This document shows, one piece after another, positions 1-64,000 of a stretch of 64,000 bases of DNA. The notes below the pieces were generated by a model. It did not search any database and was not told where the DNA came from. It saw only the letters and a program-made list of their open reading frames with translations. The stretch comes from an uncultured delta proteobacterium. GTDB taxonomy: Bacteria > Desulfobacterota > Binatia > UBA9968. The stretch spans positions 192,001 through 256,000 of the forward strand of contig CAVSHR010000009.1 of assembly GCA_963727625.1 (NCBI GenBank). The letters run 5' to 3'. How positions within the stretch are numbered: the first letter of the stretch is position 1; every line of letters starts with the position of its first letter. Position numbers and translations under genes: made by a program.

Positions 1-1
1 G

Positions 2-514
2 ATGGCCATGCTGCTGGTTGCCATGACGCTTCATGGCATTGTCCCAGGCAAGGAGCTGATGACGAACCATCTCGTCGAAGTCTTTCTGCTGATCTGGGCT
101 CTGGTTATCTCCAACGTGCTCAGCTCAATCTTGGCTGTCGCCATCGTCGATATCGCAGCTTGGATCACGGTGATCCGGACCCAACTCCTGGTACCGGCGA
201 TCTTTATACTTTCGATGATCGGCGCCTACGCCTATGAGTATAACATGGGAGACGTTGTGGTCGGCTTCGTCTTTGGCTTCCTCGGATATTATATGAAGAA
301 GCATGCTTACCCTAGAATTTCCCTGGTTATTGCTCTGGTATTGGGCGGGCTGGTCGAGAGGTCGTTGATCCAAACTATACAGCTACAAAATCTGGGTCAG
401 ATCAACTTCATCACCAGACCCATCACTCAGGCTCTTATTGTGCTGACGCTGTTAGCACTGGCATTGCCTTACGTTCGCGCAAGGAAAAGAAACATCAAAA
501 AGGATGAATCGTGA
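2..514 (+). CDS. tctA: Tripartite tricarboxylate transporter large permease TctA family (5'-truncated by window edge)
   Basis: Hydrophobic ORF with TctA C-terminal patterns (HGIVPG, FGFLGYYMKK..YP..LVIALVLG..E, FITRPI); overlaps the next gene. Confidence 0.85.
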   Translation: MAMLLVAMTLHGIVPGKELMTNHLVEVFLLIWALVISNVLSSILAVAIVDIAAWITVIRTQLLVPAIFILSMIGAYAYEYNMGDVVVGFVFGFLGYYMKKHAYPRISLVIALVLGGLVERSLIQTIQLQNLGQINFITRPITQALIVLTLLALALPYVRARKRNIKKDES

Positions 515-1044
515 AGGAAGCGATGCCGATGCCGAGCAGAGAGAAAGGGATCGTTTCGCTCCTGCTGTTGATTTTCTTATCCTTTCTTGTGACGCGCTCG
601 CTGGCCTATCCGTTACGGGCAAGGTTGGCACCATTGGTGGTAGGTCTCCTGACTTGGGGTCTGGTTTTTTTTCAGACCTTGTTCGATTGGTTTCCGGCCT
701 TCGAAAAGCGCTTTGCCGCCTTGCATGGCGAGAGTCTCTTTACCGGCGAACTCTCGTCGATGGCTTTGGAGAAAAACGAAAGCTTCGCTGTTTTGCGAAA
801 GCGGGAAGGGGCTCTATTTTTCTGGCTTTCCGGTCTCCTGTTGGCTTCCTATCTATTCGGTCTGATTATCTCGATGCCGTTATTTGCTCTCGCCTATCTG
901 CGTTTCTGGTCCAAAGAGCGCTGGCTGATGGCGGTCGCTTACAGTTTGGTTGTATGGTTGATAATTTACTCGCTGCTTGTACAACTGCTGCGTGCGCAGC
1001 TTCCGGTGCCCCATCTGCTCGAGTGGTTAAGCATGACCCACTGA
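511..1044 (+). CDS. tctB: Tripartite tricarboxylate transporter small permease TctB family
   Basis: 177 aa membrane protein with GTGA overlap to tctA; TctB-like C-terminus (LLRAQLP). Confidence 0.7.
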   Translation: MKEAMPMPSREKGIVSLLLLIFLSFLVTRSLAYPLRARLAPLVVGLLTWGLVFFQTLFDWFPAFEKRFAALHGESLFTGELSSMALEKNESFAVLRKREGALFFWLSGLLLASYLFGLIISMPLFALAYLRFWSKERWLMAVAYSLVVWLIIYSLLVQLLRAQLPVPHLLEWLSMTH

Positions 1045-1559
1045 ACGCGGGGTTGGGGCTTTGTAAATTTTTCGTGGAGCGCAACCTCCGGAGGAAGGGC
1101 CAAGCGAATCTTTAAAACCACAGACAGGATCGGCGGGCGGTTAACCCTGCTCTGATCGTCACTCAGGACTCTTTCCACGCCGCTATCAGAACCAAGACCG
1201 CTTTCTTACCATCGGCGAACAACATCAAATTCTTGTCGGCGGCAAGTAAAAACGCAATCACTGGATCCCGTCTTTACTTTTGATGTTTCTCAACCAAGCG
1301 CTGAAAAATGTTTTGCCTCCCTCAAAAGCCCAATGCTTCAGAAGACGTTCGCCCGCACGCTGCTCGACTGGAGACTTGCTGCCTTAGCTACCGGTGATTT
1401 AGCCTAAGTGCCGCGTAGCGGGACTGATTTTGCCGTATTGTTCCCGAACTCGCCCTCCGCATCTCGCCGGCCAATATTTCATTTGCCAGCGACTGGTACG
1501 GTTGCCCTTTCCATTTATCGGTCTTGCGGAGCCGGCCCAAAACTTTCGCGTCTCAACGA

Positions 1560-1721
1560 ATCACGGTGAGCTTTCTCGGTCGTCGACCGCTCCTCTGCGA
1601 TCTTCGCTGGAAATTCGGCCTCGGTGATGACGCCGTTTTAGATGATCAGTTTGGCGAGCGCGTCCGTCCGAAGCGAAGTTTGAAAATAATGGCTCCGGCG
1701 TGCTGACCGGTTGTCTTTCAT
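1560..1721 (-). pseudogene. Relic of a small hypothetical protein (TDALAKLII*NGVITEAEF...)
   Basis: Protein-like helix pattern interrupted by in-frame TAA at 1638-1640; 3' end approximate. Confidence 0.3.
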
Positions 1722-1760
1722 CTCGGGTCGCCTTGTTCCCGCGTTATTTTCGGAGCCAAG

Positions 1761-1991
1761 TCAGGTTTCGATTCTCGCGGCTCGCTGTATGCCCCAGCGG
1801 GCGCCGACCCAACCGCATCCAAAGACAATCACGACCGTCGCCGCGACCACGATCAGGTCGCTCTTCGTCATAGAGGCGAGGGGCGTCTTTAACACATCGC
1901 CGAATTCGTGCCACAGGCCGCTCAGATAGACGATCGCTGCGCCGATAATCAGCCCAACTAGCAACCCGACCCCGCAAATGACCGCCTGCAT
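1761..1991 (-). CDS. Small two-TM hypothetical membrane protein
   Basis: Two hydrophobic segments in ORF 1761..2144; ATG at 1991 chosen as the likely start. Confidence 0.45.
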   Translation of the reverse strand: MQAVICGVGLLVGLIIGAAIVYLSGLWHEFGDVLKTPLASMTKSDLIVVAATVVIVFGCGWVGARWGIQRAARIET

Positions 1992-2504
1992 TCCGACTCT
2001 AAGGTTATGATCTATGGAAGTTACAGGTCTCCTGGCCACGGGCATGCACCTCCTGCGTATGGAGTCGTTCCAATACACTATCAAAAGCGCGTCCTGTTCC
2101 TTATGCAACCCCCCTACAATTTCGAATGGCCACGAGTTCTTCAACTACGCGGCTTGCGTCGTTACTTTTGACGGGTCTCAGCCATGGCCGCGGTTGGCCG
2201 GCCGACCCGACGCACAGAAGAAAGCTGCATACCGGAAAGTCTGGACTCGCCGGTAAAGCAAGCCGTTAAAAATCCGAAGTTTTAGAGGCCGATGGAGACG
2301 GTCAGCATGCCGATCGAACCACGCTCAATGCCGTCAACGGCGTACGCGACGTTGTCGGTTTTTTCCTGAAGGCCGATGACGTAGAGCAGCGGCAGGCCGA
2401 GAACGACCTTCAGGAGCTCGTCGATGGACGTTCTGCGCGCTCAAGGGCGGCCCCGATACCCAATTTCGTTGAGCCTTGGGTTTGTTCCGTCTGTTTCTTC
2501 TATT

Positions 2505-3062
2505 TCAGCTTGCGTGTAACTTCTCCGGCTGTCTCAAGCCACAGGTGGCTCTCCATTCTCCGGGTTCGCTTTCGATGAGCTTGAATAATCTCTGGTACTC
2601 TTCAACCTGCGAGTTCCCTTCCCATGGAATGCTCTTGAAGGTGATCCCGGCGTCGCGGTCCAAGATCCAGAGCGAGCGATAGTAAAAGCCACCGTGGGGA
2701 TGCTCTTCGCTACGGATCAGGCCGTAGCGCCGCGCTATTTCGAGATTGCTGTCCGAGACGTAGCGGTAGGGGAGCTCCTCGCCGAAGAGCGCGAGAGCAT
2801 ATTGGCGATGCTTTTCGAGCGAATCGGGCGAGATCATGACGAGATCGGCTCCCGCTTTGAGGATTTTCGCATAATCCTGCTTCAACGAAGCAGCCATGCC
2901 GGCGGCTCAGTTCGGGTGAAATCGGTAGCTATCCTGGGTCGTGAGAATGAGTTTCTCATGGCGCGCGGACAGTTGATGCAGCGGAAGCCTGCCGTCATAT
3001 GTTTCGATGAGAAACTCGGGAGCTTTGACTCCGACTCGAGGTCCTTTCGGTTTGGCGATCAT
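2505..3062 (-). CDS. Selenocysteine-containing AhpC/TSA (peroxiredoxin-like) protein, 185 aa, Sec at codon 52
   Basis: RBS GAGGAG before ATG 3062; N-terminus GPRVGVKAPEF typical of AhpC/TSA; in-frame TGA (2907-2909) at the peroxidatic Cys position (FHPN-U); continues into ISPDS and YRSLWILD; downstream hairpin. Confidence 0.8.
2869..2899 (-). promoter_or_regulatory. Putative bacterial SECIS hairpin
   Basis: Upper stem CTGCTTC-GTT-GAAGCAG starts 13 nt after the UGA; G-led loop; lower stem GCATGG/TTATGC. Confidence 0.65.
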
Positions 3063-3202
3063 ATCGATGCTCCTCGTCGCCCACTTATTGTTGCCGTCTG
3101 ATTATCGGCAAACCGCATCATGCTCCGCAGATCTTAACGCTTGCCGCTCAGACCTTGGCAACCTAGATCCTTGCCGAACGCATTTTTTGTGCGCCGCCGG
3201 GA

Positions 3203-3811
3203 TCAACCATAGCCAAAAACTTTTCGCTCCACGGTTCCGGCCTCGGCATCGTACCAGTTGCGCCAGGCGCTCTCCATCTCACGGCTCCGGATAACCACGC
3301 TCCAGTTTTCCGTCCGGGCGATGATGGCATGGGGCGCGCCGATTGGAATGATCAGGACCTCTCCCGCGCGTTGACGGATCGGCGCTATCGGGCGCAACTC
3401 CGCTCGACCCGGTTCGCTGCCGTCGTCTGTGCGCTGGTAAATTTGTTGGACCGTCTCGCCCTCGAGAATTCCATAGACGGCCCAGCCGAGCTCGCCATGA
3501 TCGTGCGGCTGGCGGCTCGTCGTGGAGCGCTGGTGCGTTGGGCGGATGCAAAAGAGATGCTGCGGATCGGTGTAGAGTCTCCAGGAACCATAACCATCCG
3601 GATCCACCGGCTGCCCATAAGGGATGGCCTTCCGGCACAGAACCCGTGCCAACGATTCTTTGATCTGATCAAGGGAGACGGGATTGGCCAGAAAGCGTTC
3701 CAGGGATTCCTTGGTCCGGCCAAGAATTCGGCTGATCGTTGTCTCCGATTCGAAGTTAGAGCGCACTTCCGAGATAAGGTCGCGCACGGGATCAGTTGAC
3801 TGACTCATCAT
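3203..3811 (-). CDS. Cysteine/thiol dioxygenase-like cupin
   Basis: PHDHG..WAVYGILEG and distal PH motif (3-His cupin metal site). Confidence 0.7.
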   Translation of the reverse strand: MMSQSTDPVRDLISEVRSNFESETTISRILGRTKESLERFLANPVSLDQIKESLARVLCRKAIPYGQPVDPDGYGSWRLYTDPQHLFCIRPTHQRSTTSRQPHDHGELGWAVYGILEGETVQQIYQRTDDGSEPGRAELRPIAPIRQRAGEVLIIPIGAPHAIIARTENWSVVIRSREMESAWRNWYDAEAGTVERKVFGYG

Positions 3812-4199
3812 TCTTTTTCCTCAGTTTTTGAATTTGATCCGAGTGATGGAATCATGCGGCGGCGCCTCCTTGCTTCCTATATCAGCTTGCGTCAAATCGG
3901 CACAAGCGCACGTCCTGTCGGAACCATGGATCCGGGTCCGATAGAGATCGTTACTTGAAAAGGCTCCCCACCCGCAAATGACCCTCGACTGGCCTCGCTC
4001 AGAGGTCGCCTGCACTTTTTAGCGCGAGGGAAGACCTTGCCCTTGGTTTTGGCGATGTTTATAAATCTCTCCCGCGAAGTTGACTTAGGCAAAAAGCGCT
4101 TTATCGTAGAATCTGTTTCATACTCGACCCGGACCGTGCCGCTTTCGCGTTTTTATTTTCACTGTTGATTCGTGAGAGGCGCAGCCCCGGAGGGAATTT

Positions 4200-5957
4200 A
4201 TGGAAAGCAGCGCCACGAGCTTGCCATCACGAAGTTTCTTTCAGCGCCTCCTGGCCTTCGACCGATCGGTCGGCGCCGGTCACAATCCCCTCTGGCTCTT
4301 CGTGCCGATCGGGTTGATCGTTGCTTATCTGGTTTTGCCGCCGCTGTTTTTCATCGTTTACTCGAGCTTCGTCCCGCCTCTCGAAGCTCCAAGCCAAGCG
4401 CTCACGTTTTCGAATTATTTCGATATTTTTGCCTCGCTCGACGAATTCAAGGAACTCGCGTGGAATTCATTGGTCTTTTCGGTGGGGAGCTCCGCTTGGG
4501 CGCTGTTCTTCGGTACCACATTGGCATGGCTAGCCGAACGCAGCAATGCGCCGTTTCGGAGCGTCGCCTACGTTTCGGCCTTTGTCTCCTTCGCCGTTCC
4601 CGGCTTGATCAAAGTTATCGGCTGGATCCTTTTGCTTGGTCCAGAAGCCGGGTTTTTGAACGTTGCCTTTGGGTCGATAACGGGGATCATGCCGATCTTT
4701 GATATCTTTTCCATGAGCGGCATGGTTTTGATCGAAGGATTTCTATGGACTCCGGTGGTGTTTTTATTAATGGCCACGCCGTTTCGATCCATGGACCCCT
4801 CGCTCGAAGAGGCCGCCGTGGTCGCCGGCAGCACCAATTGGCAGGTATTTAAAAAAGTAACCTTTCCGATGGCGATGCCGAGCGTTTTGTCGGTGCTCAT
4901 GCTGACTTTCATCCGCAGCCTTGAAGCCTTCGAAATCCCCGCGTTGGTTGGCATCCCCGCCGGTGTCCAGGTTTTTACCACGCAGATATACCTGCAGTTG
5001 ACCGAAGGCTACATTCCGGAATACGGGTTCGCCAGCGCCTATTCGGTGCTGCTCATCGCCGTAGTGGGTTTGGCGCTGATTCCTTACTACCGCGTCACTA
5101 AAAACGTTCACAGATTCACCACCGTCACCGGCAAGGGTTTCAATCCGCGCCGCATCGATCTCGGAAAACTGCGCTTGCTCGGCGGCGCGCTACTTTTGAT
5201 CTTGCCGCTCCTGCAGCTGTTGCCGCTTCTGGCTTTGCTCTGGTCTTCCCTGACGCCTTACTTGCAGCCGCCGTCCATGGCGGCGTTCAAAGAGCTTTCG
5301 TTCAATCACTATATTGAAGCCTTCAGCAATGACCAGTTGATGTCGTCGATCACCAACAGCCTGGTCATCAGCATCACTTCGGCAAGCGGCGCGGTATTCA
5401 TCGCCTTCGTCGCCGCCTGGATCGTAGCCCGGACAAGCCTGCGCTCGCGCTGGACGTTGGACCGCATGATCATGCTGCCGCTGGTTTTCCCGGGCATCGT
5501 CATGGCCGTGGCCATCTTGAAAATGTATCTAACCATCCCCGTTCCGATCTACGGCACAATCTGGATCATGGTGGTCGCTTTTGCCGCACGGTACCTGCCC
5601 TATGCCATGCGCTTTTGTCATTCCGGCTTGCTTGGAATCCACAAAGAGTTGGAGGAAAGCGCCACCGCCAGCGGCGCGACTTGGGGGCAGGCGGTGCGCA
5701 ATGTTGTCGTGCCTTTGATGATGCCGGCGCTCTTCGCGGCATGGATTTACATATTCTTGATCACAATCCGGGAACTCGCGATGGCCCTTTTGCTCTATAG
5801 CCCGGGATCGGAAGTCATCTCCGTCGTCATTTGGGAATTATGGGAGAACGGCCATGTCGGGACGCTGGCGGCGTACGCCTTGGGCATTACCGCGGGTACG
5901 GTGCTGTTGGCCGCCCTGTTTCACAAAATCAGTCGTAGCTACAGCTTAACTGTTTAG
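4200..5957 (+). CDS. ABC transporter permease, FbpB-like (two fused TM modules)
   Basis: Two EAA loops (SLEEAA..AGS; ELEESA..SGA); paralog of 16175..17866. Confidence 0.9.
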   Translation: MESSATSLPSRSFFQRLLAFDRSVGAGHNPLWLFVPIGLIVAYLVLPPLFFIVYSSFVPPLEAPSQALTFSNYFDIFASLDEFKELAWNSLVFSVGSSAWALFFGTTLAWLAERSNAPFRSVAYVSAFVSFAVPGLIKVIGWILLLGPEAGFLNVAFGSITGIMPIFDIFSMSGMVLIEGFLWTPVVFLLMATPFRSMDPSLEEAAVVAGSTNWQVFKKVTFPMAMPSVLSVLMLTFIRSLEAFEIPALVGIPAGVQVFTTQIYLQLTEGYIPEYGFASAYSVLLIAVVGLALIPYYRVTKNVHRFTTVTGKGFNPRRIDLGKLRLLGGALLLILPLLQLLPLLALLWSSLTPYLQPPSMAAFKELSFNHYIEAFSNDQLMSSITNSLVISITSASGAVFIAFVAAWIVARTSLRSRWTLDRMIMLPLVFPGIVMAVAILKMYLTIPVPIYGTIWIMVVAFAARYLPYAMRFCHSGLLGIHKELEESATASGATWGQAVRNVVVPLMMPALFAAWIYIFLITIRELAMALLLYSPGSEVISVVIWELWENGHVGTLAAYALGITAGTVLLAALFHKISRSYSLTV

Positions 5958-6123
5958 TCAATAATGGCGGAGAGTCTAGTCGAGAATATGGCTAGATCAC
6001 TGACGTGGAATTCATCGTGCCGTGAAGGGTTTAAATTTGACTGAAAAATAACAGCTGCGCCGATGGGCTAGGCAGAGTTCAAACCTAGTCCCATCGGCGC
6101 GCAAGTTCGTTTGTAGAATTCTC

Positions 6124-7167
6124 TTAGTTTCGCCCAACCTGTTTGAGCAGTTTATTCCAACCCTTTTCGGCTTTAACATACTCCATGGTGGCCATGCCCC
6201 GCTCCGGTTGATAGCTCGGGAAGGGGTAATCTTTCCAAGCGACGGCATAGTGCAATTTTTCCAGAATGCTTTGACCGCCGTCGCTGAGGAGGAAATCGAT
6301 GAAGAGCAATGCAGCGTGGGGATGCGGCCCGTTCTTGATAACCGCCGCGCCGCCGGCGTTGGCCGGGACCAAATCCATGGGAACCCACTTGACTGGCGCT
6401 CCGCTATCGACCTTCGCCAACACGTGATTGCGGAAGATCGTCGGCGAGCCAAGAACTTCACCGGCGATGATCAAATCCCGCAACGCCGCGCCGGAAATTT
6501 TGAATAGCTTAACGTCCTGTTTTTTGTACTTGTTCAAATACTCCTTGCCTTTTACTTTCAGCATCGTGCCGATGACCCGGTCGCCGGTGCTGTTGAGCTG
6601 CATGCCCATTTTCCCTTTCCACACCGGTTTGAGCAAATCGTCGAAGTTTTTCGGCACGTCCTTTTCGGCGACCAGCTTGGTGTTATAACCGAAGCCGATG
6701 AACGACACTCGATCATTGACCCAAAACATATTGCCGCCCTTATCGTCGTATCTAGCGGTCTCCGGGTAGCGTTTCAGCACGGGCGAATTGTAGGGTTGAA
6801 GAATTTTCTTGTCGCGCAACAACATGAGCGTGCCCGGTGTGGTTTCGAGGGCATCCACTATGAAACGTCCGGCCTGGGCTTCGTTGAGTATTTTCGGCGT
6901 CAAATCCTTGCTGCCAGCACGGTAGACTTCGATTTTCACATCGGGATATTTATTTCCAAAGGCCTTCACGATCGCCTTGTACGAGGCACCGGCCAGAGAC
7001 GTATACCAGACAATCTTGCCTTCTTTTTTTGCGCCCTCTAAAAGCATCTGTTCACGGTCCGCGCCCTTGTACGTGGCTAACTCATCCGCCGTCTTCGGTT
7101 TGCTTTGCGCCCAAAGCGGCGACGACATCATGATACTTACAGCAGCAACCAAGCTGACAACCTTCAT
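6124..7167 (-). CDS. ABC extracellular solute-binding protein (Fe3+/thiamine/polyamine-like cluster)
   Basis: Signal peptide; GAKKEGKIVWYTS; PHPHAALLFIDFLLS. Confidence 0.85.
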   Translation of the reverse strand: MKVVSLVAAVSIMMSSPLWAQSKPKTADELATYKGADREQMLLEGAKKEGKIVWYTSLAGASYKAIVKAFGNKYPDVKIEVYRAGSKDLTPKILNEAQAGRFIVDALETTPGTLMLLRDKKILQPYNSPVLKRYPETARYDDKGGNMFWVNDRVSFIGFGYNTKLVAEKDVPKNFDDLLKPVWKGKMGMQLNSTGDRVIGTMLKVKGKEYLNKYKKQDVKLFKISGAALRDLIIAGEVLGSPTIFRNHVLAKVDSGAPVKWVPMDLVPANAGGAAVIKNGPHPHAALLFIDFLLSDGGQSILEKLHYAVAWKDYPFPSYQPERGMATMEYVKAEKGWNKLLKQVGRN

Positions 7168-7512
7168 ATCGCTTCTCCTTTCGCTCTCGAATCTTGCATA
7201 AATGGTCCCATCCTACTTTATCCTAGAACTGTGGATTTCTAAGTCAATCACTCGAGGCCGGATTTTTCTCCTGGCTTTTCCATTCCGAAATCTGTGCGGT
7301 GCCGAAGTCCTGCTCAGCACGACGGTCTGCCGCTGGACGCCAGAGCTCAGAACCCGAGAACCGTAGCCCTCGGCTCCTGACCAGAGTTGTTTAGAATGAC
7401 TCATCAAATTGGGACTTAGAATAATCAACTGCCGGACGGATTCCGCGAAGGTGGAAAACTGTTTTCGATTGCGATAAGTGAAAACTCTATACTTTGAGGA
7501 TTTGAATCAAGT

Positions 7513-8694
7513 ATGATTTCCGGAGCTCTTGAAGGAACCACTTGCATCGACGTCAGCGGCCACGTCGCCGGACCCTACGCCAGCAGTTTGCTCGGCGATC
7601 TTGGCTGCGAAGTGATCAAGGTAGAATTGCCCAACGGCGGCGACACCCACCGCGGGCGTAATCCGAAATACGAAGGCTACGGACCGAGCTTTCGCGCGCT
7701 CAACCGCAACAAGAAGAGCGTCACCCTCGATCTGCGGCACAAAAAAGGCAGCGAGATTGTGCTCAAGCTTTTGGCAACAGCGGATATCTTCCTCGAAAAC
7801 TTCCGTCCGCCGACCAGAGCCAAACTTGGGCTCGACTACGACGAGCTGGCGAAGCTAAATCCGAAATTGATTCACTGTTCGATCTCCGGCTACGGCCAGA
7901 GCGGCCCTTACCGCGACAAGCCCGGTTTCGACACCATCGGCCAGGCGTTGAGCGGCATGATGAGCCTGGTTACCGATCTCGACGACCCGAAGGTCGCCGG
8001 CGTTTCTTTCGTCGATCATTCCGCCGGAATCTTTGCCGCCCACGGCATCATGGCCGCGCTTTTGGCGCGGGCGAAAACCGGGCGCGGCCAGTTCATCGAC
8101 GTTTCCCTGTTACAAGTGGCGATCGCTTTCATTGAATCCCACGTCGCCGATTACCTGAACGGCGGCGAGGCGGTTTCGCGGGAAAATTTTCCCAAGGGAC
8201 GAATTTATAGCCTGCTCGACTGTGACGGGAAGCCTTTCATGGTTCACCTTTCGGGCCACAACGAAGCCTGGGAAGGACTGCTGCAAGCAGCAGAGCTCGA
8301 CAACCTGGCCGGCGACCCACGCTTCGCCAACCGCAAACAGCGCACCGATCGCCACGATGAGATCGTCAGGATATTGCGCGAGCAGTTTAGCAAAAAGCCG
8401 CGTGAATACTGGCTACGCAGACTCGACGCCAAGAGTATTCCCAACGCGCCGATCAACACGATCCAAGAAGTTTTCGACAACCCCCAGATCAAGCATCTCG
8501 GAATTCCCAAGCGGATCAGCCATCCGAAAATGGGCGCGAGCAAGCTGGTGGGCAGTCCGATCAATATGTCGGACACCCCGCCACAGTTCTTTCGTCCCGC
8601 GCCGCTGTTAGGCGAGAATACCGAAGAAGTGTTGGGAAAGTTGGGTTACGACAATAACGCCTTGAATGAATTAAGAGTGAGCGGAGTAATATAG
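7513..8694 (+). CDS. Family III CoA transferase (CaiB/BaiF)
   Basis: AGPYA..LGDLG.EVIKVE, NRNKKSVTLDL, ENFRP, catalytic Asp (FVDHSAG), APLLGE. Confidence 0.92.
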   Translation: MISGALEGTTCIDVSGHVAGPYASSLLGDLGCEVIKVELPNGGDTHRGRNPKYEGYGPSFRALNRNKKSVTLDLRHKKGSEIVLKLLATADIFLENFRPPTRAKLGLDYDELAKLNPKLIHCSISGYGQSGPYRDKPGFDTIGQALSGMMSLVTDLDDPKVAGVSFVDHSAGIFAAHGIMAALLARAKTGRGQFIDVSLLQVAIAFIESHVADYLNGGEAVSRENFPKGRIYSLLDCDGKPFMVHLSGHNEAWEGLLQAAELDNLAGDPRFANRKQRTDRHDEIVRILREQFSKKPREYWLRRLDAKSIPNAPINTIQEVFDNPQIKHLGIPKRISHPKMGASKLVGSPINMSDTPPQFFRPAPLLGENTEEVLGKLGYDNNALNELRVSGVI

Positions 8695-8706
8695 AACCTT
8701 TGTTTG

Positions 8707-8766
8707 GAGTCTAGCGTCTCGTGTCTGCTGTTAACGCTGGACGCTAAACCCTGGACGCCAGACTGG
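8707..8766. repeat. Degenerate heptamer inverted-repeat element
   Basis: GAGTCTA GCGTCTC GTGTCTG ... TGGACGC TAAACCC TGGACGC CAGACTG. Confidence 0.6.
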
Positions 8767-8783
8767 AGAAAAAAGGAGCAACT

Positions 8784-9998
8784 ATGGATTTTAATGTATC
8801 AGCGGACCCGCCTCATGTCGTGGAATTTCGCAAAGAGGTCGCGGCCTGGATGGCCGAGCAGTTCAAAGGCCACGAGCACCTGCGTTGGTCGGCGTCTTGG
8901 TCGACGCGCGAGGACCAAGACGAGTACAAGTTTCGCCGCGGGTTGGCCGAAAAGTTAGGCGCCAAAGGCTGGCTGTTTCCGCTTTATCCGAAAAAATACG
9001 GTGGCGCCGAGCTCACGGTCGAACACCAGATGGTGCTCGAAACCGAGCTGTTCAATTACGGCCTCAACCTCTCTCACGTATTCTACACCCTGGCGCGCAT
9101 CGTCGCGCCGGTGCTGATCCGCTGGGGCACCGAAGAACAGAAGAATGAATTCTTGGAGCCGATCATGCGCGCGCAAATTTGCGTGTGGCAGGTGCTCACC
9201 GAACCGCACGGCGGCAGCGACATCGCCAATTGCCAAACCAAGGCGATCCGCGACGGCGATGACTACGTCGTCAACGGCCAGAAAGTCATGGTCGGCCATC
9301 ATCTGCCGCCGGACTATCTGTGGACACTGGTGTGCACCAACCCGGGAGGCAAACGCCACGAAAATCTTGCGTGGCTGCATATCCCGGCCAACCTGCCGGG
9401 CATCACCATCCAGCACATGAACATGATGATGGGCATCAAGAACTCCGTGTTCTTCGACAACGTGCGCGTGCCGGCGAAATATTTAATCGGCGGCGAGAAC
9501 AACGGCTGGAAGGTCGCCAGCACCCACATGGAGCTCGAACACGGCGGCGACGGCCGCATCGGCGCCGATCCGCTGATCGAGCGCGTCGTCGAGTACTGCC
9601 GCAAGACCCACATCGATGGCAAGCCGATCCTCGAAGACCCGCGCGTGCGCGATCTGATCGCCGACATGACGATCGAATTGAATACACTGCGCCGTTTCAA
9701 TCAGCTGATTTACTGGCGGCGATTTGCCAAAAAACCGCATCCCTACGGCGGCCCGCAGCAGCGTTACTACCAGCGTATGCTGCGTCTGCGCAACGGCGAG
9801 CGCCTGCAGGCGATCATGGGCGCCGACGCCTTGGAGCAGAATTTATCCGTGCACGAAGTGGTCGATTTTGAATACGCCGTGCGCACCGGCCCCGGCCAGT
9901 TGCACGGCGGCGGCACTCTCGATACCGACCGCTTGATTTTTGCCCGTCGTCTCGGCCTCGGCCGTCCGACCACGGAGAAAGCGCCGGAAACCGACTAA
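8784..9998 (+). CDS. Acyl-CoA dehydrogenase (FAD-binding/catalytic-type subunit)
   Basis: LTEPHGGSD, VNGQK, VFFDNVRVP, GGENNGW, HGGGT. Confidence 0.9.
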   Translation: MDFNVSADPPHVVEFRKEVAAWMAEQFKGHEHLRWSASWSTREDQDEYKFRRGLAEKLGAKGWLFPLYPKKYGGAELTVEHQMVLETELFNYGLNLSHVFYTLARIVAPVLIRWGTEEQKNEFLEPIMRAQICVWQVLTEPHGGSDIANCQTKAIRDGDDYVVNGQKVMVGHHLPPDYLWTLVCTNPGGKRHENLAWLHIPANLPGITIQHMNMMMGIKNSVFFDNVRVPAKYLIGGENNGWKVASTHMELEHGGDGRIGADPLIERVVEYCRKTHIDGKPILEDPRVRDLIADMTIELNTLRRFNQLIYWRRFAKKPHPYGGPQQRYYQRMLRLRNGERLQAIMGADALEQNLSVHEVVDFEYAVRTGPGQLHGGGTLDTDRLIFARRLGLGRPTTEKAPETD

Positions 9999-9999
9999 T

Positions 10000-10084
10000 A
10001 GGCATGAGACGAAAGGCGCGAGCCGTGAGCAAGAAACAGAGTTAGGATCTGACTCGCGCCTCATGCCTCACGACTCACGCCTCG
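10000..10084. repeat. Degenerate heptamer inverted-repeat element
   Basis: AGGCATG AGACGAA AGGCGCG AGCCGTG ... CGCGCCT CATGCCT CACGACT CACGCCT. Confidence 0.65.
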
Positions 10085-10098
10085 ATAGGAGTTAAACC

Positions 10099-11220
10099 AT
10101 GGACTTGTCGTTAACTGAGACCCAGGAAGAATTTAAAAAAGTAGCGGAGGACTTCGTCAAAGCGGAAGTTCCCGCGCACCAGATGACCCAGTGGTACAAG
10201 AACAAGCAAACCTTCCAACCGCAGCTGGTCAAAAAAGCCGCTGGAATCGGCTGGCTCGGCATGATGTTGCCCGAGGAGTACGGCGGTTCCGGCGTGTCAA
10301 CGATGGATTGCGCCGTAGTGTTCGAGGCGTTGGGGCACGGACCCGTTCCCGGGCCGCTTTTCACTTCGGGGGTGCTCAGCGCCCAGATGATTTTCGAAGC
10401 GTGCACCGAAGCACAGAGAAAAGCCTTGTTACCCGCCATTTGCGACGGCTCATCGATCGTTGTGCCCGCGATCACCGATAAGGCCGCCTATTGGGGACCG
10501 GAGGCGGTCGAGACGCGCCTGAGTAAAACTCCCCGCGGCTACCTCATGAACGGCACCAAACGCTTTGTCTTCGATGGCCAAGCAGCGACGAGTTTCCTCT
10601 GTGCCGCGCGCACCGAGGAAGGCAAAGTGGTCTTCTTGCTCGTCGACGCCAAGAGCCCCGGCGTCACGATCACGCCCCACGTCGGATTCTTTGTTTCCGT
10701 CGCCGAAGTGCGTTTCGACAAAGTGGCCGTCGATCCGGCGAATCTGCTTGGTTCGAGCGGCGCAAGCTGGACCACGCTCGAAGCGGCTTTGGACAAAGCC
10801 TTGCCGGTACTCTCCGCCTATCAGGTCGGCGCCACTCAGGAAGTGTTTGACACGACCTGCGAGTACACGCGCACCCGCGTCGTCTTCGGCCAGCCCATCG
10901 GCCGCTTCCAACGCGTGCAGGATCACTGTGTCGATATTTCGATCAATCTCGATATGGCGCGCTGGGCGACCTACGAAACCATATGGCGCATCGACAGCGG
11001 CATGCCAGCCCGCGCCGCGGTGCACGAAGCCAAAGCAACCGCCAGCGACGGTTATTATCACGGGACCAATTATGCGCACATGGTTTGGGCCGGACCCGGC
11101 ACCGACTACAGTCATCCGATGATGGCGCACAGCGTGCTCGCGCACACGCTCTATCAATATTTGGGCACGCCGGGGCACCATAAACGACTGATGATCGACG
11201 CGCTTTATCCCAGAGCGTAA
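10099..11220 (+). CDS. Acyl-CoA dehydrogenase (partner subunit of a probable heteromeric ACAD)
   Basis: LPEEYGG, NGTKRFV, R.VFGQPIGRFQRVQ; lacks TEP..GSD. Confidence 0.88.
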   Translation: MDLSLTETQEEFKKVAEDFVKAEVPAHQMTQWYKNKQTFQPQLVKKAAGIGWLGMMLPEEYGGSGVSTMDCAVVFEALGHGPVPGPLFTSGVLSAQMIFEACTEAQRKALLPAICDGSSIVVPAITDKAAYWGPEAVETRLSKTPRGYLMNGTKRFVFDGQAATSFLCAARTEEGKVVFLLVDAKSPGVTITPHVGFFVSVAEVRFDKVAVDPANLLGSSGASWTTLEAALDKALPVLSAYQVGATQEVFDTTCEYTRTRVVFGQPIGRFQRVQDHCVDISINLDMARWATYETIWRIDSGMPARAAVHEAKATASDGYYHGTNYAHMVWAGPGTDYSHPMMAHSVLAHTLYQYLGTPGHHKRLMIDALYPRA

Positions 11221-11225
11221 TAAAA

Positions 11226-11297
11226 TGTCTCGTGTCTGGAGTTCCGAGTCTGGCATTTTTCCAAAACCCGAGGCTCTAGACGCGAGACCTGAGACAG
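11226..11297. repeat. Degenerate heptamer inverted-repeat element
   Basis: TGTCTCG TGTCTGG AGTTCCG AGTCTGG ... TCTAGAC GCGAGAC CTGAGAC. Confidence 0.6.
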
Positions 11298-12352
11298 ATT
11301 TTTAGCTCAGAAGGAATATCGTTATATCAAAGCCAAACTGGTGCGCGCCTGCGACGATTATGCGGGCAAATTCCGGAACTTTCTAAGCTTATGATTTACA
11401 ACGATCTCGCGAGCAATTTTGAGTTAATTTTCTTAAAATCGATAAGCGCGCGAAATTAAAAGGAGCTAGGTAAAATCGCAAAACTGCTCAAAAAGAAAAT
11501 CAGTGAGCTGCTGCTCATTTGGCATGCAGTTCTGCTCAATTATTGAGGTTTGTAAAATATTGTGACGGATCGCAATGCTTTTTCCCCTATGAATGTCGGC
11601 CAAAAGCTAGTCACTATAATCTGCAAACATCAATAGTAGTCACAACGAGCAGAATTCATTCCGACGTATACCCTCGCAGTCAAGCAAGTCCCGGGAAAAA
11701 CCGGGAAAAACTAAGCGCTGGACAAATTAAACGCGGTTGAGTAAGTAGAGCAGCGGATCGCTGGACCGACTGGCGGCGCAACCGTCGACCGCTCTGATAG
11801 CTTCCACGCGAGGTCGAACCCAATACGCCAGGCACTCAGTACGCCGAGGGTGAACAATTTAGAATAGAAGTTTCTACCAATAACTCACTGACAACTCTGA
11901 TCAAACGGAAGAGAGTTGTGAGTATGGATAACGGGTAACGGTTTCGTACAGTCGTTTTGGTCTGGCGCCGGGCATCAAAAGACCTCGGACTTCCGGTCGT
12001 GCCCAGGGCTTCTTCGATGACGCCAGCAATTTTTGGCCACCGTCGTCTGACTGGATTGAAAACGGTTGCGGAAAAATTCTTAAACGGGTATGAGCTGGAC
12101 TTGATTGCCATGCAAAGCGCCGCCGGTCGTTGCCATAATGTCGTTCTCCTGCTTCGATTTCGCGCCCGAGACGCTGCCCGGATACTCGCCAGCCTCTGAC
12201 TGTGCCGGTCACGTTTGATTTCCACGAATCAGCATTCCAAGGGCAAAGGATGTCACCGCGCGTCATGCCGACTTGCTTGATTTCGGCGTGGATCGACTGC
12301 AAAAGTTGTCGATGAAAAATACACAGATGTAATTAGACATGGGAGGTCAGTA

Positions 12353-13408
12353 ATGATGAAGTTGCTAAGAATGATCACAGTCGCCCTGCTGTTGGTTCCG
12401 TCCATACTCGACGCGCAAACGCGCAAGCCGATGACGATCGCCGAGTTGGTCACTTATAAAGGCGCCGACCGGGAGCAGGTCCTTTACAACGGCGCAAAAG
12501 CCGAAGGGAAAGTGACCTGGTATACCTCGCTCGCTGGAAACTCGTACAAAGCGATGGTCAAAGCTTTCCAAAGTAAATATCCCGGCGTAAGTGTTGAAGC
12601 CTATCGGGTATCGGGCTCGGACATGACTACACGGATGTACGAGGAATCAAAAGCCAAAAGATATATCGCCGACACCGTCGAAACTACCGAGGGCAATTTG
12701 ATGTTCATGCGCGAAGCCTTTCTTTTGCGCCCCTATCACTCGCCGTATTTTGCCTCCTATCCGGAAGACGCCAAGGAAAAAAGCGAAAAAGGTTTATATT
12801 TTTGGGGCATCGCCCGCGAGTCCTATATCGGCTTCGCTTACAACACCAAACTTCTTCCCAAGAATGCCGTGCCGAAGAACTTTGAAGGATTGCTTCATCC
12901 CGCGCTGAAAAACCGCATGGGCGTGTCGGTGAGCGATCCGACTTATAAAGTTATCGGCGCCATGATCAAGACCAGGGGGCTGGAGTTCGTCAAAAAGCTC
13001 AAGGTCCAGGGTATCGCCCTGCATACGATCATCCCGCCGGCGCTGCTCGACTTGATCGCCTCGGGTGAAGTGCTCGCCTCGCCGGTGATCTTTCGCAACC
13101 ACACTTTGAACGCCATCGCCAAAGGAGCGCCGGTGGCTTGGGTGCCGATGGACCTCGTGCCGACCAACGTTGGCGGCGCCGCGATCTCCGTCCAACCGCC
13201 CCATCCCCATGGCGCTTTGCTTTTAGCGGACTACCTGTTGGGTCCCGAAGGCCAGGCGGTGCTGGCAAAATTTGAATATGGCAGCGCAAAGAAGAACCTG
13301 GGTTTCAAACGCTGGCGCCCGGACCATGGCGTAGCCACCGAGAAATACGAAAAAGAGCTCGAACGTTGGGAAAAGCTGATGAAGGAAATCAGCCGCGGGG
13401 CGATGTAA
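12353..13408 (+). CDS. ABC extracellular solute-binding protein
   Basis: Signal peptide; paralog of 6124..7167 (YKGADREQ, WYTSLAG, WVPMDLVP, PHPH). Confidence 0.85.
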   Translation: MMKLLRMITVALLLVPSILDAQTRKPMTIAELVTYKGADREQVLYNGAKAEGKVTWYTSLAGNSYKAMVKAFQSKYPGVSVEAYRVSGSDMTTRMYEESKAKRYIADTVETTEGNLMFMREAFLLRPYHSPYFASYPEDAKEKSEKGLYFWGIARESYIGFAYNTKLLPKNAVPKNFEGLLHPALKNRMGVSVSDPTYKVIGAMIKTRGLEFVKKLKVQGIALHTIIPPALLDLIASGEVLASPVIFRNHTLNAIAKGAPVAWVPMDLVPTNVGGAAISVQPPHPHGALLLADYLLGPEGQAVLAKFEYGSAKKNLGFKRWRPDHGVATEKYEKELERWEKLMKEISRGAM

Positions 13409-13548
13409 CAAATTAGCCAAAGGCCGTTCAAGCTGCGCGCCGCTATATCAAGAATCGTCGAAGGCCCCGAAGGATGAAGATCTCTATATTTCAGACTTCG
13501 TGGCCTTCCCGGCGGCCTTGTTTTGATCTTTGGATCGCCGCCGATATC

Positions 13549-13849
13549 CTACTTTTGCTCGTAGAGCTTGTTGAAAAACCCGCTTTTCTCCAGCTTCTGC
13601 GCGAGCGCGACCACAGAGATCAACAACGCGATCATCCCCCCTTCCGGAAAAACGCTTTCATCAAATTCTCCTTCCGCCGCGGCAAGTCTGATCCGAAGCA
13701 GCGACAAAGGGCAAATCTTCTTCTTTGGGATCGATGGCAAGATACACGGTGCCGAGGAGCCTCTCATGGGAACCGGTTGGGCCGAAAGAGGCGCCGCCGA
13801 TGAAAGCCGTCTTAGCGGTAAACTCCAGGCGGATTTGATTGCGCGACAT
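13549..13849 (-). pseudogene. Chimeric relic: N-terminus of an alpha/beta-hydrolase-domain protein plus C-terminus of an NMT1-like binding protein
   Basis: Fragments FIGGASFGPTGSHERLLGTVYLAIDP and AQKLEKSGFFNKLY in different frames; both far shorter than expected. Confidence 0.45.
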
Positions 13850-13882
13850 CGACGCGTCCTCCCGATCTCGATCAGCGGTGGT

Positions 13883-15616
13883 TCATTCTCGTCGCGGTTC
13901 CATCGCGGCGTTTACGCCGCAGATATAACCCTGGGTGGCACAGCGGCCCATGCCATGCTGATTGAAGCCGCCCGCCGACTCGCCGGCGCAATACAGACCG
14001 GGAATGACTTTCCCGTTCATGTCGACCACTTGGCAGCTCGCGTTGATACGCAGGCCGGAACGCGTGTCGTGGACAATGACCGTTCCCCAGGCGGCGTAGA
14101 ACGGCGGCTTTTCGATCTTGTACTTGGGCGCGGGCTTGCCAAAATCCTCATCTATCCCTTTATCGACGAATGAGTTGTAGCGCTCGACGGTGGCCCGCAA
14201 CACTTCGCCTTTCATCGGCTTCGTCTGATACTCGTTCTTGATCGCCGCGGCAAGCTCTGGAATTGTGTTGGCGCTAAAAAAATATCCGTCGGTGTCGACG
14301 TAGGGCGGCACCACTTTCCAGCCCTCGCGCGCCACCGCGTCGGCGTCGAAGATCGCCCATTGCGGCCCAGCGGGATAGTCGGGCGGCTCGGAGTATTCGT
14401 TCATCGCCAGCGCGGCATGAACGAAATTGTATTTCGTCGGGTTGTAGCCGAGCTTCTCCATGTTGCGATAATCGTTGGGCGTATACGGCGTTACTTGTTG
14501 ACCGTTGTTGCCATGCGGCGGATCCCCCTTGGTCTCGTCGTAAAATCGCTTGCCGACTTGATTGACGAGGATGAGATCCTGCCATTCTTTGACATTGAAA
14601 CCGGTCGCCTTTACCAGTGGAAAGATCGGGCTCTCCACCTTCCACGTGGTGTAATTGTATTTCGTCGCCAGCGCGCGCTGCGCGCGCATGGTCGCGCCGT
14701 TCTCCATCGCTTGATGATTCAATCCCCACAACGACGCGCCGATGGCCATCGCCGCCAACTCGCCGCTGGCGTCCTGATAGCTGTAAGGTTCACCACCCAC
14801 CTGCACCTCGGGCGTCAAGCGCGGATCGAACATGCGGCGAAACTCCACATGGCTGGTGCTGCCGCCGGTGGCGACGATCACCGCCTTGCGCGCGCGCAGC
14901 GCCACGGTCGGTTTGGCCCTGTCAATGTTGCCCTCGGAGCGAAAACTTTTCAGCGGCGTCGACGCACCCGGCATGATATGCGGGTTGTATTGTGCCGTGA
15001 TGCCGATCACGCGGCCGGCAGCATCGGCTTCCTCGCGCAGAATGCTGGTCATTTTGTAATTCAACAGAAACCGCACGCCTTTCTTGCGCGCGCGCGCTTC
15101 CAGCGGTCGAATCACCAGAGTGCCATTGGCGGCGTTGGGACTTTCGAGACCCGCGCCTTGTTTCCACACCACGTGGTTTTCCCGGGGCGCCGAGTTGCCG
15201 GTGGTCGAGGCACCGTGATTGTCCGGCGCCTTATCGTCGAAAACAACGCCGTTTTCCAGCAGGAATTCGAACACAATCGCGCAGTGATCCGCGAACGCGC
15301 GCATTACGGCGCGGTCGTTATAGCGAAAATCAGGCGTGCCGTTGGGCTGGACGATCGACCAATCGGTGAGATCGGAAAAGACTACATCCGGCGAGTCTTC
15401 GATGCCGTATTTTCTCTGTGCACTGGTGCCGCCGCCGAGCGCCATATGCCCGCCGCTCAAAATCGCGTGCCCGCCGACGTCGTAATTCGCCTCCACGACG
15501 ATGACCGACGCGCCGCCCTCCACCGCCTTGATCGCCGCCGGCAGCCCCGCCGCCCCCGACCCGATCACCAATACGTCCGTCTCAAGATCCCACTTATTCG
15601 GTGCTGCTTGTCCCAT
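13883..15616 (-). CDS. FAD-dependent oxidoreductase, FAD_binding_2 family (fumarate reductase/ketosteroid dehydrogenase-like)
   Basis: DVLVIGSGAAG, VIVATGG, DEDFGK, PPFYA, VIPGLYCAGE. Confidence 0.85.
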   Translation of the reverse strand: MGQAAPNKWDLETDVLVIGSGAAGLPAAIKAVEGGASVIVVEANYDVGGHAILSGGHMALGGGTSAQRKYGIEDSPDVVFSDLTDWSIVQPNGTPDFRYNDRAVMRAFADHCAIVFEFLLENGVVFDDKAPDNHGASTTGNSAPRENHVVWKQGAGLESPNAANGTLVIRPLEARARKKGVRFLLNYKMTSILREEADAAGRVIGITAQYNPHIMPGASTPLKSFRSEGNIDRAKPTVALRARKAVIVATGGSTSHVEFRRMFDPRLTPEVQVGGEPYSYQDASGELAAMAIGASLWGLNHQAMENGATMRAQRALATKYNYTTWKVESPIFPLVKATGFNVKEWQDLILVNQVGKRFYDETKGDPPHGNNGQQVTPYTPNDYRNMEKLGYNPTKYNFVHAALAMNEYSEPPDYPAGPQWAIFDADAVAREGWKVVPPYVDTDGYFFSANTIPELAAAIKNEYQTKPMKGEVLRATVERYNSFVDKGIDEDFGKPAPKYKIEKPPFYAAWGTVIVHDTRSGLRINASCQVVDMNGKVIPGLYCAGESAGGFNQHGMGRCATQGYICGVNAAMEPRRE

Positions 15617-15739
15617 GCCTTATGTTCCTTCAGTTAGAGTTCAGCATCGATTACAACCGTAAAAGTTAAAATACAATAGATGGAAAACTCTTACAGTGTG
15701 ATTTCAATGACCCGAGCGATCTTGCAGCAGCAAATTTTT

Positions 15740-15991
15740 CCCGATTTTATCGTCTCGCCGGAGCTGCATCCGGGAATCGGTGACGCGGCCTACGCCTTCG
15801 ACCCCGACGGCCACTGCCTGGAACCGACCTGTGCCATGGAACAGGTCGGCTGGGATGGCAAACCGCGGCCGAAAGAGCTGCGCCGCAAGGTCAATCCTAA
15901 CAACTGGCCCGATAGGCTTGAGCCGCTGTCAGACACCTATACCGGCGAACCCTTCACGGCCCTTGGGCTTAAGTTTAAAATTCAAGAATAG
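15740..15991 (+). pseudogene. C-terminal fragment of a VOC/extradiol dioxygenase-like protein
   Basis: HPGIG..AYAFDPDGHCLE...MEQVGWDGKPRP; N-terminal part missing; start approximate. Confidence 0.5.
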
Positions 15992-16174
15992 CGCGGAGGA
16001 GATCTGTGACCGATCTCTCCCGTTGAGTTTTTGCCCTTACTTCTTAAGGCTGGCTGCTCTTTAAGCAACAATTGTCTTGCTCCTCTGTTTTGATATATAG
16101 CAATCCATAGTGCGTTTCGGGTTTCACTCACCCGAAGCCGCCGAGCCGAGACCGGAAACCGCGAGAACCTAACG

Positions 16175-17866
16175 ATGAATATGATGATGCGTAATCCCAC
16201 CCAGTTGCTGTTCCTTTTTACCACAGCAGCGCTGGCCTATTTGGTTCTGCCGCCGTTTTTCTTCATTCTTCACACCAGTTTGGTAACCGACCGCGGACTT
16301 CAAGCCGGCTCATTCACGATTCAGCACTTCATCAACATTATCGACTCTCTCGGCGACGTTAAAACTTTGCTAAGCAATTCGTTGATCTACGCGGTGAGCA
16401 GTTCAGCCGTGGCACTCGTTTACGGCACCGCCCTCGCCTGGCTCGCCGAGCGCAGCGATGCGCCGTTTCGCAAACTCGCCTACGTCTCCGCCTACGTATC
16501 CTTCGCCATCCCGGGCATTATTAAGGTCGTCGGCTGGATCATGTTGCTCGGGCCCAAGGCGGGCATGCTAAATGCCGTCGGGATGGCGCTCATCGGGGCG
16601 CCTTTTTTAAACATCTTTTCCATGGGCGGCATGATCTTGGTGGAAAGTTTTCTCTGGATACCCATCGTTTTCTTGCTTATGTCGACGCCGTTCCGTTCCA
16701 TGGACCCGTCATTGGAGGAAGCCGCAACCACCGCGGGCAGCAGCAGTTGGCAGGTATTTCGCCGGGTAACTTTTCCCTTAGCGGTGCCCAGCGTACTGGC
16801 CGTGCTGATTTTAACCTTCATACGCTCTTTGGAAGCCTTCGAGATTCCGGCTCTGATCGGTATTCCCGCCGGCATCGAAGTGCTGACAACGAAAATTTAT
16901 TTGCAGATTAAAGGCGGCCTCATTCCCAAGTACGGCGAGGCCAGCGCATACTCGATAGTCCTGATCTGTCTGGTCGCGCTCGGACTAATTCCTTATTACC
17001 GGATCACCAGCAAAACCTATAAATTCACGACCATCAGCGGCAAAAACTTTCGCCCCAGTCGCATTGCGTTGGGAAAATGGCGCTGGTTCGGCGGCATGCT
17101 CATGCTGGTATTGCCGCTGCTCCAGTTTTTTCCCATCGCTGCCATCGCCTGGTCGTCTTTTTTGCCCTTTGCCCAGGTGCCGTCGTGGAAGGCGCTGGAG
17201 CTTTTGACCGTCGGTAATTACATCACGGCGTTCAATGACAGCGGCATCATCCGCTCGATCATGAACAGTTTAACCGTGAGCGTCTCGTCGGCAACCATCG
17301 CGGTGATCATCACCTTTTTCGCCGCCTGGTTGATCGTGCGCGCGTCGATCAAGGGGCGCTGGATCCTCGATCACATGGCGATGCTGCCGCTGGTTTTTCC
17401 CGGCATCGTCATGGGCATCGCGATTTTGAAAATGTATCTGATATTGCCGATTCCAGTTTACGGCACGATCTGGATTCTGGTGCTGGCATTCGTCGCCCGC
17501 TATCTGCCCTACGGCATCCGCTTTAGCCATTCGGCGCTCTTGGGCCTGCATAAAGAGCTCGAAGAAGGTGCCTTGGCGAGCGGCGCCAGCTGGTTACAAA
17601 TGGTTCGCCACGTCGTCGTGCCGCTGATCATGCCGGCGCTTTTGGCCGGCTGGATCTATATTTTTCTGATCACGTTCAAGGAACTCTCCATCGCGCTGCT
17701 GCTCTACTCGCCCGGGTCGCAAGTTGTGGCGGTGACGATTTGGGAGCTGTGGGACAACGGCCATGTCGGCGAGTTGGCGGCCTTCAGCTTGATCATTACC
17801 ATCGGCACCGTGTTTGTCGGTTCGGTCTTTCTCAACATCGCCCAGCGTTACGGGCTGCAGGACTAA
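16175..17866 (+). CDS. ABC transporter permease, FbpB-like
   Basis: Two EAA loops; strongly similar to 4200..5957. Confidence 0.9.
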   Translation: MNMMMRNPTQLLFLFTTAALAYLVLPPFFFILHTSLVTDRGLQAGSFTIQHFINIIDSLGDVKTLLSNSLIYAVSSSAVALVYGTALAWLAERSDAPFRKLAYVSAYVSFAIPGIIKVVGWIMLLGPKAGMLNAVGMALIGAPFLNIFSMGGMILVESFLWIPIVFLLMSTPFRSMDPSLEEAATTAGSSSWQVFRRVTFPLAVPSVLAVLILTFIRSLEAFEIPALIGIPAGIEVLTTKIYLQIKGGLIPKYGEASAYSIVLICLVALGLIPYYRITSKTYKFTTISGKNFRPSRIALGKWRWFGGMLMLVLPLLQFFPIAAIAWSSFLPFAQVPSWKALELLTVGNYITAFNDSGIIRSIMNSLTVSVSSATIAVIITFFAAWLIVRASIKGRWILDHMAMLPLVFPGIVMGIAILKMYLILPIPVYGTIWILVLAFVARYLPYGIRFSHSALLGLHKELEEGALASGASWLQMVRHVVVPLIMPALLAGWIYIFLITFKELSIALLLYSPGSQVVAVTIWELWDNGHVGELAAFSLIITIGTVFVGSVFLNIAQRYGLQD

Positions 17867-17885
17867 CTGGACGAGCATGCTCCGG

Positions 17886-17952
17886 TTGAACTTTGAACTT
17901 TTGAACCTTGAACAACTCACATCATTCAAATGTTCAAGGGTTCAAGGTTCAA
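17886..17952. repeat. TTGAAC-based tandem plus inverted repeat element
   Basis: TTGAACT TTGAACTT TTGAACC TTGAAC ... TTCAAAT GTTCAAGG GTTCAAG GTTCAA. Confidence 0.7.
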
Positions 17953-17983
17953 CGATTGTCTTTCAGATTTTGGAGGTTTGATC

Positions 17984-18988
17984 GTGGATTTTAAAATCAT
18001 CGATGCCGACGCCCATCATTTGGACGGGCCGGCCTATAAGCAATATCTACCCGAAAAATATCGCGCCCGCAGCGGCCCCTATTTTCCGTCATTCGGCTGG
18101 GACATTTTTTTGAACAACACCACCGGCCGCAAACCGACCACTCCGGACGAATACTGCAAAGACTTGGACGTGGAAAAAATCGGCGATGCCGTGGCCTATC
18201 CGAGCAACGCTTTGTCTATCGGTCTCGTGCGCGAACTCGATCTCGCCGCCGAGCTGGCGAAAGCCTATAACGACTGGGCCTGCGAATTTTGCAAGACTAG
18301 CGGCAATCGGGTCAAGTACGCCGCCGTCATCGCGCCGCAGGTTGTGCCCGAGGCCGTGAAAGAGGTCCGCCGCGCCGTCACCGAAAAAGGCGCGGTCGGT
18401 GTGATGATGCCGACCTACGTCCAACAGGGACTGGATCTCGGCCAGCCGCAATTCGATCCGATCTACGCCGAAGCCCAGGGCCTCGGCGTCCCGGTCGGTT
18501 TTCATGCCACCGCGCAGGTCGCCGTCGGAAACACCCGTTTTCACAAATATCTCGGCGTGCACATGACCTCGCATCCCTTCGAGCAGATGCTGTCGATCGT
18601 CTCGATTATCTCCAACGGCGTGCTCGACCGCTTTCCCATGCTGAAAGTCGGTTTTCTTGAGGCCGGCGTCGGCTTTTTGCCCTACTGGATGGAGCGCTTC
18701 GACGAGAAGTATCACCTGAGAAGCGCCGAGATGGAGCCGCTCAAGATGCTGCCGAGCGAATACATCAAAGATCATCGCTGCTACTTCACCTGTGAGGGCG
18801 AAGAGTCCGCGCTGCCGCTGGTCATTGAGCAGTTCGGCGACAAATGCATGATGTACGCCTCCGACTATCCGCATTGGGACATGGAGTGGCCGCATAGCGT
18901 CAGCCAGGTCGTCCGCCGCAAGGACATCACCGACAAGACCAAGCAGAATATCCTCGCGGACAACGCCAAAGCTTTCTATCGGTTCTAG
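17984..18988 (+). CDS. Amidohydrolase_2 family protein (decarboxylase/hydratase-like)
   Basis: IIDADAH, GVLDRFP.LKVGFLEAG, YASDYPHWD; GTG start after GGAGG. Confidence 0.88.
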   Translation: MDFKIIDADAHHLDGPAYKQYLPEKYRARSGPYFPSFGWDIFLNNTTGRKPTTPDEYCKDLDVEKIGDAVAYPSNALSIGLVRELDLAAELAKAYNDWACEFCKTSGNRVKYAAVIAPQVVPEAVKEVRRAVTEKGAVGVMMPTYVQQGLDLGQPQFDPIYAEAQGLGVPVGFHATAQVAVGNTRFHKYLGVHMTSHPFEQMLSIVSIISNGVLDRFPMLKVGFLEAGVGFLPYWMERFDEKYHLRSAEMEPLKMLPSEYIKDHRCYFTCEGEESALPLVIEQFGDKCMMYASDYPHWDMEWPHSVSQVVRRKDITDKTKQNILADNAKAFYRF

Positions 18989-19051
18989 CCCCATTGCTAG
19001 ATGCCGAACCGCGTGTGCTCGTGAGCGCGGCTCGTTGCACATGAGCGCGCG

Positions 19052-19085
19052 TTGAACTATTGAACGTTTGAACCCTTGAACGAAC
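19052..19085. repeat. TTGAAC tandem repeat (8-nt period)
   Basis: TTGAACTA TTGAACGT TTGAACCC TTGAAC. Confidence 0.6.
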
Positions 19086-19107
19086 CTAAACCCACGGAGA
19101 ATTGAAA

Positions 19108-19920
19108 ATGACCGATCTAAAATTTATCACCGCCAACATCGACGAATCCGCCGGCATCGCCTGGCTGACGCTCAACCGTCCGGAAAAGAAAAACGCACTG
19201 AGCATCGCCCTGCTCGCCGAGCTTTCGAGCACCCTCCGATCCCTCGCCGAGAACGACAAAATCCGCTGCATCGTCACCGCCGGCGCCGGCGATTCCTACT
19301 CGTCGGGGCGCGACCTCTACGACATGCGCGGGCAGAATAACCGCCGGCGCACGCGCGGTTTCGGCGGCGTTGCCGAGATTGTCGATATTATGCGCAAGCT
19401 GCCGCAAGTCACGGTCGCCAAAGTGCGCGGCTGGTGCCTGGGCGGCGGCTTGGCGTTGATCAACGGCCACGACCTCGTGATCAGCGGAGACAATGCAAAA
19501 TTCGGCATGCCCGAAGTGATCCGCGGCAGCTACGGCGCCACGGCGACGCCGTCGTTATTTCACGCCGGCATCCCGTTCAAGAAGGCGTTCTTTATTTCCC
19601 TCACCGGCAGGAATCTTACCGGCGCAGAAGCCGAACGGGTTGGATTGGTTTCGGATGTCGTGCCCGAAAAAGAGCTCGACAGTTATGTCGACACGCTGGC
19701 GCAAGAGCTCGCCAGCCGCAACGGTGCGACCCTGGAAAACGCCAAGATCGCCGCCTACATGCAAAAAGATTTACCCTTCGACATGGCCCTGCGCGCCGAC
19801 GACTTGGTGCAGCACCGGCTGCGCTACTATACCAACCCGCTGAGCGACGTCGAAGGCTATCTCCACTCGCAAAAAGGCGGCGCATCGGTCAAATACGTGA
19901 AGCCGGAAGACCGGAAGTAG
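19108..19920 (+). CDS. Enoyl-CoA hydratase/isomerase (crotonase) family
   Basis: LNRPEKKNAL, SSGRDL, GWCLGGG, FGMPE. Confidence 0.9.
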   Translation: MTDLKFITANIDESAGIAWLTLNRPEKKNALSIALLAELSSTLRSLAENDKIRCIVTAGAGDSYSSGRDLYDMRGQNNRRRTRGFGGVAEIVDIMRKLPQVTVAKVRGWCLGGGLALINGHDLVISGDNAKFGMPEVIRGSYGATATPSLFHAGIPFKKAFFISLTGRNLTGAEAERVGLVSDVVPEKELDSYVDTLAQELASRNGATLENAKIAAYMQKDLPFDMALRADDLVQHRLRYYTNPLSDVEGYLHSQKGGASVKYVKPEDRK

Positions 19921-19949
19921 TCCTGCTAGCGTCAAATTTGGCTGCTGCG

Positions 19950-20198
19950 TTAAATTCCCAGCCCTCGAACCCACGCGATTCGAGAAAACAGACTTTTTCT
20001 TAATCGCATTGAGTTTTCTCCTGGTTTGACGCAGCCAGTGCAGGTAATTTGATCGCGCCTGGCTGGACCCTGGTCTTTGGCATAGCCGACGAGCAGCAAG
20101 TGTTTTGAGCAAGTCGATCGATTGCACCGGAAGCAAACTCCACCAGCGAATTTTTCAAATCGCGCTGAACAAACGTGGCAGATCCAGGGAATGATCAT
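19950..20198 (-). CDS. Small Cys-rich putative zinc-binding protein
   Basis: CHVC, CFRC, CSKH, CTGC; ATGA overlap with alkA. Confidence 0.55.
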   Translation of the reverse strand: MIIPWICHVCSARFEKFAGGVCFRCNRSTCSKHLLLVGYAKDQGPARRDQITCTGCVKPGENSMRLRKSLFSRIAWVRGLGI

Positions 20199-20884
20199 TT
20201 AGTTTTTTGAAGATTCTCCAGCGATCGCCAGAGATACCAGGACGCTATCGAGCGATAGGGCCGCCAGCTCTCGGCGACACGCGGCAGCAGTGTCGTGGAT
20301 TTTCGATTCTTGCCGTAGAGCAGCCGCGCGGCGCGCTGCAGACCGGCGTCGCCAAGAGCCAACACGTCCAGCCGCTTTAAGCCGAACAGTAAAAACATCT
20401 CGGCCGTCCAACGGCCGATGCCGGGGACGATGACAAGTTTTTCGATCACTGCTTCGTCGTCAAGGGCCGTGATGGCGGAAAATTCCAGCCGGCCGTCGCT
20501 CACATGCAATGCCAATTCGCGGATGTAGCGCGCCTTCGCCTTCGACAGTCCGGCGCCGCGTAACTGCTCATCGGCCAGGGTAAGAACTTTGGCGGCTTGA
20601 CACGGCATGCCGACCAGCGCGCCGACTCGCTGTTTGATCGTCGCGGCGGCCTTGACGGACAGTTGCTGGCTGATGATCGAATTCGCCAGCATGTGAAACG
20701 GCTCGAACTCGCGCTCGGCGAGCGGGCATTGGCCGTGAATGGCGATCAGCCGTTTCATGATTGGATCGCGCCGAGCCAAGTGACGCTCGGCTTTACGAAT
20801 CACTTTCACAACTTCGGCTCGAGCTTGTTCGGAATTAGATTGGTGGGCGATCGCGGTGGCGAGCATCACAGTCGGCTTCGCCAC
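20195..20884 (-). CDS. alkA: DNA-3-methyladenine glycosylase II (HhH-GPD)
   Basis: SIISQQLSVKAA, VPGIGRWTAEMFL, D.GLQR, WRPYRS.ASWYLW. Confidence 0.88.
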   Translation of the reverse strand: MAKPTVMLATAIAHQSNSEQARAEVVKVIRKAERHLARRDPIMKRLIAIHGQCPLAEREFEPFHMLANSIISQQLSVKAAATIKQRVGALVGMPCQAAKVLTLADEQLRGAGLSKAKARYIRELALHVSDGRLEFSAITALDDEAVIEKLVIVPGIGRWTAEMFLLFGLKRLDVLALGDAGLQRAARLLYGKNRKSTTLLPRVAESWRPYRSIASWYLWRSLENLQKTK

Positions 20885-23292
20885 TATTTGAGCACCTGGC
20901 GCTCGACGAGATCCTGGATCTCCGCGCTCGACATGCCGAGAATTTCGCCGAGCACGGTTTCATTGTCTTCGCCTGCGACATGGGTAAAGCTGCGCGGCGC
21001 AAAGGTTTGCCCCGCCAGGCGCACCGAGGGGCCGGCGCGGGTCACCCAACCGATCTGCGGATGAAAGACTTCGCGGGCAAAGCCCCGCTCGCGCAAATGC
21101 GGGTCGCGATAGAGATCCTCGGCGGTTTGCACCGCGCCGGCGGCGATCCCCTGGCGCTGCAACATCATCATCAGCTGATGCGGCGTATATTGGGCGGTCC
21201 ACTTACCGATCCAATAATCCAACTCCTCGCGATAGGCCACCCGGGAGGCCGGTTCGGCAAATCGGTGGTCCGACAACCACTCGCGATGGCCGGCAAACTC
21301 GCAGAAACGAATCCACTCCTCTTGGGTTTCGATCACAATCGCACACCAGCGATCGTCTCCCTTGCAACGGTAACAGCCATGCGGTGCGGCGGTGGCGCTG
21401 AAGTTTCCTTGGGGCTGAGGCTCACGGCCATTGACCAAATACTCTAATAACGCCGGTCCGATCATCGACGCAGCGGTTTCCGCCTGGGAGATATCGATAT
21501 ACTGACCATTGCCAGTGCGCTGGCGGTAGTGCAGCGCGGCAAGAATCGCCAGCGTGCCGTAGGACGGCGCGATGTAATCAGGAAATGCCGTCTGGCAACC
21601 GGCGCCCGGACGCTCGATTCCCGGATCGCGCCACAGGTAGGCCATGCCGGAATAAGACATGAGAATCGGCCCAAAGCTCACATAGTCGCGCCGCGGCCCG
21701 GTCTGGCCGAATGCTTGGAGGCTCGCCATGATGATCTCGGGCCGGATCTCCTTCACCCGCGCATAATCGAGGCCCCAGCTTGCCATTACCCGCGCGCTAA
21801 AATTCTCGACGACCACGTCGGACTTGGCGATGAGCCGTTTTGCCAGCGCGACTCCTTCCGGGTGTTTCATATCGATGACGATCCGGCGCCGTCCGCGATT
21901 GCTCTCGAGATCAGAGGCGATTTGGAACTTCTGGCCGCGCTGCGGACTGCGCGCGACGCGGCTGGCTTCGATCGAAATAACCTCGGCCCCATGCTCGGCC
22001 AGTAGCGCCCCGAGCGCGGGGCCGACGACGCCGGTGGGAAAACTGATGACGCGGACGCCTTCGAAAAGATTGTTTCCTGCCGCCGGTGCCGCGTTAACGC
22101 CGCGGCTTTCGTTAAGCCAGGCCGATGGTTGGGCCAGCTCCCGCCCGATTTGCACCTGGTGCTCGCCGAGCAGTGGCGCGCCCCGCTCGATGCGCCAAGG
22201 ACTCTCGGAGAACCGATAAGGATCGCCTGGAAAGCTATGGCGGCCGAGACGCGGGTGGTCCACTGTGGCGAGGTAGTTTCGGTGTTGCGTCTGTTCGTCG
22301 GCGAGAAATGCGCTCGGCGGGTTGATTGGTGCGGCCGCCAGTCGCAGTGACTGAAACTCCTCGAAGAATTTTTTGACTTCGTAATTGAGCGTTCGCGCTT
22401 CCACGAGCCGGTCGATTTGCTCGCGCAGCGGAAACCGGTTCTGGACGTTTTCCAGCTTGGGATCGAGCAGTTCCGACGGCCGGCCCAGCCATTCGACAAA
22501 GCGGCGCCAGTGATCCGGCTGGTTGACAAAGATACGCGCATAGCCGTCGCGGCATTGGTAGGTTTCCGCAACCGTGGTTGACTGACTGTGGCCGGTGCGC
22601 GCAGGGATTTCACCGGTGGTGCTGTAACGCGTCATGATGCGCAGAAACGGGTCGGCGGCCAGGACATCTTGCAGCGACACCTCGACATGCTCGCCTCGCC
22701 CGGTGACGCGACGGTTGTACAGCGCCACTAGAGTACCGAAGGCGGCGTGCACCGAGCCCAAATGGTACGCGACGTCGCATGGTCCCATAAGCGGCGCCCG
22801 GCTCGGATGGCCGCAAAGATTCATCAAACCGCCCATCGCGAAAGCCACGATGTTAAGGGCTTTGAAATCGCGATAGGGCCCTGATTGCCCGAAGCCGTTG
22901 ATCGAGGTTAAGACCAGTGTTGGATTGACGGACTGAAGAGTCAGATAGCCAAGGCCGTGACGGTCAAGGTAGCCGGCCGGTTTGTCCTCAATGAGCACAT
23001 CCGCTTCATGGACAAGATTGCGCAGGTGCCGGCGGTCCCCATCGTCTTCCAAGTTTAAGACGGTGCCCCGTTTGTTCGTGTGAAAAGACGCGAAAGAAAG
23101 ACTTTGCTCGGGATCGGCCTGGTCGTTTTTAAACGGCCCTTCCGCCCGCATGGGATCGCCGCCGGGCGGTTCGATCAGAATCACTTCGGCGCCGAGGTTG
23201 GCGAGCAACAGGCCGCAGTATCCGCCCATCCGTCCCGTATAATCCAGGACGCGCAGACCGCTCAGCGCCCCCTTGGCGGCTTCAGTAGACAT
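20884..23292 (-). CDS. Fused two-domain family III CoA transferase (BbsE/BbsF-like)
   Basis: Two CaiB repeats in 802 aa; catalytic Asp seen only in the C-terminal half (FPDY). Confidence 0.88.
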   Translation of the reverse strand: MSTEAAKGALSGLRVLDYTGRMGGYCGLLLANLGAEVILIEPPGGDPMRAEGPFKNDQADPEQSLSFASFHTNKRGTVLNLEDDGDRRHLRNLVHEADVLIEDKPAGYLDRHGLGYLTLQSVNPTLVLTSINGFGQSGPYRDFKALNIVAFAMGGLMNLCGHPSRAPLMGPCDVAYHLGSVHAAFGTLVALYNRRVTGRGEHVEVSLQDVLAADPFLRIMTRYSTTGEIPARTGHSQSTTVAETYQCRDGYARIFVNQPDHWRRFVEWLGRPSELLDPKLENVQNRFPLREQIDRLVEARTLNYEVKKFFEEFQSLRLAAAPINPPSAFLADEQTQHRNYLATVDHPRLGRHSFPGDPYRFSESPWRIERGAPLLGEHQVQIGRELAQPSAWLNESRGVNAAPAAGNNLFEGVRVISFPTGVVGPALGALLAEHGAEVISIEASRVARSPQRGQKFQIASDLESNRGRRRIVIDMKHPEGVALAKRLIAKSDVVVENFSARVMASWGLDYARVKEIRPEIIMASLQAFGQTGPRRDYVSFGPILMSYSGMAYLWRDPGIERPGAGCQTAFPDYIAPSYGTLAILAALHYRQRTGNGQYIDISQAETAASMIGPALLEYLVNGREPQPQGNFSATAAPHGCYRCKGDDRWCAIVIETQEEWIRFCEFAGHREWLSDHRFAEPASRVAYREELDYWIGKWTAQYTPHQLMMMLQRQGIAAGAVQTAEDLYRDPHLRERGFAREVFHPQIGWVTRAGPSVRLAGQTFAPRSFTHVAGEDNETVLGEILGMSSAEIQDLVERQVLK

Positions 23293-23641
23293 CGTAGAGC
23301 TCCATCGTTGGTTAACCGAAGGTGGTGTTTCGAGTATATTTGCACAAGGCTATCGGAGACAAGAGGCGCCGGCTTGTCGTCAATCGACAATACCTGCACG
23401 TCGTCAGACAACCTTGGCCGACTTAGAATTTACCAAAACACAGCTTCTACGGCGGCGATTGGATTCAGGCGCCGTAGATTTGACACAATTCATTCCGCTG
23501 GAGAAAAGCACGATCAGGCGTAAGGCTGCCGACGGATGGATTCGCGTAAAAATTAGGCGCTCACAAATTTCGCTGAACCGTTGCCGCACGCGACGAGGAT
23601 GTTGTCGTGCGGTTGGGCGCGCGAGTTTTAGCCGGTAGCAA

Positions 23642-25156
23642 CTAAGGCTGAACGGCGGGGATCGGCGTGCCGTTGGTGTCAAAAATTTCCACTTTGCCGT
23701 AATGATCGAGAATGCTTTTGATCTTGCTCGCATCACCGACGACGACTAGTTGCAACGCGCCTGGGTCTAAATATTTGCGCGCCACCCGTTGCACGTCATC
23801 TGCCGTAACGGCCATGATCTTGGCGGCATAGGTATCCCAATAGTCGGCGGCGAAACTATACTCTTTGATGATGATCGCAAAGCCAAGCACCCGCGTCGGC
23901 TGTTCGAGCGAGAGCGCAAAGCTCGCCGCGATGGCGCGCTTGCTCGCTTCGAGTTCCACCGCCGTGACTTTTTCGTCGCGCATGCGGCGGATCTCGTTAA
24001 AAAATTCAACCAGCGCGCCTTCAGTAACCTCAGTGCGCATGTTACCGGCGGCGCGCCAGGGCCCCGGATAACGCTGCGCGCTGAAATCGCTGTAGACACC
24101 GTAAGTATAGCCTTTTCCCTCGCGCAGATTGAGAAATAATCGAGAAGAAACGCCGCCGCCGATCACGTAATTCATCACCACCATCGCCATATAATCGCGG
24201 CTACGCCGATCGATGGCAATGTTGCCCAGTGCCACCGCAGTTTGGACTGAGTTGGGCCGATTGACCAGCAGTACTCGGCGCGCTCTTGCCGGCGCGGGGT
24301 CGCGCGGCCAGACCTGTTTCGGACCGCTCTTTTTCCAAACCGCCAGCCGTTTTTCCAATTTTCCGATTAACTCTTTCGCGTGCACGTCCCCGGCAATACC
24401 CAGGATCGCATTCTGTGGCGCGTAACGATTGCGGTGCCAGCGTTCCAGTGTTTCCCGGTTAAACCGGTCGATCGAGGCTAAACTCGGCGCCACGTTGGCT
24501 GCCGGATGGTCGCCGTAGACCGCGCGGTTAAAGCGCTCCCTAATGAGAAACCCCGACGAAGACCGCTGTTGGCGCAGCTGTGCTCGCTGACGCTGCTTGA
24601 GCTTTTCAAGCTCGTCGGCGGGAAAACTCGGATGGAGCAGGATATCGACAACGATGTCGAGCCATGCATCGAAGTTGTCGCTCAAACCCGACGCACTCAA
24701 CACCGTGTCCGGCGCGCCAAACGAAGAACCGGCGCCGATCGCCGCACCAAGCCGGTCGATCGCTTCAGCGATCTGCACGCTCGTGCGCGTTTTCGTACCC
24801 TCGCGAAGCATGAGCGCGGTCGTGTTGGCCAATCCGGTCGCATCGGCCGGCTCGAATAACGCGCCGGCACCTCCGATATGCAACTGCAAGTTGACATAGG
24901 GCGCCCGGCGGTCTTCGAGAATTAAAACGGTCAATCCGTTTTTAAGCTTCGTTTCGATCGGCCGCGGCAATTTCGCCCGCAAGATTTCGTGCGACACCGG
25001 CGCCTGATTTTTGCGCTCGACCTTGCTGGGAGACGGAGCAACCGGCTCCTGGCTCTGCAGCAGCGGCGCCGCCGTCAAGAACAAAAGTGCCACGAGCGCG
25101 AGGCTGAATTTAATATTCAACCCGAACCGCGCGAGAGTTTTCCTAAAGGTCTTCAT
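23642..25156 (-). CDS. M16 family peptidase, non-catalytic subunit
   Basis: LKNGLTV; no HxxEH; LREGKGYTY (R/Y pair). Confidence 0.85.
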   Translation of the reverse strand: MKTFRKTLARFGLNIKFSLALVALLFLTAAPLLQSQEPVAPSPSKVERKNQAPVSHEILRAKLPRPIETKLKNGLTVLILEDRRAPYVNLQLHIGGAGALFEPADATGLANTTALMLREGTKTRTSVQIAEAIDRLGAAIGAGSSFGAPDTVLSASGLSDNFDAWLDIVVDILLHPSFPADELEKLKQRQRAQLRQQRSSSGFLIRERFNRAVYGDHPAANVAPSLASIDRFNRETLERWHRNRYAPQNAILGIAGDVHAKELIGKLEKRLAVWKKSGPKQVWPRDPAPARARRVLLVNRPNSVQTAVALGNIAIDRRSRDYMAMVVMNYVIGGGVSSRLFLNLREGKGYTYGVYSDFSAQRYPGPWRAAGNMRTEVTEGALVEFFNEIRRMRDEKVTAVELEASKRAIAASFALSLEQPTRVLGFAIIIKEYSFAADYWDTYAAKIMAVTADDVQRVARKYLDPGALQLVVVGDASKIKSILDHYGKVEIFDTNGTPIPAVQP

Positions 25157-25162
25157 TGACGT

Positions 25163-26605
25163 TTAGCGTTCGCCGGGCGATTTCGGCATGGTGATCACGA
25201 CCGTGCGCCGGTTGGGCTTGAAGTACTGACGCGCCACTCGTTGCAGGTCCGCGACCGTGACGCGTTCGTATTTAGACCAGATTGTATTGATCAAATGCGG
25301 ATCGTTGTAATAAATCGCAAAATGACCCAGCGCATTGGCGCGCGAGCGGGAGCTATAGAGCCGCTGCGCCCGCTGGCGCCGCAGCTGCATCTGGACTTTT
25401 TTGAGCTCCCAATCCGCCACCGGCTGATTTTGCAACCGTGCGATCTCGTCGCCCAAAAGATTTTCAAGCTCGCCAAGCTCGGCGCCCGGCCGGGCCATGA
25501 TGCTAAACCAGAATAGTGAAGGCCCGCGCTGTTCATTGGTGTCGGCGTCGACCCTCAGCGCCAGCTCCTTTTCTTTGACAAACTTCTGATAGAGCCGCGA
25601 CGACACTCCGTTCGACAGCACGCTGCCGAGCATGTCGAGCGCATACCAATCGGGCGTATTGCCCGGGGGGATTTTGTAGACGATGTCCAACCGCGCTGTC
25701 CGGGCGAAGACGTCCTCGACGACCTTGCGCCGCTCGGCGGTTTGCTCGGGTTCGGTCGTCTCCGGCAGGGCCGGCGGCGATTGCGCCGGAATCTTTTCGA
25801 AATATTTTTTGATCAAACCGAGCGCGACCTCGGTATTAAAATCGCCGACGAGAGATAATGCCGCGTTGTTAGGCGCATAATAGGTGCGAAAAAATTCCTC
25901 CGCCTCCTCGACCGTCGCGGCGTTCAGGTCTTGCATCGAACCAATGGTGGAGTGTTTGTAGGAAAATTGATCGTAGGCCAAATCGATGACCGCCTCGTAG
26001 GTCTTGCCGTAGGGGCGGTTGTCGGTTCTTTGCCGGCGCTCCTCCTGCACGGTCAGGCGTTGGTTGTCGAAGTTCGCCTGGGTGATATTCGGCGCACGCA
26101 TCCGGTCAGCCTCGAGAAAAATCCCGAGCTCCAGCTGGTTCGCCGGCAGGGTCTCGAAATAATTGGTGCGGTCTGCGTTGGTCGTGCCGTTGGCGCTGCC
26201 GCCGTTGTTTTGCACCAGAATGAAATGCTCGCCCTTGCCGACATTCTCCGAACCTTGAAACAGCAGATGCTCGAAGAGATGGGCGAAGCCGGTGCGGCCG
26301 GGCTTTTCGTCGCGCGAGCCGACGTTGTAGGTGACACAGATCGAATAAGTCGGCGCGCGGTGGTCTTCGGCGAGCAAAACTCGCAAACCGTTTTTAAGCT
26401 TGAATTCCTTGAAAGCCAGATCGTAAGAGTTTGACCGCTGCGCCGTTTTTGCCGCCGGACGGACCTTGGTCGGATGAAGTCGCCGTTTGGCGTTTTTCGA
26501 TTGGGCCGCGTCACCGGCAAAAGGCAGGGCGATAAGCCCCGCGACCAGCCACGTCGCAGACAAGTTCACACACCATTGGGCCCAAGAAATTACCCGAGAA
26601 AACAA
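25163..26605 (-). CDS. M16 family zinc peptidase, catalytic subunit
   Basis: GFAHLFEH, NGTT..DRTNYFE, V.EERR, YAPNNA. Confidence 0.92.
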   Translation of the reverse strand: MFSRVISWAQWCVNLSATWLVAGLIALPFAGDAAQSKNAKRRLHPTKVRPAAKTAQRSNSYDLAFKEFKLKNGLRVLLAEDHRAPTYSICVTYNVGSRDEKPGRTGFAHLFEHLLFQGSENVGKGEHFILVQNNGGSANGTTNADRTNYFETLPANQLELGIFLEADRMRAPNITQANFDNQRLTVQEERRQRTDNRPYGKTYEAVIDLAYDQFSYKHSTIGSMQDLNAATVEEAEEFFRTYYAPNNAALSLVGDFNTEVALGLIKKYFEKIPAQSPPALPETTEPEQTAERRKVVEDVFARTARLDIVYKIPPGNTPDWYALDMLGSVLSNGVSSRLYQKFVKEKELALRVDADTNEQRGPSLFWFSIMARPGAELGELENLLGDEIARLQNQPVADWELKKVQMQLRRQRAQRLYSSRSRANALGHFAIYYNDPHLINTIWSKYERVTVADLQRVARQYFKPNRRTVVITMPKSPGER

Positions 26606-26778
26606 TTCATCGCTCCCGCAGAACCAGGCTTCCTTCCAATCTCATCCCTTGTACCATCATTCAGCGCGACAAGGAAATTAGCACCGCTCGCCGACAACCG
26701 GGAAACCGTTGACAGCCCGGCGTCAACGGCATATGGGAAGGTTCGAGGCTGGTCAAATTTCAAAAACGGAGGTCAACA

Positions 26779-27516
26779 ATGAAAAATTCCTGGGCAACGG
26801 TGCCCGTCGATCAAAGCCCCATGCGTTTATACTTAAGCGAACCGGATGGCAGCGGTCCGTTTCCGGCCATCGTGGTGATCCAGAATCAGGATGGAGTCAC
26901 CGAGTTCACTCAAGAAATGACCCGCAGAGTCGCCGAGGCCGGTTACGTCGCCATCGCCCCGGAGCTCTATCATCGCGAAGGCGAGCCTAAATCTCCCGAA
27001 CAGGTCGCCAACCTAAAACACATGCGCCGGGACGCCAATGTTCTCAACGACATCAACGCCACGATCACTTTTTTGCGCGGCTGCGCCAACGTCAACACTG
27101 CAAAGCTGGGCATCGTCGGCTTCTGCATGGGCGGGCGCGTGGCGTTTTTAATGGCGGCAGCGGGCCCTGCGTTCAGCGCCGCAGTGGATTTTTACGGCGG
27201 TGGCGTCTATTCGCAATGGGGCGACCGCCCGGCGCCGTCGGAGCTTGTGGCCAATGTTTCCTGCCCGCTACAGGGCCACTTCGGTGAGCTCGATAAGAAT
27301 CCGCCGCCCGATGAGATGCGCAAGCTCGACGCCGAGTTGACTCGATTGGCCAAGGAACATGAGTTCTTTTTCTACGACGACTGCCCGCACGGCTTTAACA
27401 AAAAAGGCTGGAAAGGCTATCGGCCCGAGGCTGACGCCATATCTTGGGCACGGAGTCTGGAATTTTTCTCCAAACACCTGGGCGACACGGTTGCCAAAAA
27501 ATCTGCCGCCGGCTAA
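26779..27516 (+). CDS. Dienelactone hydrolase family protein
   Basis: GIVGFCMGG nucleophile; FYG; PHGF. Confidence 0.9.
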   Translation: MKNSWATVPVDQSPMRLYLSEPDGSGPFPAIVVIQNQDGVTEFTQEMTRRVAEAGYVAIAPELYHREGEPKSPEQVANLKHMRRDANVLNDINATITFLRGCANVNTAKLGIVGFCMGGRVAFLMAAAGPAFSAAVDFYGGGVYSQWGDRPAPSELVANVSCPLQGHFGELDKNPPPDEMRKLDAELTRLAKEHEFFFYDDCPHGFNKKGWKGYRPEADAISWARSLEFFSKHLGDTVAKKSAAG

Positions 27517-27531
27517 ACGAAGCAAAAGGCC

Positions 27532-27843
27532 ATGGTAATAAAAGCGTTCCTGCGCGCGAGGGGCGCGCTATTCATAGCGTCTGCGGCTCTGGTCGCCGAA
27601 TCCAAGGTGCTCAACATCGGTTGAAGCGAGGGATCGAGTTGGACGGCGCTGCCGGACCGCATCGCTACCGAGCGCGGTTTCTTCGAGAAAGAAGGCCTCA
27701 AGGTTTGCTACATCCAGTTTCAGGGCACCAACCTGATGCTCAGCGTGCTGATGGCCAACGAACTCGACTATGTCACGATCCTGCCCTTCATCGCCGGCGC
27801 CGGCAGTCCCGACGCGCGCTTCGTCGAGCGTGCCCAGAAGTGA
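27532..27843 (+). pseudogene. Relic of an NMT1/SsuA-like ABC substrate-binding protein
   Basis: VLNIG*SEG..RGFFEKEGLKV..ELDY joined to a C-terminal DARFVERAQK; in-frame TGA 27622-27624 and a large internal deletion. Confidence 0.65.
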
Positions 27844-27930
27844 CCTAGCTTAAATCCATTCCGCAGCGAACCGCCGAAAATAAAGCGACCGCACGGAGAG
27901 TTGCTGCACAGCGCAGCTGATACCGCCGCT

Positions 27931-29619
27931 TTAATTCTCGCGCGCATGCGGTTTCAAGATCTTTCCCGGCAGTGCTCCCGTGGCCCCGCCGTTTTCAATG
28001 ACCACTTCGCCATTGACGATCGTGTACGGAACTCCTACGGCGTTTTGAATCATGCGTGTTTCATTGCCGGGCAGATCCTGAACGTACTCGGGCTCCAGCG
28101 TATTGACGGTCGCGGCGTCGAAGACCGCAATATCGGCGGCGTAGCCGGGCTGTAGCAAGCCCCGGTCGCTCAGGCCGAAAATCGACGCGACGCGAAAGGT
28201 GAGCTTGTTCACAGCCTCTTCCAAACTCATGATGCCGCAGTCGCGCACCCAGCGGCCGAGGAATGCCGTGGCGTAACCGAATCGTGCATCGTAACCCATG
28301 TGCGCGCCGGCGTCGGACTGACCGATCATCACCGCCGGATGTTTGAGGATTTCGCATACCGCGTTGGGGTCTCCCTGAGTGTTCGTGTGCACGAAACGAG
28401 TTTCGAGATCCTCTTCGAGCGACAGATCCAGAAAGAAATCGAGACCGTCCTTGCCTTGAGCCGCGGCAATCTCCTGCACAGATCTCTTTTCCAAAGATTT
28501 ATTCTTGACGAGCTTCACGTGATCGACGAAGATGACGTCCCAACGCCGCGGAAACACCGACGGTGACTGATCCGCAATCGCCTCGGCGTAGAGTTTCTTC
28601 CTGACTTCGGGATCGGCGAACATCTGCTTGCGCGCCGGCACCGGACCGAACATCGCTGCCTTCCAGGTGGGAAATTCATCGAAGCACTGAGCGTCGAGCA
28701 GCGTGTAGCGGTTTTGAAACGGTTTGGCCTGGGTCATGGCATAAATCGGCAACCCTTCGTCTTTAATCACCTTGGCGGTGGCTTCCAGCATGCCCTTCCA
28801 TTGAACGGGCCGGCTCCAGCTATGGCTGATGCTCTGCCACAGGACCGGCCTTCCGGTGCGCCGCGCCATGTCCGCTGCGTAGGCGATACGTCCGCGTGAG
28901 TCCGCGCCGCCGCCGCTTAACTGCACCACCCCCGAATTCATTTCACCTAGGACATCGAGCAACGAGCCCAGCTCCTCGTCCGACGCGAGCCGGCTGGCGA
29001 CCGGCTTCTTGTCCTCCCGGACATGGCGGGGATTCTGATTGGTGGAAAAACCCACGGCGCCCGCCTCCATGCCCGCGCGTACCAAATCTTTCATCTTGGC
29101 GATTTCTTCCGACGTCGCCTGGCGCTCCACCGCATCTTCGCCCATGACATAGTGGCGCACGGCGATATGGCCCACCAATGCCGCGGCGTTGACGCCGAGA
29201 CGCGTACCCAAGGCGTTGAGATACTCACCGGTCGAAGTCCATTTCCACTGAATGCCTTCTTCGAGCACGCGCCGGCTGATTGCCTCGACACGCACGAAAC
29301 TTTTAATCACCGCGTCGCGATCTTCAGGCTTCGCCGGCGCTAGACTCAAACCGCAGTTGCCGACGACCACGGAGGTTACGCCGTGAAAACAAGACGAGGT
29401 GCCGAGCGGGTCCCAAAACAATTGCGCGTCGAGGTGGGTATGCGGGTCGATGAATCCCGGCGCCACAGCCAAGCCGTCGAGCTTGAGTGTGCGTTTGGCA
29501 GCGTTGTTGAGACGGCCGATTTCAACAATCTTACCGTCCTTAATACCGACGTCGCCGTGGTAACCCGCCATTCCTGAGCCGTCGTATATCCTGCCGTTTT
29601 TCAGTAACAGATCGAACAT
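27931..29619 (-). CDS. N-acyl-D-amino-acid deacylase-like amidohydrolase
   Basis: APGFIDPHTHLD, VVGNCG, SDAGAH, DRGLLQPG.AAD. Confidence 0.9.
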   Translation of the reverse strand: MFDLLLKNGRIYDGSGMAGYHGDVGIKDGKIVEIGRLNNAAKRTLKLDGLAVAPGFIDPHTHLDAQLFWDPLGTSSCFHGVTSVVVGNCGLSLAPAKPEDRDAVIKSFVRVEAISRRVLEEGIQWKWTSTGEYLNALGTRLGVNAAALVGHIAVRHYVMGEDAVERQATSEEIAKMKDLVRAGMEAGAVGFSTNQNPRHVREDKKPVASRLASDEELGSLLDVLGEMNSGVVQLSGGGADSRGRIAYAADMARRTGRPVLWQSISHSWSRPVQWKGMLEATAKVIKDEGLPIYAMTQAKPFQNRYTLLDAQCFDEFPTWKAAMFGPVPARKQMFADPEVRKKLYAEAIADQSPSVFPRRWDVIFVDHVKLVKNKSLEKRSVQEIAAAQGKDGLDFFLDLSLEEDLETRFVHTNTQGDPNAVCEILKHPAVMIGQSDAGAHMGYDARFGYATAFLGRWVRDCGIMSLEEAVNKLTFRVASIFGLSDRGLLQPGYAADIAVFDAATVNTLEPEYVQDLPGNETRMIQNAVGVPYTIVNGEVVIENGGATGALPGKILKPHAREN

Positions 29620-29775
29620 AGCGCGTTCTCCTCTAGGCAAATTTTGCTAGCTTGGAAGCGGACCATTCTCTCCGCCGATGGGTCCGACGTTAGTCGATAT
29701 GAGCGATGACCGTCAAGAGTTTTGACGAAGAAGGATTTGGAGAATATGACCGGGCTCGACCGGGATTAAAAGGTG

Positions 29776-30843
29776 TCAAACGTTCAACGTCACGCCCAGT
29801 CCCGGACCGTCGGGCACTCGTATTGCGCCTTCGACGACTTCGAATCCGTCGACCAAATCACCGTCGAGCTCTTCGAACTCGGCAATCTCGGATGGCACGA
29901 TGATACCTGGAGTGGAGCTGATGAAATGCGCTTGGGCGGCTTCGACCAAGCGCGTCGTCCCGGTGCCACCGACATGGCAGGACAAACCGAAAGATTGGCA
30001 GGCATCGACTACCGCCCGGCTTTTGCGAATGCCGCCGAGTTTGAGCAGTTTGATGCTCACCGCCTTGGCGGCCTTCGCCGCCGCAATTTTAGCGACGTCA
30101 TCCGGCGTGTTCACTGACTGATCCGCAAGCACAAGAGGCGTCACCGCTCGATTCACCTTTGCCATGTCCTCGATATCATCCGCCGGCACCGGCTGTTCGA
30201 CCATGGTCAATCCCTCCGGGGTCAGCTGATCGATCACGCGGATCGCCGTCGCGGCGTCGTAAGCGCCGTTGAAGTCCGCGGTAAATTGAATGCCCGGACC
30301 GACAGCGGCGCGGACCGCTCGGAATCGTTCCAGATCGGCTGCTGCCCCCGCACCGAGTTTAACCTTCAGGAAGCGATAACCCCGCTTGACCAACTGTGCG
30401 GCCCGCTCGGCCATAAAACCGGTCGAGCCCATGCCGAGCATTTTTAGCACCGGGATGGTTTCATGCGTGCGGCCGCCGAGAAAAGTCGATAGAGATCGAT
30501 TCTCTGTCTTGGCGGCGAGATCGAGCAAGGCCATTTCCACCGCTACCAAGTGGCGTGCATAATTAGGCAATTGCCGCCCCAACTCTGTCATGAGGGAATC
30601 GATTTCGAGCGCATCCCGGTCAACAAGCGATTTCTCGGTCACCCGTTTAAGCGCAGCGATGCCGGGCTCAAAAGTCGCGTCATCCCTAGGCATCACCGAA
30701 GCGGCGCCGATACCGGTCATGCCGTTGTCGGCACCTAACTTGATGTACAGCACCCGCACCGCATCCGCGCTATAGCTCGCCGTCTGCCAGCGATACTTGC
30801 GCCGCAAACAATGCGGGTAAAAGCTAATGTCGACGATCTTCAT
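29776..30843 (-). CDS. Mandelate racemase/muconate lactonizing enzyme family (enolase superfamily)
   Basis: KVK motif, ADFN, VEQP, LADQS, IKLLKLGG, PDGPGLGV. Confidence 0.88.
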   Translation of the reverse strand: MKIVDISFYPHCLRRKYRWQTASYSADAVRVLYIKLGADNGMTGIGAASVMPRDDATFEPGIAALKRVTEKSLVDRDALEIDSLMTELGRQLPNYARHLVAVEMALLDLAAKTENRSLSTFLGGRTHETIPVLKMLGMGSTGFMAERAAQLVKRGYRFLKVKLGAGAAADLERFRAVRAAVGPGIQFTADFNGAYDAATAIRVIDQLTPEGLTMVEQPVPADDIEDMAKVNRAVTPLVLADQSVNTPDDVAKIAAAKAAKAVSIKLLKLGGIRKSRAVVDACQSFGLSCHVGGTGTTRLVEAAQAHFISSTPGIIVPSEIAEFEELDGDLVDGFEVVEGAIRVPDGPGLGVTLNV

Positions 30844-30885
30844 CGGCGTGGTCCCGCTACTGGTACATGTTGGCCCGGCTCGAAC

Positions 30886-31296
30886 TCAAACTATTTTCTG
30901 CGCGCTGAGGATTGGCTCATAGAGCATCTGGATGACGATGCCGTCGGGATCGGCACAGTAAAAAGACGCGCTGCCGTCGCGATGGACTTTGAACGGATGG
31001 ACGATCGCGACGCCTTTGGCGCGAAACTCCTGCTCCAGCGCCTCGACCCGCTCGATACTCTCGACCAGAAAGCCTAGATGGTCGAGCTGGCTTTCTGCGC
31101 CATGCTGAAACAGATTGGGCGAAACCTCATGAAACGCTAAATTATCCCAGCCCAAAGAGAGATAAACGTTACGCGGATCGGGTTCCCAAACAGTATCCAT
31201 GCCGAGAACATCTCGATAAAAACTCTTTGCCCGCGCCGCGTCGCGCACCTTGAGTGCGATATGGCGCATGCCCTTAAGACCGCTGATACGGCTCAT
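30886..31296 (-). CDS. VOC/glyoxalase family protein
   Basis: RHIALKV.D..AKSFY..VLG, LDHLGF, FYCADPDG. Confidence 0.85.
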   Translation of the reverse strand: MSRISGLKGMRHIALKVRDAARAKSFYRDVLGMDTVWEPDPRNVYLSLGWDNLAFHEVSPNLFQHGAESQLDHLGFLVESIERVEALEQEFRAKGVAIVHPFKVHRDGSASFYCADPDGIVIQMLYEPILSAQKIV

Positions 31297-31390
31297 GCTT
31301 CGGACTATAGCACAACGGGGCAAAATTGCAGGCCTCAGCGCTACGTTGCACCCCTTGCGAGCGCCAGATAAAAGCGGGATTATTTTCACC

Positions 31391-32452
31391 ATGAAAGAAG
31401 CACGCTGGTGGCATACCGAGACCGACGGCAGGATTCTCTGCACGCTGTGCCCGCGTTTTTGCCGTATCGGCGACGGCCAGGCTGGCTTCTGTTATATTCG
31501 CAAGAACGTCGGCGGAACTCTTTACTCCCTCGGTTACGGCTCCTCCACCGGCTTCGCCATCGATCCCATCGAGAAAAAGCCTCTCAATCATTTTTTGCCG
31601 GGCAGTGAAATTTTAAGCTTCGGCACCGCCGGCTGTAACCTGGGCTGCCGTTTTTGCCAGAACTGGAGCATCAGCAAAGCGAAGCTGGACGAAGCCCAAA
31701 GCGTAAACACGCTGCCGGAAGAGGTCATCAAACTCGCCCTCAAACAAAAAGTGCCAAGCATCGCTTTCACCTACAACGATCCGGTAATCTGGGGCGAATT
31801 CGTCATCGACATCTCGCGCTTGGCGCGCGAGCACGGCCTTAAAAGTGTGATGGTCACTGCCGGTTACATCACCCCGGAGGCGCGCCCGGAAGTTTTTCGC
31901 TATATCGACGCCGCCAACGTCGACCTCAAAGCCTTTACCGAGCGTTTCTATCACCGCTTGACCTTTTCTCACCTCGATCCGGTGCTCGACACGCTCAAAT
32001 GGCTTAAACAGGAAACCGACATCTGGTTTGAGATCACCAATCTCATGATTCCCGGAGAAAACGACGACCCCGATGAAACCCTGCGGTTAGCATCGTGGGT
32101 GGTTAAAAACTTGGGCGATTCGGTGCCGCTCCACTTCACCGCCTTTCACCCCGACTTCAAGCTGACGGACAGACCGCCGACGCCAGCCGCCCTGCTCAGG
32201 CGGGCCAGACAGATCGCCCTCTCGGTCGGGGTTAAATTCTGCTACGTCGGCAACGTCCACGATAGCGAGGGGCAGACAACCTTCTGCCCCGCCTGCCATC
32301 GAGTTTTGATCCGCCGTTCATGGCATGCAATTCTTCAGAACAACCTCGACGGGAATTGCTGTCCCTGCGGTGAAATCATTCCAGGTTATTTCAGTCCCGA
32401 CCGGAACTCTGCACAAAGACGGCAACCCAGGCGACGCTTGCTGCCGAACTGA
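31391..32452 (+). CDS. amrS: AmmeMemoRadiSam system radical SAM enzyme
   Basis: CTLCPRFC, DPIEKKPL.HF, GCNLGCRFCQNW, AFTYNDP, ANVDLKAF, YVGNV. Confidence 0.9.
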   Translation: MKEARWWHTETDGRILCTLCPRFCRIGDGQAGFCYIRKNVGGTLYSLGYGSSTGFAIDPIEKKPLNHFLPGSEILSFGTAGCNLGCRFCQNWSISKAKLDEAQSVNTLPEEVIKLALKQKVPSIAFTYNDPVIWGEFVIDISRLAREHGLKSVMVTAGYITPEARPEVFRYIDAANVDLKAFTERFYHRLTFSHLDPVLDTLKWLKQETDIWFEITNLMIPGENDDPDETLRLASWVVKNLGDSVPLHFTAFHPDFKLTDRPPTPAALLRRARQIALSVGVKFCYVGNVHDSEGQTTFCPACHRVLIRRSWHAILQNNLDGNCCPCGEIIPGYFSPDRNSAQRRQPRRRLLPN

Positions 32453-32522
32453 CGAGCGCCCGCGCAACCTCGCTGGCGCAATTTGGCGATTTGTGTTTTA
32501 AAGAAGACTCTTGTCTACTCCT

Positions 32523-34922
32523 ATGGCAAAAGCAAAAAAACGCATTCGAAAGTTTCGCCCGCACCTCGACATCCTCGAGGATATCAGCGCCCTCATCAGC
32601 CATTCGTACGACTTGCAGGAAACCCTCGACAGTATCGTCGCCACGGTGGCCGACCGCATGCAAACCGAAGTTTGCTCGATCTATATCCTCGAACGCGACA
32701 AGAAGCGCTTAACCCTTCGCGCGACGATGGGTTTGGATCCGGAATCCGTGGGCAAAGTTTCCATGGATACGAGGGAGGGCTTAACAGGATTGGTCATTGA
32801 GCGGATGAAGCCGGTCATGGTGGCCGACACACTCGCCCACCCGCGCTACAAGTACTTTCCTGAAACCCATGAGGAGCATTTTCACTCTTTTCTCGGCGTG
32901 CCGCTGATGGACAGAAAATTGCCCCTCGGCGTCTTGGTCGTCCAGACCTCGCGTCGGCGGGAATTTTCCCGCGACGAAATCCGCCTACTGGTGACAATTT
33001 CCGCGCAGGTGGCGAGCATCATTGTTCAGGCCCGGCTGGCCGAGTCGCTCAAGAGCAAAGAACAGGAGCGCAAGGATTTTCAGAAGCGCATGAACGAAGC
33101 GATGCGCAAACTACGCTCCTACGAGGGAAGTCGCCGGGAAAAGACCGCTAAATCCAAACAGCGCTGGCGCGGCCGATTAAACGGCCTGGCGGCATCGCCC
33201 GGCTTCGGTCGCGGCAAGGCTTTCGTTTTGCAACCTCGCATGGATTTGAGCGCGATTAAAAAGAAAAAAACGCGAAACCCGGAGCGCGAGATGGAGCGCT
33301 TTCGCGGCGCAGTTGAGCGCGGCATCGAGCAGGTCAACGTGGTCAAGAATCGGATGAATCAATTGATCTCGAAAGAGGAAATGGCCATCTTCGATGTTTA
33401 TCGTTTGATTCTTGAAGATCCCTCGATCATTCAGCAGATCGAATCGCAAATTTTCGACGAGGGCTACGTTGCGGATTTTGCGGTGAAAGTCGTTTTCGAG
33501 CACTATCTGGAGTCAATCGGGAATATCGACGACAATTACCTGCGCGAACGCACAACCGACGTCAAAGACGCGGCGCAACGGCTGCTGGAAAACCTGAACG
33601 GTATGTCGGGACAACAGTATAATATTCCTGATGACGCGGTTTTGGTCGCCGAGGATCTCTCGCCCGCCGATTTGAGCATGCTCGAAGGCGATAAATTCAA
33701 AGGCATCGCGCTGGCCACCGGCGGCGTGACCTCACATGCATCGATTCTGGCTAAGTCCTTTGAGATTCCCAGCGTCGTCGCTATCGAGGAGTTGATGGAG
33801 TCAGTCCACCAGGGCGACATGCTGATCATCGACGGCAACGCCGGCAGCGTGCATGTCAATCCGAATACCGAGGTTATCCGCGAGTATGATCGCCTGGAGC
33901 GGGATTACGCGGAGTTAAATCGCGAATTGGGAGAACTCAAAAACTTGCCGGCGGAAACCACCGACGGTCATCGCGTGTCGCTCTACGCCAACATCGGCTT
34001 GCTCAGCGACGTCGCCTTCGCACAACTGCACGGCGCGCAAGGGGTCGGACTTTACCGCACCGAGATTCCGTTTTTGTCCCACCGGGATTTTCCCAGCGAA
34101 GAAGAGCAATACTCGCTTTACAGCCGAGTCGTCGAAGGCATGGCGGGGAAACCGGTAACGATTAGAACCCTGGATATCGGCGCCGATAAGTACCCTACCT
34201 ACATGCGCAGCGTTGCCGCTGAGCCAAATCCGTTCTTAGGTTGGCGCTCGATCCGGATCTCCCTGGAAGTAGAAGAAATTTTTAAAACCCAATTGCGTGC
34301 GATTTTGCGCGTCGGCAATCGCGGTCGCGTGCGCATGCTGATCCCGATGATTTGCAGCCTGGAAGAGATCCTAAAAGTTAAGGAAATCCTCGCCGAAACA
34401 AAGAATGAGCTCGAACACGAAGGCACCCCGCACGATCGTCAGATGGAGCTTGGAATCATGGTGGAAATTCCCGCCGCAGTCCAGCTTGCCGACCGATTTC
34501 TGCGCGAAGTTGATTTTTTGAGCATCGGCACCAACGACCTCATCCAGTACATTTTGGCTGTCGATCGCAGCAATCGAAAAGTCGCAAACCTCTACGAGCC
34601 GTTGCACCCGGCGGTCCTTTCGGCATTGAACTCAACCATCGAAGCGGGCAAGCGGGAAGGCAAACGGATAGGGCTGTGCGGCGAAATGGCCGGCGACCCC
34701 CTATGCGCCTTGCTTCTATTGGGTATGGGATTGGAAGAGTTTAGCATGGGCTCGCTTTATCTTCCGGCCGTCAAAAAAGCCATTCGCTCGATCAGCTATC
34801 GGGCGGCCAAAGCGGCGGCCGAGATCGTCCTTAAGATGGATACCATCGGGGAAATCAAGCGCTATTTATTTGAGCAAATGCGTCAGCTTGGCATGGTCGA
34901 GCTCTTGGAAATGTATCACTAG
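32523..34922 (+). CDS. ptsP: GAF-domain phosphoenolpyruvate-protein phosphotransferase (EI-Ntr)
   Basis: N-terminal GAF domain; TSHASILA (phospho-His); GLYRTE; RTLDIGADK; SIGTNDLIQY; LCGEMAGD. Confidence 0.93.
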   Translation: MAKAKKRIRKFRPHLDILEDISALISHSYDLQETLDSIVATVADRMQTEVCSIYILERDKKRLTLRATMGLDPESVGKVSMDTREGLTGLVIERMKPVMVADTLAHPRYKYFPETHEEHFHSFLGVPLMDRKLPLGVLVVQTSRRREFSRDEIRLLVTISAQVASIIVQARLAESLKSKEQERKDFQKRMNEAMRKLRSYEGSRREKTAKSKQRWRGRLNGLAASPGFGRGKAFVLQPRMDLSAIKKKKTRNPEREMERFRGAVERGIEQVNVVKNRMNQLISKEEMAIFDVYRLILEDPSIIQQIESQIFDEGYVADFAVKVVFEHYLESIGNIDDNYLRERTTDVKDAAQRLLENLNGMSGQQYNIPDDAVLVAEDLSPADLSMLEGDKFKGIALATGGVTSHASILAKSFEIPSVVAIEELMESVHQGDMLIIDGNAGSVHVNPNTEVIREYDRLERDYAELNRELGELKNLPAETTDGHRVSLYANIGLLSDVAFAQLHGAQGVGLYRTEIPFLSHRDFPSEEEQYSLYSRVVEGMAGKPVTIRTLDIGADKYPTYMRSVAAEPNPFLGWRSIRISLEVEEIFKTQLRAILRVGNRGRVRMLIPMICSLEEILKVKEILAETKNELEHEGTPHDRQMELGIMVEIPAAVQLADRFLREVDFLSIGTNDLIQYILAVDRSNRKVANLYEPLHPAVLSALNSTIEAGKREGKRIGLCGEMAGDPLCALLLLGMGLEEFSMGSLYLPAVKKAIRSISYRAAKAAAEIVLKMDTIGEIKRYLFEQMRQLGMVELLEMYH

Positions 34923-34959
34923 GTCGTGTTTGGACTGAACGCGAGGCTGTTGTCTGGGA

Positions 34960-34988
34960 TTGATTTTTTGACCGATTGGGGTTATGTT
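34960..34988 (+). promoter_or_regulatory. Putative sigma70 promoter of the boxB-like operon
   Basis: TTGATT-N17-TATGTT. Confidence 0.5.
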
Positions 34989-34992
34989 AAAG

Positions 34993-35010
34993 TTCGAACG
35001 ATCGTTCGAA
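34993..35010. promoter_or_regulatory. Perfect 18-bp palindrome, probable repressor operator
   Basis: TTCGAACGATCGTTCGAA between the -10 box and the RBS. Confidence 0.7.
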
Positions 35011-35028
35011 TAGGAAAGGATCTTCCCG

Positions 35029-36135
35029 ATGATCAAAATCTCTACTTTCGATGACTGGATCGAATATTTTCGTCAATGGCAAAAGGACATTGGTTACGAC
35101 CCCGCGCTTCTAGGCAATTACAAATTCGAAACCAAGTTAGGCGAGTTGCACTCCTCTGAGATCGAATTCGGCGATTTCAAGGGGCAACCGAAGTGGCAAC
35201 GGCTGACGCAGATCCCCAATCAATCGATCCGCGACGCATTGATGAATTTAATTGTTTATCAAGGGGACACCGAGTTCGCTTCGGTTGAACAGCAAAAGAA
35301 CCTGCTCGACACGGCGCCGACGGACTACGATCGCCAGGCGCTGATTCGCGTCAACAGTGAAGAAATGCGCCATGGCTGGCAGATGTGTTATCTGCTGGTC
35401 AATTACTTCGGCGATTCGGGCAAGTTGGAAGCGCGAAAACTTTTGGAGCGCCGTGCTTTTAGAGGCGATCGTTTGCTCGGATCGTTCAACGCCCCGGTCA
35501 ACAACTGGCTCGATTTTTTTACCTATACTGAATTCGTCGACCGTGACGGCAAATACCAGCTCACTATGCTATCCCACTCTTCCTTTGCGCCGCTGGCTGA
35601 AAGCGTCACGGCCATGCTTAAGGAAGAGTTTTTTCACATGTTTACCGGCCACACGGGTTTGACCCGTATCCTTCGGTCCGGGAAAATCCCGATTCCGATC
35701 GTGCAAAAATATTTCAACAAGTGGTTATCCACCGCTTACGACCTGTTCGGCACCACTCGGTCGTCTTCGGCTCACTGGGCTTACACCTGGGGTCTGAAAG
35801 GCCGGATGGACGAGCATGAAGCAACGGCGCCTGCGGACAAGGAAAAGCTCAACGATTTGGCGCGCAGCCATTATTTGCTCGAAAGCGCCAAACTCATCGA
35901 GCAGTTGAATCAACTGGTGCCGGCGGATCACCCCAAACTCTATGCTCCGGATTTGAAGTTCAACCGCTCCATCGGTGAGTTTGTCGGCAAACCTTACGGC
36001 GTCACTGGCGAACTGATGTCTCCCGCAGCTTACACGAAGCATGTGGCCGAAGTTCTGCCTACCGAGGCCGATGAAAAAATCCTGGCGGAGATCGTTAAAG
36101 GCAAGGACTGGGTCGCGCAAATGCAGCTCAACTAA
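35029..36135 (+). CDS. BoxB/PaaA-type ferritin-like diiron aromatic-CoA epoxidase (short BoxB-like form)
   Basis: QGDTEFASVEQQ, EEMRH, DRDGKYQL, EEFFHMFTG diiron ligand motifs. Confidence 0.85.
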   Translation: MIKISTFDDWIEYFRQWQKDIGYDPALLGNYKFETKLGELHSSEIEFGDFKGQPKWQRLTQIPNQSIRDALMNLIVYQGDTEFASVEQQKNLLDTAPTDYDRQALIRVNSEEMRHGWQMCYLLVNYFGDSGKLEARKLLERRAFRGDRLLGSFNAPVNNWLDFFTYTEFVDRDGKYQLTMLSHSSFAPLAESVTAMLKEEFFHMFTGHTGLTRILRSGKIPIPIVQKYFNKWLSTAYDLFGTTRSSSAHWAYTWGLKGRMDEHEATAPADKEKLNDLARSHYLLESAKLIEQLNQLVPADHPKLYAPDLKFNRSIGEFVGKPYGVTGELMSPAAYTKHVAEVLPTEADEKILAEIVKGKDWVAQMQLN

Positions 36136-36198
36136 CTTCGGTGCGGAGATGTTGCATCTCAGTTCGTACACTAGTAATTAGGACTCAAGGAGAAACCG

Positions 36199-36522
36199 GT
36201 GAGCCGAGTCTGTCTTATCTGTCAGAATATCGATTGCAAGTCCCGCGGTTCGGAACAGCTCATGGCCGAACTTCAAAAGCGCGTCGCCGCCAAAGGATTG
36301 ACCGATGTCGAGGTCAAGCCCTACATGTGCTTTGGCGCTTGCCAAGAGGGACCCAATATCGTTCTTTACCCGGAAAAAAGTTGGTATGCCAAAGTGAAGG
36401 TTGAAGATCTCGACGAAATCACGGATCATCTCGCTGGCGGCCCCCATGTCCAACGGCTCGATACCATCGATTCATCCCTGAAAGAACTGATTTACCAACT
36501 CCTTGATACGGGGGTCATTTAG
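36199..36522 (+). CDS. Thioredoxin-like [2Fe-2S] ferredoxin (NuoE C-domain-like)
   Basis: CQNIDC ... CFGAC.EGP.IV.YP..WY; GGAG RBS before GTG. Confidence 0.88.
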   Translation: MSRVCLICQNIDCKSRGSEQLMAELQKRVAAKGLTDVEVKPYMCFGACQEGPNIVLYPEKSWYAKVKVEDLDEITDHLAGGPHVQRLDTIDSSLKELIYQLLDTGVI

Positions 36523-36525
36523 CCC

Positions 36526-37785
36526 ATGGAAGGTATTCTATTCCCTCACGGCGTTCCCGAAGGCCGTGAGGGACTGGAGAAATACCGTGACCGCGGCGGC
36601 TACGAGGCCCTAGCCAAGGCCGTTAAAGGGCCGCGCGAAGAAATCATCAAAGTCGTCTCGGATGCCGGCCTGCGCGGTCGCGGCGGCGCTGGATTTCCGA
36701 CCGGAAAAAAGTGGCAGTTCACGCTCGAAGCGCCGGGGGAGCCTCGTTACCTGGTGCTGAATGGCGGTGAGGACGAGCCGGGTAGCAAGAAGGACCGGGT
36801 ACTTTTGGAAAATCTGCCTCACCTGGTTATCGAAGGCACAATCCTCGGCTCCTACGCAATCGGTGCTGCGAAGGCCTACCTGTATATTAACGCGCGCTAT
36901 GAAGTCGCGATGAAAAGCATTAACGACGCACTGGCTGAAGCACAAGGCGCGGGTTACTGGGGGCGAAAAATTCTCGGCAGCGATTTCAGTCTCGATATAG
37001 AAGTTGTTTCCGCGCCGCATAACTATGTGGCCGGTGAGGACACGGCCGTGCTCGAGGTCCTCGAAGGGAAAAAGCCCTGGCCCAGACAAAAGCCGCCATT
37101 TCCGGTGACTGTCGGATTGTTCGGCAAACCGACGTCGGTAAATAACGTCGAGACATTGGCCAACGTGGCGCCGATTCTGTTGAAAGGCGCAAACGGGTAC
37201 CGCAGCTTCGGCACGGCCGAGAGCACGGGCACGATGATCTTTTCGCTCAATGACGACGTCAATCGACCCGGCGTCTACGAGCTCCCCTTCGGCACGCCGT
37301 TGCGCTATCTGATCGAAGAATGCGGCGGCGGCATCAACGGCGGCAAACAAATCAAAGCCATCATGCCCGCAGCCCCTTCATCTGCCTTTCTGCCGCCGGA
37401 CAAGATTGACACTCCGCTCGATCATAATTCGATGCGCGACGCCGGCTCTGCGTTGGGATGCGGCGTGGTGCGGCTGATCGCCGAAGGCAGCTGCATCGTC
37501 GAAGAAGTTTTAAAGATTGCCGAGTTTTTTACCGCCGAATCATGCGGCCAGTGCCCCGCCTGCCGCATGGAGACTAATACGCTGGCGATGATGATGAAAA
37601 AAGTCCAAGCCGGACAGGGCGGCCAGCCGATTCTCGAGCAGTTCGGCAAGATCCTCGCCTTTAACAAGGGAAAGGGCTTCTGCAATCTCATCGCCATGCC
37701 CGGTCCGCCGATCGAAAGCGCGCTCAAACTATTCCCCGGAGATTTTGAATCCCATCTGAGCACCGGTAAATGTCCGGTGAATTAA
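36526..37785 (+). CDS. Stand-alone NuoF-like NAD(P)H-binding FMN/[4Fe-4S] protein
   Basis: GLRGRGGAGFPTGKKW, EPGSKKDR, YVAGEDTA, KPPFP, NNVETL, ESCGQCPACR...FC. Confidence 0.9.
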   Translation: MEGILFPHGVPEGREGLEKYRDRGGYEALAKAVKGPREEIIKVVSDAGLRGRGGAGFPTGKKWQFTLEAPGEPRYLVLNGGEDEPGSKKDRVLLENLPHLVIEGTILGSYAIGAAKAYLYINARYEVAMKSINDALAEAQGAGYWGRKILGSDFSLDIEVVSAPHNYVAGEDTAVLEVLEGKKPWPRQKPPFPVTVGLFGKPTSVNNVETLANVAPILLKGANGYRSFGTAESTGTMIFSLNDDVNRPGVYELPFGTPLRYLIEECGGGINGGKQIKAIMPAAPSSAFLPPDKIDTPLDHNSMRDAGSALGCGVVRLIAEGSCIVEEVLKIAEFFTAESCGQCPACRMETNTLAMMMKKVQAGQGGQPILEQFGKILAFNKGKGFCNLIAMPGPPIESALKLFPGDFESHLSTGKCPVN

Positions 37786-38085
37786 GCGGCAACCGATCCT
37801 CCCCGAAATCAATTCTTGCAGATCAATGCAATCTATCTCGGACCTTTTCTGACTGATCCGAGAGCATGCTAAATGTCGCGGCCCTTCTTCGCTGCCGGTG
37901 GCCCCAAGGCTGAGGGCCGTCGGCGCATCCCCCGCCACGTAGACGCTTACCGGTCTTCGTTCAACATGACATGGACCTCGCTCTCGACTACAATGCCGAG
38001 ACGGTGGTACCCTGCTATTGATTTCAAAACTACCCGCGAGCTGCGGTGAATAGATGATTGCCGGCACGCGGTCAAGGATGGACTC

Positions 38086-38919
38086 ATGCGACTCGCACCG
38101 CTCAAGTGGCCGAACAATGCCAAGATCGCCGTCAGTTTTTTCGTCGCCTTTGAGGCCTTTGACAAGTATTCGCAGTACCGCCGCGGCGAGGGCGGCAAAA
38201 CCGACTACGCGTCCGTTGCCTATGGAGAATACGGCGGCAAGGCCGGAATCTGGCGCATCATGGATGTCCTTTCGCGCAATGGAGTCAAGGGCACCATCGA
38301 CACCAACGGCCGTGTCGCTGAAGTTTTCCCCGACGCGTTAAAAGCCTTGAGCAACGCGGGCCACGAAATCGTCGGCCATGGTTGGGTCAATGAAATTTAC
38401 CTGACCTCGTTGGAACCGCCGCAGGAAAGGGAGCTGATCCATCGAACTCAAGAAAGCCTTGCCGCCGTGACCGGCAAGCGACCCGTCGGTTGGGTCAGTC
38501 CGGGCCATCGCATCAACGCACACACTTTTGAATATTACGTCGAGGAAGGAGTTTACTGGACTGGCGATCTGCCCGGCCCGGATATTCCTGAGCACCGGCT
38601 GATCAGCGGTAAGCCGCTGGTGATTATGCCGCGACTGGACTACGCCAACGATCATTCGCTGATCTTTCAGCGGAAAAACCCGGCCCGCTTTTATTTCGAA
38701 AGCTTTAAAACCGCCTTCGACTACCTTTATGCCGAAGGCCAAGCCGGTGCGCCCAAGCTCATCGATGCGCTGGTGCACGCGCATATCGGCGGGCGGCCGA
38801 ACATCATCGGTGTGTTCGAAGAATGTATCCGCTACGCCAAAAGCTTCAAGGATGTATGGTTCTGCACCAAAGGTGAAATCGCCAAATATTATATCGACAA
38901 TTACGTCGGCAAACCGTAA
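38086..38919 (+). CDS. Polysaccharide deacetylase family, PuuE-like
   Basis: WPN.AKIAV, EYG.KAGIWRI, GHEIVGHGW, PVGW.SP, HAHIGGRP. Confidence 0.85.
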   Translation: MRLAPLKWPNNAKIAVSFFVAFEAFDKYSQYRRGEGGKTDYASVAYGEYGGKAGIWRIMDVLSRNGVKGTIDTNGRVAEVFPDALKALSNAGHEIVGHGWVNEIYLTSLEPPQERELIHRTQESLAAVTGKRPVGWVSPGHRINAHTFEYYVEEGVYWTGDLPGPDIPEHRLISGKPLVIMPRLDYANDHSLIFQRKNPARFYFESFKTAFDYLYAEGQAGAPKLIDALVHAHIGGRPNIIGVFEECIRYAKSFKDVWFCTKGEIAKYYIDNYVGKP

Positions 38920-38931
38920 AGGAACAACTCC

Positions 38932-40110
38932 ATGTCGGACTCCGCAGTCGCCCAAAAAATTTTCACCGGGCTCAACTCGAATGATCTGCTTTTCAAACTC
39001 AGCTGGGAGGAATGGCTGAAAATCGGCCCGCCCTATGCCGATCGTTCATTCACCAGCGGCGACGCCACCGTCCGTTACCAGCGCAACGGTTACGATTGGG
39101 ACATGCACGGCACAATGTATTCGCCCCAGGCGGAGACCGATCCGCGCCGGGCCTTTGTCTTTTTCCATGGCGGCGCCGGCAGCGAAAAAATTATGGATTT
39201 GACTCCCGACGGACGGCCTGGCCTGGCGCGCGTGCTCGCCGCCCAAGGTTTCAAAGTGTTGGCGCTGACCTATCCCGGACATTACCCGCCCGGTGGTGTC
39301 TGGAAACAGCCGGTCGAGGCGCGTAATCCGATTTACCTCTTCGATCGCGAGCTAGGCCAGGAAGAAATTGCCGATCGCAACTTGAAATGCACGTTCAACG
39401 TCATCCTCCAAGGCGCTGGCCTGCTCACCGACGAACACTTTTCCGGACGCGAAATCATTGGCTTTGGTCATTCTACCGGCGGACCGATGGCGGTCCACCT
39501 CACGCGCTTTTCGAAGAAGACAAAAGTCATTGGCATCGTCGGATTCGGCAGCGGCGGCCCCGACGGCTGGCGGCTCGAATGGAGAGACCAAACCGGCGCA
39601 GAAAAATATACCGAAAAACCCATCGATCATGTGTCGCGGCGCTCGCCCGATTCATTTAAGGCATCGGGCTATATCGACCCCGCGGATCTGACCCCCTGGG
39701 GCGGCGCCGACGATTATATCCGTTTGGTCAATCCGCTACGCTCGCAGATGAAAACCAGCCTTTGCGATAATCAGCATAACGCCGCTGTCAGCATACTGGA
39801 AGAATACCCCAAACGAACCGGCCTGCCGCGCGAAGAGTATTTCGATCATTTGCAAGAACCCGACACGGACTGGTTAAAAACCATCCGCGTGTTGTTGACA
39901 GTGGGTGAAAATGACAAGGGCCATTGGGTTAGAGGCGCTCAAATCGAGCACAAGCGCGAGATGTTTATGGGTGCAAAGTACGCCGCCGCGACGCGCGGCG
40001 CCCATGTGGTATTGCTCCCGCGCTACGGTCATGTGGGATATGCCGAATTGCATAATGAAAAAATCGCTTATCTTTGGCTGTGGGCCTATGAGGCGGGCTA
40101 TTTCAATTAA
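38932..40110 (+). CDS. Alpha/beta-hydrolase fold protein of unknown substrate
   Basis: FFHGG, YPGH, GHSTGG nucleophile elbow, distal YGH. Confidence 0.7.
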   Translation: MSDSAVAQKIFTGLNSNDLLFKLSWEEWLKIGPPYADRSFTSGDATVRYQRNGYDWDMHGTMYSPQAETDPRRAFVFFHGGAGSEKIMDLTPDGRPGLARVLAAQGFKVLALTYPGHYPPGGVWKQPVEARNPIYLFDRELGQEEIADRNLKCTFNVILQGAGLLTDEHFSGREIIGFGHSTGGPMAVHLTRFSKKTKVIGIVGFGSGGPDGWRLEWRDQTGAEKYTEKPIDHVSRRSPDSFKASGYIDPADLTPWGGADDYIRLVNPLRSQMKTSLCDNQHNAAVSILEEYPKRTGLPREEYFDHLQEPDTDWLKTIRVLLTVGENDKGHWVRGAQIEHKREMFMGAKYAAATRGAHVVLLPRYGHVGYAELHNEKIAYLWLWAYEAGYFN

Positions 40111-40138
40111 CTGACACGCTTGCGAGGGAGGTGGTCCC

Positions 40139-41212
40139 ATGTTGGTGAAAATTATTCTTGCGCTGTTTTGCGTATGCATGGCGCCGGACGCTTCGACGGT
40201 ATCGTTCGCAGCCCAGACTCAGCCGAAGACCCTGGCCGAGCTGGCACTTTACCAAGGCGCGGATCGCGACAAGATCCTTCTCGAAGGCGCAAAAAAAGAA
40301 GGGGAGCTCACCTTCTACACCTCGAACACTTGGGTCGCCGGTCCGGTCTCTCGAGAGTTCGAGAAAAAATACCCTTTCATCAAAACCAACGTCTGGCGCA
40401 GCGACTCCAAGTCATTATTGCGGCGGCTGAGCGAAGAACACGCCGCCGGCAAGTTTCTTGCCGACGTGGTCGAAACCAGCCCTGAATATGTGACGATTTT
40501 GGTCCGAAACAGCATGCTCCAGGACCACTTCTCGCCGGAGCTGCGCTTTTATGACGACGATGCCAAAGTAAAAGGTAAAAACGGCGTGCTGGCCTGGACT
40601 AACAGGGAAATTTATATCAGCTTGGGATACAATACCAAGCTCATTCCTCCCGCCGAAGCGCCCAAGACATTAAACGACTACCTCGATTCAAAGTGGAGAG
40701 GAAAAATGGCCATCGCAGGCACGACCACCGGCACTCGATGGGTCGGCGCCGTCTTGGAAGCGAAGGGGCGCGAGTTCTTGAAAAAACTCAGCGCCCAGGA
40801 AATCCGCGTGCAAAACATGTCTGGCGCGGCCTTGTCCGGTCTGGTCGCCTCCGGCGAAGTGCCGCTGTCGCCGACGATTTTCAATTCCAACGTTTTCACC
40901 CATAAACGGAAAAACGCGCCGATAGACTGGCGGCCCATCGATCCCGTCATCGCCGGCGTCGGCAGCTCAGGATTGATCGTCAACGCGCCCCACCCGCACG
41001 CGGCGCTGCTGTTTCTCGACTATCTCCATTCAAAAGTCGGCCAGCAAGTGGCGATGAAAGGTGGGCTCAGCTCGGCGCGCAGCGACATCGGCTCGCTGGA
41101 GAAAAAATTTAAAAAACTCTATTTGGAAAGCAAATTTACGCCCGAGGAATTCGAAAAGAAATTCAACGAGTGGGAAGGCCTTTTGCGCGAACTCTTCATC
41201 CGCAAGCACTGA
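40139..41212 (+). CDS. ABC extracellular solute-binding protein
   Basis: Signal peptide; YQGADRD, GAKKEG.L.FYTS, APHPHAALLF; paralog of 6124 and 12353. Confidence 0.85.
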   Translation: MLVKIILALFCVCMAPDASTVSFAAQTQPKTLAELALYQGADRDKILLEGAKKEGELTFYTSNTWVAGPVSREFEKKYPFIKTNVWRSDSKSLLRRLSEEHAAGKFLADVVETSPEYVTILVRNSMLQDHFSPELRFYDDDAKVKGKNGVLAWTNREIYISLGYNTKLIPPAEAPKTLNDYLDSKWRGKMAIAGTTTGTRWVGAVLEAKGREFLKKLSAQEIRVQNMSGAALSGLVASGEVPLSPTIFNSNVFTHKRKNAPIDWRPIDPVIAGVGSSGLIVNAPHPHAALLFLDYLHSKVGQQVAMKGGLSSARSDIGSLEKKFKKLYLESKFTPEEFEKKFNEWEGLLRELFIRKH

Positions 41213-41226
41213 GCGAACGAAACGGG

Positions 41227-41859
41227 ATGCCGCACAAGGTTCTCATCACCGGCGCCAACGGCTTTATCGGCTCGCACACGACCAAGCTGATGGAGCGCCT
41301 TTGCCACAAAGTCGTGCCCCTCGACGTAGTGCCACGCTCACCGGATTTGTTGCTGCTGGCCGTCAAAACGCCCAGCCAGATTATGAATGTAACCGACACG
41401 GCGGCATTCCGCGGGCTTTGCGATAAAAAGCGACCCATTCACGTTTTTCATGCCGCGCACCCGCCCCGGAACGAAGCTCCCTCCGTGATCAATTTTTGCT
41501 ATCAAGCGATGACGAACATTCTCGAAACGGCAATAGAATTCGGCATGAAACGCATCGTCTATTCGAGCTCCGCATCGATTTACGGCCAGCTTAACAAACC
41601 GGACGGAAGCCTGGTCAGGGAAGACGACGCGGTAACGATTTATCCGACCTATTTCTATCGTGCCGCGAAGACCGTTTCCGAATGGATGGGCAATTTTTAC
41701 AAAGAGAAACACGGCGTTGACTTCGTCGCGCTCAGGTATTCGTCGGTTTGCGGACCGGGGTTATATTGAAGCATTCCGCTTGAATTGAAAGCGGATCTTG
41801 AATCAAAGTTTGCCCGATGGGAGGGTTTAATGCGCCAGCTTTTCATGCAAAAAAGATAG
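41227..41859 (+). pseudogene. Truncated NAD-dependent epimerase/dehydratase fused to a binding-protein C-terminal remnant
   Basis: TGANGFIG, YRAAK, LRY..V.GPG then TGA 41767; the frame continues into LESKFARWEGLMRQLF, similar to the end of 40139..41212. Confidence 0.65.
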
Positions 41860-41901
41860 CTGTCCGGTCGGCGCGAAAATCCAAAAGGAGCAACCGAATT
41901 T

Positions 41902-43545
41902 ATGAAGCCCCATCCATTACCCTATCCGAGCTTGGTTCTCTATAACGGCAAGGTCCGCACCTTCGCGAGCGAAAATTTGATTTGCGAAGCCGTTGCTTGT
42001 GCCGGGTCGCGCATCGTCGCCATCGGCAGCTCGGATGAAATGCGCCGTCTGGCCGGACCGGAGACTCAGGCAATCGACCTCAAGGGCCGCACCGCGATCC
42101 CAGGCTTGACCGATACTCACGTGCATCTTTCTGAAAAAGGCACGGCGGAAATGGCGCTCGTCGATTGCCGGGACTTCTACGTCAACGTCGACTCGGTCGC
42201 CGACATTCTGCAACGGCTGGCCAATGCCGCTGCAAACTCGCCTAAGGGTTCGTGGATCGTTGCTCACGGCAGCCCGATGCAGGATTTTCGCCTCACCGAT
42301 AAACGTTTTCCCAACAAGCATGATCTTGATCGCGTCGTGCCGGACCATCCGGTTTCCATTTCCTTCGGCGCGCATATCACCATCGCTAACACTCCGGCCT
42401 TGGCAGCGGCCAAGATCACTCGCGATACACGCGACCCCGCAGGCGGCCACATCAAACGTGATTCCCAAACTGGCGAGCCCACGGGAGAATTGCACGAACG
42501 CGCCCAGTTGATCGTCAAGAAAGTTGCTCCCGAGTTTAACTATCTCCAGCTAAAGGATGGCATCGTCTTCGCGCTCAACCAGTGTCTTGAACGCGGCGTC
42601 ACCACGGTTCACGACATCGTGCGCTATGCGGAGCCGGTGCGTGCTTATCAGGAGCTCCACAAAGAAGGCCGCATGCACGCTCGGGTGAGCATCCTGCCGC
42701 GCGTGATCGAGTCGATGATCGAGTCGAAAAGCCTGATTGAGCTCGGCCTGATCACCGGCTTCGGCAACGAGTGGCTGCGGGTGGGCGGCGTAAAGATGAG
42801 CATCGATGGCGGCATCACCGGACGCAACGCCTGCTTTTACGACCCATACGAAGACGATGAACACAATCACGGTATCATTCGCATCCAGCAGGATGAATTG
42901 AACAACACCGTGCAGAAGTGCCACGAAGCCGGCCTGCGCTGCTGCGTGCACGCGATCGGCGACCGCGCCTTCGACATGGCGCTCGATGCCTATGACAAAG
43001 CGATTGCGAATTCGCCGCGAAAAGATCATCGCCACCGTATCGAACACATGGGCAACTGGCTGTGCACGCCGGAAAGAATGCAGCGCATGGTGCGTTCCGG
43101 CATCGTCGCCATACCGAATATCGCCATCGGTTATTACGTCGGCGACGCGATTCTCGATTGCGTCGGCGAAAAGCGTCTAACCAAGGCTTTTCCGTTCCGT
43201 ACCTTACTCAAGAACGGCGTGGTCATCGCAGGCGGCTCGGACTCGCCGGGCTACTGGCCTGTCGATCCGTTGCGCGATATCGCCGCCTGCGCATCCCGCA
43301 AGATGCGCTGGGGCGAAGTGTGGGTGCCGGAAGAACGGATCAGCGTCGCCGAAGCGTTCGCCATGCACACGACCACCGCTTCGTGGGTCGGTTTCGAGGA
43401 AAATGAAAAGGGCAGCCTCGAAGTGGGCAAGCTCGCGGATATCGCCGTGCTTGCCGAGGATCCGTTCGAGATCGATGCGGAACAAATTAGAGATCTTAAA
43501 GTCGAAATGACCCTGGTGGGCGGCGAGATAAAATATCGGGCCTAA
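41902..43545 (+). CDS. Amidohydrolase_3 (YtcJ-like) metal-dependent hydrolase
   Basis: PGLTDTHVH, K..DGG, HAIGD, HRIEH, GSDSP, GKLAD. Confidence 0.9.
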   Translation: MKPHPLPYPSLVLYNGKVRTFASENLICEAVACAGSRIVAIGSSDEMRRLAGPETQAIDLKGRTAIPGLTDTHVHLSEKGTAEMALVDCRDFYVNVDSVADILQRLANAAANSPKGSWIVAHGSPMQDFRLTDKRFPNKHDLDRVVPDHPVSISFGAHITIANTPALAAAKITRDTRDPAGGHIKRDSQTGEPTGELHERAQLIVKKVAPEFNYLQLKDGIVFALNQCLERGVTTVHDIVRYAEPVRAYQELHKEGRMHARVSILPRVIESMIESKSLIELGLITGFGNEWLRVGGVKMSIDGGITGRNACFYDPYEDDEHNHGIIRIQQDELNNTVQKCHEAGLRCCVHAIGDRAFDMALDAYDKAIANSPRKDHRHRIEHMGNWLCTPERMQRMVRSGIVAIPNIAIGYYVGDAILDCVGEKRLTKAFPFRTLLKNGVVIAGGSDSPGYWPVDPLRDIAACASRKMRWGEVWVPEERISVAEAFAMHTTTASWVGFEENEKGSLEVGKLADIAVLAEDPFEIDAEQIRDLKVEMTLVGGEIKYRA

Positions 43546-43559
43546 GTGAGTCTTCTTAT

Positions 43560-44102
43560 CTACCTCGCTCGGCCGACACTGACAAAGGGGCGGTGCGACT
43601 GGCGCTCCGTCGCCAGATTGATTTTCTTGCGTTGTTTGTAGATGTGGATGCACAGCTCCTCGATCGTCGTCGGTAGGGATTCGTTGGTCTCGGCACCTGT
43701 TTGGATTGGTTCCCACTGCACGGTTATCGACTGGATCCTATCCGATTGATCCTGCCAAGAGACACGCAAAAGCCTGCCGTGCAAGCGATCGACATAATTT
43801 CCGGCGAGGCGAAAAATCTGCGATAGGCTCAACAGATCGGGAGGATCGAAAAACGGCCTCCGCTTCCCGCGCCCGGCCGCATCCAGGCGCTGCAGATCTT
43901 CCGGCGTGTAATGTTTCTCGTGGTCCAGCGTCATCGAAGTGCCACGGTTCCACGCCTGGACCACGAGATCGTCCCCGTGAATTTTGATTTCCACCGCCTT
44001 GAGTTGCATCTGCTCGAGCGACTGCCCGACGCAGCGAAGAATCGAGGCATAGCGCAATTTTTTCGGCGCCAGTCCGATTGCGGAAAGAGCTTTTGTTGTC
44101 AT
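43560..44102 (-). CDS. Hypothetical protein with a possible internal duplication
   Basis: 180 aa ORF; two similar LRxxGxxxD/E segments; start uncertain. Confidence 0.55.
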   Translation of the reverse strand: MTTKALSAIGLAPKKLRYASILRCVGQSLEQMQLKAVEIKIHGDDLVVQAWNRGTSMTLDHEKHYTPEDLQRLDAAGRGKRRPFFDPPDLLSLSQIFRLAGNYVDRLHGRLLRVSWQDQSDRIQSITVQWEPIQTGAETNESLPTTIEELCIHIYKQRKKINLATERQSHRPFVSVGRAR

Positions 44103-44242
44103 GTTGCTACAAGCGAGCAACGATTATGCCAAATAATACCGCCGAGAGATCCTTCAATTTCCCAAAAATTATCGACTTGCTGTGCAAAATTGTCCTTCGA
44201 CTCACTAAACTCGTCATAGCTCGGAATGACTCTGCCCAAATA

Positions 44243-44280
44243 AAAAAATCGCCCCGTCGCTGGCGCTGGGGCGATTTTTT
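44243..44280. terminator. Rho-independent terminator (bidirectional shape)
   Basis: AAAAAATCGCCCC...GGGGCGATTTTTT downstream of 44315..45847. Confidence 0.8.
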
Positions 44281-44314
44281 ATTCGAAAACTTGCCGACGG
44301 AATATATATTCGGA

Positions 44315-45847
44315 TCAGCGGATTTTCATTTCCGCCGCCAAAATGCGCTCTCCGGGCTTGGCCTTCCACTCGATATTGTTTGCGACACCGTAAATTTCCG
44401 CCAGCTGATACAGCGGTACCAATGGCGCATCATCCATCAGGATTTTACCGGCCTCTTGCATCAGCGCAATGCGCTTTTTCATGTCGCCGGTTCTTTGCTC
44501 TTCCTCAATCAATTTGTCGAACTCGGCATTCTTATACATTAGCCGTTTGGTGACGCCGGAATGAAAGTACTGGTCATACACGGTATCGGCGTCGATCGCC
44601 GGACGGCCGACATAATAAAAAGGAAGCTTGCCGCCGTTGACACCCTCCTTGCCCCAGAAAACAATGAATTCTTGTGCGATCAGCTCGGCCTTCACCCCGG
44701 CTTTGCTCAACTGAGCGGCGATCACTTGGCACACCTCCTTTGCCTTGGGATACCGGTCCGGCGAAAGATAGAGCTTGACATTCAGACCGTTCGGATATCC
44801 GGCCTTGGCCAACAATTCTTTAGCTTTTGCCGGGTCCACGGCATACCGTTTCGTGTTCGGGTCCACGCCGATCACGTTGGATGCTACGGGACCGTCCATC
44901 AGATAGCCGTTCCCTTCATAGATGTGTTTGATGATCACCGAAGGATCGATGGCATAATTGAATGCCTGGCGCACCAGTTTGTTATCGAAAGGTTTGTACG
45001 CCGGATTGAGCACGAGAAAGTACATGCGCTGTCCTTGCGCCTTTTCAATCCGCAGCCGTGGATTTGCTTTGATTCGGGAAATCTCTTCCACCGGAACATT
45101 GTTGATGACGTCGCCCTGGCCCGCGAGCAAACCTGAAACCCGCGCGGCATCCTCTTTGACTTTTTGGGTGACGATTTCCTTGATGTCCGGTTTTGGTCCC
45201 CAATAATCGTCGTTGCGCGTCAGCACCATTGGGCTGCTGCGATCCCAGCTGACGAATTTATAGGGGCCGGTGCCGATCGGATGCTGATCGACTTCGGCGC
45301 CGTACTTATCGGCGGCGGCTTTGCTGATCATAAACCGATTGGTTAGACGGTCGAGCATGACCGCATTGGGCACCTTGGTGGTGATCACCACGGTGAGATC
45401 ATCCTGTGCTTTGACTTCGGTAATGTCCTTCAGCCCCGACTTCTGCAAGCTCTTCGGGTCCTTCTTAATCCGGTTGATCGAATGGACCACGTCCTTGGCC
45501 GTGAACGGCGATCCATCGTGAAAGCGCACGCCCTTTTTAAGATGGAATGCCCATTGTTTTCCCTTGAACTCCCATGACTCGGCCAGCACCCCGACGTAGT
45601 CCATCTTGTCATAATCTTCCTGGACCAACCCTTCGAGCATGTGGTTCCAAATGCCGTATTGAGGGCTCGATGTGTATGCGTAGGGATGCAACGAATCCAA
45701 GCTCACGCTGCTCAAAATCGTCAAACGCTCCTTCGACGCCGAATAACTCAGTTTCGGCCATGCCCCGGCTGCCCACGCCGTTAGTCCTGCGAGCGCGCTG
45801 CGCTTGAGAAAGTCACGACGATTAATTCCATTCCATTTCGAAGACAT
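44315..45847 (-). CDS. Family 5 (peptide/nickel) ABC substrate-binding protein, Tat-exported
   Basis: NRRDFLK Tat motif; GVRFHDG.PFTAKDV; PIGTGPYKF. Confidence 0.9.
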   Translation of the reverse strand: MSSKWNGINRRDFLKRSALAGLTAWAAGAWPKLSYSASKERLTILSSVSLDSLHPYAYTSSPQYGIWNHMLEGLVQEDYDKMDYVGVLAESWEFKGKQWAFHLKKGVRFHDGSPFTAKDVVHSINRIKKDPKSLQKSGLKDITEVKAQDDLTVVITTKVPNAVMLDRLTNRFMISKAAADKYGAEVDQHPIGTGPYKFVSWDRSSPMVLTRNDDYWGPKPDIKEIVTQKVKEDAARVSGLLAGQGDVINNVPVEEISRIKANPRLRIEKAQGQRMYFLVLNPAYKPFDNKLVRQAFNYAIDPSVIIKHIYEGNGYLMDGPVASNVIGVDPNTKRYAVDPAKAKELLAKAGYPNGLNVKLYLSPDRYPKAKEVCQVIAAQLSKAGVKAELIAQEFIVFWGKEGVNGGKLPFYYVGRPAIDADTVYDQYFHSGVTKRLMYKNAEFDKLIEEEQRTGDMKKRIALMQEAGKILMDDAPLVPLYQLAEIYGVANNIEWKAKPGERILAAEMKIR

Positions 45848-45980
45848 GATTACCTCCTCTTTACGCGGCTGGGTTTTCCGTCACGGCTTCGCTATCGGAA
45901 AAACGGCCCCGCGCGGCTTATTTTGATTGGATCCAGACATGAACTTACCCCAACCAAGTCCTAAGTCCAGACCCTTAGCG

Positions 45981-46534
45981 CTATGGAAAAAATTTTATCC
46001 GGGGGGGGGCGGGCGGGTATCGCGGACGGTATCCGCATCCGCCGCCGGACGGCCGACGTAATAGAAGGGGCATCTTACCTCCGTTGACGCCGTCTTTGCC
46101 CCAAAAAATAACGAACTCCTGCGAGACAAGCTCGGTCTTTATGCCGGCTTTCGCCAATTGATCGGCGATAACCTGGCACACGTCCTGCGCCGTGAACGGA
46201 GCGCCGTCGTGAAAGCGGATGTTCTTGCGCAGCTTAAACACCCATATTTTGCCCTGAAAATCCCATGACTGGGCGAGCACGCCGAAATAATCTCTTTGGG
46301 CGTAGTTCACCTCGACCAACGGTTCGACCATGTTGTTCCAGATGCCGCACTGCGGGCTGGAGCTATGCGCGTACGGGTGCAGCGTGTCTAAACCGATACT
46401 GCTAAGAATCGTCAGGCGTTTTCTTGATGCGGCGTAGCTCGTTTTGACGAACGTGCCGCCCAATGCGGCGCTGAGCCCCAAGAAAGCACTCTTCTTCAAG
46501 AAATCGCGACGATGGATATCCGGTGTGAACTCAT
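45981..46534 (-). pseudogene. Deleted and frameshifted family 5 binding-protein paralog
   Basis: HRRDFLKK out of frame with the ATG; FTAQDV joined directly to CQVIA (roughly 260 aa missing versus neighbours); ends near a G run. Confidence 0.8.
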
Positions 46535-46593
46535 AGCCCCCCTCCTTGGATTACGTTCAACGACTCTCTGAGCGCGAAATTTGCGGACTTGTT

Positions 46594-48132
46594 TTATTTA
46601 ATTTTCATGTCCCAAGCCAGCACTTTCTCGTCCGGTCGTTTCTTCCAAACTAAGTTCTTCGCCACGCCGTAAATATCGGCGAGGTTGTACAGCGGTATGA
46701 ATGTCGCTTCGTCCATGATGATCTTACCGGCCTTTTGCAACAACGGAACGCGCGTCTTTGGGTCCGGTGTTTGCTGCTGTGCTTCGATGATTTGATCGAG
46801 CTCCGGATTGCTGTAATTGGTCCGTTTCGTCGTTCCCGTGCGAAAATACTGATCATAAAGCGTATCGGCGTCCGTGAGCGAGCCGCGCCCGATGTAATAG
46901 AACGGCAAGCCGCCGCCATTAACGCCCTGTTTGCCCCAGAAAAGCGCCCACTCCTGGGATATCAGCTCGACGCGAAAGCCGCCTTTGACCATTTGCGCGG
47001 CCAGCACCTGGCACACCTCCCGGTCTTTCGGATATCGTCCGGCGGAATAATAGAGTTGGATATCACAACCGTTGGGAAACCCGGCTTGCGCCAACAGCGC
47101 CCTGGCTTTTTGCGGATCGTAGGGATAGCGTTTGAGTTTGGGATCGGAGCCGACCACGTTGGAACCGACCGGACCGTTGCACGTATAACCCGCGCCGTCA
47201 AAAATGTTTTTGACGATCGTCGGGGCATTGACGCTGTAGTTTGCCGCCCGGCGCACCAAGGGGTTGTCCCAGGGCTTATGCGCCACGTTGAAGGCAAGAA
47301 AGAACATCCGCAAACCTTCGACCTTGTCGATCCGCAGGCGCGGATGTTTTTGCAAACGCGCGACCTCGTGGATTGGCACGTTGTTGACAAAATCCGCCTG
47401 GCCGGACTCCAGCGCGGCCAAACGCGCGGCGTCCTCAGTGACCTTGCGAAAGATCACCTCCTTGATTGCCGCCTTGCCGCCCCAGTACTCGTCATTGCGG
47501 GTAAAAACCATATTGCCACCGCGCTGGTAGCTGACAAATTTATACGGTCCGGTGCCAATCGGATTGTCGTAGAGCTTATCGCCGAATTTCTCGCCGGCGA
47601 TGTGACTGAGAATGAATCGGTTCTCGATGCGATCGAGAAAAATGGCCAGCGGTTTTTTGGTGACGAACACCACCGTCAGTTCGTCCGGAGTTTGAATTTC
47701 CACTACGTCCTTGAAATTCGGCGCCTGCAAACTGCCCCCCTTGGTGTCGCGCATTTTCGCGACCGAAAATACCACGTCCTTGGAAGTCAGCGGCGCACCG
47801 TTATGAAACTTGATTCCCTTTTTGAGTTTGAAAACCCACTTGTTGCCTTGAAACTGAAAAGACTCGGCAAGAACACCGACGTATGCTTTTTTCTGGTAGT
47901 CAAAATCGATGAGCGGTTCCATGATATGTTGCCAGTCGCCGTAGATCGGACTGGAGCTGTGATTGTACGGATGGATCGAGTCGGCGACGCTACTATGGTA
48001 GATCGTCACCCGATCGCGGGACGCGCCGTACGCCTGCCGCGAAAAAGACGGCGCAGCCAGCGCGCCTGCGCCAAAAATCACGCTTCGCTTTAAGAAGTTC
48101 CGTCGGTCAAGGTTAATCTTCCTGTCGCCCAT
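46594..48132 (-). CDS. Family 5 ABC substrate-binding protein, Tat-exported
   Basis: DRRNFLK; GIKFHNG.PLT..DV; PIGTGPYKF. Confidence 0.9.
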   Translation of the reverse strand: MGDRKINLDRRNFLKRSVIFGAGALAAPSFSRQAYGASRDRVTIYHSSVADSIHPYNHSSSPIYGDWQHIMEPLIDFDYQKKAYVGVLAESFQFQGNKWVFKLKKGIKFHNGAPLTSKDVVFSVAKMRDTKGGSLQAPNFKDVVEIQTPDELTVVFVTKKPLAIFLDRIENRFILSHIAGEKFGDKLYDNPIGTGPYKFVSYQRGGNMVFTRNDEYWGGKAAIKEVIFRKVTEDAARLAALESGQADFVNNVPIHEVARLQKHPRLRIDKVEGLRMFFLAFNVAHKPWDNPLVRRAANYSVNAPTIVKNIFDGAGYTCNGPVGSNVVGSDPKLKRYPYDPQKARALLAQAGFPNGCDIQLYYSAGRYPKDREVCQVLAAQMVKGGFRVELISQEWALFWGKQGVNGGGLPFYYIGRGSLTDADTLYDQYFRTGTTKRTNYSNPELDQIIEAQQQTPDPKTRVPLLQKAGKIIMDEATFIPLYNLADIYGVAKNLVWKKRPDEKVLAWDMKIK

Positions 48133-48160
48133 GCATTCCTCCTGAAAAATCTCAAAACAC

Positions 48161-49027
48161 CTACCGCTGCCGTCTTAGTTTCGGATCGAAAATGTCGCGC
48201 AAGCCGTCGCCTAGCAAATTTATCCCGAAAACGGTGATAAAAATCGCCAAGCCCGGAAATATCGTCAGCCAGGGCGCGCGATTGATGTAGCTCCGTCCTT
48301 CGCTCAACATCGAACCCCAAGTGGGAATATGAACCGGCACGCCCAAACCGAGAAAGCTTAAGCTCGCTTCGGTAATGATGACAATGGCCATAGCGAAGGT
48401 CGCTATGACAGTAACGCTGGCAAAAGTATTCGGCACCACATGGCGAAAAATCACATACCAATCCTTGCCGCCGAGGGCCTTGGCCGCGGTGACAAAATCG
48501 CGCTCTCGAATCGAGAGCACCTCGCCGCGCACAACGCGGCAGAACTGCACCCACCGGCTCAGCATCAACGCCATAATCAAATTGCCGACACCTTGGCCGA
48601 AAAACGCCATGATCGCGATCGCGATCAGTAAAAATGGGAAGGCGAGAAAAATCTCTGAGATTTTACTGATAATCTCATCGGCCGTTTTGCCGAAATAGCC
48701 GGCGACGGCGCCGAGCGTACAGCCGAGCAGTCCCGCAAAGATTACCGTCGCTGCGCCGACCAACAAAGAAATCCGGGATCCATAGATGATACGGCTGAGC
48801 ATGTCTCTGCCAAGATTGTCGGTGCCGAGCAAATAAGCCGGCGAGCCGTTTTCAGACCAGCGCGGCGGGCGCAACCGATCTTCCAAAGTTTGCGCTTGGG
48901 GGTCGCGCGGCGCGAGCAAAGGCGCGGCGACTCCGCAAACAAAGAGCAGCACCAAAATCGCCCCCCCAACCCAGACTTTTAAATGGCGCAAGCTAATCAT
49001 GACGATTTGCCGGTCCAAGTGTGACAA
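48161..49027 (-). CDS. dppC: Dipeptide/oligopeptide ABC permease DppC/OppC
   Basis: LGTDNLGRD.LSRIIYG.R.SL; EA.LSFLGLG; NLLGDGLRD..DP. Confidence 0.88.
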   Translation of the reverse strand: MSHLDRQIVMISLRHLKVWVGGAILVLLFVCGVAAPLLAPRDPQAQTLEDRLRPPRWSENGSPAYLLGTDNLGRDMLSRIIYGSRISLLVGAATVIFAGLLGCTLGAVAGYFGKTADEIISKISEIFLAFPFLLIAIAIMAFFGQGVGNLIMALMLSRWVQFCRVVRGEVLSIRERDFVTAAKALGGKDWYVIFRHVVPNTFASVTVIATFAMAIVIITEASLSFLGLGVPVHIPTWGSMLSEGRSYINRAPWLTIFPGLAIFITVFGINLLGDGLRDIFDPKLRRQR

Positions 49028-49324
49028 TCACTCCTTGGATCAGGCCGTAACCACGACCCCATCGACCGTGGTATGGGAAAATTGATGCTCCTTATATAGT
49101 CCGAAAGGGCAGCCGTCTCAACCACTATCCGAGCCTTTCGTCCTACAAAAGGCCCGCGGCTCAAGACCTAAATTAGCAGATCTTGTGCTCACTGGACAAA
49201 GCGTCGGAAACTGCGCGTGCGGGCGCGCCCACCCTGTTGCGGCGGCGTTCAGCAAAGACCGTGGATTACGCTAAACGAGTTTGAGCTAGGGAAAACGAGC
49301 CATGGGTCGCAGGGCAGTGAAACA

Positions 49325-50326
49325 TTACGACAGCTTGATTCTTGGATCGATCAGGCCGTAAAGCAGGTCGACCAACAGATTCACAAAGAAGTAAGTGACG
49401 GCAAAGACTAAGATCAAGACCTGGGTGAGTTTGTAGTCGCGCGCCGAGATCGATTGGATCAGCAGGTCGCCGATGCCGGGAAATGAAAAGACCGTTTCGG
49501 TGATCACTGAGCCGCTCAGCAAGGCGCCCAACTGAAGGCCAAGAATGGTGACGATGGTAATCAGCGCGTTGCGGAGGATATGATGCCAGATGACGTTTCT
49601 TTCGCTCAAGCCTTTCGCTCGCGCCGTCGTGACATAATCCTGGCGCATCACTTCGAGCACGCTCGAGCGCGAGATTCGTGTGACAATCGCCGCCAGCGAC
49701 GAACCCAGAGTAACCGCCGGCATCAGCAGATGCTGCATGGCGCTCCAAAAGCCGGCGAAATTTCCGGTCAAAAGGCTGTCGACGAGATAGAGCCCGGTGA
49801 TCGCCTTGATCTCGACGCCGTACTCGATGCGGCCCGCCACGGGTAGAAGATTCAGTTGCCCGCCGAGGAAATAGATCAGCATGATGCCGAGCCAAAAGTT
49901 GGGCAAGGAAACGCCGATGAGAGCAACGCTCATCCCGGCGTGGTCGAGCAACGAGTTATGCTTAATCGCGGAATAGACGCCCAGTGGCACGGCGATCAGG
50001 ACGGCCACGCACAGACTGGCGAAAGCCAATTCCAGCGTGGCCGGCAATCGTTCGGCTACCAGATTCGTGACCGGTTCATTGAACTTGAGCGATTTGCCGA
50101 AGTCTCCGGTGACTGCGTGGGCCAAGAAATCCCAATATTGCACCAACAGCGGCTTGTCCAGACCCCACTCATGGCGGGCCCGCGCGACGTCGGCCGGAGT
50201 GGCGTCGTCGCCCAGTAGAAGCGTCACCGGATCACCGGGCGCGATATGCATCAGGAGAAAAATCAGGAAAGAGATGCCGATGATGACGGGGATTGCGCCG
50301 ACGATTCTGCGGCTAAGCGTCTTCAT
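49325..50326 (-). CDS. dppB: Dipeptide/oligopeptide ABC permease DppB/OppB
   Basis: APGDP, GDFGKS, ATLEL, TARAKGL, ETVF..PG.G, DPRI. Confidence 0.9.
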   Translation of the reverse strand: MKTLSRRIVGAIPVIIGISFLIFLLMHIAPGDPVTLLLGDDATPADVARARHEWGLDKPLLVQYWDFLAHAVTGDFGKSLKFNEPVTNLVAERLPATLELAFASLCVAVLIAVPLGVYSAIKHNSLLDHAGMSVALIGVSLPNFWLGIMLIYFLGGQLNLLPVAGRIEYGVEIKAITGLYLVDSLLTGNFAGFWSAMQHLLMPAVTLGSSLAAIVTRISRSSVLEVMRQDYVTTARAKGLSERNVIWHHILRNALITIVTILGLQLGALLSGSVITETVFSFPGIGDLLIQSISARDYKLTQVLILVFAVTYFFVNLLVDLLYGLIDPRIKLS

Positions 50327-50394
50327 ACCGAGTAAATTTCAAACCGATCGAAAAAAAACTACCGGTCCACGTAACGATTCGCCATTGGCAACGC

Positions 50395-51708
50395 TTACTG
50401 ACCCAGTTGGGCGAAAGATTGATCCAGGGCTCTCAACGCCTGGTCGATCTGCTCTTTGCTGACGTTGAGCGCCGGCGCGACACGCAGGACATTGCTGTAG
50501 GTTCCGCCCTTGCCGATCAACAAACCGTTGTTCTTGGTCAGCTCCATCACTCGCTTGGTGTTTTCCAGGTCGGGTTTTTTCTTTTCGCCGACCAGCTCCA
50601 TGCCCTGCATCAAGCCCATGCCGCGCACGTCGCCGATGATCGGGTACTTGTCTCTGAGCGCGTTTAAACCTTCGCGCAAGCGCTGGCCCATCAGTCGGGC
50701 GTTCTCAACGAGATTTTCCTCTTCGATGACTTCGATGGTCGCGTGGGCCGCGGTGGAGGTCACCGGGTTGCCGCCGAAAGTCGAGATGGTGTTGCCCTTC
50801 ATGCTGTCGGCCACCTCAGGGGTTGCGATGGTGGCGCCGATCGGCACACCGTTGGCCATGCCCTTCGCGAAGGTCATGATATCGGGATCGACATCCCAGT
50901 GTTCGATGCCGAACATCTTGCCGCCAGTGCGCCCCCAACCGGTCTGCACTTCGTCGCAGATAAATAGACCACCATATTTGCGGATGATCCCAACGATCTC
51001 TTTGAAATATTCCTTGGGCGGAACGATAAAGCCGCCGACCCCTTGAATCGGCTCGGCGAGAAACGCCGCAACGCGCCCTTGCGACGTCATGGTTTGAATC
51101 GCTTCTTCGGCATCCGCGGCGCATTTCAAATCGCAGCTCGGATAGGTTAGTCCGAACGGACAGCGGTAACAGTATGCGTTGGCGATGTGGTGCACGCCGG
51201 GCACGACGTTGGGCATGAGCCGCCAGCTCGACTGCGCCGACAGGCTCAACGCTAGATACGACCGACCGCTATAGCCGTGCCGCAGCGTGATCACGTCCTG
51301 GCATTGGGTGTGGAGCTGGGCTAGCAACACCGCGGTTTCGTTCGCTTCCGTGCCGCTGTTAGTGAAGAAGGATTTCTCCAGACGCCCAGGCGTGATCTGC
51401 GCCAATTTTTCCGCCAAGCGCACCTGCGGCTCGTTGGCGTAGAGCGTCGACATATGCTGCACTTTGTGCGTTTGCTCGTCGATCGCCCCGGTGACTTTGT
51501 CGTTGCAATGGCCGACGCTGACCGTCAAGATGCCGCCGAAAAAATCCAAGAACTCCTTGCCGTCAGCGTCGTAAACGTATTGATCCTTGGCGTGATCGAT
51601 CACCAGCGGCTCGTCGTAATACGTCGACACGCAGGAGAATAGGTATTTTTTTTGCTTCTCTAAGATTTCTTTTTTGTCCATAGCAGCCTTAATTTGATCG
51701 GGTAGCAT
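50395..51708 (-). CDS. Class III PLP-dependent aminotransferase
   Basis: NSGTEANE, AEPIQG.GG, DEVQTGWGRTG, AKGMANG, TFGGNP; start may be 51681. Confidence 0.9.
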   Translation of the reverse strand: MLPDQIKAAMDKKEILEKQKKYLFSCVSTYYDEPLVIDHAKDQYVYDADGKEFLDFFGGILTVSVGHCNDKVTGAIDEQTHKVQHMSTLYANEPQVRLAEKLAQITPGRLEKSFFTNSGTEANETAVLLAQLHTQCQDVITLRHGYSGRSYLALSLSAQSSWRLMPNVVPGVHHIANAYCYRCPFGLTYPSCDLKCAADAEEAIQTMTSQGRVAAFLAEPIQGVGGFIVPPKEYFKEIVGIIRKYGGLFICDEVQTGWGRTGGKMFGIEHWDVDPDIMTFAKGMANGVPIGATIATPEVADSMKGNTISTFGGNPVTSTAAHATIEVIEEENLVENARLMGQRLREGLNALRDKYPIIGDVRGMGLMQGMELVGEKKKPDLENTKRVMELTKNNGLLIGKGGTYSNVLRVAPALNVSKEQIDQALRALDQSFAQLGQ

Positions 51709-52562
51709 TAATGGCGCGTGAGGAACTCCAAAATCGGCGGATGGCCCTTTTCCGGCATCTCGCGCAGATAACCATGCCTACCGTCTTTGATGAGTACAAG
51801 CTCCGCGTTGGGAATTTTTTCCGCGAGCACTTTCGCCGATTCAACGTGGCTGCCGGTGCCGCCTTCATGGGTGTCCATGTCGCCGACGATGACCAACGTG
51901 GGCGCCTTGATTTGGTGGATAAGATGGGTGGTTTCGTGACATTGCCGCGCCACCACATGGCGTAGATAACATTTCAGCGGCGGCACCTCGTCAACGATCA
52001 GTTCCTGATATTTCTTGACCACGTCCGGGTGCTCCTTCATGAAGCTCTCGCTGAACATAAAACCCGGTCCCCAGTGATCGCTTTGATATTTTTCGTAGCC
52101 CTTCTCGATCATCTCCAGCACCGTGTCCAATGGCACGCCGCGCGGATAATCTTCAAGTTTCTCGCTATACTTTCCCGAGCCCGGCCCCGAGAGCACCAAG
52201 CTGCGCACTTTTTCGGGATAATCTAAGGAGATCCACTGGCACACCCGAGCGCCCATGGAGTGGCCCATCATGTGGGCCTTGTTTATGCCGAGCGCATCCA
52301 TCAGTCCGACGCAATCCTTGGCGAACAGGCGAGTCGTGTAGTGCATGTCCGGTTTATCGCTGCGTCCGAGACCGCGATGGTCGTAAATCAGCACTTGATA
52401 ATGCTTGGCGAACTCCGGTACCTGAGACACCCGCCATGGCGCCAGACTGATACCGGTGCCGGCGACCAGCACCAGCGGATCACCCTCGCCGTAGAGTTCA
52501 TAGTACAGATTGACGTCGTCGACTTTGACTTTGCCGCTTTTAACTGGTTTGAGCTCTTCCAA
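51708..52562 (-). CDS. Alpha/beta hydrolase
   Basis: YDHRGLGRSD, GHSMG, IVGDMD, GRH; TTG start after GGAGG. Confidence 0.88.
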   Translation of the reverse strand: MEELKPVKSGKVKVDDVNLYYELYGEGDPLVLVAGTGISLAPWRVSQVPEFAKHYQVLIYDHRGLGRSDKPDMHYTTRLFAKDCVGLMDALGINKAHMMGHSMGARVCQWISLDYPEKVRSLVLSGPGSGKYSEKLEDYPRGVPLDTVLEMIEKGYEKYQSDHWGPGFMFSESFMKEHPDVVKKYQELIVDEVPPLKCYLRHVVARQCHETTHLIHQIKAPTLVIVGDMDTHEGGTGSHVESAKVLAEKIPNAELVLIKDGRHGYLREMPEKGHPPILEFLTRH

Positions 52563-52622
52563 GACCCCCTCCAAAATTGACCAACCGCTGACATGAAACT
52601 GCCCGGTGATCACTCCGCGACG

Positions 52623-52977
52623 CTATCGAATCCAATTTTTAGAGTCAATCATACCGTCTTGTTGCACAAACATGCGCCAATAGACTAAGGCATCCCGGTT
52701 TGGATCCGAAGTAAAAAGCAATTGTCCCGGCCACAGCCCGCCGAAACGATCGTCGACGGCTCGGACGAGATCAGCCCCGTTACCGACGTTTGAGTTGTCT
52801 AACATATTGCTGAGATATCGCTCCAAAAACTACGTGAATCTTGTCTTTGTCGTTGACGGCAAATTCAGCGAACACGGTTTCAAAATCGCTTTTTCCACTT
52901 CCACCGCAACAGTGCGTGAAACGCGCGCGAAAGTTCTCGCAAAAGTTTTCGACGTCGGACCGGTTGGATTCACTCAT
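52623..52977 (-). pseudogene. Frameshifted paralog of 54792..55214
   Basis: Segments FETVFAEF..DKDKI and SNVGN...LVRAVDDRFGGLWPGQLLF match the intact copy in different frames. Confidence 0.8.
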
Positions 52978-53137
52978 TACCTATATTCTCCTATGATAAA
53001 CTAACCCGCTCAATTCTGTTTGGTCGAAAAAGCTCGACTGGATTTTTTCGCCAGGTGAAGGACATTTCCCGGAAGGGGGCGCATTCGGCCTGCTTTATCG
53101 GCGTCTGTGGAACGATCGCCGCCATTGACAGACCCGA

Positions 53138-54241
53138 TTAAACGTTGAACTTGAACAGCACTACGTCCCCGTCGGCGACAGCGTATTCCTTCCCTTCCAT
53201 CCGATACAGGCCCTTGGCACGGGCGGCGGCAACCGAACCGCACTGCACCAAGTCGTCGTAGGCCACGGTCTCCGCCTTGATGAAACCGCGCTCGAAGTCG
53301 GAATGAATGACGCCGGCGGCTGCGGGCGCGCTGTCGCCCGCACGGATCGTCCAGGCGCGCACCTCCTTCTCGCCCGCGGTGAAATAGGTCCGCAAGCCGA
53401 GCAAGTGATAAGTCGCGCGGATCAGGGCACCGACGCCGCTTTCCGTTACGCCGAGATCCTTGAGAAACGCCTCGGCTTCGTTCGGTGCGAGATCGACGAG
53501 GTCGCTCTCAATCTGGGCGCTGATGACAACTGCCTCACAGGCCAGATGGCTGTGCACGTACTCGCGCACCTCGAGGACGCAGGGATTTGTGTCCGCCGTG
53601 GCCAGGTCGGACTCCTTGACGTTGCACGCAAAGATCGTCCGCTTATCCGTGAGCAAAAAAAACGGTATCGACAGGGCGCGCTCCTCTGCTGTTAGCCGCA
53701 CCGTGTGCGACGGCTTGCCGGCATCGAGAGCGGCCTCGATTTTCTTGAGGACCCTATCTTCGGCGGCGGCAGTCTTATCGCCGCGTTTGATGTCTTTGCT
53801 AACACGCTCGCGGCGTTTTTTGACCGATTCGAGATCGGCGAGCATGAGCTCGGTATTGATGACTTCGATGTCGCGCACCGGATCGACGCTGCCCGCCACG
53901 TGATGGACGTCCGCGTCTTCGAAACAGCGCACCACCTGCACGAGGGCGTCAACTTCACGGATGTGGGTGAGGAATTTATTGCCCAGGCCCTCTCCCTGGC
54001 TCGCGCCCTTCACCAGGCCCGCGATGTCCACGAACTCGATCGCCGCCGGGATGACGACGTTGCTTCTAACGATGCGCTGCAGTTCGAAGAGCCGAGCGTC
54101 CGGCACGTTGACAATGCCGAGATTGGGATCAATGGTGCAAAACGGATAGTTCGCCGCCTCGGCCTTGCGCGTGCGCGTCACGGCGTTGAACAAAGTGGAC
54201 TTGCCCACGTTGGGCAACCCGACGATTCCAGCTCTCAGCAT
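53138..54241 (-). CDS. ychF: Redox-regulated ribosome-binding ATPase YchF
   Basis: [50 protein letters not shown]. Confidence 0.96.
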
Positions 54242-54791
54242 GTTCGGATGTGTCTCGCTCGTTGAATTCTAAACCCACCATGGCGTACCGACACAATCCC
54301 TCGGCCGTAGCCAGATTTCGGTCAGACGCTTGCCGCAATTAAGCCGTGCCATCGGGGTCCGGAGCAGGATAATACGGGAATAACGCGGACGGGATGACTC
54401 ACAAAAACTAACAGAGATATCGATGAAGGAGAAGCCTCACGCGATTTTTCTACTTGACGCCATCGCTCTCATCGCGTCGTAGGCTCGCGCAGGCTGCACC
54501 CGTGTTCCGCGGAGAATCTCCTTTTTCGTGCAACTTTTGGGCTTCCCTGGCGATCAACTCGACGGAGCAAAACAGAGTGCGCGTCTCCACCAGCAATGGC
54601 GGTAGCGGGCAGCGCGAAAGGGCTGCCTGCCTACGACCTGCCAATCAACTTTTCCTCTAACACCGATTCGCTCTTGGTCAGGAACCATACGAAACCTGAG
54701 AAATCACAACGAGAGGACCTTTCCAGGAATAGACGCAACAGGAGATCATCGAACGGTTCAAATAGATAGACGGGACGAATCCAAATTCAAA

Positions 54792-55214
54792 TTAAACGCC
54801 GAACCCGCCTTTGAACAGCCGGACTTTCTCGGCGTAATCTGAATCCGACAGGTTCTTGTACTCCAGGCCAATACGTATCGAGATTGTCTTGCCGTCGCCC
54901 CACGGCCACCAGGTACAAAAAATCGCCGCGTCCCGCGTCGGATCCGTGGCAAACAGCAATTGCCCCGACCATAGTCCACCGAATTGATCATCGACGGCTC
55001 GGACCAGCTCTGGAGCGTTACCGATGTTTGAGCTGTCCCACGTATGACCGAGACGAAGCTCCAGGAGTGCACGAATTTTGTCTCTATCGTCTGTCGAAAA
55101 TTCAGCCAACATGGTCTCGAACCGCCAATCCCATTTCCACGCCGATACTCCCTGAAACGCGTTCGATAGTTCTCGATAAGCAGTTTCGATGTCCGCTTGG
55201 TCTGAATCACTCAT
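54792..55214 (-). CDS. Hypothetical protein
   Basis: 140 aa ORF; decayed paralog at 52623..52977 supports coding status. Confidence 0.7.
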   Translation of the reverse strand: MSDSDQADIETAYRELSNAFQGVSAWKWDWRFETMLAEFSTDDRDKIRALLELRLGHTWDSSNIGNAPELVRAVDDQFGGLWSGQLLFATDPTRDAAIFCTWWPWGDGKTISIRIGLEYKNLSDSDYAEKVRLFKGGFGV

Positions 55215-55424
55215 TATCGGTACCGTAACAATAACAATCGAAACTCACCCGCCAAACTCTGGTTTATCGAGCGACGCTCTATGGCATCACATCCGTTTAG
55301 TATGTGACAGCGCACATTCGGCCGTCCATAGAATTGTGCCAACGTCGGCTTAAAGGTAAAAGCACCGAGGCTGATCAATTCACCTCTGGCTGCGTCCGAT
55401 TTCGGTGCTTCGCCGCTGCGACTA

Positions 55425-57110
55425 TCACTGCGCTTGATAAGCGGTGCCGCGCAAGACTTTTCCGGCCATCTCGCCGCTGAGCTTGCCGTCCTCGTACACG
55501 ACTTTGCCGTTGACGATGGTCTGGCAAATGCCTTCGGAGCGCTGGATCAATCGCTTGGTGCCGGCGGGATAATCTTCGGCCCATTCCGGCGCGCAGGCTT
55601 TGATCGTCTGCGGATCGAAGATGGTCACGTCGGCGGCGAAGCCGGGGCGCAAGAGGCCGCGGCCTTCGATGCCGTAGACCGAGGCGACGTGGTAGGTGAG
55701 CTTGTGGATCGCCTGCTCCAGAGTAATCATCTGCCGGTCGCGCACCCACATGCCGAGCAGTGTCGTGCAGTAGCCGAAGTCGGCGCCGAACTGCACGTGG
55801 GCGCCGGCATCCGACGTACCGACGATCACATAGGGGCTCTTCATGATCGTGCTCATCACTTCGGGATTGAAGCCGCGGTTGGTGGTTTCGAAGGTCGTCT
55901 CCAGACCTTCTTCCAGGGAGAGATCCAAGAAGGCGTCGAGCGGGCCTTGATTGCGCAGGGACGCGACCTCGGCCACGCTCTTGCCGACGTACTGTTGATT
56001 CTCAGGCTTCACCGCCTTCTCGACGAAGACTCGTCCCCAGTTGCGGTGAAACGAGATCGCCCTCGGCGCAAAGAAATCCTCCCGCATCTTGCCGCGCGTC
56101 TCGGCGTCGGCGAAGGCCTGCTTGCGCGCCGGCTCGGGCAAGAACATCAGATTTTTCCACACCGGGAACTCGTCGAAGATCTGCGCGTCTTTCATTGTGA
56201 AATGACGCATCAATGGCACGGTGTGCGTAAGACCATAGGCCTGATAGCCGTCGCGGAAAGTTTTGGCGATACCGTCGAGCATGTTCTTCCAGAGCTCCGG
56301 CTCGCTCTCTTTGTACTGCACGCTCTGCCACACGATCGGCCGGCGCGTGCGCCGCGCCAGCTCATCGTATTGCGGAATCTGCTCGACGCAGTGGCGCCCC
56401 ATGTTCATTTGAATCACGCCGCTGTTCGCTTCGCTGACCACTTCGCAAAGTCCGAACAGCTCATCGTTGTCAGCCATGCGGCTCGGCACCGGCAATCCAT
56501 CTTCGCGCATATGGCGCTCGTTGCGGTTGGTTGAAAAACCGAAGGAACCGGCGTGCATCGCTTCGCCCACCGCTTCGCGCATTTTATCAATCTCGCCCGG
56601 GGTCGCCTTGCGCTGCACCGACTCCTCGCCCATGACAAACTGGCGCACCGCGATATGGCCGACGATGCCGCCGACGTTGATGCCGACCTTGCCTTCGAGC
56701 CTGTTCAAGTAATCACCGTAGCTCCTCCAGCCCCAGGGCACGCCCTTTTCCAGCGCCACGCGCGGGATCGCTTCGACGCGCACGAAGCTTTTAACGATGG
56801 CGTCTTCATCGCCGTTTTTCACCGGCGCCAGCGCCAGGCCGCAATTGCCCATGATGATCGATGTCACGCCATGCTGCGGTTCGCAGGTGCCGAAGGGATC
56901 CCACAGAATCTGCCCGTCCATATGGGTGTGATGATCGATGAAGCCGGGCGAAACGACCAGGCCGTCGGCGTCGATCGTTCGAGCCGCGCTACCTTTGAGC
57001 CGGCCTACGGCGACGATCTTATCGTCTTTGATACCCACATCGGCGATGAATGACGGCAAGCCCGATCCGTCGACCACCCGTCCATTCTTGATTAGCAAAT
57101 CGTAATCCAT
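55425..57110 (-). CDS. N-acyl-D-amino-acid deacylase-like amidohydrolase
   Basis: PGFIDHHTHMD, MGNCG, SDAGAH; paralog of 27931..29619. Confidence 0.9.
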   Translation of the reverse strand: MDYDLLIKNGRVVDGSGLPSFIADVGIKDDKIVAVGRLKGSAARTIDADGLVVSPGFIDHHTHMDGQILWDPFGTCEPQHGVTSIIMGNCGLALAPVKNGDEDAIVKSFVRVEAIPRVALEKGVPWGWRSYGDYLNRLEGKVGINVGGIVGHIAVRQFVMGEESVQRKATPGEIDKMREAVGEAMHAGSFGFSTNRNERHMREDGLPVPSRMADNDELFGLCEVVSEANSGVIQMNMGRHCVEQIPQYDELARRTRRPIVWQSVQYKESEPELWKNMLDGIAKTFRDGYQAYGLTHTVPLMRHFTMKDAQIFDEFPVWKNLMFLPEPARKQAFADAETRGKMREDFFAPRAISFHRNWGRVFVEKAVKPENQQYVGKSVAEVASLRNQGPLDAFLDLSLEEGLETTFETTNRGFNPEVMSTIMKSPYVIVGTSDAGAHVQFGADFGYCTTLLGMWVRDRQMITLEQAIHKLTYHVASVYGIEGRGLLRPGFAADVTIFDPQTIKACAPEWAEDYPAGTKRLIQRSEGICQTIVNGKVVYEDGKLSGEMAGKVLRGTAYQAQ

Positions 57111-57186
57111 GGTCGTAACTCCGGAAGATGAGAATTCAGCTATTCTGTCTTATCATCCTACCTTTTCAATTTTTCATTTTAGCTTT

Positions 57187-58782
57187 TTACTTTTCCCCAG
57201 CATGTCCCGGTCCGTAGACGATTTTGCCCGGGCGCGCGCCGGTATGGTAGCCGTTATCGATCACCACTGCGCCATTGACCAAAACGTAAGGTATCCCTTT
57301 GGGATACTGTTTCGGATTTTCATAAGTCGCGGTGTCGGCAACCGTATCGGGATCGAAGAGCACGACATCGCCCCAATATCCCTCACGCAGCAAACCTCGA
57401 TCTTTCAAGCCCAACACTTGCGCCGGCATAGAGGTCATCTTGCGCACCGCGTCTTCGAGCGTCAGTACTTTTTCTTCGCGGGTATACTTGCCGAGCACCC
57501 GCGGATGGGTGCCGAAACTGCGCGGATGCGGCTTGCCGGGATATTTTTGATTGAGCGCGCTGCCGTCCGAGCCAATCGACACCCAGGGCACTCGCATAAC
57601 CGTCTTCACGTCGTCTTCGTTCATCGTGTGATGCACACCGTGAATAAACACGCCTTCTTCGTGGATCAGGTCGAAGCAGGTCGAGACCGGATCATCCTCG
57701 CGGATCCCGGCGATCTCCGCGATCGTCATCCCTTCAAATTTTTTCAGCTTCGCGTTATCCAAGCGCGCGGCCACGATGCCTTCCCAGCCGCCATGCTCGT
57801 CGACGTATTGATTGAATTCCTTGTCCTGGATCACGCGCTCGCGAAACGACGGATCTTTGAATCGCGCGATGGTTTCCTTTGCCGGTGCGTCTTGCACCCA
57901 GCGCGGAAACAACCGGCGCCAGGGATGCTGCATGGCGGTATAAGGGTATTGATTGGCGGTGATGTCCAAGCCCTCGCGCCGCGCCTCTTCGAGCTGCGCG
58001 ATCACTTGGCGAATCCGTCCCCAGTTCGCCTTGGCGCGCATCTTCAAATGATAAACGTGAACCGGGATCTGCGCTTCGCGCGCCACGCGCAGTGCCTTCG
58101 CCAGCTCCTCCATCATGTCGAAGCCTTCGCTGCCGACGTGCACGCCGTAGTAGCCGCCGTAGCGTTTGGCGATTTTAGCCATCTCGACGACTTCGCCGGG
58201 ATTCTCGGGACCCTTGGCGTGCCAGGCAGCGGTGAGGCCGAGCGCGCCTTCTTCCATCGCCTGGGCCACCAGACGATTCATTTTCTCCTGCTCGGCGGCA
58301 TTGACCGGGCGCTCTTCGAAACCGCAAACCACGCGCTTGACTTGCTGCGGCGACACGCCGGAGGCAACATTGATCGAGGTGCCGCCGCGCATGAGCGAAT
58401 TGAAGTAGCCGGTAAATGTCGTCCAGTCGGTTTCGATGCCGTTGCGTTTGCGATGTTCGGCCCGGTATTCCTCCAAGATTGCGCCTTCGAGCGGCGCCAC
58501 CGTTTGGCTCTCGCCAATGATGTCGAGCGTCACGCCCTGGCGCACTTTGCTTTCACCGTTGCCGTCGGCCACGAGCGGTTGATCGCTATGCGTGTGCATG
58601 TCGATGTAACCCGGGCTAACGACGTAGCCCTGCGCCGAAATCGCCCGTGTTCCCGCTTTCGGATCGATTTGACCGACGCTTGCGATTCTGCCGTTCTTGA
58701 TTCCCACGTCGCCAAAGAACCACGGATTGCCGCTGCCGTCGATCAATCGACCCCCGTGGATGACCATATCGAACTCTGCCAT
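57187..58782 (-). CDS. D-aminoacylase family amidohydrolase
   Basis: PGYIDMHTHSD, QYPYTA, GSDG, PHPRSFGT.PR.LG. Confidence 0.9.
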   Translation of the reverse strand: MAEFDMVIHGGRLIDGSGNPWFFGDVGIKNGRIASVGQIDPKAGTRAISAQGYVVSPGYIDMHTHSDQPLVADGNGESKVRQGVTLDIIGESQTVAPLEGAILEEYRAEHRKRNGIETDWTTFTGYFNSLMRGGTSINVASGVSPQQVKRVVCGFEERPVNAAEQEKMNRLVAQAMEEGALGLTAAWHAKGPENPGEVVEMAKIAKRYGGYYGVHVGSEGFDMMEELAKALRVAREAQIPVHVYHLKMRAKANWGRIRQVIAQLEEARREGLDITANQYPYTAMQHPWRRLFPRWVQDAPAKETIARFKDPSFRERVIQDKEFNQYVDEHGGWEGIVAARLDNAKLKKFEGMTIAEIAGIREDDPVSTCFDLIHEEGVFIHGVHHTMNEDDVKTVMRVPWVSIGSDGSALNQKYPGKPHPRSFGTHPRVLGKYTREEKVLTLEDAVRKMTSMPAQVLGLKDRGLLREGYWGDVVLFDPDTVADTATYENPKQYPKGIPYVLVNGAVVIDNGYHTGARPGKIVYGPGHAGEK

Positions 58783-58925
58783 GCTAAATTACCTTTCTAA
58801 TCGTCTTTGTGGCCTATATCACCGCCTCCGTGGCCCGACAACCTCGGCGGTGCGATTGCCGATTTCGCGCGCGCCCGCGAGACAGATCGATCTCAGCTGT
58901 GCTAATACGCTGATGAGGAGAAGCC

Positions 58926-59471
58926 ATGATCCGACCCGAGTTTAGAAAAATTCTGCTCGACCAGCGCGGAGCAGCGGTCATTCTTTGGTGTTTTTTTGTC
59001 ATCTCCATTCCGATCTACGTCGTGATCATCCGCAATGTTCTGGAAAATCCCAACCTCGGCAGCAACCGTACCTTCGCCGAGCCGGCAAGAATAATTCTCT
59101 GGCTACTGACTCTGGTCGATCTCGGCTACTACGTCTACTGGCGCAAGCGCAACCTGACCTCCGACTCGATCCTGCGCAACGCGCGCGCGACCAAGCTCTT
59201 TCGCGCCCTGCAAGAATTCAGTGGCGCCGTCGAAGAGCGCGCCGCTTACGTGGTTTCGACTTATGTCACGCGCAAGGTCGTCATCTTCGCCATCATCGAA
59301 GCGATCGCCGTCTACGGTCTCGTCCTCGCTGTCATCGGCCGATTTGTCCAGGACCAATACTGGCTCTCGGCCTTGAGCGTGGCACTGCTGGTCGTTGAAT
59401 TCCCTTCGGAAAAGTCCGTCGAAGCCTTGGTTCGGGCCGCCGAACAGCCACCGACCGAGAACGCCGGATAG
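58926..59471 (+). CDS. Hypothetical membrane protein (about 4 TM)
   Basis: GAGGAG RBS; hydrophobic segments. Confidence 0.7.
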   Translation: MIRPEFRKILLDQRGAAVILWCFFVISIPIYVVIIRNVLENPNLGSNRTFAEPARIILWLLTLVDLGYYVYWRKRNLTSDSILRNARATKLFRALQEFSGAVEERAAYVVSTYVTRKVVIFAIIEAIAVYGLVLAVIGRFVQDQYWLSALSVALLVVEFPSEKSVEALVRAAEQPPTENAG

Positions 59472-59492
59472 AAGACTTTCGCCCGTCCGCAC

Positions 59493-60179
59493 TCAATCTT
59501 CGACATGCCACTTGCCGCGCCTAGTCGAGTGGCGCAGCGCCGATTGCAACCGTTTCAAGAAAATTCGCCGCGGAATTTCCTTGGCGCCAAGATGGTGCAT
59601 ATGATCGGTGGTCATCTGCGAGTCGACAAAGTGAAATCCCCATTTCTTGAGTTTCTCCACAAGCACGGCCAGTGCGACTTTCGACGCCTCGGTTTTACGG
59701 TGAAACATCGACTCGCCGAAAAACGCTTTACCAAGAGAGACACCGTAAAGACCGCCGACTAATTTGCCCTCGAACCAGCTCTCTACGGAATGGGCAAAGC
59801 CTAAGCCATGCAGTCTAATATATGCTTCCTGCATCTCCGGCGTGATCCAGGTGCCGCTTTGGCCCTCGCGCGCTACTTGCGCGCACGCCGCGATCACATC
59901 CTCGAAGACGCGATCAAGAGTCACGAGGAAAATCTTTTTGCGTAGCGTCTTGCGCAAGCTCCGGGAAATTTTGAATTCGTCGAGATTGAGAACGAAGCGC
60001 GGGTCTGGCGACCACCAGAGAATGGGCTGGTCCTCCGAGTACCAGGGAAAAATGCCGACGCGGTAGGCCTCCAGCAAGCGCTCGCTGGAAAGATCGCCGC
60101 CCACCGCGATTAAACCACTCGGGTCCGCATAATCCGGCGGAGGGAACACCATGTCGTCGACAAGTCGAAATATCGGCAT
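59493..60179 (-). CDS. aat: Leucyl/phenylalanyl-tRNA--protein transferase
   Basis: GGDLS.ERLL.AY..GIFPW, WWSPDPR, AHSVE.W, GGLYGV, FFGESMF. Confidence 0.96.
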
Positions 60180-60292
60180 CAGTAATCGATCCTTGGCGGC
60201 TATTTTAGCCCTCCGGAGAAATTATTCCCACTAATAATCGCGCTTGCAAACCGCCCGCCGAACGGCCTATCCTTTTGATGAGGGAGAAGCCG

Positions 60293-60661
60293 ATGTTCAA
60301 GCGTATCGATCACGTAGCAATCCATGTAGCCGACCTCGACCGCTCGGTGAAATTTTACGAAAGGCACTTCGGTTTTAAACATTACTTTCAACACGCCGCG
60401 GGCAACGGCGCGCAAATCGCCTATTTGAAGTTGGGCGACACCGTGCTTGAGTTGACCCATCATTCCGATGGCGCCATGGTCGGATTTCATTTCTGCCTCG
60501 AAACGGACAACTTCGACGAAACCGTCGCGCAGTTACAAAAAAATGGTGTCAAATTACTTCGCGCGCCCCATGATACAGCGGCGCGCGAGCCGCGCGAAAA
60601 AGGCTGGCACCGGGTTGTGTTCAGCGGGCCGGACGGAGAACAGATCGAACTTCGCGGGTGA
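60293..60661 (+). CDS. VOC/glyoxalase family protein
   Basis: IDHVAIHVADLDRSVKFY, HFCL, GPDGEQIEL. Confidence 0.88.
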   Translation: MFKRIDHVAIHVADLDRSVKFYERHFGFKHYFQHAAGNGAQIAYLKLGDTVLELTHHSDGAMVGFHFCLETDNFDETVAQLQKNGVKLLRAPHDTAAREPREKGWHRVVFSGPDGEQIELRG

Positions 60662-60665
60662 AACA

Positions 60666-60717
60666 GGGTCTCCCGTTCGGAGTTTAAAGTTTAAACTCTG
60701 GACCCGAGACTCCGAAG
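60666..60717. repeat. Degenerate heptamer inverted-repeat element
   Basis: GGGTCTC CCGTTCG GAGTTTA AAGT.. TAAACTC TGGACCC GAGACTC. Confidence 0.55.
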
Positions 60718-60745
60718 GTTAGACGAGCACAAGGAGTCTTTTCGC

Positions 60746-61054
60746 ATGGATGACAATAAATCAAAGACGATCCGAATCACCTGTCCTTGCTGCGAGGCGA
60801 CCTTGACCATCGACCCGGCGCTGAGCGCGGTTCTCGATCACAAGCTACCGGTCAAACCGCAAATGGCCGTGCAGCTAAAGGACGCCGTAAAGCAGGTGAA
60901 GGAAGAAGCCGGCCGCCGCGACGAAAAGTACCAGAAGATCGCCGAAGCGGAAAAAAACAAATCCAAAGTTCTCGAAGCCAAGTTCCAAGAGCTATTCAAG
61001 AAGGCCAAAGAAGAGCCGATCACCAAACCCCTCAAAGACATCGACTTGGATTAG
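60746..61054 (+). CDS. Small hypothetical protein with CPCC motif and charged helical tail
   Basis: AAGGAG RBS; ITCPCCEATLTID. Confidence 0.7.
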   Translation: MDDNKSKTIRITCPCCEATLTIDPALSAVLDHKLPVKPQMAVQLKDAVKQVKEEAGRRDEKYQKIAEAEKNKSKVLEAKFQELFKKAKEEPITKPLKDIDLD

Positions 61055-61089
61055 GCTGTCGGTTTTTTCTACCCGTCGCTGCCGCCCTC

Positions 61090-61716
61090 CTATTCTTTGA
61101 AATCTGCCTCTATACAAGTCGACTCCACGTCGTAGCCGAGATAGTAATAACGGTGCCATAGTTTTTTTGTCGCACGAGCGGCACCCGTCCAGATGTTGAG
61201 ATGGATCCCTTCCATGCTCGTGCATGCTCTAAAAGCGACCGCACTACCGCCCAATCGGCCCTCGACCCGCCCTTGTCGGATCTTGAGATTCGCCTGTTTT
61301 CTGGCCATTGCAAAATAGATTTTGCCATTTTTCAATTCGCTGCCATCGACGAGGTAAGAAACGTCCGCCGCCGTGGCGCTGGCGGACTCGCATGGTTTCT
61401 TCAACGCGGTGTTCACTTTGGAATGACGAATTTCTGACGGCTGTGTCGCGTTGCCGAGCGGAGTCCACACCAGCGCGAGCTCGTCGCCGGGTTTCAGCGA
61501 ACCATCTTGGATCATCAAACAGAACTCGCCGCCCCGCCGCGCGGCGACCATCCCGACACCGCGAGCGTAATCGAACGGAGGTTGCTTGCTCGGCGCATCC
61601 GCAGCGCCAAGAACCTCTACCTGGCTTAGCGCGAGAATGATCGAACAGAGGGCTCGGACCCTTGCCCTGTTTCGGAGGACTTGATTCACGGCTGTCCCAT
61701 TATCATCGCGCTGCAC
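61090..61716 (-). CDS. Hypothetical exported protein
   Basis: Signal-like segment; conserved-looking C-terminus CTSMEGIHL..W...WHRYYYLGYDVE.TC; start uncertain. Confidence 0.65.
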   Translation of the reverse strand: MQRDDNGTAVNQVLRNRARVRALCSIILALSQVEVLGAADAPSKQPPFDYARGVGMVAARRGGEFCLMIQDGSLKPGDELALVWTPLGNATQPSEIRHSKVNTALKKPCESASATAADVSYLVDGSELKNGKIYFAMARKQANLKIRQGRVEGRLGGSAVAFRACTSMEGIHLNIWTGAARATKKLWHRYYYLGYDVESTCIEADFKE

Positions 61717-61776
61717 GGTTGGAGCAACCGTCGGTTTGGTTTGCGAGCGAATCTTCGATAGAAAAGGTAACCGACT

Positions 61777-62775
61777 ATGCGTGCGATGCTGTTTGAAGGG
61801 ACGGGCGGAGATTTACGGCTTGCGAATGTTCCGGTTGCCAAGCCAGGCCCGGAGCAAGTTTTACTTAGCGTCAACGCCTGCGCGGTTTGCCGGACCGATC
61901 TCCATGTCGTCGACGGTGAATTGACGCAACCGAAACTGCCGCTGATTCCGGGCCACGAAATTGTCGGCACCGTCGTCGAGATCGGCGGCGCCGTTACCGG
62001 CTTCAAAATCGGTGACCGCGTTGGCGTGCCCTGGTTGGGTTGGACCTGCGGTGAGTGTGAGTTTTGTCTAAATGCTAGAGAGAATCTCTGCGACCAAGCA
62101 CAATTTACCGGCTATACGCTCGACGGCGGGTATGCGGAATATACCGTTGCTGACCATCGCTTCTGTTTTCCGATTGCCGATTCCTACAACGACGCCGAAG
62201 CGGCGCCGCTACTTTGCGCCGGCCTGATCGGCTACCGAAGTCTGGTCAAAGCCGGCAGCGGCAAACGCCTCGGCATCTACGGCTTTGGCGCCGCAGCGCA
62301 TATCGTCGCGCAAGTTGCCAAATATCAACAGCGGGAAATTTTTGCGTTTGCCCGGCCAGGCGACGAAGAAGCGAAACAATTCGCTCTGAATCTAGGCGCA
62401 GTTTGGGCCGGCGGCTCTGATAAGTTGCCGCCGGTCAAACTTGACGCCGCGATCATCTTCGCGCCCGTCGGCGCACTTGTTCCCCAGGCATTGAAAGCCG
62501 TCGGCAAAGGCGGCATCGTCGTCTGCGGCGGCATCCATATGAGCGATATCCCTTCCTTCCCCTACTCGAACCTCTGGGAAGAACGCTCGATCTGCTCCGT
62601 TGCCAACCTCACCCGCCGCGACGGCGAAGAATTCTTGGCCCTCGCCCCCAAAGTCCCAGTGCGCACGGAGATCGAAACTTACCGCTTGGAAGAGGCGAAC
62701 GAAGCTTTGAAGCGGTTGCGTGATGGAAAGATTCAGGGTGCAGCGGTGCTCGTGATGAAATCCAGTGAGTTTTAA
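61777..62775 (+). CDS. Zinc-dependent alcohol dehydrogenase (MDR family)
   Basis: VCRTDLH, GHE, CGECEFC...NLC, GFGAAA. Confidence 0.92.
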   Translation: MRAMLFEGTGGDLRLANVPVAKPGPEQVLLSVNACAVCRTDLHVVDGELTQPKLPLIPGHEIVGTVVEIGGAVTGFKIGDRVGVPWLGWTCGECEFCLNARENLCDQAQFTGYTLDGGYAEYTVADHRFCFPIADSYNDAEAAPLLCAGLIGYRSLVKAGSGKRLGIYGFGAAAHIVAQVAKYQQREIFAFARPGDEEAKQFALNLGAVWAGGSDKLPPVKLDAAIIFAPVGALVPQALKAVGKGGIVVCGGIHMSDIPSFPYSNLWEERSICSVANLTRRDGEEFLALAPKVPVRTEIETYRLEEANEALKRLRDGKIQGAAVLVMKSSEF

Positions 62776-62814
62776 TTCGTTTGTTGACTTCGATCAGAAG
62801 CTGAGCGGCATTCG

Positions 62815-63747
62815 TCAATCCGCTGGCGTCTGCAGCGGCCGGATCACCTCTCCGGCCAGTGTACCTACTTGTTCTCGCCATCCTTCAAATGGTCCGCAAG
62901 GCCGCATAATAAACTTGGTCGCGCCGGCGGCGATGTAGGCCTGCACTTTCGACCGCACTTGCTCGGGCGTGCCGAAGGCGGTGAATTCAGGAACCGGCAG
63001 GTCGGCGCGCGGGCGGATGGAGCGCCCAGCGGTTTCATAGGCTTTGTCCGTGCTTTCCGCGAAGTAAAAGGGAATCAATACGCCGTAATGATCTTCCGGT
63101 ACTTGCCGGCCGGCTTCCGCGGCGTATGCGCGAATCGCTTTAATTCCGGCGTCGACTTCAGCGGGCGAAACGGACGAAACCAACCAGCCGTCGCCCAAGC
63201 GTCCGGTACGGCGCATCGCGGCTTGGCTTCGACCCCCGATCCAGATCGGCAGGCCGTTCTTCCGCCAAGGACGCGGCATGATCGTGACGTCTCGCACGTT
63301 GAAAAATTTTCCCTCGAAGCTGACGTTGTCTTCCGTCCATAAGCGGCGCATCAGCGCGATCGCCTCATCAGTGCGCGCGGCACGCTCCTTTTTATCCACG
63401 CCCACCGCGAGCAAGTCTTTCGAATCCTCACCGCCCAGGCCGATGGCAGGAAAGAGCCGGCCCTGCGAGAGAAAATCCAGCGTGGCGAGTTCTTTGGCTA
63501 GAATGATGGGATTGCGCGCCGGCAGCACCAACGTGCTGGTGCCGAGCTTCATCTTGCCCAGGCGGCCGGCAACGTAGGAAAGAAACGCGATTGGCTCGAT
63601 AATCAGCCCGCTGGAAACCAGCCGGTCGCTCGCCCAGATCGAATCGACGTCAAGCGCCTCAAAATAATCGAGCAGATCGAAGATTGCGCCAGGCTGAATA
63701 TTTTTATCCGGCCATTGCCCGATCGCGATACCGATCCGGACTTTCAT
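62815..63747 (-). CDS. LLM-class (luciferase-like) flavin-dependent oxidoreductase
   Basis: DSIWASD, P.R.P..LAKELATLD.LSQGR, PIWIGG, GDGW. Confidence 0.88.
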   Translation of the reverse strand: MKVRIGIAIGQWPDKNIQPGAIFDLLDYFEALDVDSIWASDRLVSSGLIIEPIAFLSYVAGRLGKMKLGTSTLVLPARNPIILAKELATLDFLSQGRLFPAIGLGGEDSKDLLAVGVDKKERAARTDEAIALMRRLWTEDNVSFEGKFFNVRDVTIMPRPWRKNGLPIWIGGRSQAAMRRTGRLGDGWLVSSVSPAEVDAGIKAIRAYAAEAGRQVPEDHYGVLIPFYFAESTDKAYETAGRSIRPRADLPVPEFTAFGTPEQVRSKVQAYIAAGATKFIMRPCGPFEGWREQVGTLAGEVIRPLQTPAD

Positions 63748-63756
63748 AGAAGCGAT

Positions 63757-63999
63757 TTACCTCTCGTGGAGATTTTTGACGAACCCGCTCTTGTCAAGCT
63801 CTTCGACGAAACTCGAATCGACGAAGTCCTCCGGTTTATGCTTTCAGAGCTCCAGGCGAGTTCGCGCGAGATATTCGCAGCGGGTCTTCATGCCCTTGCT
63901 CTTCGAGTAAGGCGCCGCAATGCGGTACTTGGCGAACAATTCCCAGAATTCCTGCGCCAGCGAGTCGTCGTTCAACCGGAGCATTTTTTTGATAACTTT
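63757..63999 (-). pseudogene. C-terminus of an NMT1/SsuA-like binding protein with an in-frame stop (cut by window edge)
   Basis: ...EL*KHKPEDFVDSSFVEELDKSGFVKNL; TGA at 63844-63846. Confidence 0.55.
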
Positions 64000-64000
64000 T

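Follow-up and report, generated by a model that had tools for sequence, protein, structure and literature searches.

The diiron ring epoxidases of the Box and Paa types act on CoA thioesters and form the entry to the 'hybrid' aerobic pathways for aromatic acids, and the only reductases known to us for these enzymes are BoxA and the FNR-type PaaE. The NuoF module, to our knowledge, otherwise belongs to complex I, to hydrogenases and to formate dehydrogenases. The stretch of DNA analysed here (64,000 nucleotides, termed the window) raises the question of whether a protein of the second kind can serve one of the first: at positions 35029-37785, three co-directional plus-strand genes encode a BoxB-like diiron protein, a [2Fe-2S] ferredoxin and a NuoF-like flavoprotein. 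The close spacing described in the first-pass annotation was confirmed. The gene for a compact BoxB-like diiron oxygenase (35029..36135, + strand, ATG start, 368 aa) is separated by 63 nt from that for a thioredoxin-like [2Fe-2S] ferredoxin (36199..36522, + strand, GTG start, 107 aa), which is followed after 3 nt by the gene for a NuoF-like FMN/[4Fe-4S] flavoprotein (36526..37785, + strand, ATG start, 419 aa). Pfam annotation of the gene calls also bore out what had been said of the surroundings: elsewhere in the window, nuo, hox and fdh genes are absent, as are a further protein of the PaaA/PaaC family and a reductase of the BoxA/PaaE type, and neither PaaB, PaaC or PaaD partners nor HydA- or HydC-like genes occur in it. 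In this genome the trio is not flanked by CoA ligase, hydratase or aldehyde dehydrogenase genes, and no description of the arrangement was found in literature searches.

The ferredoxin and flavoprotein genes share a reading frame in the window, with a stop and one codon between them, and a read-through or fusion was considered. The frames differ in several orthologous loci, and the two are separate genes, not one read-through gene. Moreover, since the same three genes are kept in the same order in 28 of 29 related loci (71-93% identity; the contig of the 29th ends just past the ferredoxin), the arrangement is more than chance. The conserved ferredoxin and NuoF linkage on which the first-pass annotation had made its proposal depend was also evident at greater distances. 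Among 151 sampled genomes of the class, 18 encode the flavoprotein, all of them members of one order, and in 15 of these it adjoins an oxygenase copy of at least 70% identity; one genome of another class carries the trio, its three proteins being 58-61% identical to those described here. The order oxygenase-ferredoxin-flavoprotein, with gaps of 3-70 nt, recurs at three levels of divergence (71-93%, 58-61% and 35-38%), the last with a canonical BoxB.

All of the BoxB-type motifs claimed for the 368-residue ferritin-like protein are present (YQGDTEFASVEQQ, EEMRH, DRDG and EEFFH). The protein scored above the gathering threshold of the Pfam family PaaA_PaaC (PF05138; 42.3 bits, threshold 28.5), the family of the diiron acyl-CoA ring epoxidase PaaABC(D)E. 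Against the NCBIfam BoxB model TIGR03225 it reached 232.8 bits, less than half the equivalog cut-off of 499.1, and the match was split into three stretches, the best of which covered positions 83-255 of the 471-position model. It is much nearer to BoxB (182 bits) than to PaaA, to which its similarity is weak (about 30 bits, 21% identity). Relative to BoxB (about 473 aa), the protein is shortened by about 40 residues at the N terminus, by an internal segment and by a portion of the C-terminal region. The predicted structure (pLDDT 92.5) has the same fold as the oxygenase of the BoxAB system of Azoarcus/Aromatoleum evansii, the best Foldseek match being 3pm5_A (E 4e-22, TM (query) 0.90, rmsd 2.2), which is BoxB with bound benzoyl-CoA; the BoxB structures of this system are 3PER, 3PF7, 3PM5 and 3Q1G.

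The available text of PMC5489048 gives the diiron ligands of BoxB as Glu120, Glu150, His153, Asp211, Glu240 and His243, and the benzoyl-CoA pocket as Gln116, Thr119, Ser123, Phe193, Phe203/Phe206 and Thr210. When the compact oxygenase was aligned to BoxB, all six ligands listed there were found to be kept (E82, E112, H115, D171, E200 and H203), and five of the seven pocket residues were identical (Q78, T81, S85, F153 and F163, for Q116, T119, S123, F193 and F203), the other two being changed from F206 to Y166 and from T210 to V170. The six ligands and the five matching pocket residues, which include the thioester-binding Gln, are invariant across 56 homologue sequences. Together, the alignment and the model lead us to count the BoxB fold, the ligands and the five matching pocket residues as securely predicted features of the compact oxygenase. 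The family is represented by 4587 database proteins at E 0.001 or better and by 590 confirmed genome loci. The second-best solved relative of the oxygenase, SSO1313 of Sulfolobus solfataricus (4MUD; 71 bits, 26% identity), is likewise a trimmed BoxB/PaaA-like protein, with the title 'ring oxidation complex/phenylacetic acid degradation-like protein'. It differs in comprising just 235 aa, the four-helix core alone, and we know of no function assigned to it.

The ferredoxin exceeds the gathering threshold of Pfam 2Fe-2S_thioredx (PF01257; 32.2 bits, threshold 24.8). In 35 sequences its four cysteine ligands (C8, C13, C44 and C48) are invariant, and a C-terminal tail, IYQLLDTGV(I/F), is invariant or nearly so. 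The best solved matches were the N-terminal domain of HydB and Aquifex aeolicus Fd4 (1F37); with the thioredoxin-like ferredoxins (Fd4, Clostridium pasteurianum type) the protein shares family, size and four cysteine ligands. A reading of this protein as NuoE was not borne out: it scored 32.1 bits against TIGR01958, for which the cut-off is 142.4, and matched model positions 73-147 of 148 only, which correspond to the C-terminal thioredoxin-like part without the N-terminal helical domain. The tail, in its general form I(Y/F/T)xxLL(D/T)xG(x)(F/Y/I), is an extra feature relative to these ferredoxins; the alignments to Fd4 and HydB stop before it. It is also found in the ferredoxins of canonical boxCB loci and of acidobacterial loci, and is conserved in all the settings that have a BoxB-type gene as their common neighbour.

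The flavoprotein comprises the Pfam domains Complex1_51K, SLBB and NADH_4Fe-4S. This FMN, SLBB and [4Fe-4S] core is shared, at 38-47% identity, with NuoF/Nqo1 and with HydB/NfnB/HoxF/FdsB, and both the FMN loop (GRGGAGFPTGKKW, residues 51-63) and the four [4Fe-4S] (N3) cysteines (C340, C343, C346 and C386) are kept. As in HydB, the flavoprotein is preceded by a thioredoxin-like [2Fe-2S] unit, here encoded by a separate gene. In Bfu-type HydB/NfnB a thioredoxin-like domain, the NuoF core and a C-terminal ferredoxin domain lie in one chain, with HydC and HydA as partners; in contrast, the present protein ends at the NuoF core, without the C-terminal ferredoxin domain and its two [4Fe-4S] clusters. 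The pair also differs from all of these relatives in standing alone, without a NuoE, NuoG, hydrogenase or dehydrogenase partner, its apparent client being the oxygenase. Against TIGR01959 (nuoF) the flavoprotein scored 408.1 bits, below the cut-off of 558.65. A true NuoF that exceeds this cut-off (616.6 bits) is encoded elsewhere on the same contig (C9:437292-438515), and the flavoprotein is thus not the complex I subunit F of the organism. In two trees its group stood apart from this NuoF and from that of a second genome (G036), with SH-aLRT values of 96 and 97. The flavoprotein accordingly belongs to a NuoF subfamily separate from that of complex I, and is therefore not a recruited complex I copy.

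Upstream of the trio, a putative sigma-70-type promoter was read from the sequence at 34960..34988 (+ strand), consisting of TTGATT (34960-34965), a 17-nt spacer and TATGTT (34983-34988). A TTGAT/TTGAC box recurs at the matching place upstream of related loci; the promoter is presented as putative because the candidate fell below the consensus-scan threshold. The stretch from the -10-like box to the ribosome-binding site contains a perfect 18-bp palindrome, TTCGAACGATCGTTCGAA (34993..35010, no strand assigned), which is a putative operator for a PaaR-like TetR repressor. A matching site was present in all 28 related loci scanned, in addition to the window; one further locus (L031) was left out of the scan, its upstream sequence being just 34 nt long and holding the right half of the site only. 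The available part of PMC6651687 gives the box of PaaR (TTHA0973), the TetR-family repressor of the paa operons of Thermus thermophilus, as CNAACGNNCGTTNG, and the palindrome core CGAACGATCGTTCG fits this box at every position specified there. Matches of the CNAACGNNCGTTNG type number 10 in the genome, and the site before the trio is the only intergenic one. The same palindrome agrees with the LexA pattern of Gram-positive bacteria, CGAAC-N4-GTTCG, of which the genome has only 17 sites against about 7.5 expected. A weight matrix of the 30 sites gave no other strong intergenic match, its next-best matches lying inside genes, and the reading as an SOS regulon was rejected.

A near-identical box was found in 14 of 51 acidobacterial-type loci. 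The operons that it heads begin with a TetR_C_24 regulator, and in the one checked (L045) it precedes a TetR-ECH-ALDH...BoxB-like operon that also contains a ferritin gene. No regulator gene adjoins the trio. The sole PaaR-like TetR of the genome is a TetR_C_24 protein on another contig (C5:1052843-1053547), which is 42% identical to the acidobacterial one and adjoins AhpC and VIT1 genes. The best candidates for the later pathway steps, an ECH-ALDH group (C4) and a ligase-ALDH group (C3), are on other contigs, and the operator was found neither before these nor before the PaaR-like TetR gene.

The pairing is not confined to compact oxygenases. Three metagenome contigs (L146, L149 and L158) carry boxC, a full-length boxB and then a ferredoxin gene and a NuoF-like gene, where boxA would be expected. 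In L146 and L158, respectively, both genes exceed NCBI's curated cut-offs (boxC, 758.7 and 742.7 bits against 712.3; boxB, 671.6 and 661.6 bits against 499.1), the NuoF-like genes are 51-56% identical to the flavoprotein described here, and no BoxA-like protein is present among the annotated genes; the four genes of L149 were identified by BLAST and Pfam. The same kind of redox pair therefore stands beside authentic boxCB genes. The flavoproteins most closely related to those linked to boxCB are themselves orphans, encoded next to housekeeping genes. The genome-wide search for boxA and paaE that had been called for gave neither: in an assembly rated 98.45% complete, the best BoxA score was 32.2 bits (cut-off 459.2) and PaaE had no match. 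BoxC was not found in this genome either (best 75.9 bits, cut-off 712.3), which is a difference from the Box pathway. Homologues of the compact oxygenase occur in operons with ECH, ALDH, CoA-ligase and CoA-transferase genes; in a class-mate genome, ECH, BoxB-like and CoA-ligase genes follow one another directly, and some acidobacterial BoxB-like operons adjoin genes for Hcr-like molybdenum enzymes.

From these comparisons we consider it likely that the trio is one operon for a three-component, O2-dependent aryl-CoA oxygenase, with the ferredoxin and flavoprotein as its reductase. It is possible, and we hold this as a tentative alternative, that the architecture is as proposed but that the substrate is phenylacetyl-CoA, hydroxy-/amino-/methyl-benzoyl-CoA or some other acyl-CoA, not benzoyl-CoA. 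The low BoxB equivalog score (232.8 against 499.1) points this way, as do the Tyr and Val that replace F206 and T210 of the published pocket, the lack of BoxC in the genome, the Hcr-like neighbours of some acidobacterial operons, and an operator which, as far as the available account of the Thermus system goes, is of the type that belongs there to PaaR, a regulator that reportedly senses phenylacetyl-CoA. Benzoyl-CoA is favoured by the invariance of five of the seven benzoyl-pocket residues, including the thioester-binding Gln, by a similarity far closer to BoxB than to PaaA, by the absence of PaaB, PaaC and PaaD from the window, and by the occurrence of the same redox pair with authentic boxCB operons.

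Several observations weigh against the favoured reading: the low BoxB score and the two altered pocket positions, the lack of BoxC and of neighbouring CoA ligase, hydratase and aldehyde dehydrogenase genes, the non-catabolic surroundings of the two paralogues in this genome, the orphan relatives of the boxCB-linked flavoproteins, and the following two. In 48 of 51 loci at 59-65% identity to the compact oxygenase, the oxygenase gene has neither a ferredoxin nor a NuoF-like gene within 6 kb of it, and the compact family would therefore usually draw its electrons elsewhere. Moreover, in three congeneric genomes (L109-L111) the oxygenase gene, promoter and operator are deleted, and the ferredoxin and flavoprotein genes are intact with dN/dS values of 0.10-0.19. 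Purifying selection of this kind indicates some use of the pair without the adjacent gene. Two genomes with a BoxB-like gene and an adjacent ferredoxin, but no adjacent NuoF, encode a NuoF-like protein elsewhere (57% and 52% identity), in one case together with ECH, 3HCDH and ALDH genes; three genomes that lack the ferredoxin have NuoF matches of merely 38-43% or none. The ferredoxin and flavoprotein thus travel together, and the pair is not strictly dedicated to the adjacent oxygenase.

These observations could be taken to mean that the pair serves other clients as a general NAD(P)H:ferredoxin oxidoreductase, merely co-located with an oxygenase that another donor reduces. Indeed, the pair is missing from most loci with a compact BoxB homologue, NuoF-like relatives occur as orphans, and in one genome the pair adjoins a phosphofructokinase gene and has no oxygenase in its vicinity. 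We judge this explanation unlikely, given that the gene order recurs with short gaps at three depths of divergence, that a single putative promoter and operator precede the oxygenase gene, and that the three genomes which have lost that gene retain an oxygenase paralogue that the pair could serve. Weaker still, and to our minds very improbable, is the idea that the compact BoxB-like protein is no catabolic epoxidase but a ferritin-like diiron oxidase or peroxidase, which together with the pair would pass electrons from NADH to O2 (or peroxide) as a defence against oxygen or oxidative stress. In its favour, the two paralogues in this genome have stress-type neighbours (Usp, ferritin and rubrerythrin-like genes) and glycolytic ones in place of catabolic genes, L045 contains a ferritin gene, the only PaaR-like TetR has AhpC and VIT1 as neighbours and the trio has no adjoining lower-pathway genes. 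The invariant substrate-pocket residues (as the available text on BoxB lists them) with their thioester-binding Gln, the ECH/ALDH/CoA-ligase/CoA-transferase operons of the homologues and the same redox pair behind authentic boxC-boxB genes all argue against it.

The original proposal, that a complex-I-type diaphorase had been recruited as the epoxidase reductase, is supported with corrections, and none of the three outcomes that it named as refuting was observed. Comparative evidence supports the pair as the reductase, whereas its descent from a complex I copy and its strict dedication to the neighbouring oxygenase do not survive. For the three-component oxygenase that we favour, every step of electron transfer is inferred, as are the substrate, the function of the tail and the regulator. 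NAD(P)H would reduce the FMN of the flavoprotein, and the [4Fe-4S] cluster of the latter would relay the electrons to the thioredoxin-like [2Fe-2S] ferredoxin, which would dock on the compact BoxB-like protein, probably through the conserved C-terminal tail, and reduce the diiron centre. This centre would then activate O2 and epoxidise the ring of benzoyl-CoA or of a closely related compound. Prediction of the oxygenase-ferredoxin complex gave a median score of 0.25 against a mark of 0.32 and no verdict from the tool, and speaks neither for nor against binding. Transcription would probably be held off by a PaaR-like TetR repressor on the 18-bp palindrome and released by aryl-CoA.

As with BoxB, the oxygenase is probably a monomer served by a soluble, transiently binding electron donor. 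In classical BoxAB that donor is BoxA, which the accessible text of PMC4498308 describes as a single NADPH-dependent protein with FAD and two [4Fe-4S] clusters. Here, the ferredoxin and flavoprotein would do the job of BoxA jointly, as two proteins with a predicted FMN, one [4Fe-4S] and one [2Fe-2S] cluster. PaaABC(D)E offers a more distant likeness: the candidate operator is of the type that controls paa genes in Thermus, as the available account of that system describes it, whereas the PaaB, PaaC and PaaD partners are missing from the window and PaaE from the genome.

Newly recognised in this analysis are the candidate PaaR-type operator, the C-terminal tail that the ferredoxins share and the assignment of the flavoprotein to a NuoF subfamily distinct from that of complex I. 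A broader reading, to which we give about an even chance, is that the stand-alone NuoF-family flavoprotein and the tailed thioredoxin-like ferredoxin constitute an unrecognised class of oxygenase reductase, which replaces BoxA in authentic boxCB operons and in the large compact BoxB-like family of soil bacteria (Binatia-like lineages and Acidobacteriota), the tail recognising BoxB-type proteins and the pair serving several paralogous oxygenases in trans. Such service in trans would explain how the pair survives loss of the adjacent gene.

If a NuoF-family flavoprotein does feed the oxygenase, this would be a new use of the module, and a reductase of this type would probably alter both the reductant used by the pathway and its redox potentials. 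The boxC-boxB-ferredoxin-nuoF contigs offer a clean route by which the reductase could be tested with an already known substrate. One survey of the Box pathway, in the portion of PMC10803450 that was available, calls clusters without boxA 'incomplete', and surveys scored on boxA would miss organisms of the present kind. Should the reading as a reductase class hold, aerobic aryl-CoA ring epoxidation in soil would be far commoner than boxA-based surveys suggest.

Three co-directional open reading frames, encoding proteins of 368, 107 and 419 amino acids, occupy nucleotides 35029–37785 of the window, with gaps of 63 and 3 nt between them. The product of the first (35029–36135, forward strand) matches the Pfam family PaaA_PaaC at 42.3 bits; in the NCBIfam BoxB equivalog model it scores 232.8 bits, less than half the cut-off of 499.1. 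The second (36199–36522, forward strand) encodes a thioredoxin-like [2Fe-2S] ferredoxin (PF01257, 32.2 bits), and the third (36526–37785, forward strand) a flavoprotein with all three NuoF domains that scores 408.1 bits in the nuoF model against a cut-off of 558.65. The trio described in the first-pass annotation is thus borne out in its reading frames, spacing and families, and every BoxB-type motif quoted there is present in the oxygenase sequence. Pfam annotation of the gene calls across the whole window revealed no other nuo, hox, fdh, box or paa genes, in agreement with the earlier statement for nuo, hox and fdh. The upstream neighbour of the trio encodes a GAF-domain PtsP, an EI-Ntr-type phosphotransferase (32511–34922, forward strand; 631 bits on PRK11061), and is preceded by an AmmeMemoRadiSam radical SAM gene (31250–32452, forward strand); homologues of the two occur in 15 and 10, respectively, of 29 close loci. 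Far from the trio, at 7513–11220 and 19102–23292, the window carries acyl-CoA genes that include a family III CoA-transferase, two acyl-CoA dehydrogenases, an ECH and an 802-aa double CoA-transferase, and a dienelactone hydrolase gene lies at 26779–27516.

By sequence, the top solved relative of the oxygenase is BoxB from Azoarcus evansii (182 bits; PaaA reaches ∼30 bits). According to PMC5489048, the BoxB iron ligands are Glu120, Glu150, His153, Asp211, Glu240 and His243, while Gln116 hydrogen-bonds the substrate and Thr119, Ser123, Phe193, Phe203/Phe206 and Thr210 surround the benzoyl ring. Alignment to the BoxB residues named there places the diiron ligands of the oxygenase at E82, E112, H115, D171, E200 and H203 and identifies Q78, T81, S85, F153 and F163 as unchanged pocket residues; Phe206 is replaced by Y166 and Thr210 by V170. 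None of the six ligands or the five unchanged pocket residues varies across a 56-homologue alignment, and the model built from that alignment (pLDDT 92.5) superposes best on 3pm5_A, which is BoxB with bound benzoyl-CoA (TM 0.90 over the query, rmsd 2.2, 31% identity). Taken together, the mapping, the invariance and the superposition indicate that the oxygenase, as aligned and modelled, is a BoxB shortened by ∼100 residues that keeps its catalytic core and the greater part of the benzoyl pocket. The protein fails the equivalog test, and it should not be named BoxB outright.

The first-pass annotation regarded the remaining two genes as a complex-I-type diaphorase module recruited as the reductase of the epoxidase. 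The ferredoxin is not a NuoE: with a score of 32 bits (cut-off 142), it aligns only to the C-terminal half of NuoE models. Among solved structures it is closest to the N-terminal domain of HydB (7q4v_B, residues 8–92) and to Aquifex Fd4, and its cysteine pattern C-x4-C…C-x3-C (C8, C13, C44 and C48) is invariant in 35 sequences. The flavoprotein retains the FMN loop at residues 51–63 and the [4Fe-4S] cysteines C340, C343, C346 and C386, and is 38–47% identical alike to complex I NuoF, HydB, NfnB, HoxF and FdsB. A search of 1.84 billion representative proteins gave just four matches of at least 65% identity, all of them fragments; the next best reach 44–49%. Two quick maximum-likelihood trees of NuoF-like proteins were built with a midpoint root and SH-aLRT as the sole support measure, one of 84 rows (with the representatives P0125–P0199 of at least 380 aa, 75 of 150 listed, fragments left out) and one of 42 rows (including 23 representatives picked by hand). 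In both trees, the flavoprotein falls in a group of mostly stand-alone 410–450-aa proteins (support 96 and 97), separate from the group containing the genome's own true NuoF, the nuo-operon NuoF of another genome, an FdsB-like protein and long HydB-like forms. This placement argues against a recruited complex I copy. Stand-alone NuoF-like genes of the same subfamily (43–48% identical to the flavoprotein) are found at ∼5000–6240 on three metagenome contigs, L119, L127 and L131, with no redox partner nearby.

The assembly comprises 6.6 Mb in 15 contigs and is rated 98.45% complete. A search for a separate complex I F subunit located a true NuoF elsewhere on the trio's own contig (616.6 bits, above the cut-off), so the trio flavoprotein is not the only NuoF of the genome. 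A BoxA or PaaE encoded elsewhere, which the first-pass annotation had raised as an alternative reductase, was looked for in the genome and is absent, the best BoxA match scoring 32.2 bits and PaaE giving no match. BoxC is likewise absent from the genome (best match 75.9 bits). Two more compact BoxB paralogues, 55–58% identical to the trio oxygenase, are present. The first (C12:353196–354341, reverse strand; 55% identity) has a ferritin-like gene after it and Usp genes on its flanks; the second (C5:230334–231443, forward strand; 58% identity) comes after PFK, GAPDH and CBS-domain genes and lies near sigma-54 activator, rubrerythrin-like and Usp genes. Neither has a ferredoxin or NuoF-like neighbour, and both neighbourhoods look like a stress or hypoxia setting, not catabolism. 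At C2:257563–265264 (L106), the genome also encodes a 580-aa NuoE-NuoF fusion that adjoins genes for a 2Fe-2S/4Fe-4S protein, a molybdopterin oxidoreductase, a MobA-like protein and an aldehyde:ferredoxin oxidoreductase; this locus is probably an NAD-linked formate dehydrogenase-type complex.

A pattern search of species genomes gave 600 matches, of which 590 encode an oxygenase relative, and the best 80 of these 590 were analysed. Twenty-nine loci at 71–93% identity, most of them from MAGs titled Candidatus Binatia or Deltaproteobacteria, all carry the ferredoxin, and 28 of them the flavoprotein; the 29th contig stops just past the ferredoxin. The other 51, at 59–65% identity, are mostly from Acidobacteriota. 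The survey of short BoxB homologues called for by the first-pass annotation upholds the pair among the close relatives. Within 6 kb of the oxygenase in these 51 loci, no complete NuoF-like gene is present, and three loci (L059, L060 and L070) have a ferredoxin. In L059, a decayed ferredoxin and NuoF-like pair (8852–9787) lies 1.7 kb 3′ of the BoxB-like gene (60% identity), the NuoF-like remnant having lost residues ∼56–272 by internal deletion. In the nearest oxygenase relative (93% identical; L040:6001–7105, 1105 nt) the best aligned segment spans only 267 residues, which suggests a frameshift, genuine or due to assembly error. The flavoprotein (E 1e-130 or better) was detected in 18 of 151 evenly sampled genomes of the class, all from the window's own order (8/8, 7/8 and 2/2 genomes per family, plus the window's genome), and in none of the 132 genomes from the remaining 16 families. 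An oxygenase copy of at least 70% identity adjoins it on the same contig in 15 of these 18. One genome from a different class of the phylum also has the trio, with all three proteins 58–61% identical. The linkage of ferredoxin and NuoF-like genes to the oxygenase is thus conserved in other genomes, and the trio is a real, conserved operon.

Metagenome contigs were scanned with P0131, the nearest stand-alone NuoF-like representative, giving 30 loci of at least 5 kb. In three (L146, L149 and L158) BoxB-type, ferredoxin and NuoF-like genes are consecutive. In L146 and L158 these follow boxC (758.7 and 742.7 bits; cut-off 712.3) and the boxB is full-length (473 and 471 aa; 671.6 and 661.6 bits; cut-off 499.1), with no BoxA-like protein among the annotated genes; L149 has the identical four-gene set by BLAST and Pfam. 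The other 27 loci have no BoxB-type and ferredoxin neighbours, and in three of four annotated loci lacking BoxB-type neighbours an RlmL/THUMP-type methyltransferase gene comes next after the NuoF-like gene. The boxC-boxB-ferredoxin-nuoF contigs provide the strongest evidence that the redox pair may do the job of BoxA.

In the L060 and L070 genomes, where the ferredoxin adjoins the BoxB-like gene and no NuoF is nearby, a NuoF-like protein (57% and 52% identity) is encoded elsewhere. In one of them its gene comes after a second ferredoxin gene and a PFK gene; in the other, ECH and 3HCDH genes come next after it and an ALDH gene lies opposite. Three genomes without the ferredoxin have ordinary NuoF matches at 38–43% only, or none. 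Although the numbers are small (2/2 versus 0/3 genomes), this suggests that ferredoxin and flavoprotein travel together. At 5407–8396 of locus L168 (G347:C4:877001–893000), a phosphofructokinase gene runs directly into ferredoxin and NuoF-like genes, in that order, with no oxygenase nearby; in the window's genome, PFK also precedes the paralogue on contig 5.

The last ten residues of the ferredoxin, I(Y/F/T)xxLL(D/T)xG(x)(F/Y/I), show little or no variation across the 35-sequence alignment. The same pattern is found in ferredoxins of the acidobacterial loci, the distant-class trio, the trans pair and the three boxC-boxB contigs. The alignments to Fd4 and HydB end ahead of this tail. Because a BoxB-type protein is the neighbour common to the tailed ferredoxins, we infer that the tail may be a docking element for the oxygenase.

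In three genomes of one genus (G332, G276 and G292; loci L109–L111) the oxygenase gene is gone, along with its promoter and operator. The deletion has an identical left junction in all three and is ancestral; L111 retains a 48-residue C-terminal oxygenase remnant. The ferredoxin and flavoprotein genes are intact, and pairwise dN/dS values (NG86) of 0.15–0.19 for the flavoprotein and 0.10–0.13 for the ferredoxin are much like those of four trio-keeping congeners (0.11–0.19 and 0.05–0.15). As dS is ∼0.5 between the most distant pair, selection on the two genes has continued since the oxygenase was lost, and the intact pair under purifying selection is therefore useful without an adjacent oxygenase. 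Each of the three genomes retains an oxygenase paralogue (57–58% identity) that the pair might serve; however, similar paralogues occur in genomes without any NuoF-like gene. One more genome of the genus has no flavoprotein at all.

A perfect 18-bp palindrome, TTCGAACGATCGTTCGAA, lies at 34993–35010, between a −10-like box and the ribosome-binding site. Its core fits CNAACGNNCGTTNG, the box that PMC6651687 gives for the TetR repressor PaaR (TTHA0973) of Thermus paa operons, and the palindrome is thus a putative PaaR-type operator. All 28 related loci scanned have a matching site ahead of the oxygenase gene (L031, with 34 nt of upstream sequence and only the right half visible, was excluded), and of ten box matches in the genome the trio site is the sole intergenic one. 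Sakamoto and co-workers, in 2011, are said to have identified phenylacetyl-CoA as the PaaR effector. The only PaaR-like TetR of the genome (TetR_C_24; 42% identical to the acidobacterial operon regulator) is encoded at C5:1052843–1053547, in a row with AhpC-type peroxiredoxin and VIT1 iron-transporter genes (C5:1051459–1053547 for the whole row).

A near-identical box, GAACGAACGTTCGA, is present in 14 of the 51 acidobacterial-type loci, 16 of which have TetR homologues. In the one locus checked, L045, it lies 143 nt 5′ of a TetR_C_24 gene, the first of an operon that continues with genes for ECH, ALDH, a UDG-superfamily protein, ferritin, ECH, the BoxB-like protein and ECH, with xanthine-dehydrogenase-family (Hcr-like) genes coming next. 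Locus L065 has CoA-transferase and 3HCDH genes in addition, and a class-mate genome has consecutive ECH, BoxB-like and AMP-forming CoA ligase genes. In the window's genome, the best candidates for the later steps are encoded in trans. Contig 4 has an ECH gene (C4:795101–795892; product 57–58% identical to the operon ECHs) with an ALDH gene after it, possible stand-ins for BoxC and BoxD, and contig 3 has a CoA ligase gene paired with one for an ALDH; no operator precedes either set. Operon contexts, putative operator and pocket all indicate an aryl-CoA substrate, most simply benzoyl-CoA, although its identity is less certain than the mechanism.

BoxA is described in PMC4498308 as a NADPH-using FAD protein with two [4Fe-4S] clusters that makes only transient contact with monomeric BoxB, and a Box-cluster survey classes clusters without boxA as incomplete (PMC10803450). 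A literature search, which covered few subscription journals, turned up no account of a NuoF-type reductase serving BoxB or any diiron oxygenase. The boxC-boxB-ferredoxin-nuoF contigs, the putative PaaR-type operator, the ferredoxin tail, the placement of the NuoF subfamily and the oxygenase-loss genomes are new. Overall, the trio is a variant on a known type of enzyme system. It would work in the manner of BoxAB. Its oxygenase lies below the BoxB equivalog cut-off, and members of the NuoF and thioredoxin-like ferredoxin families would stand in for BoxA. In the three-component mechanism that we propose, and consider reasonably likely, a two-protein FMN/[4Fe-4S]/[2Fe-2S] chain would take the place of BoxA and feed the BoxB-like oxygenase.
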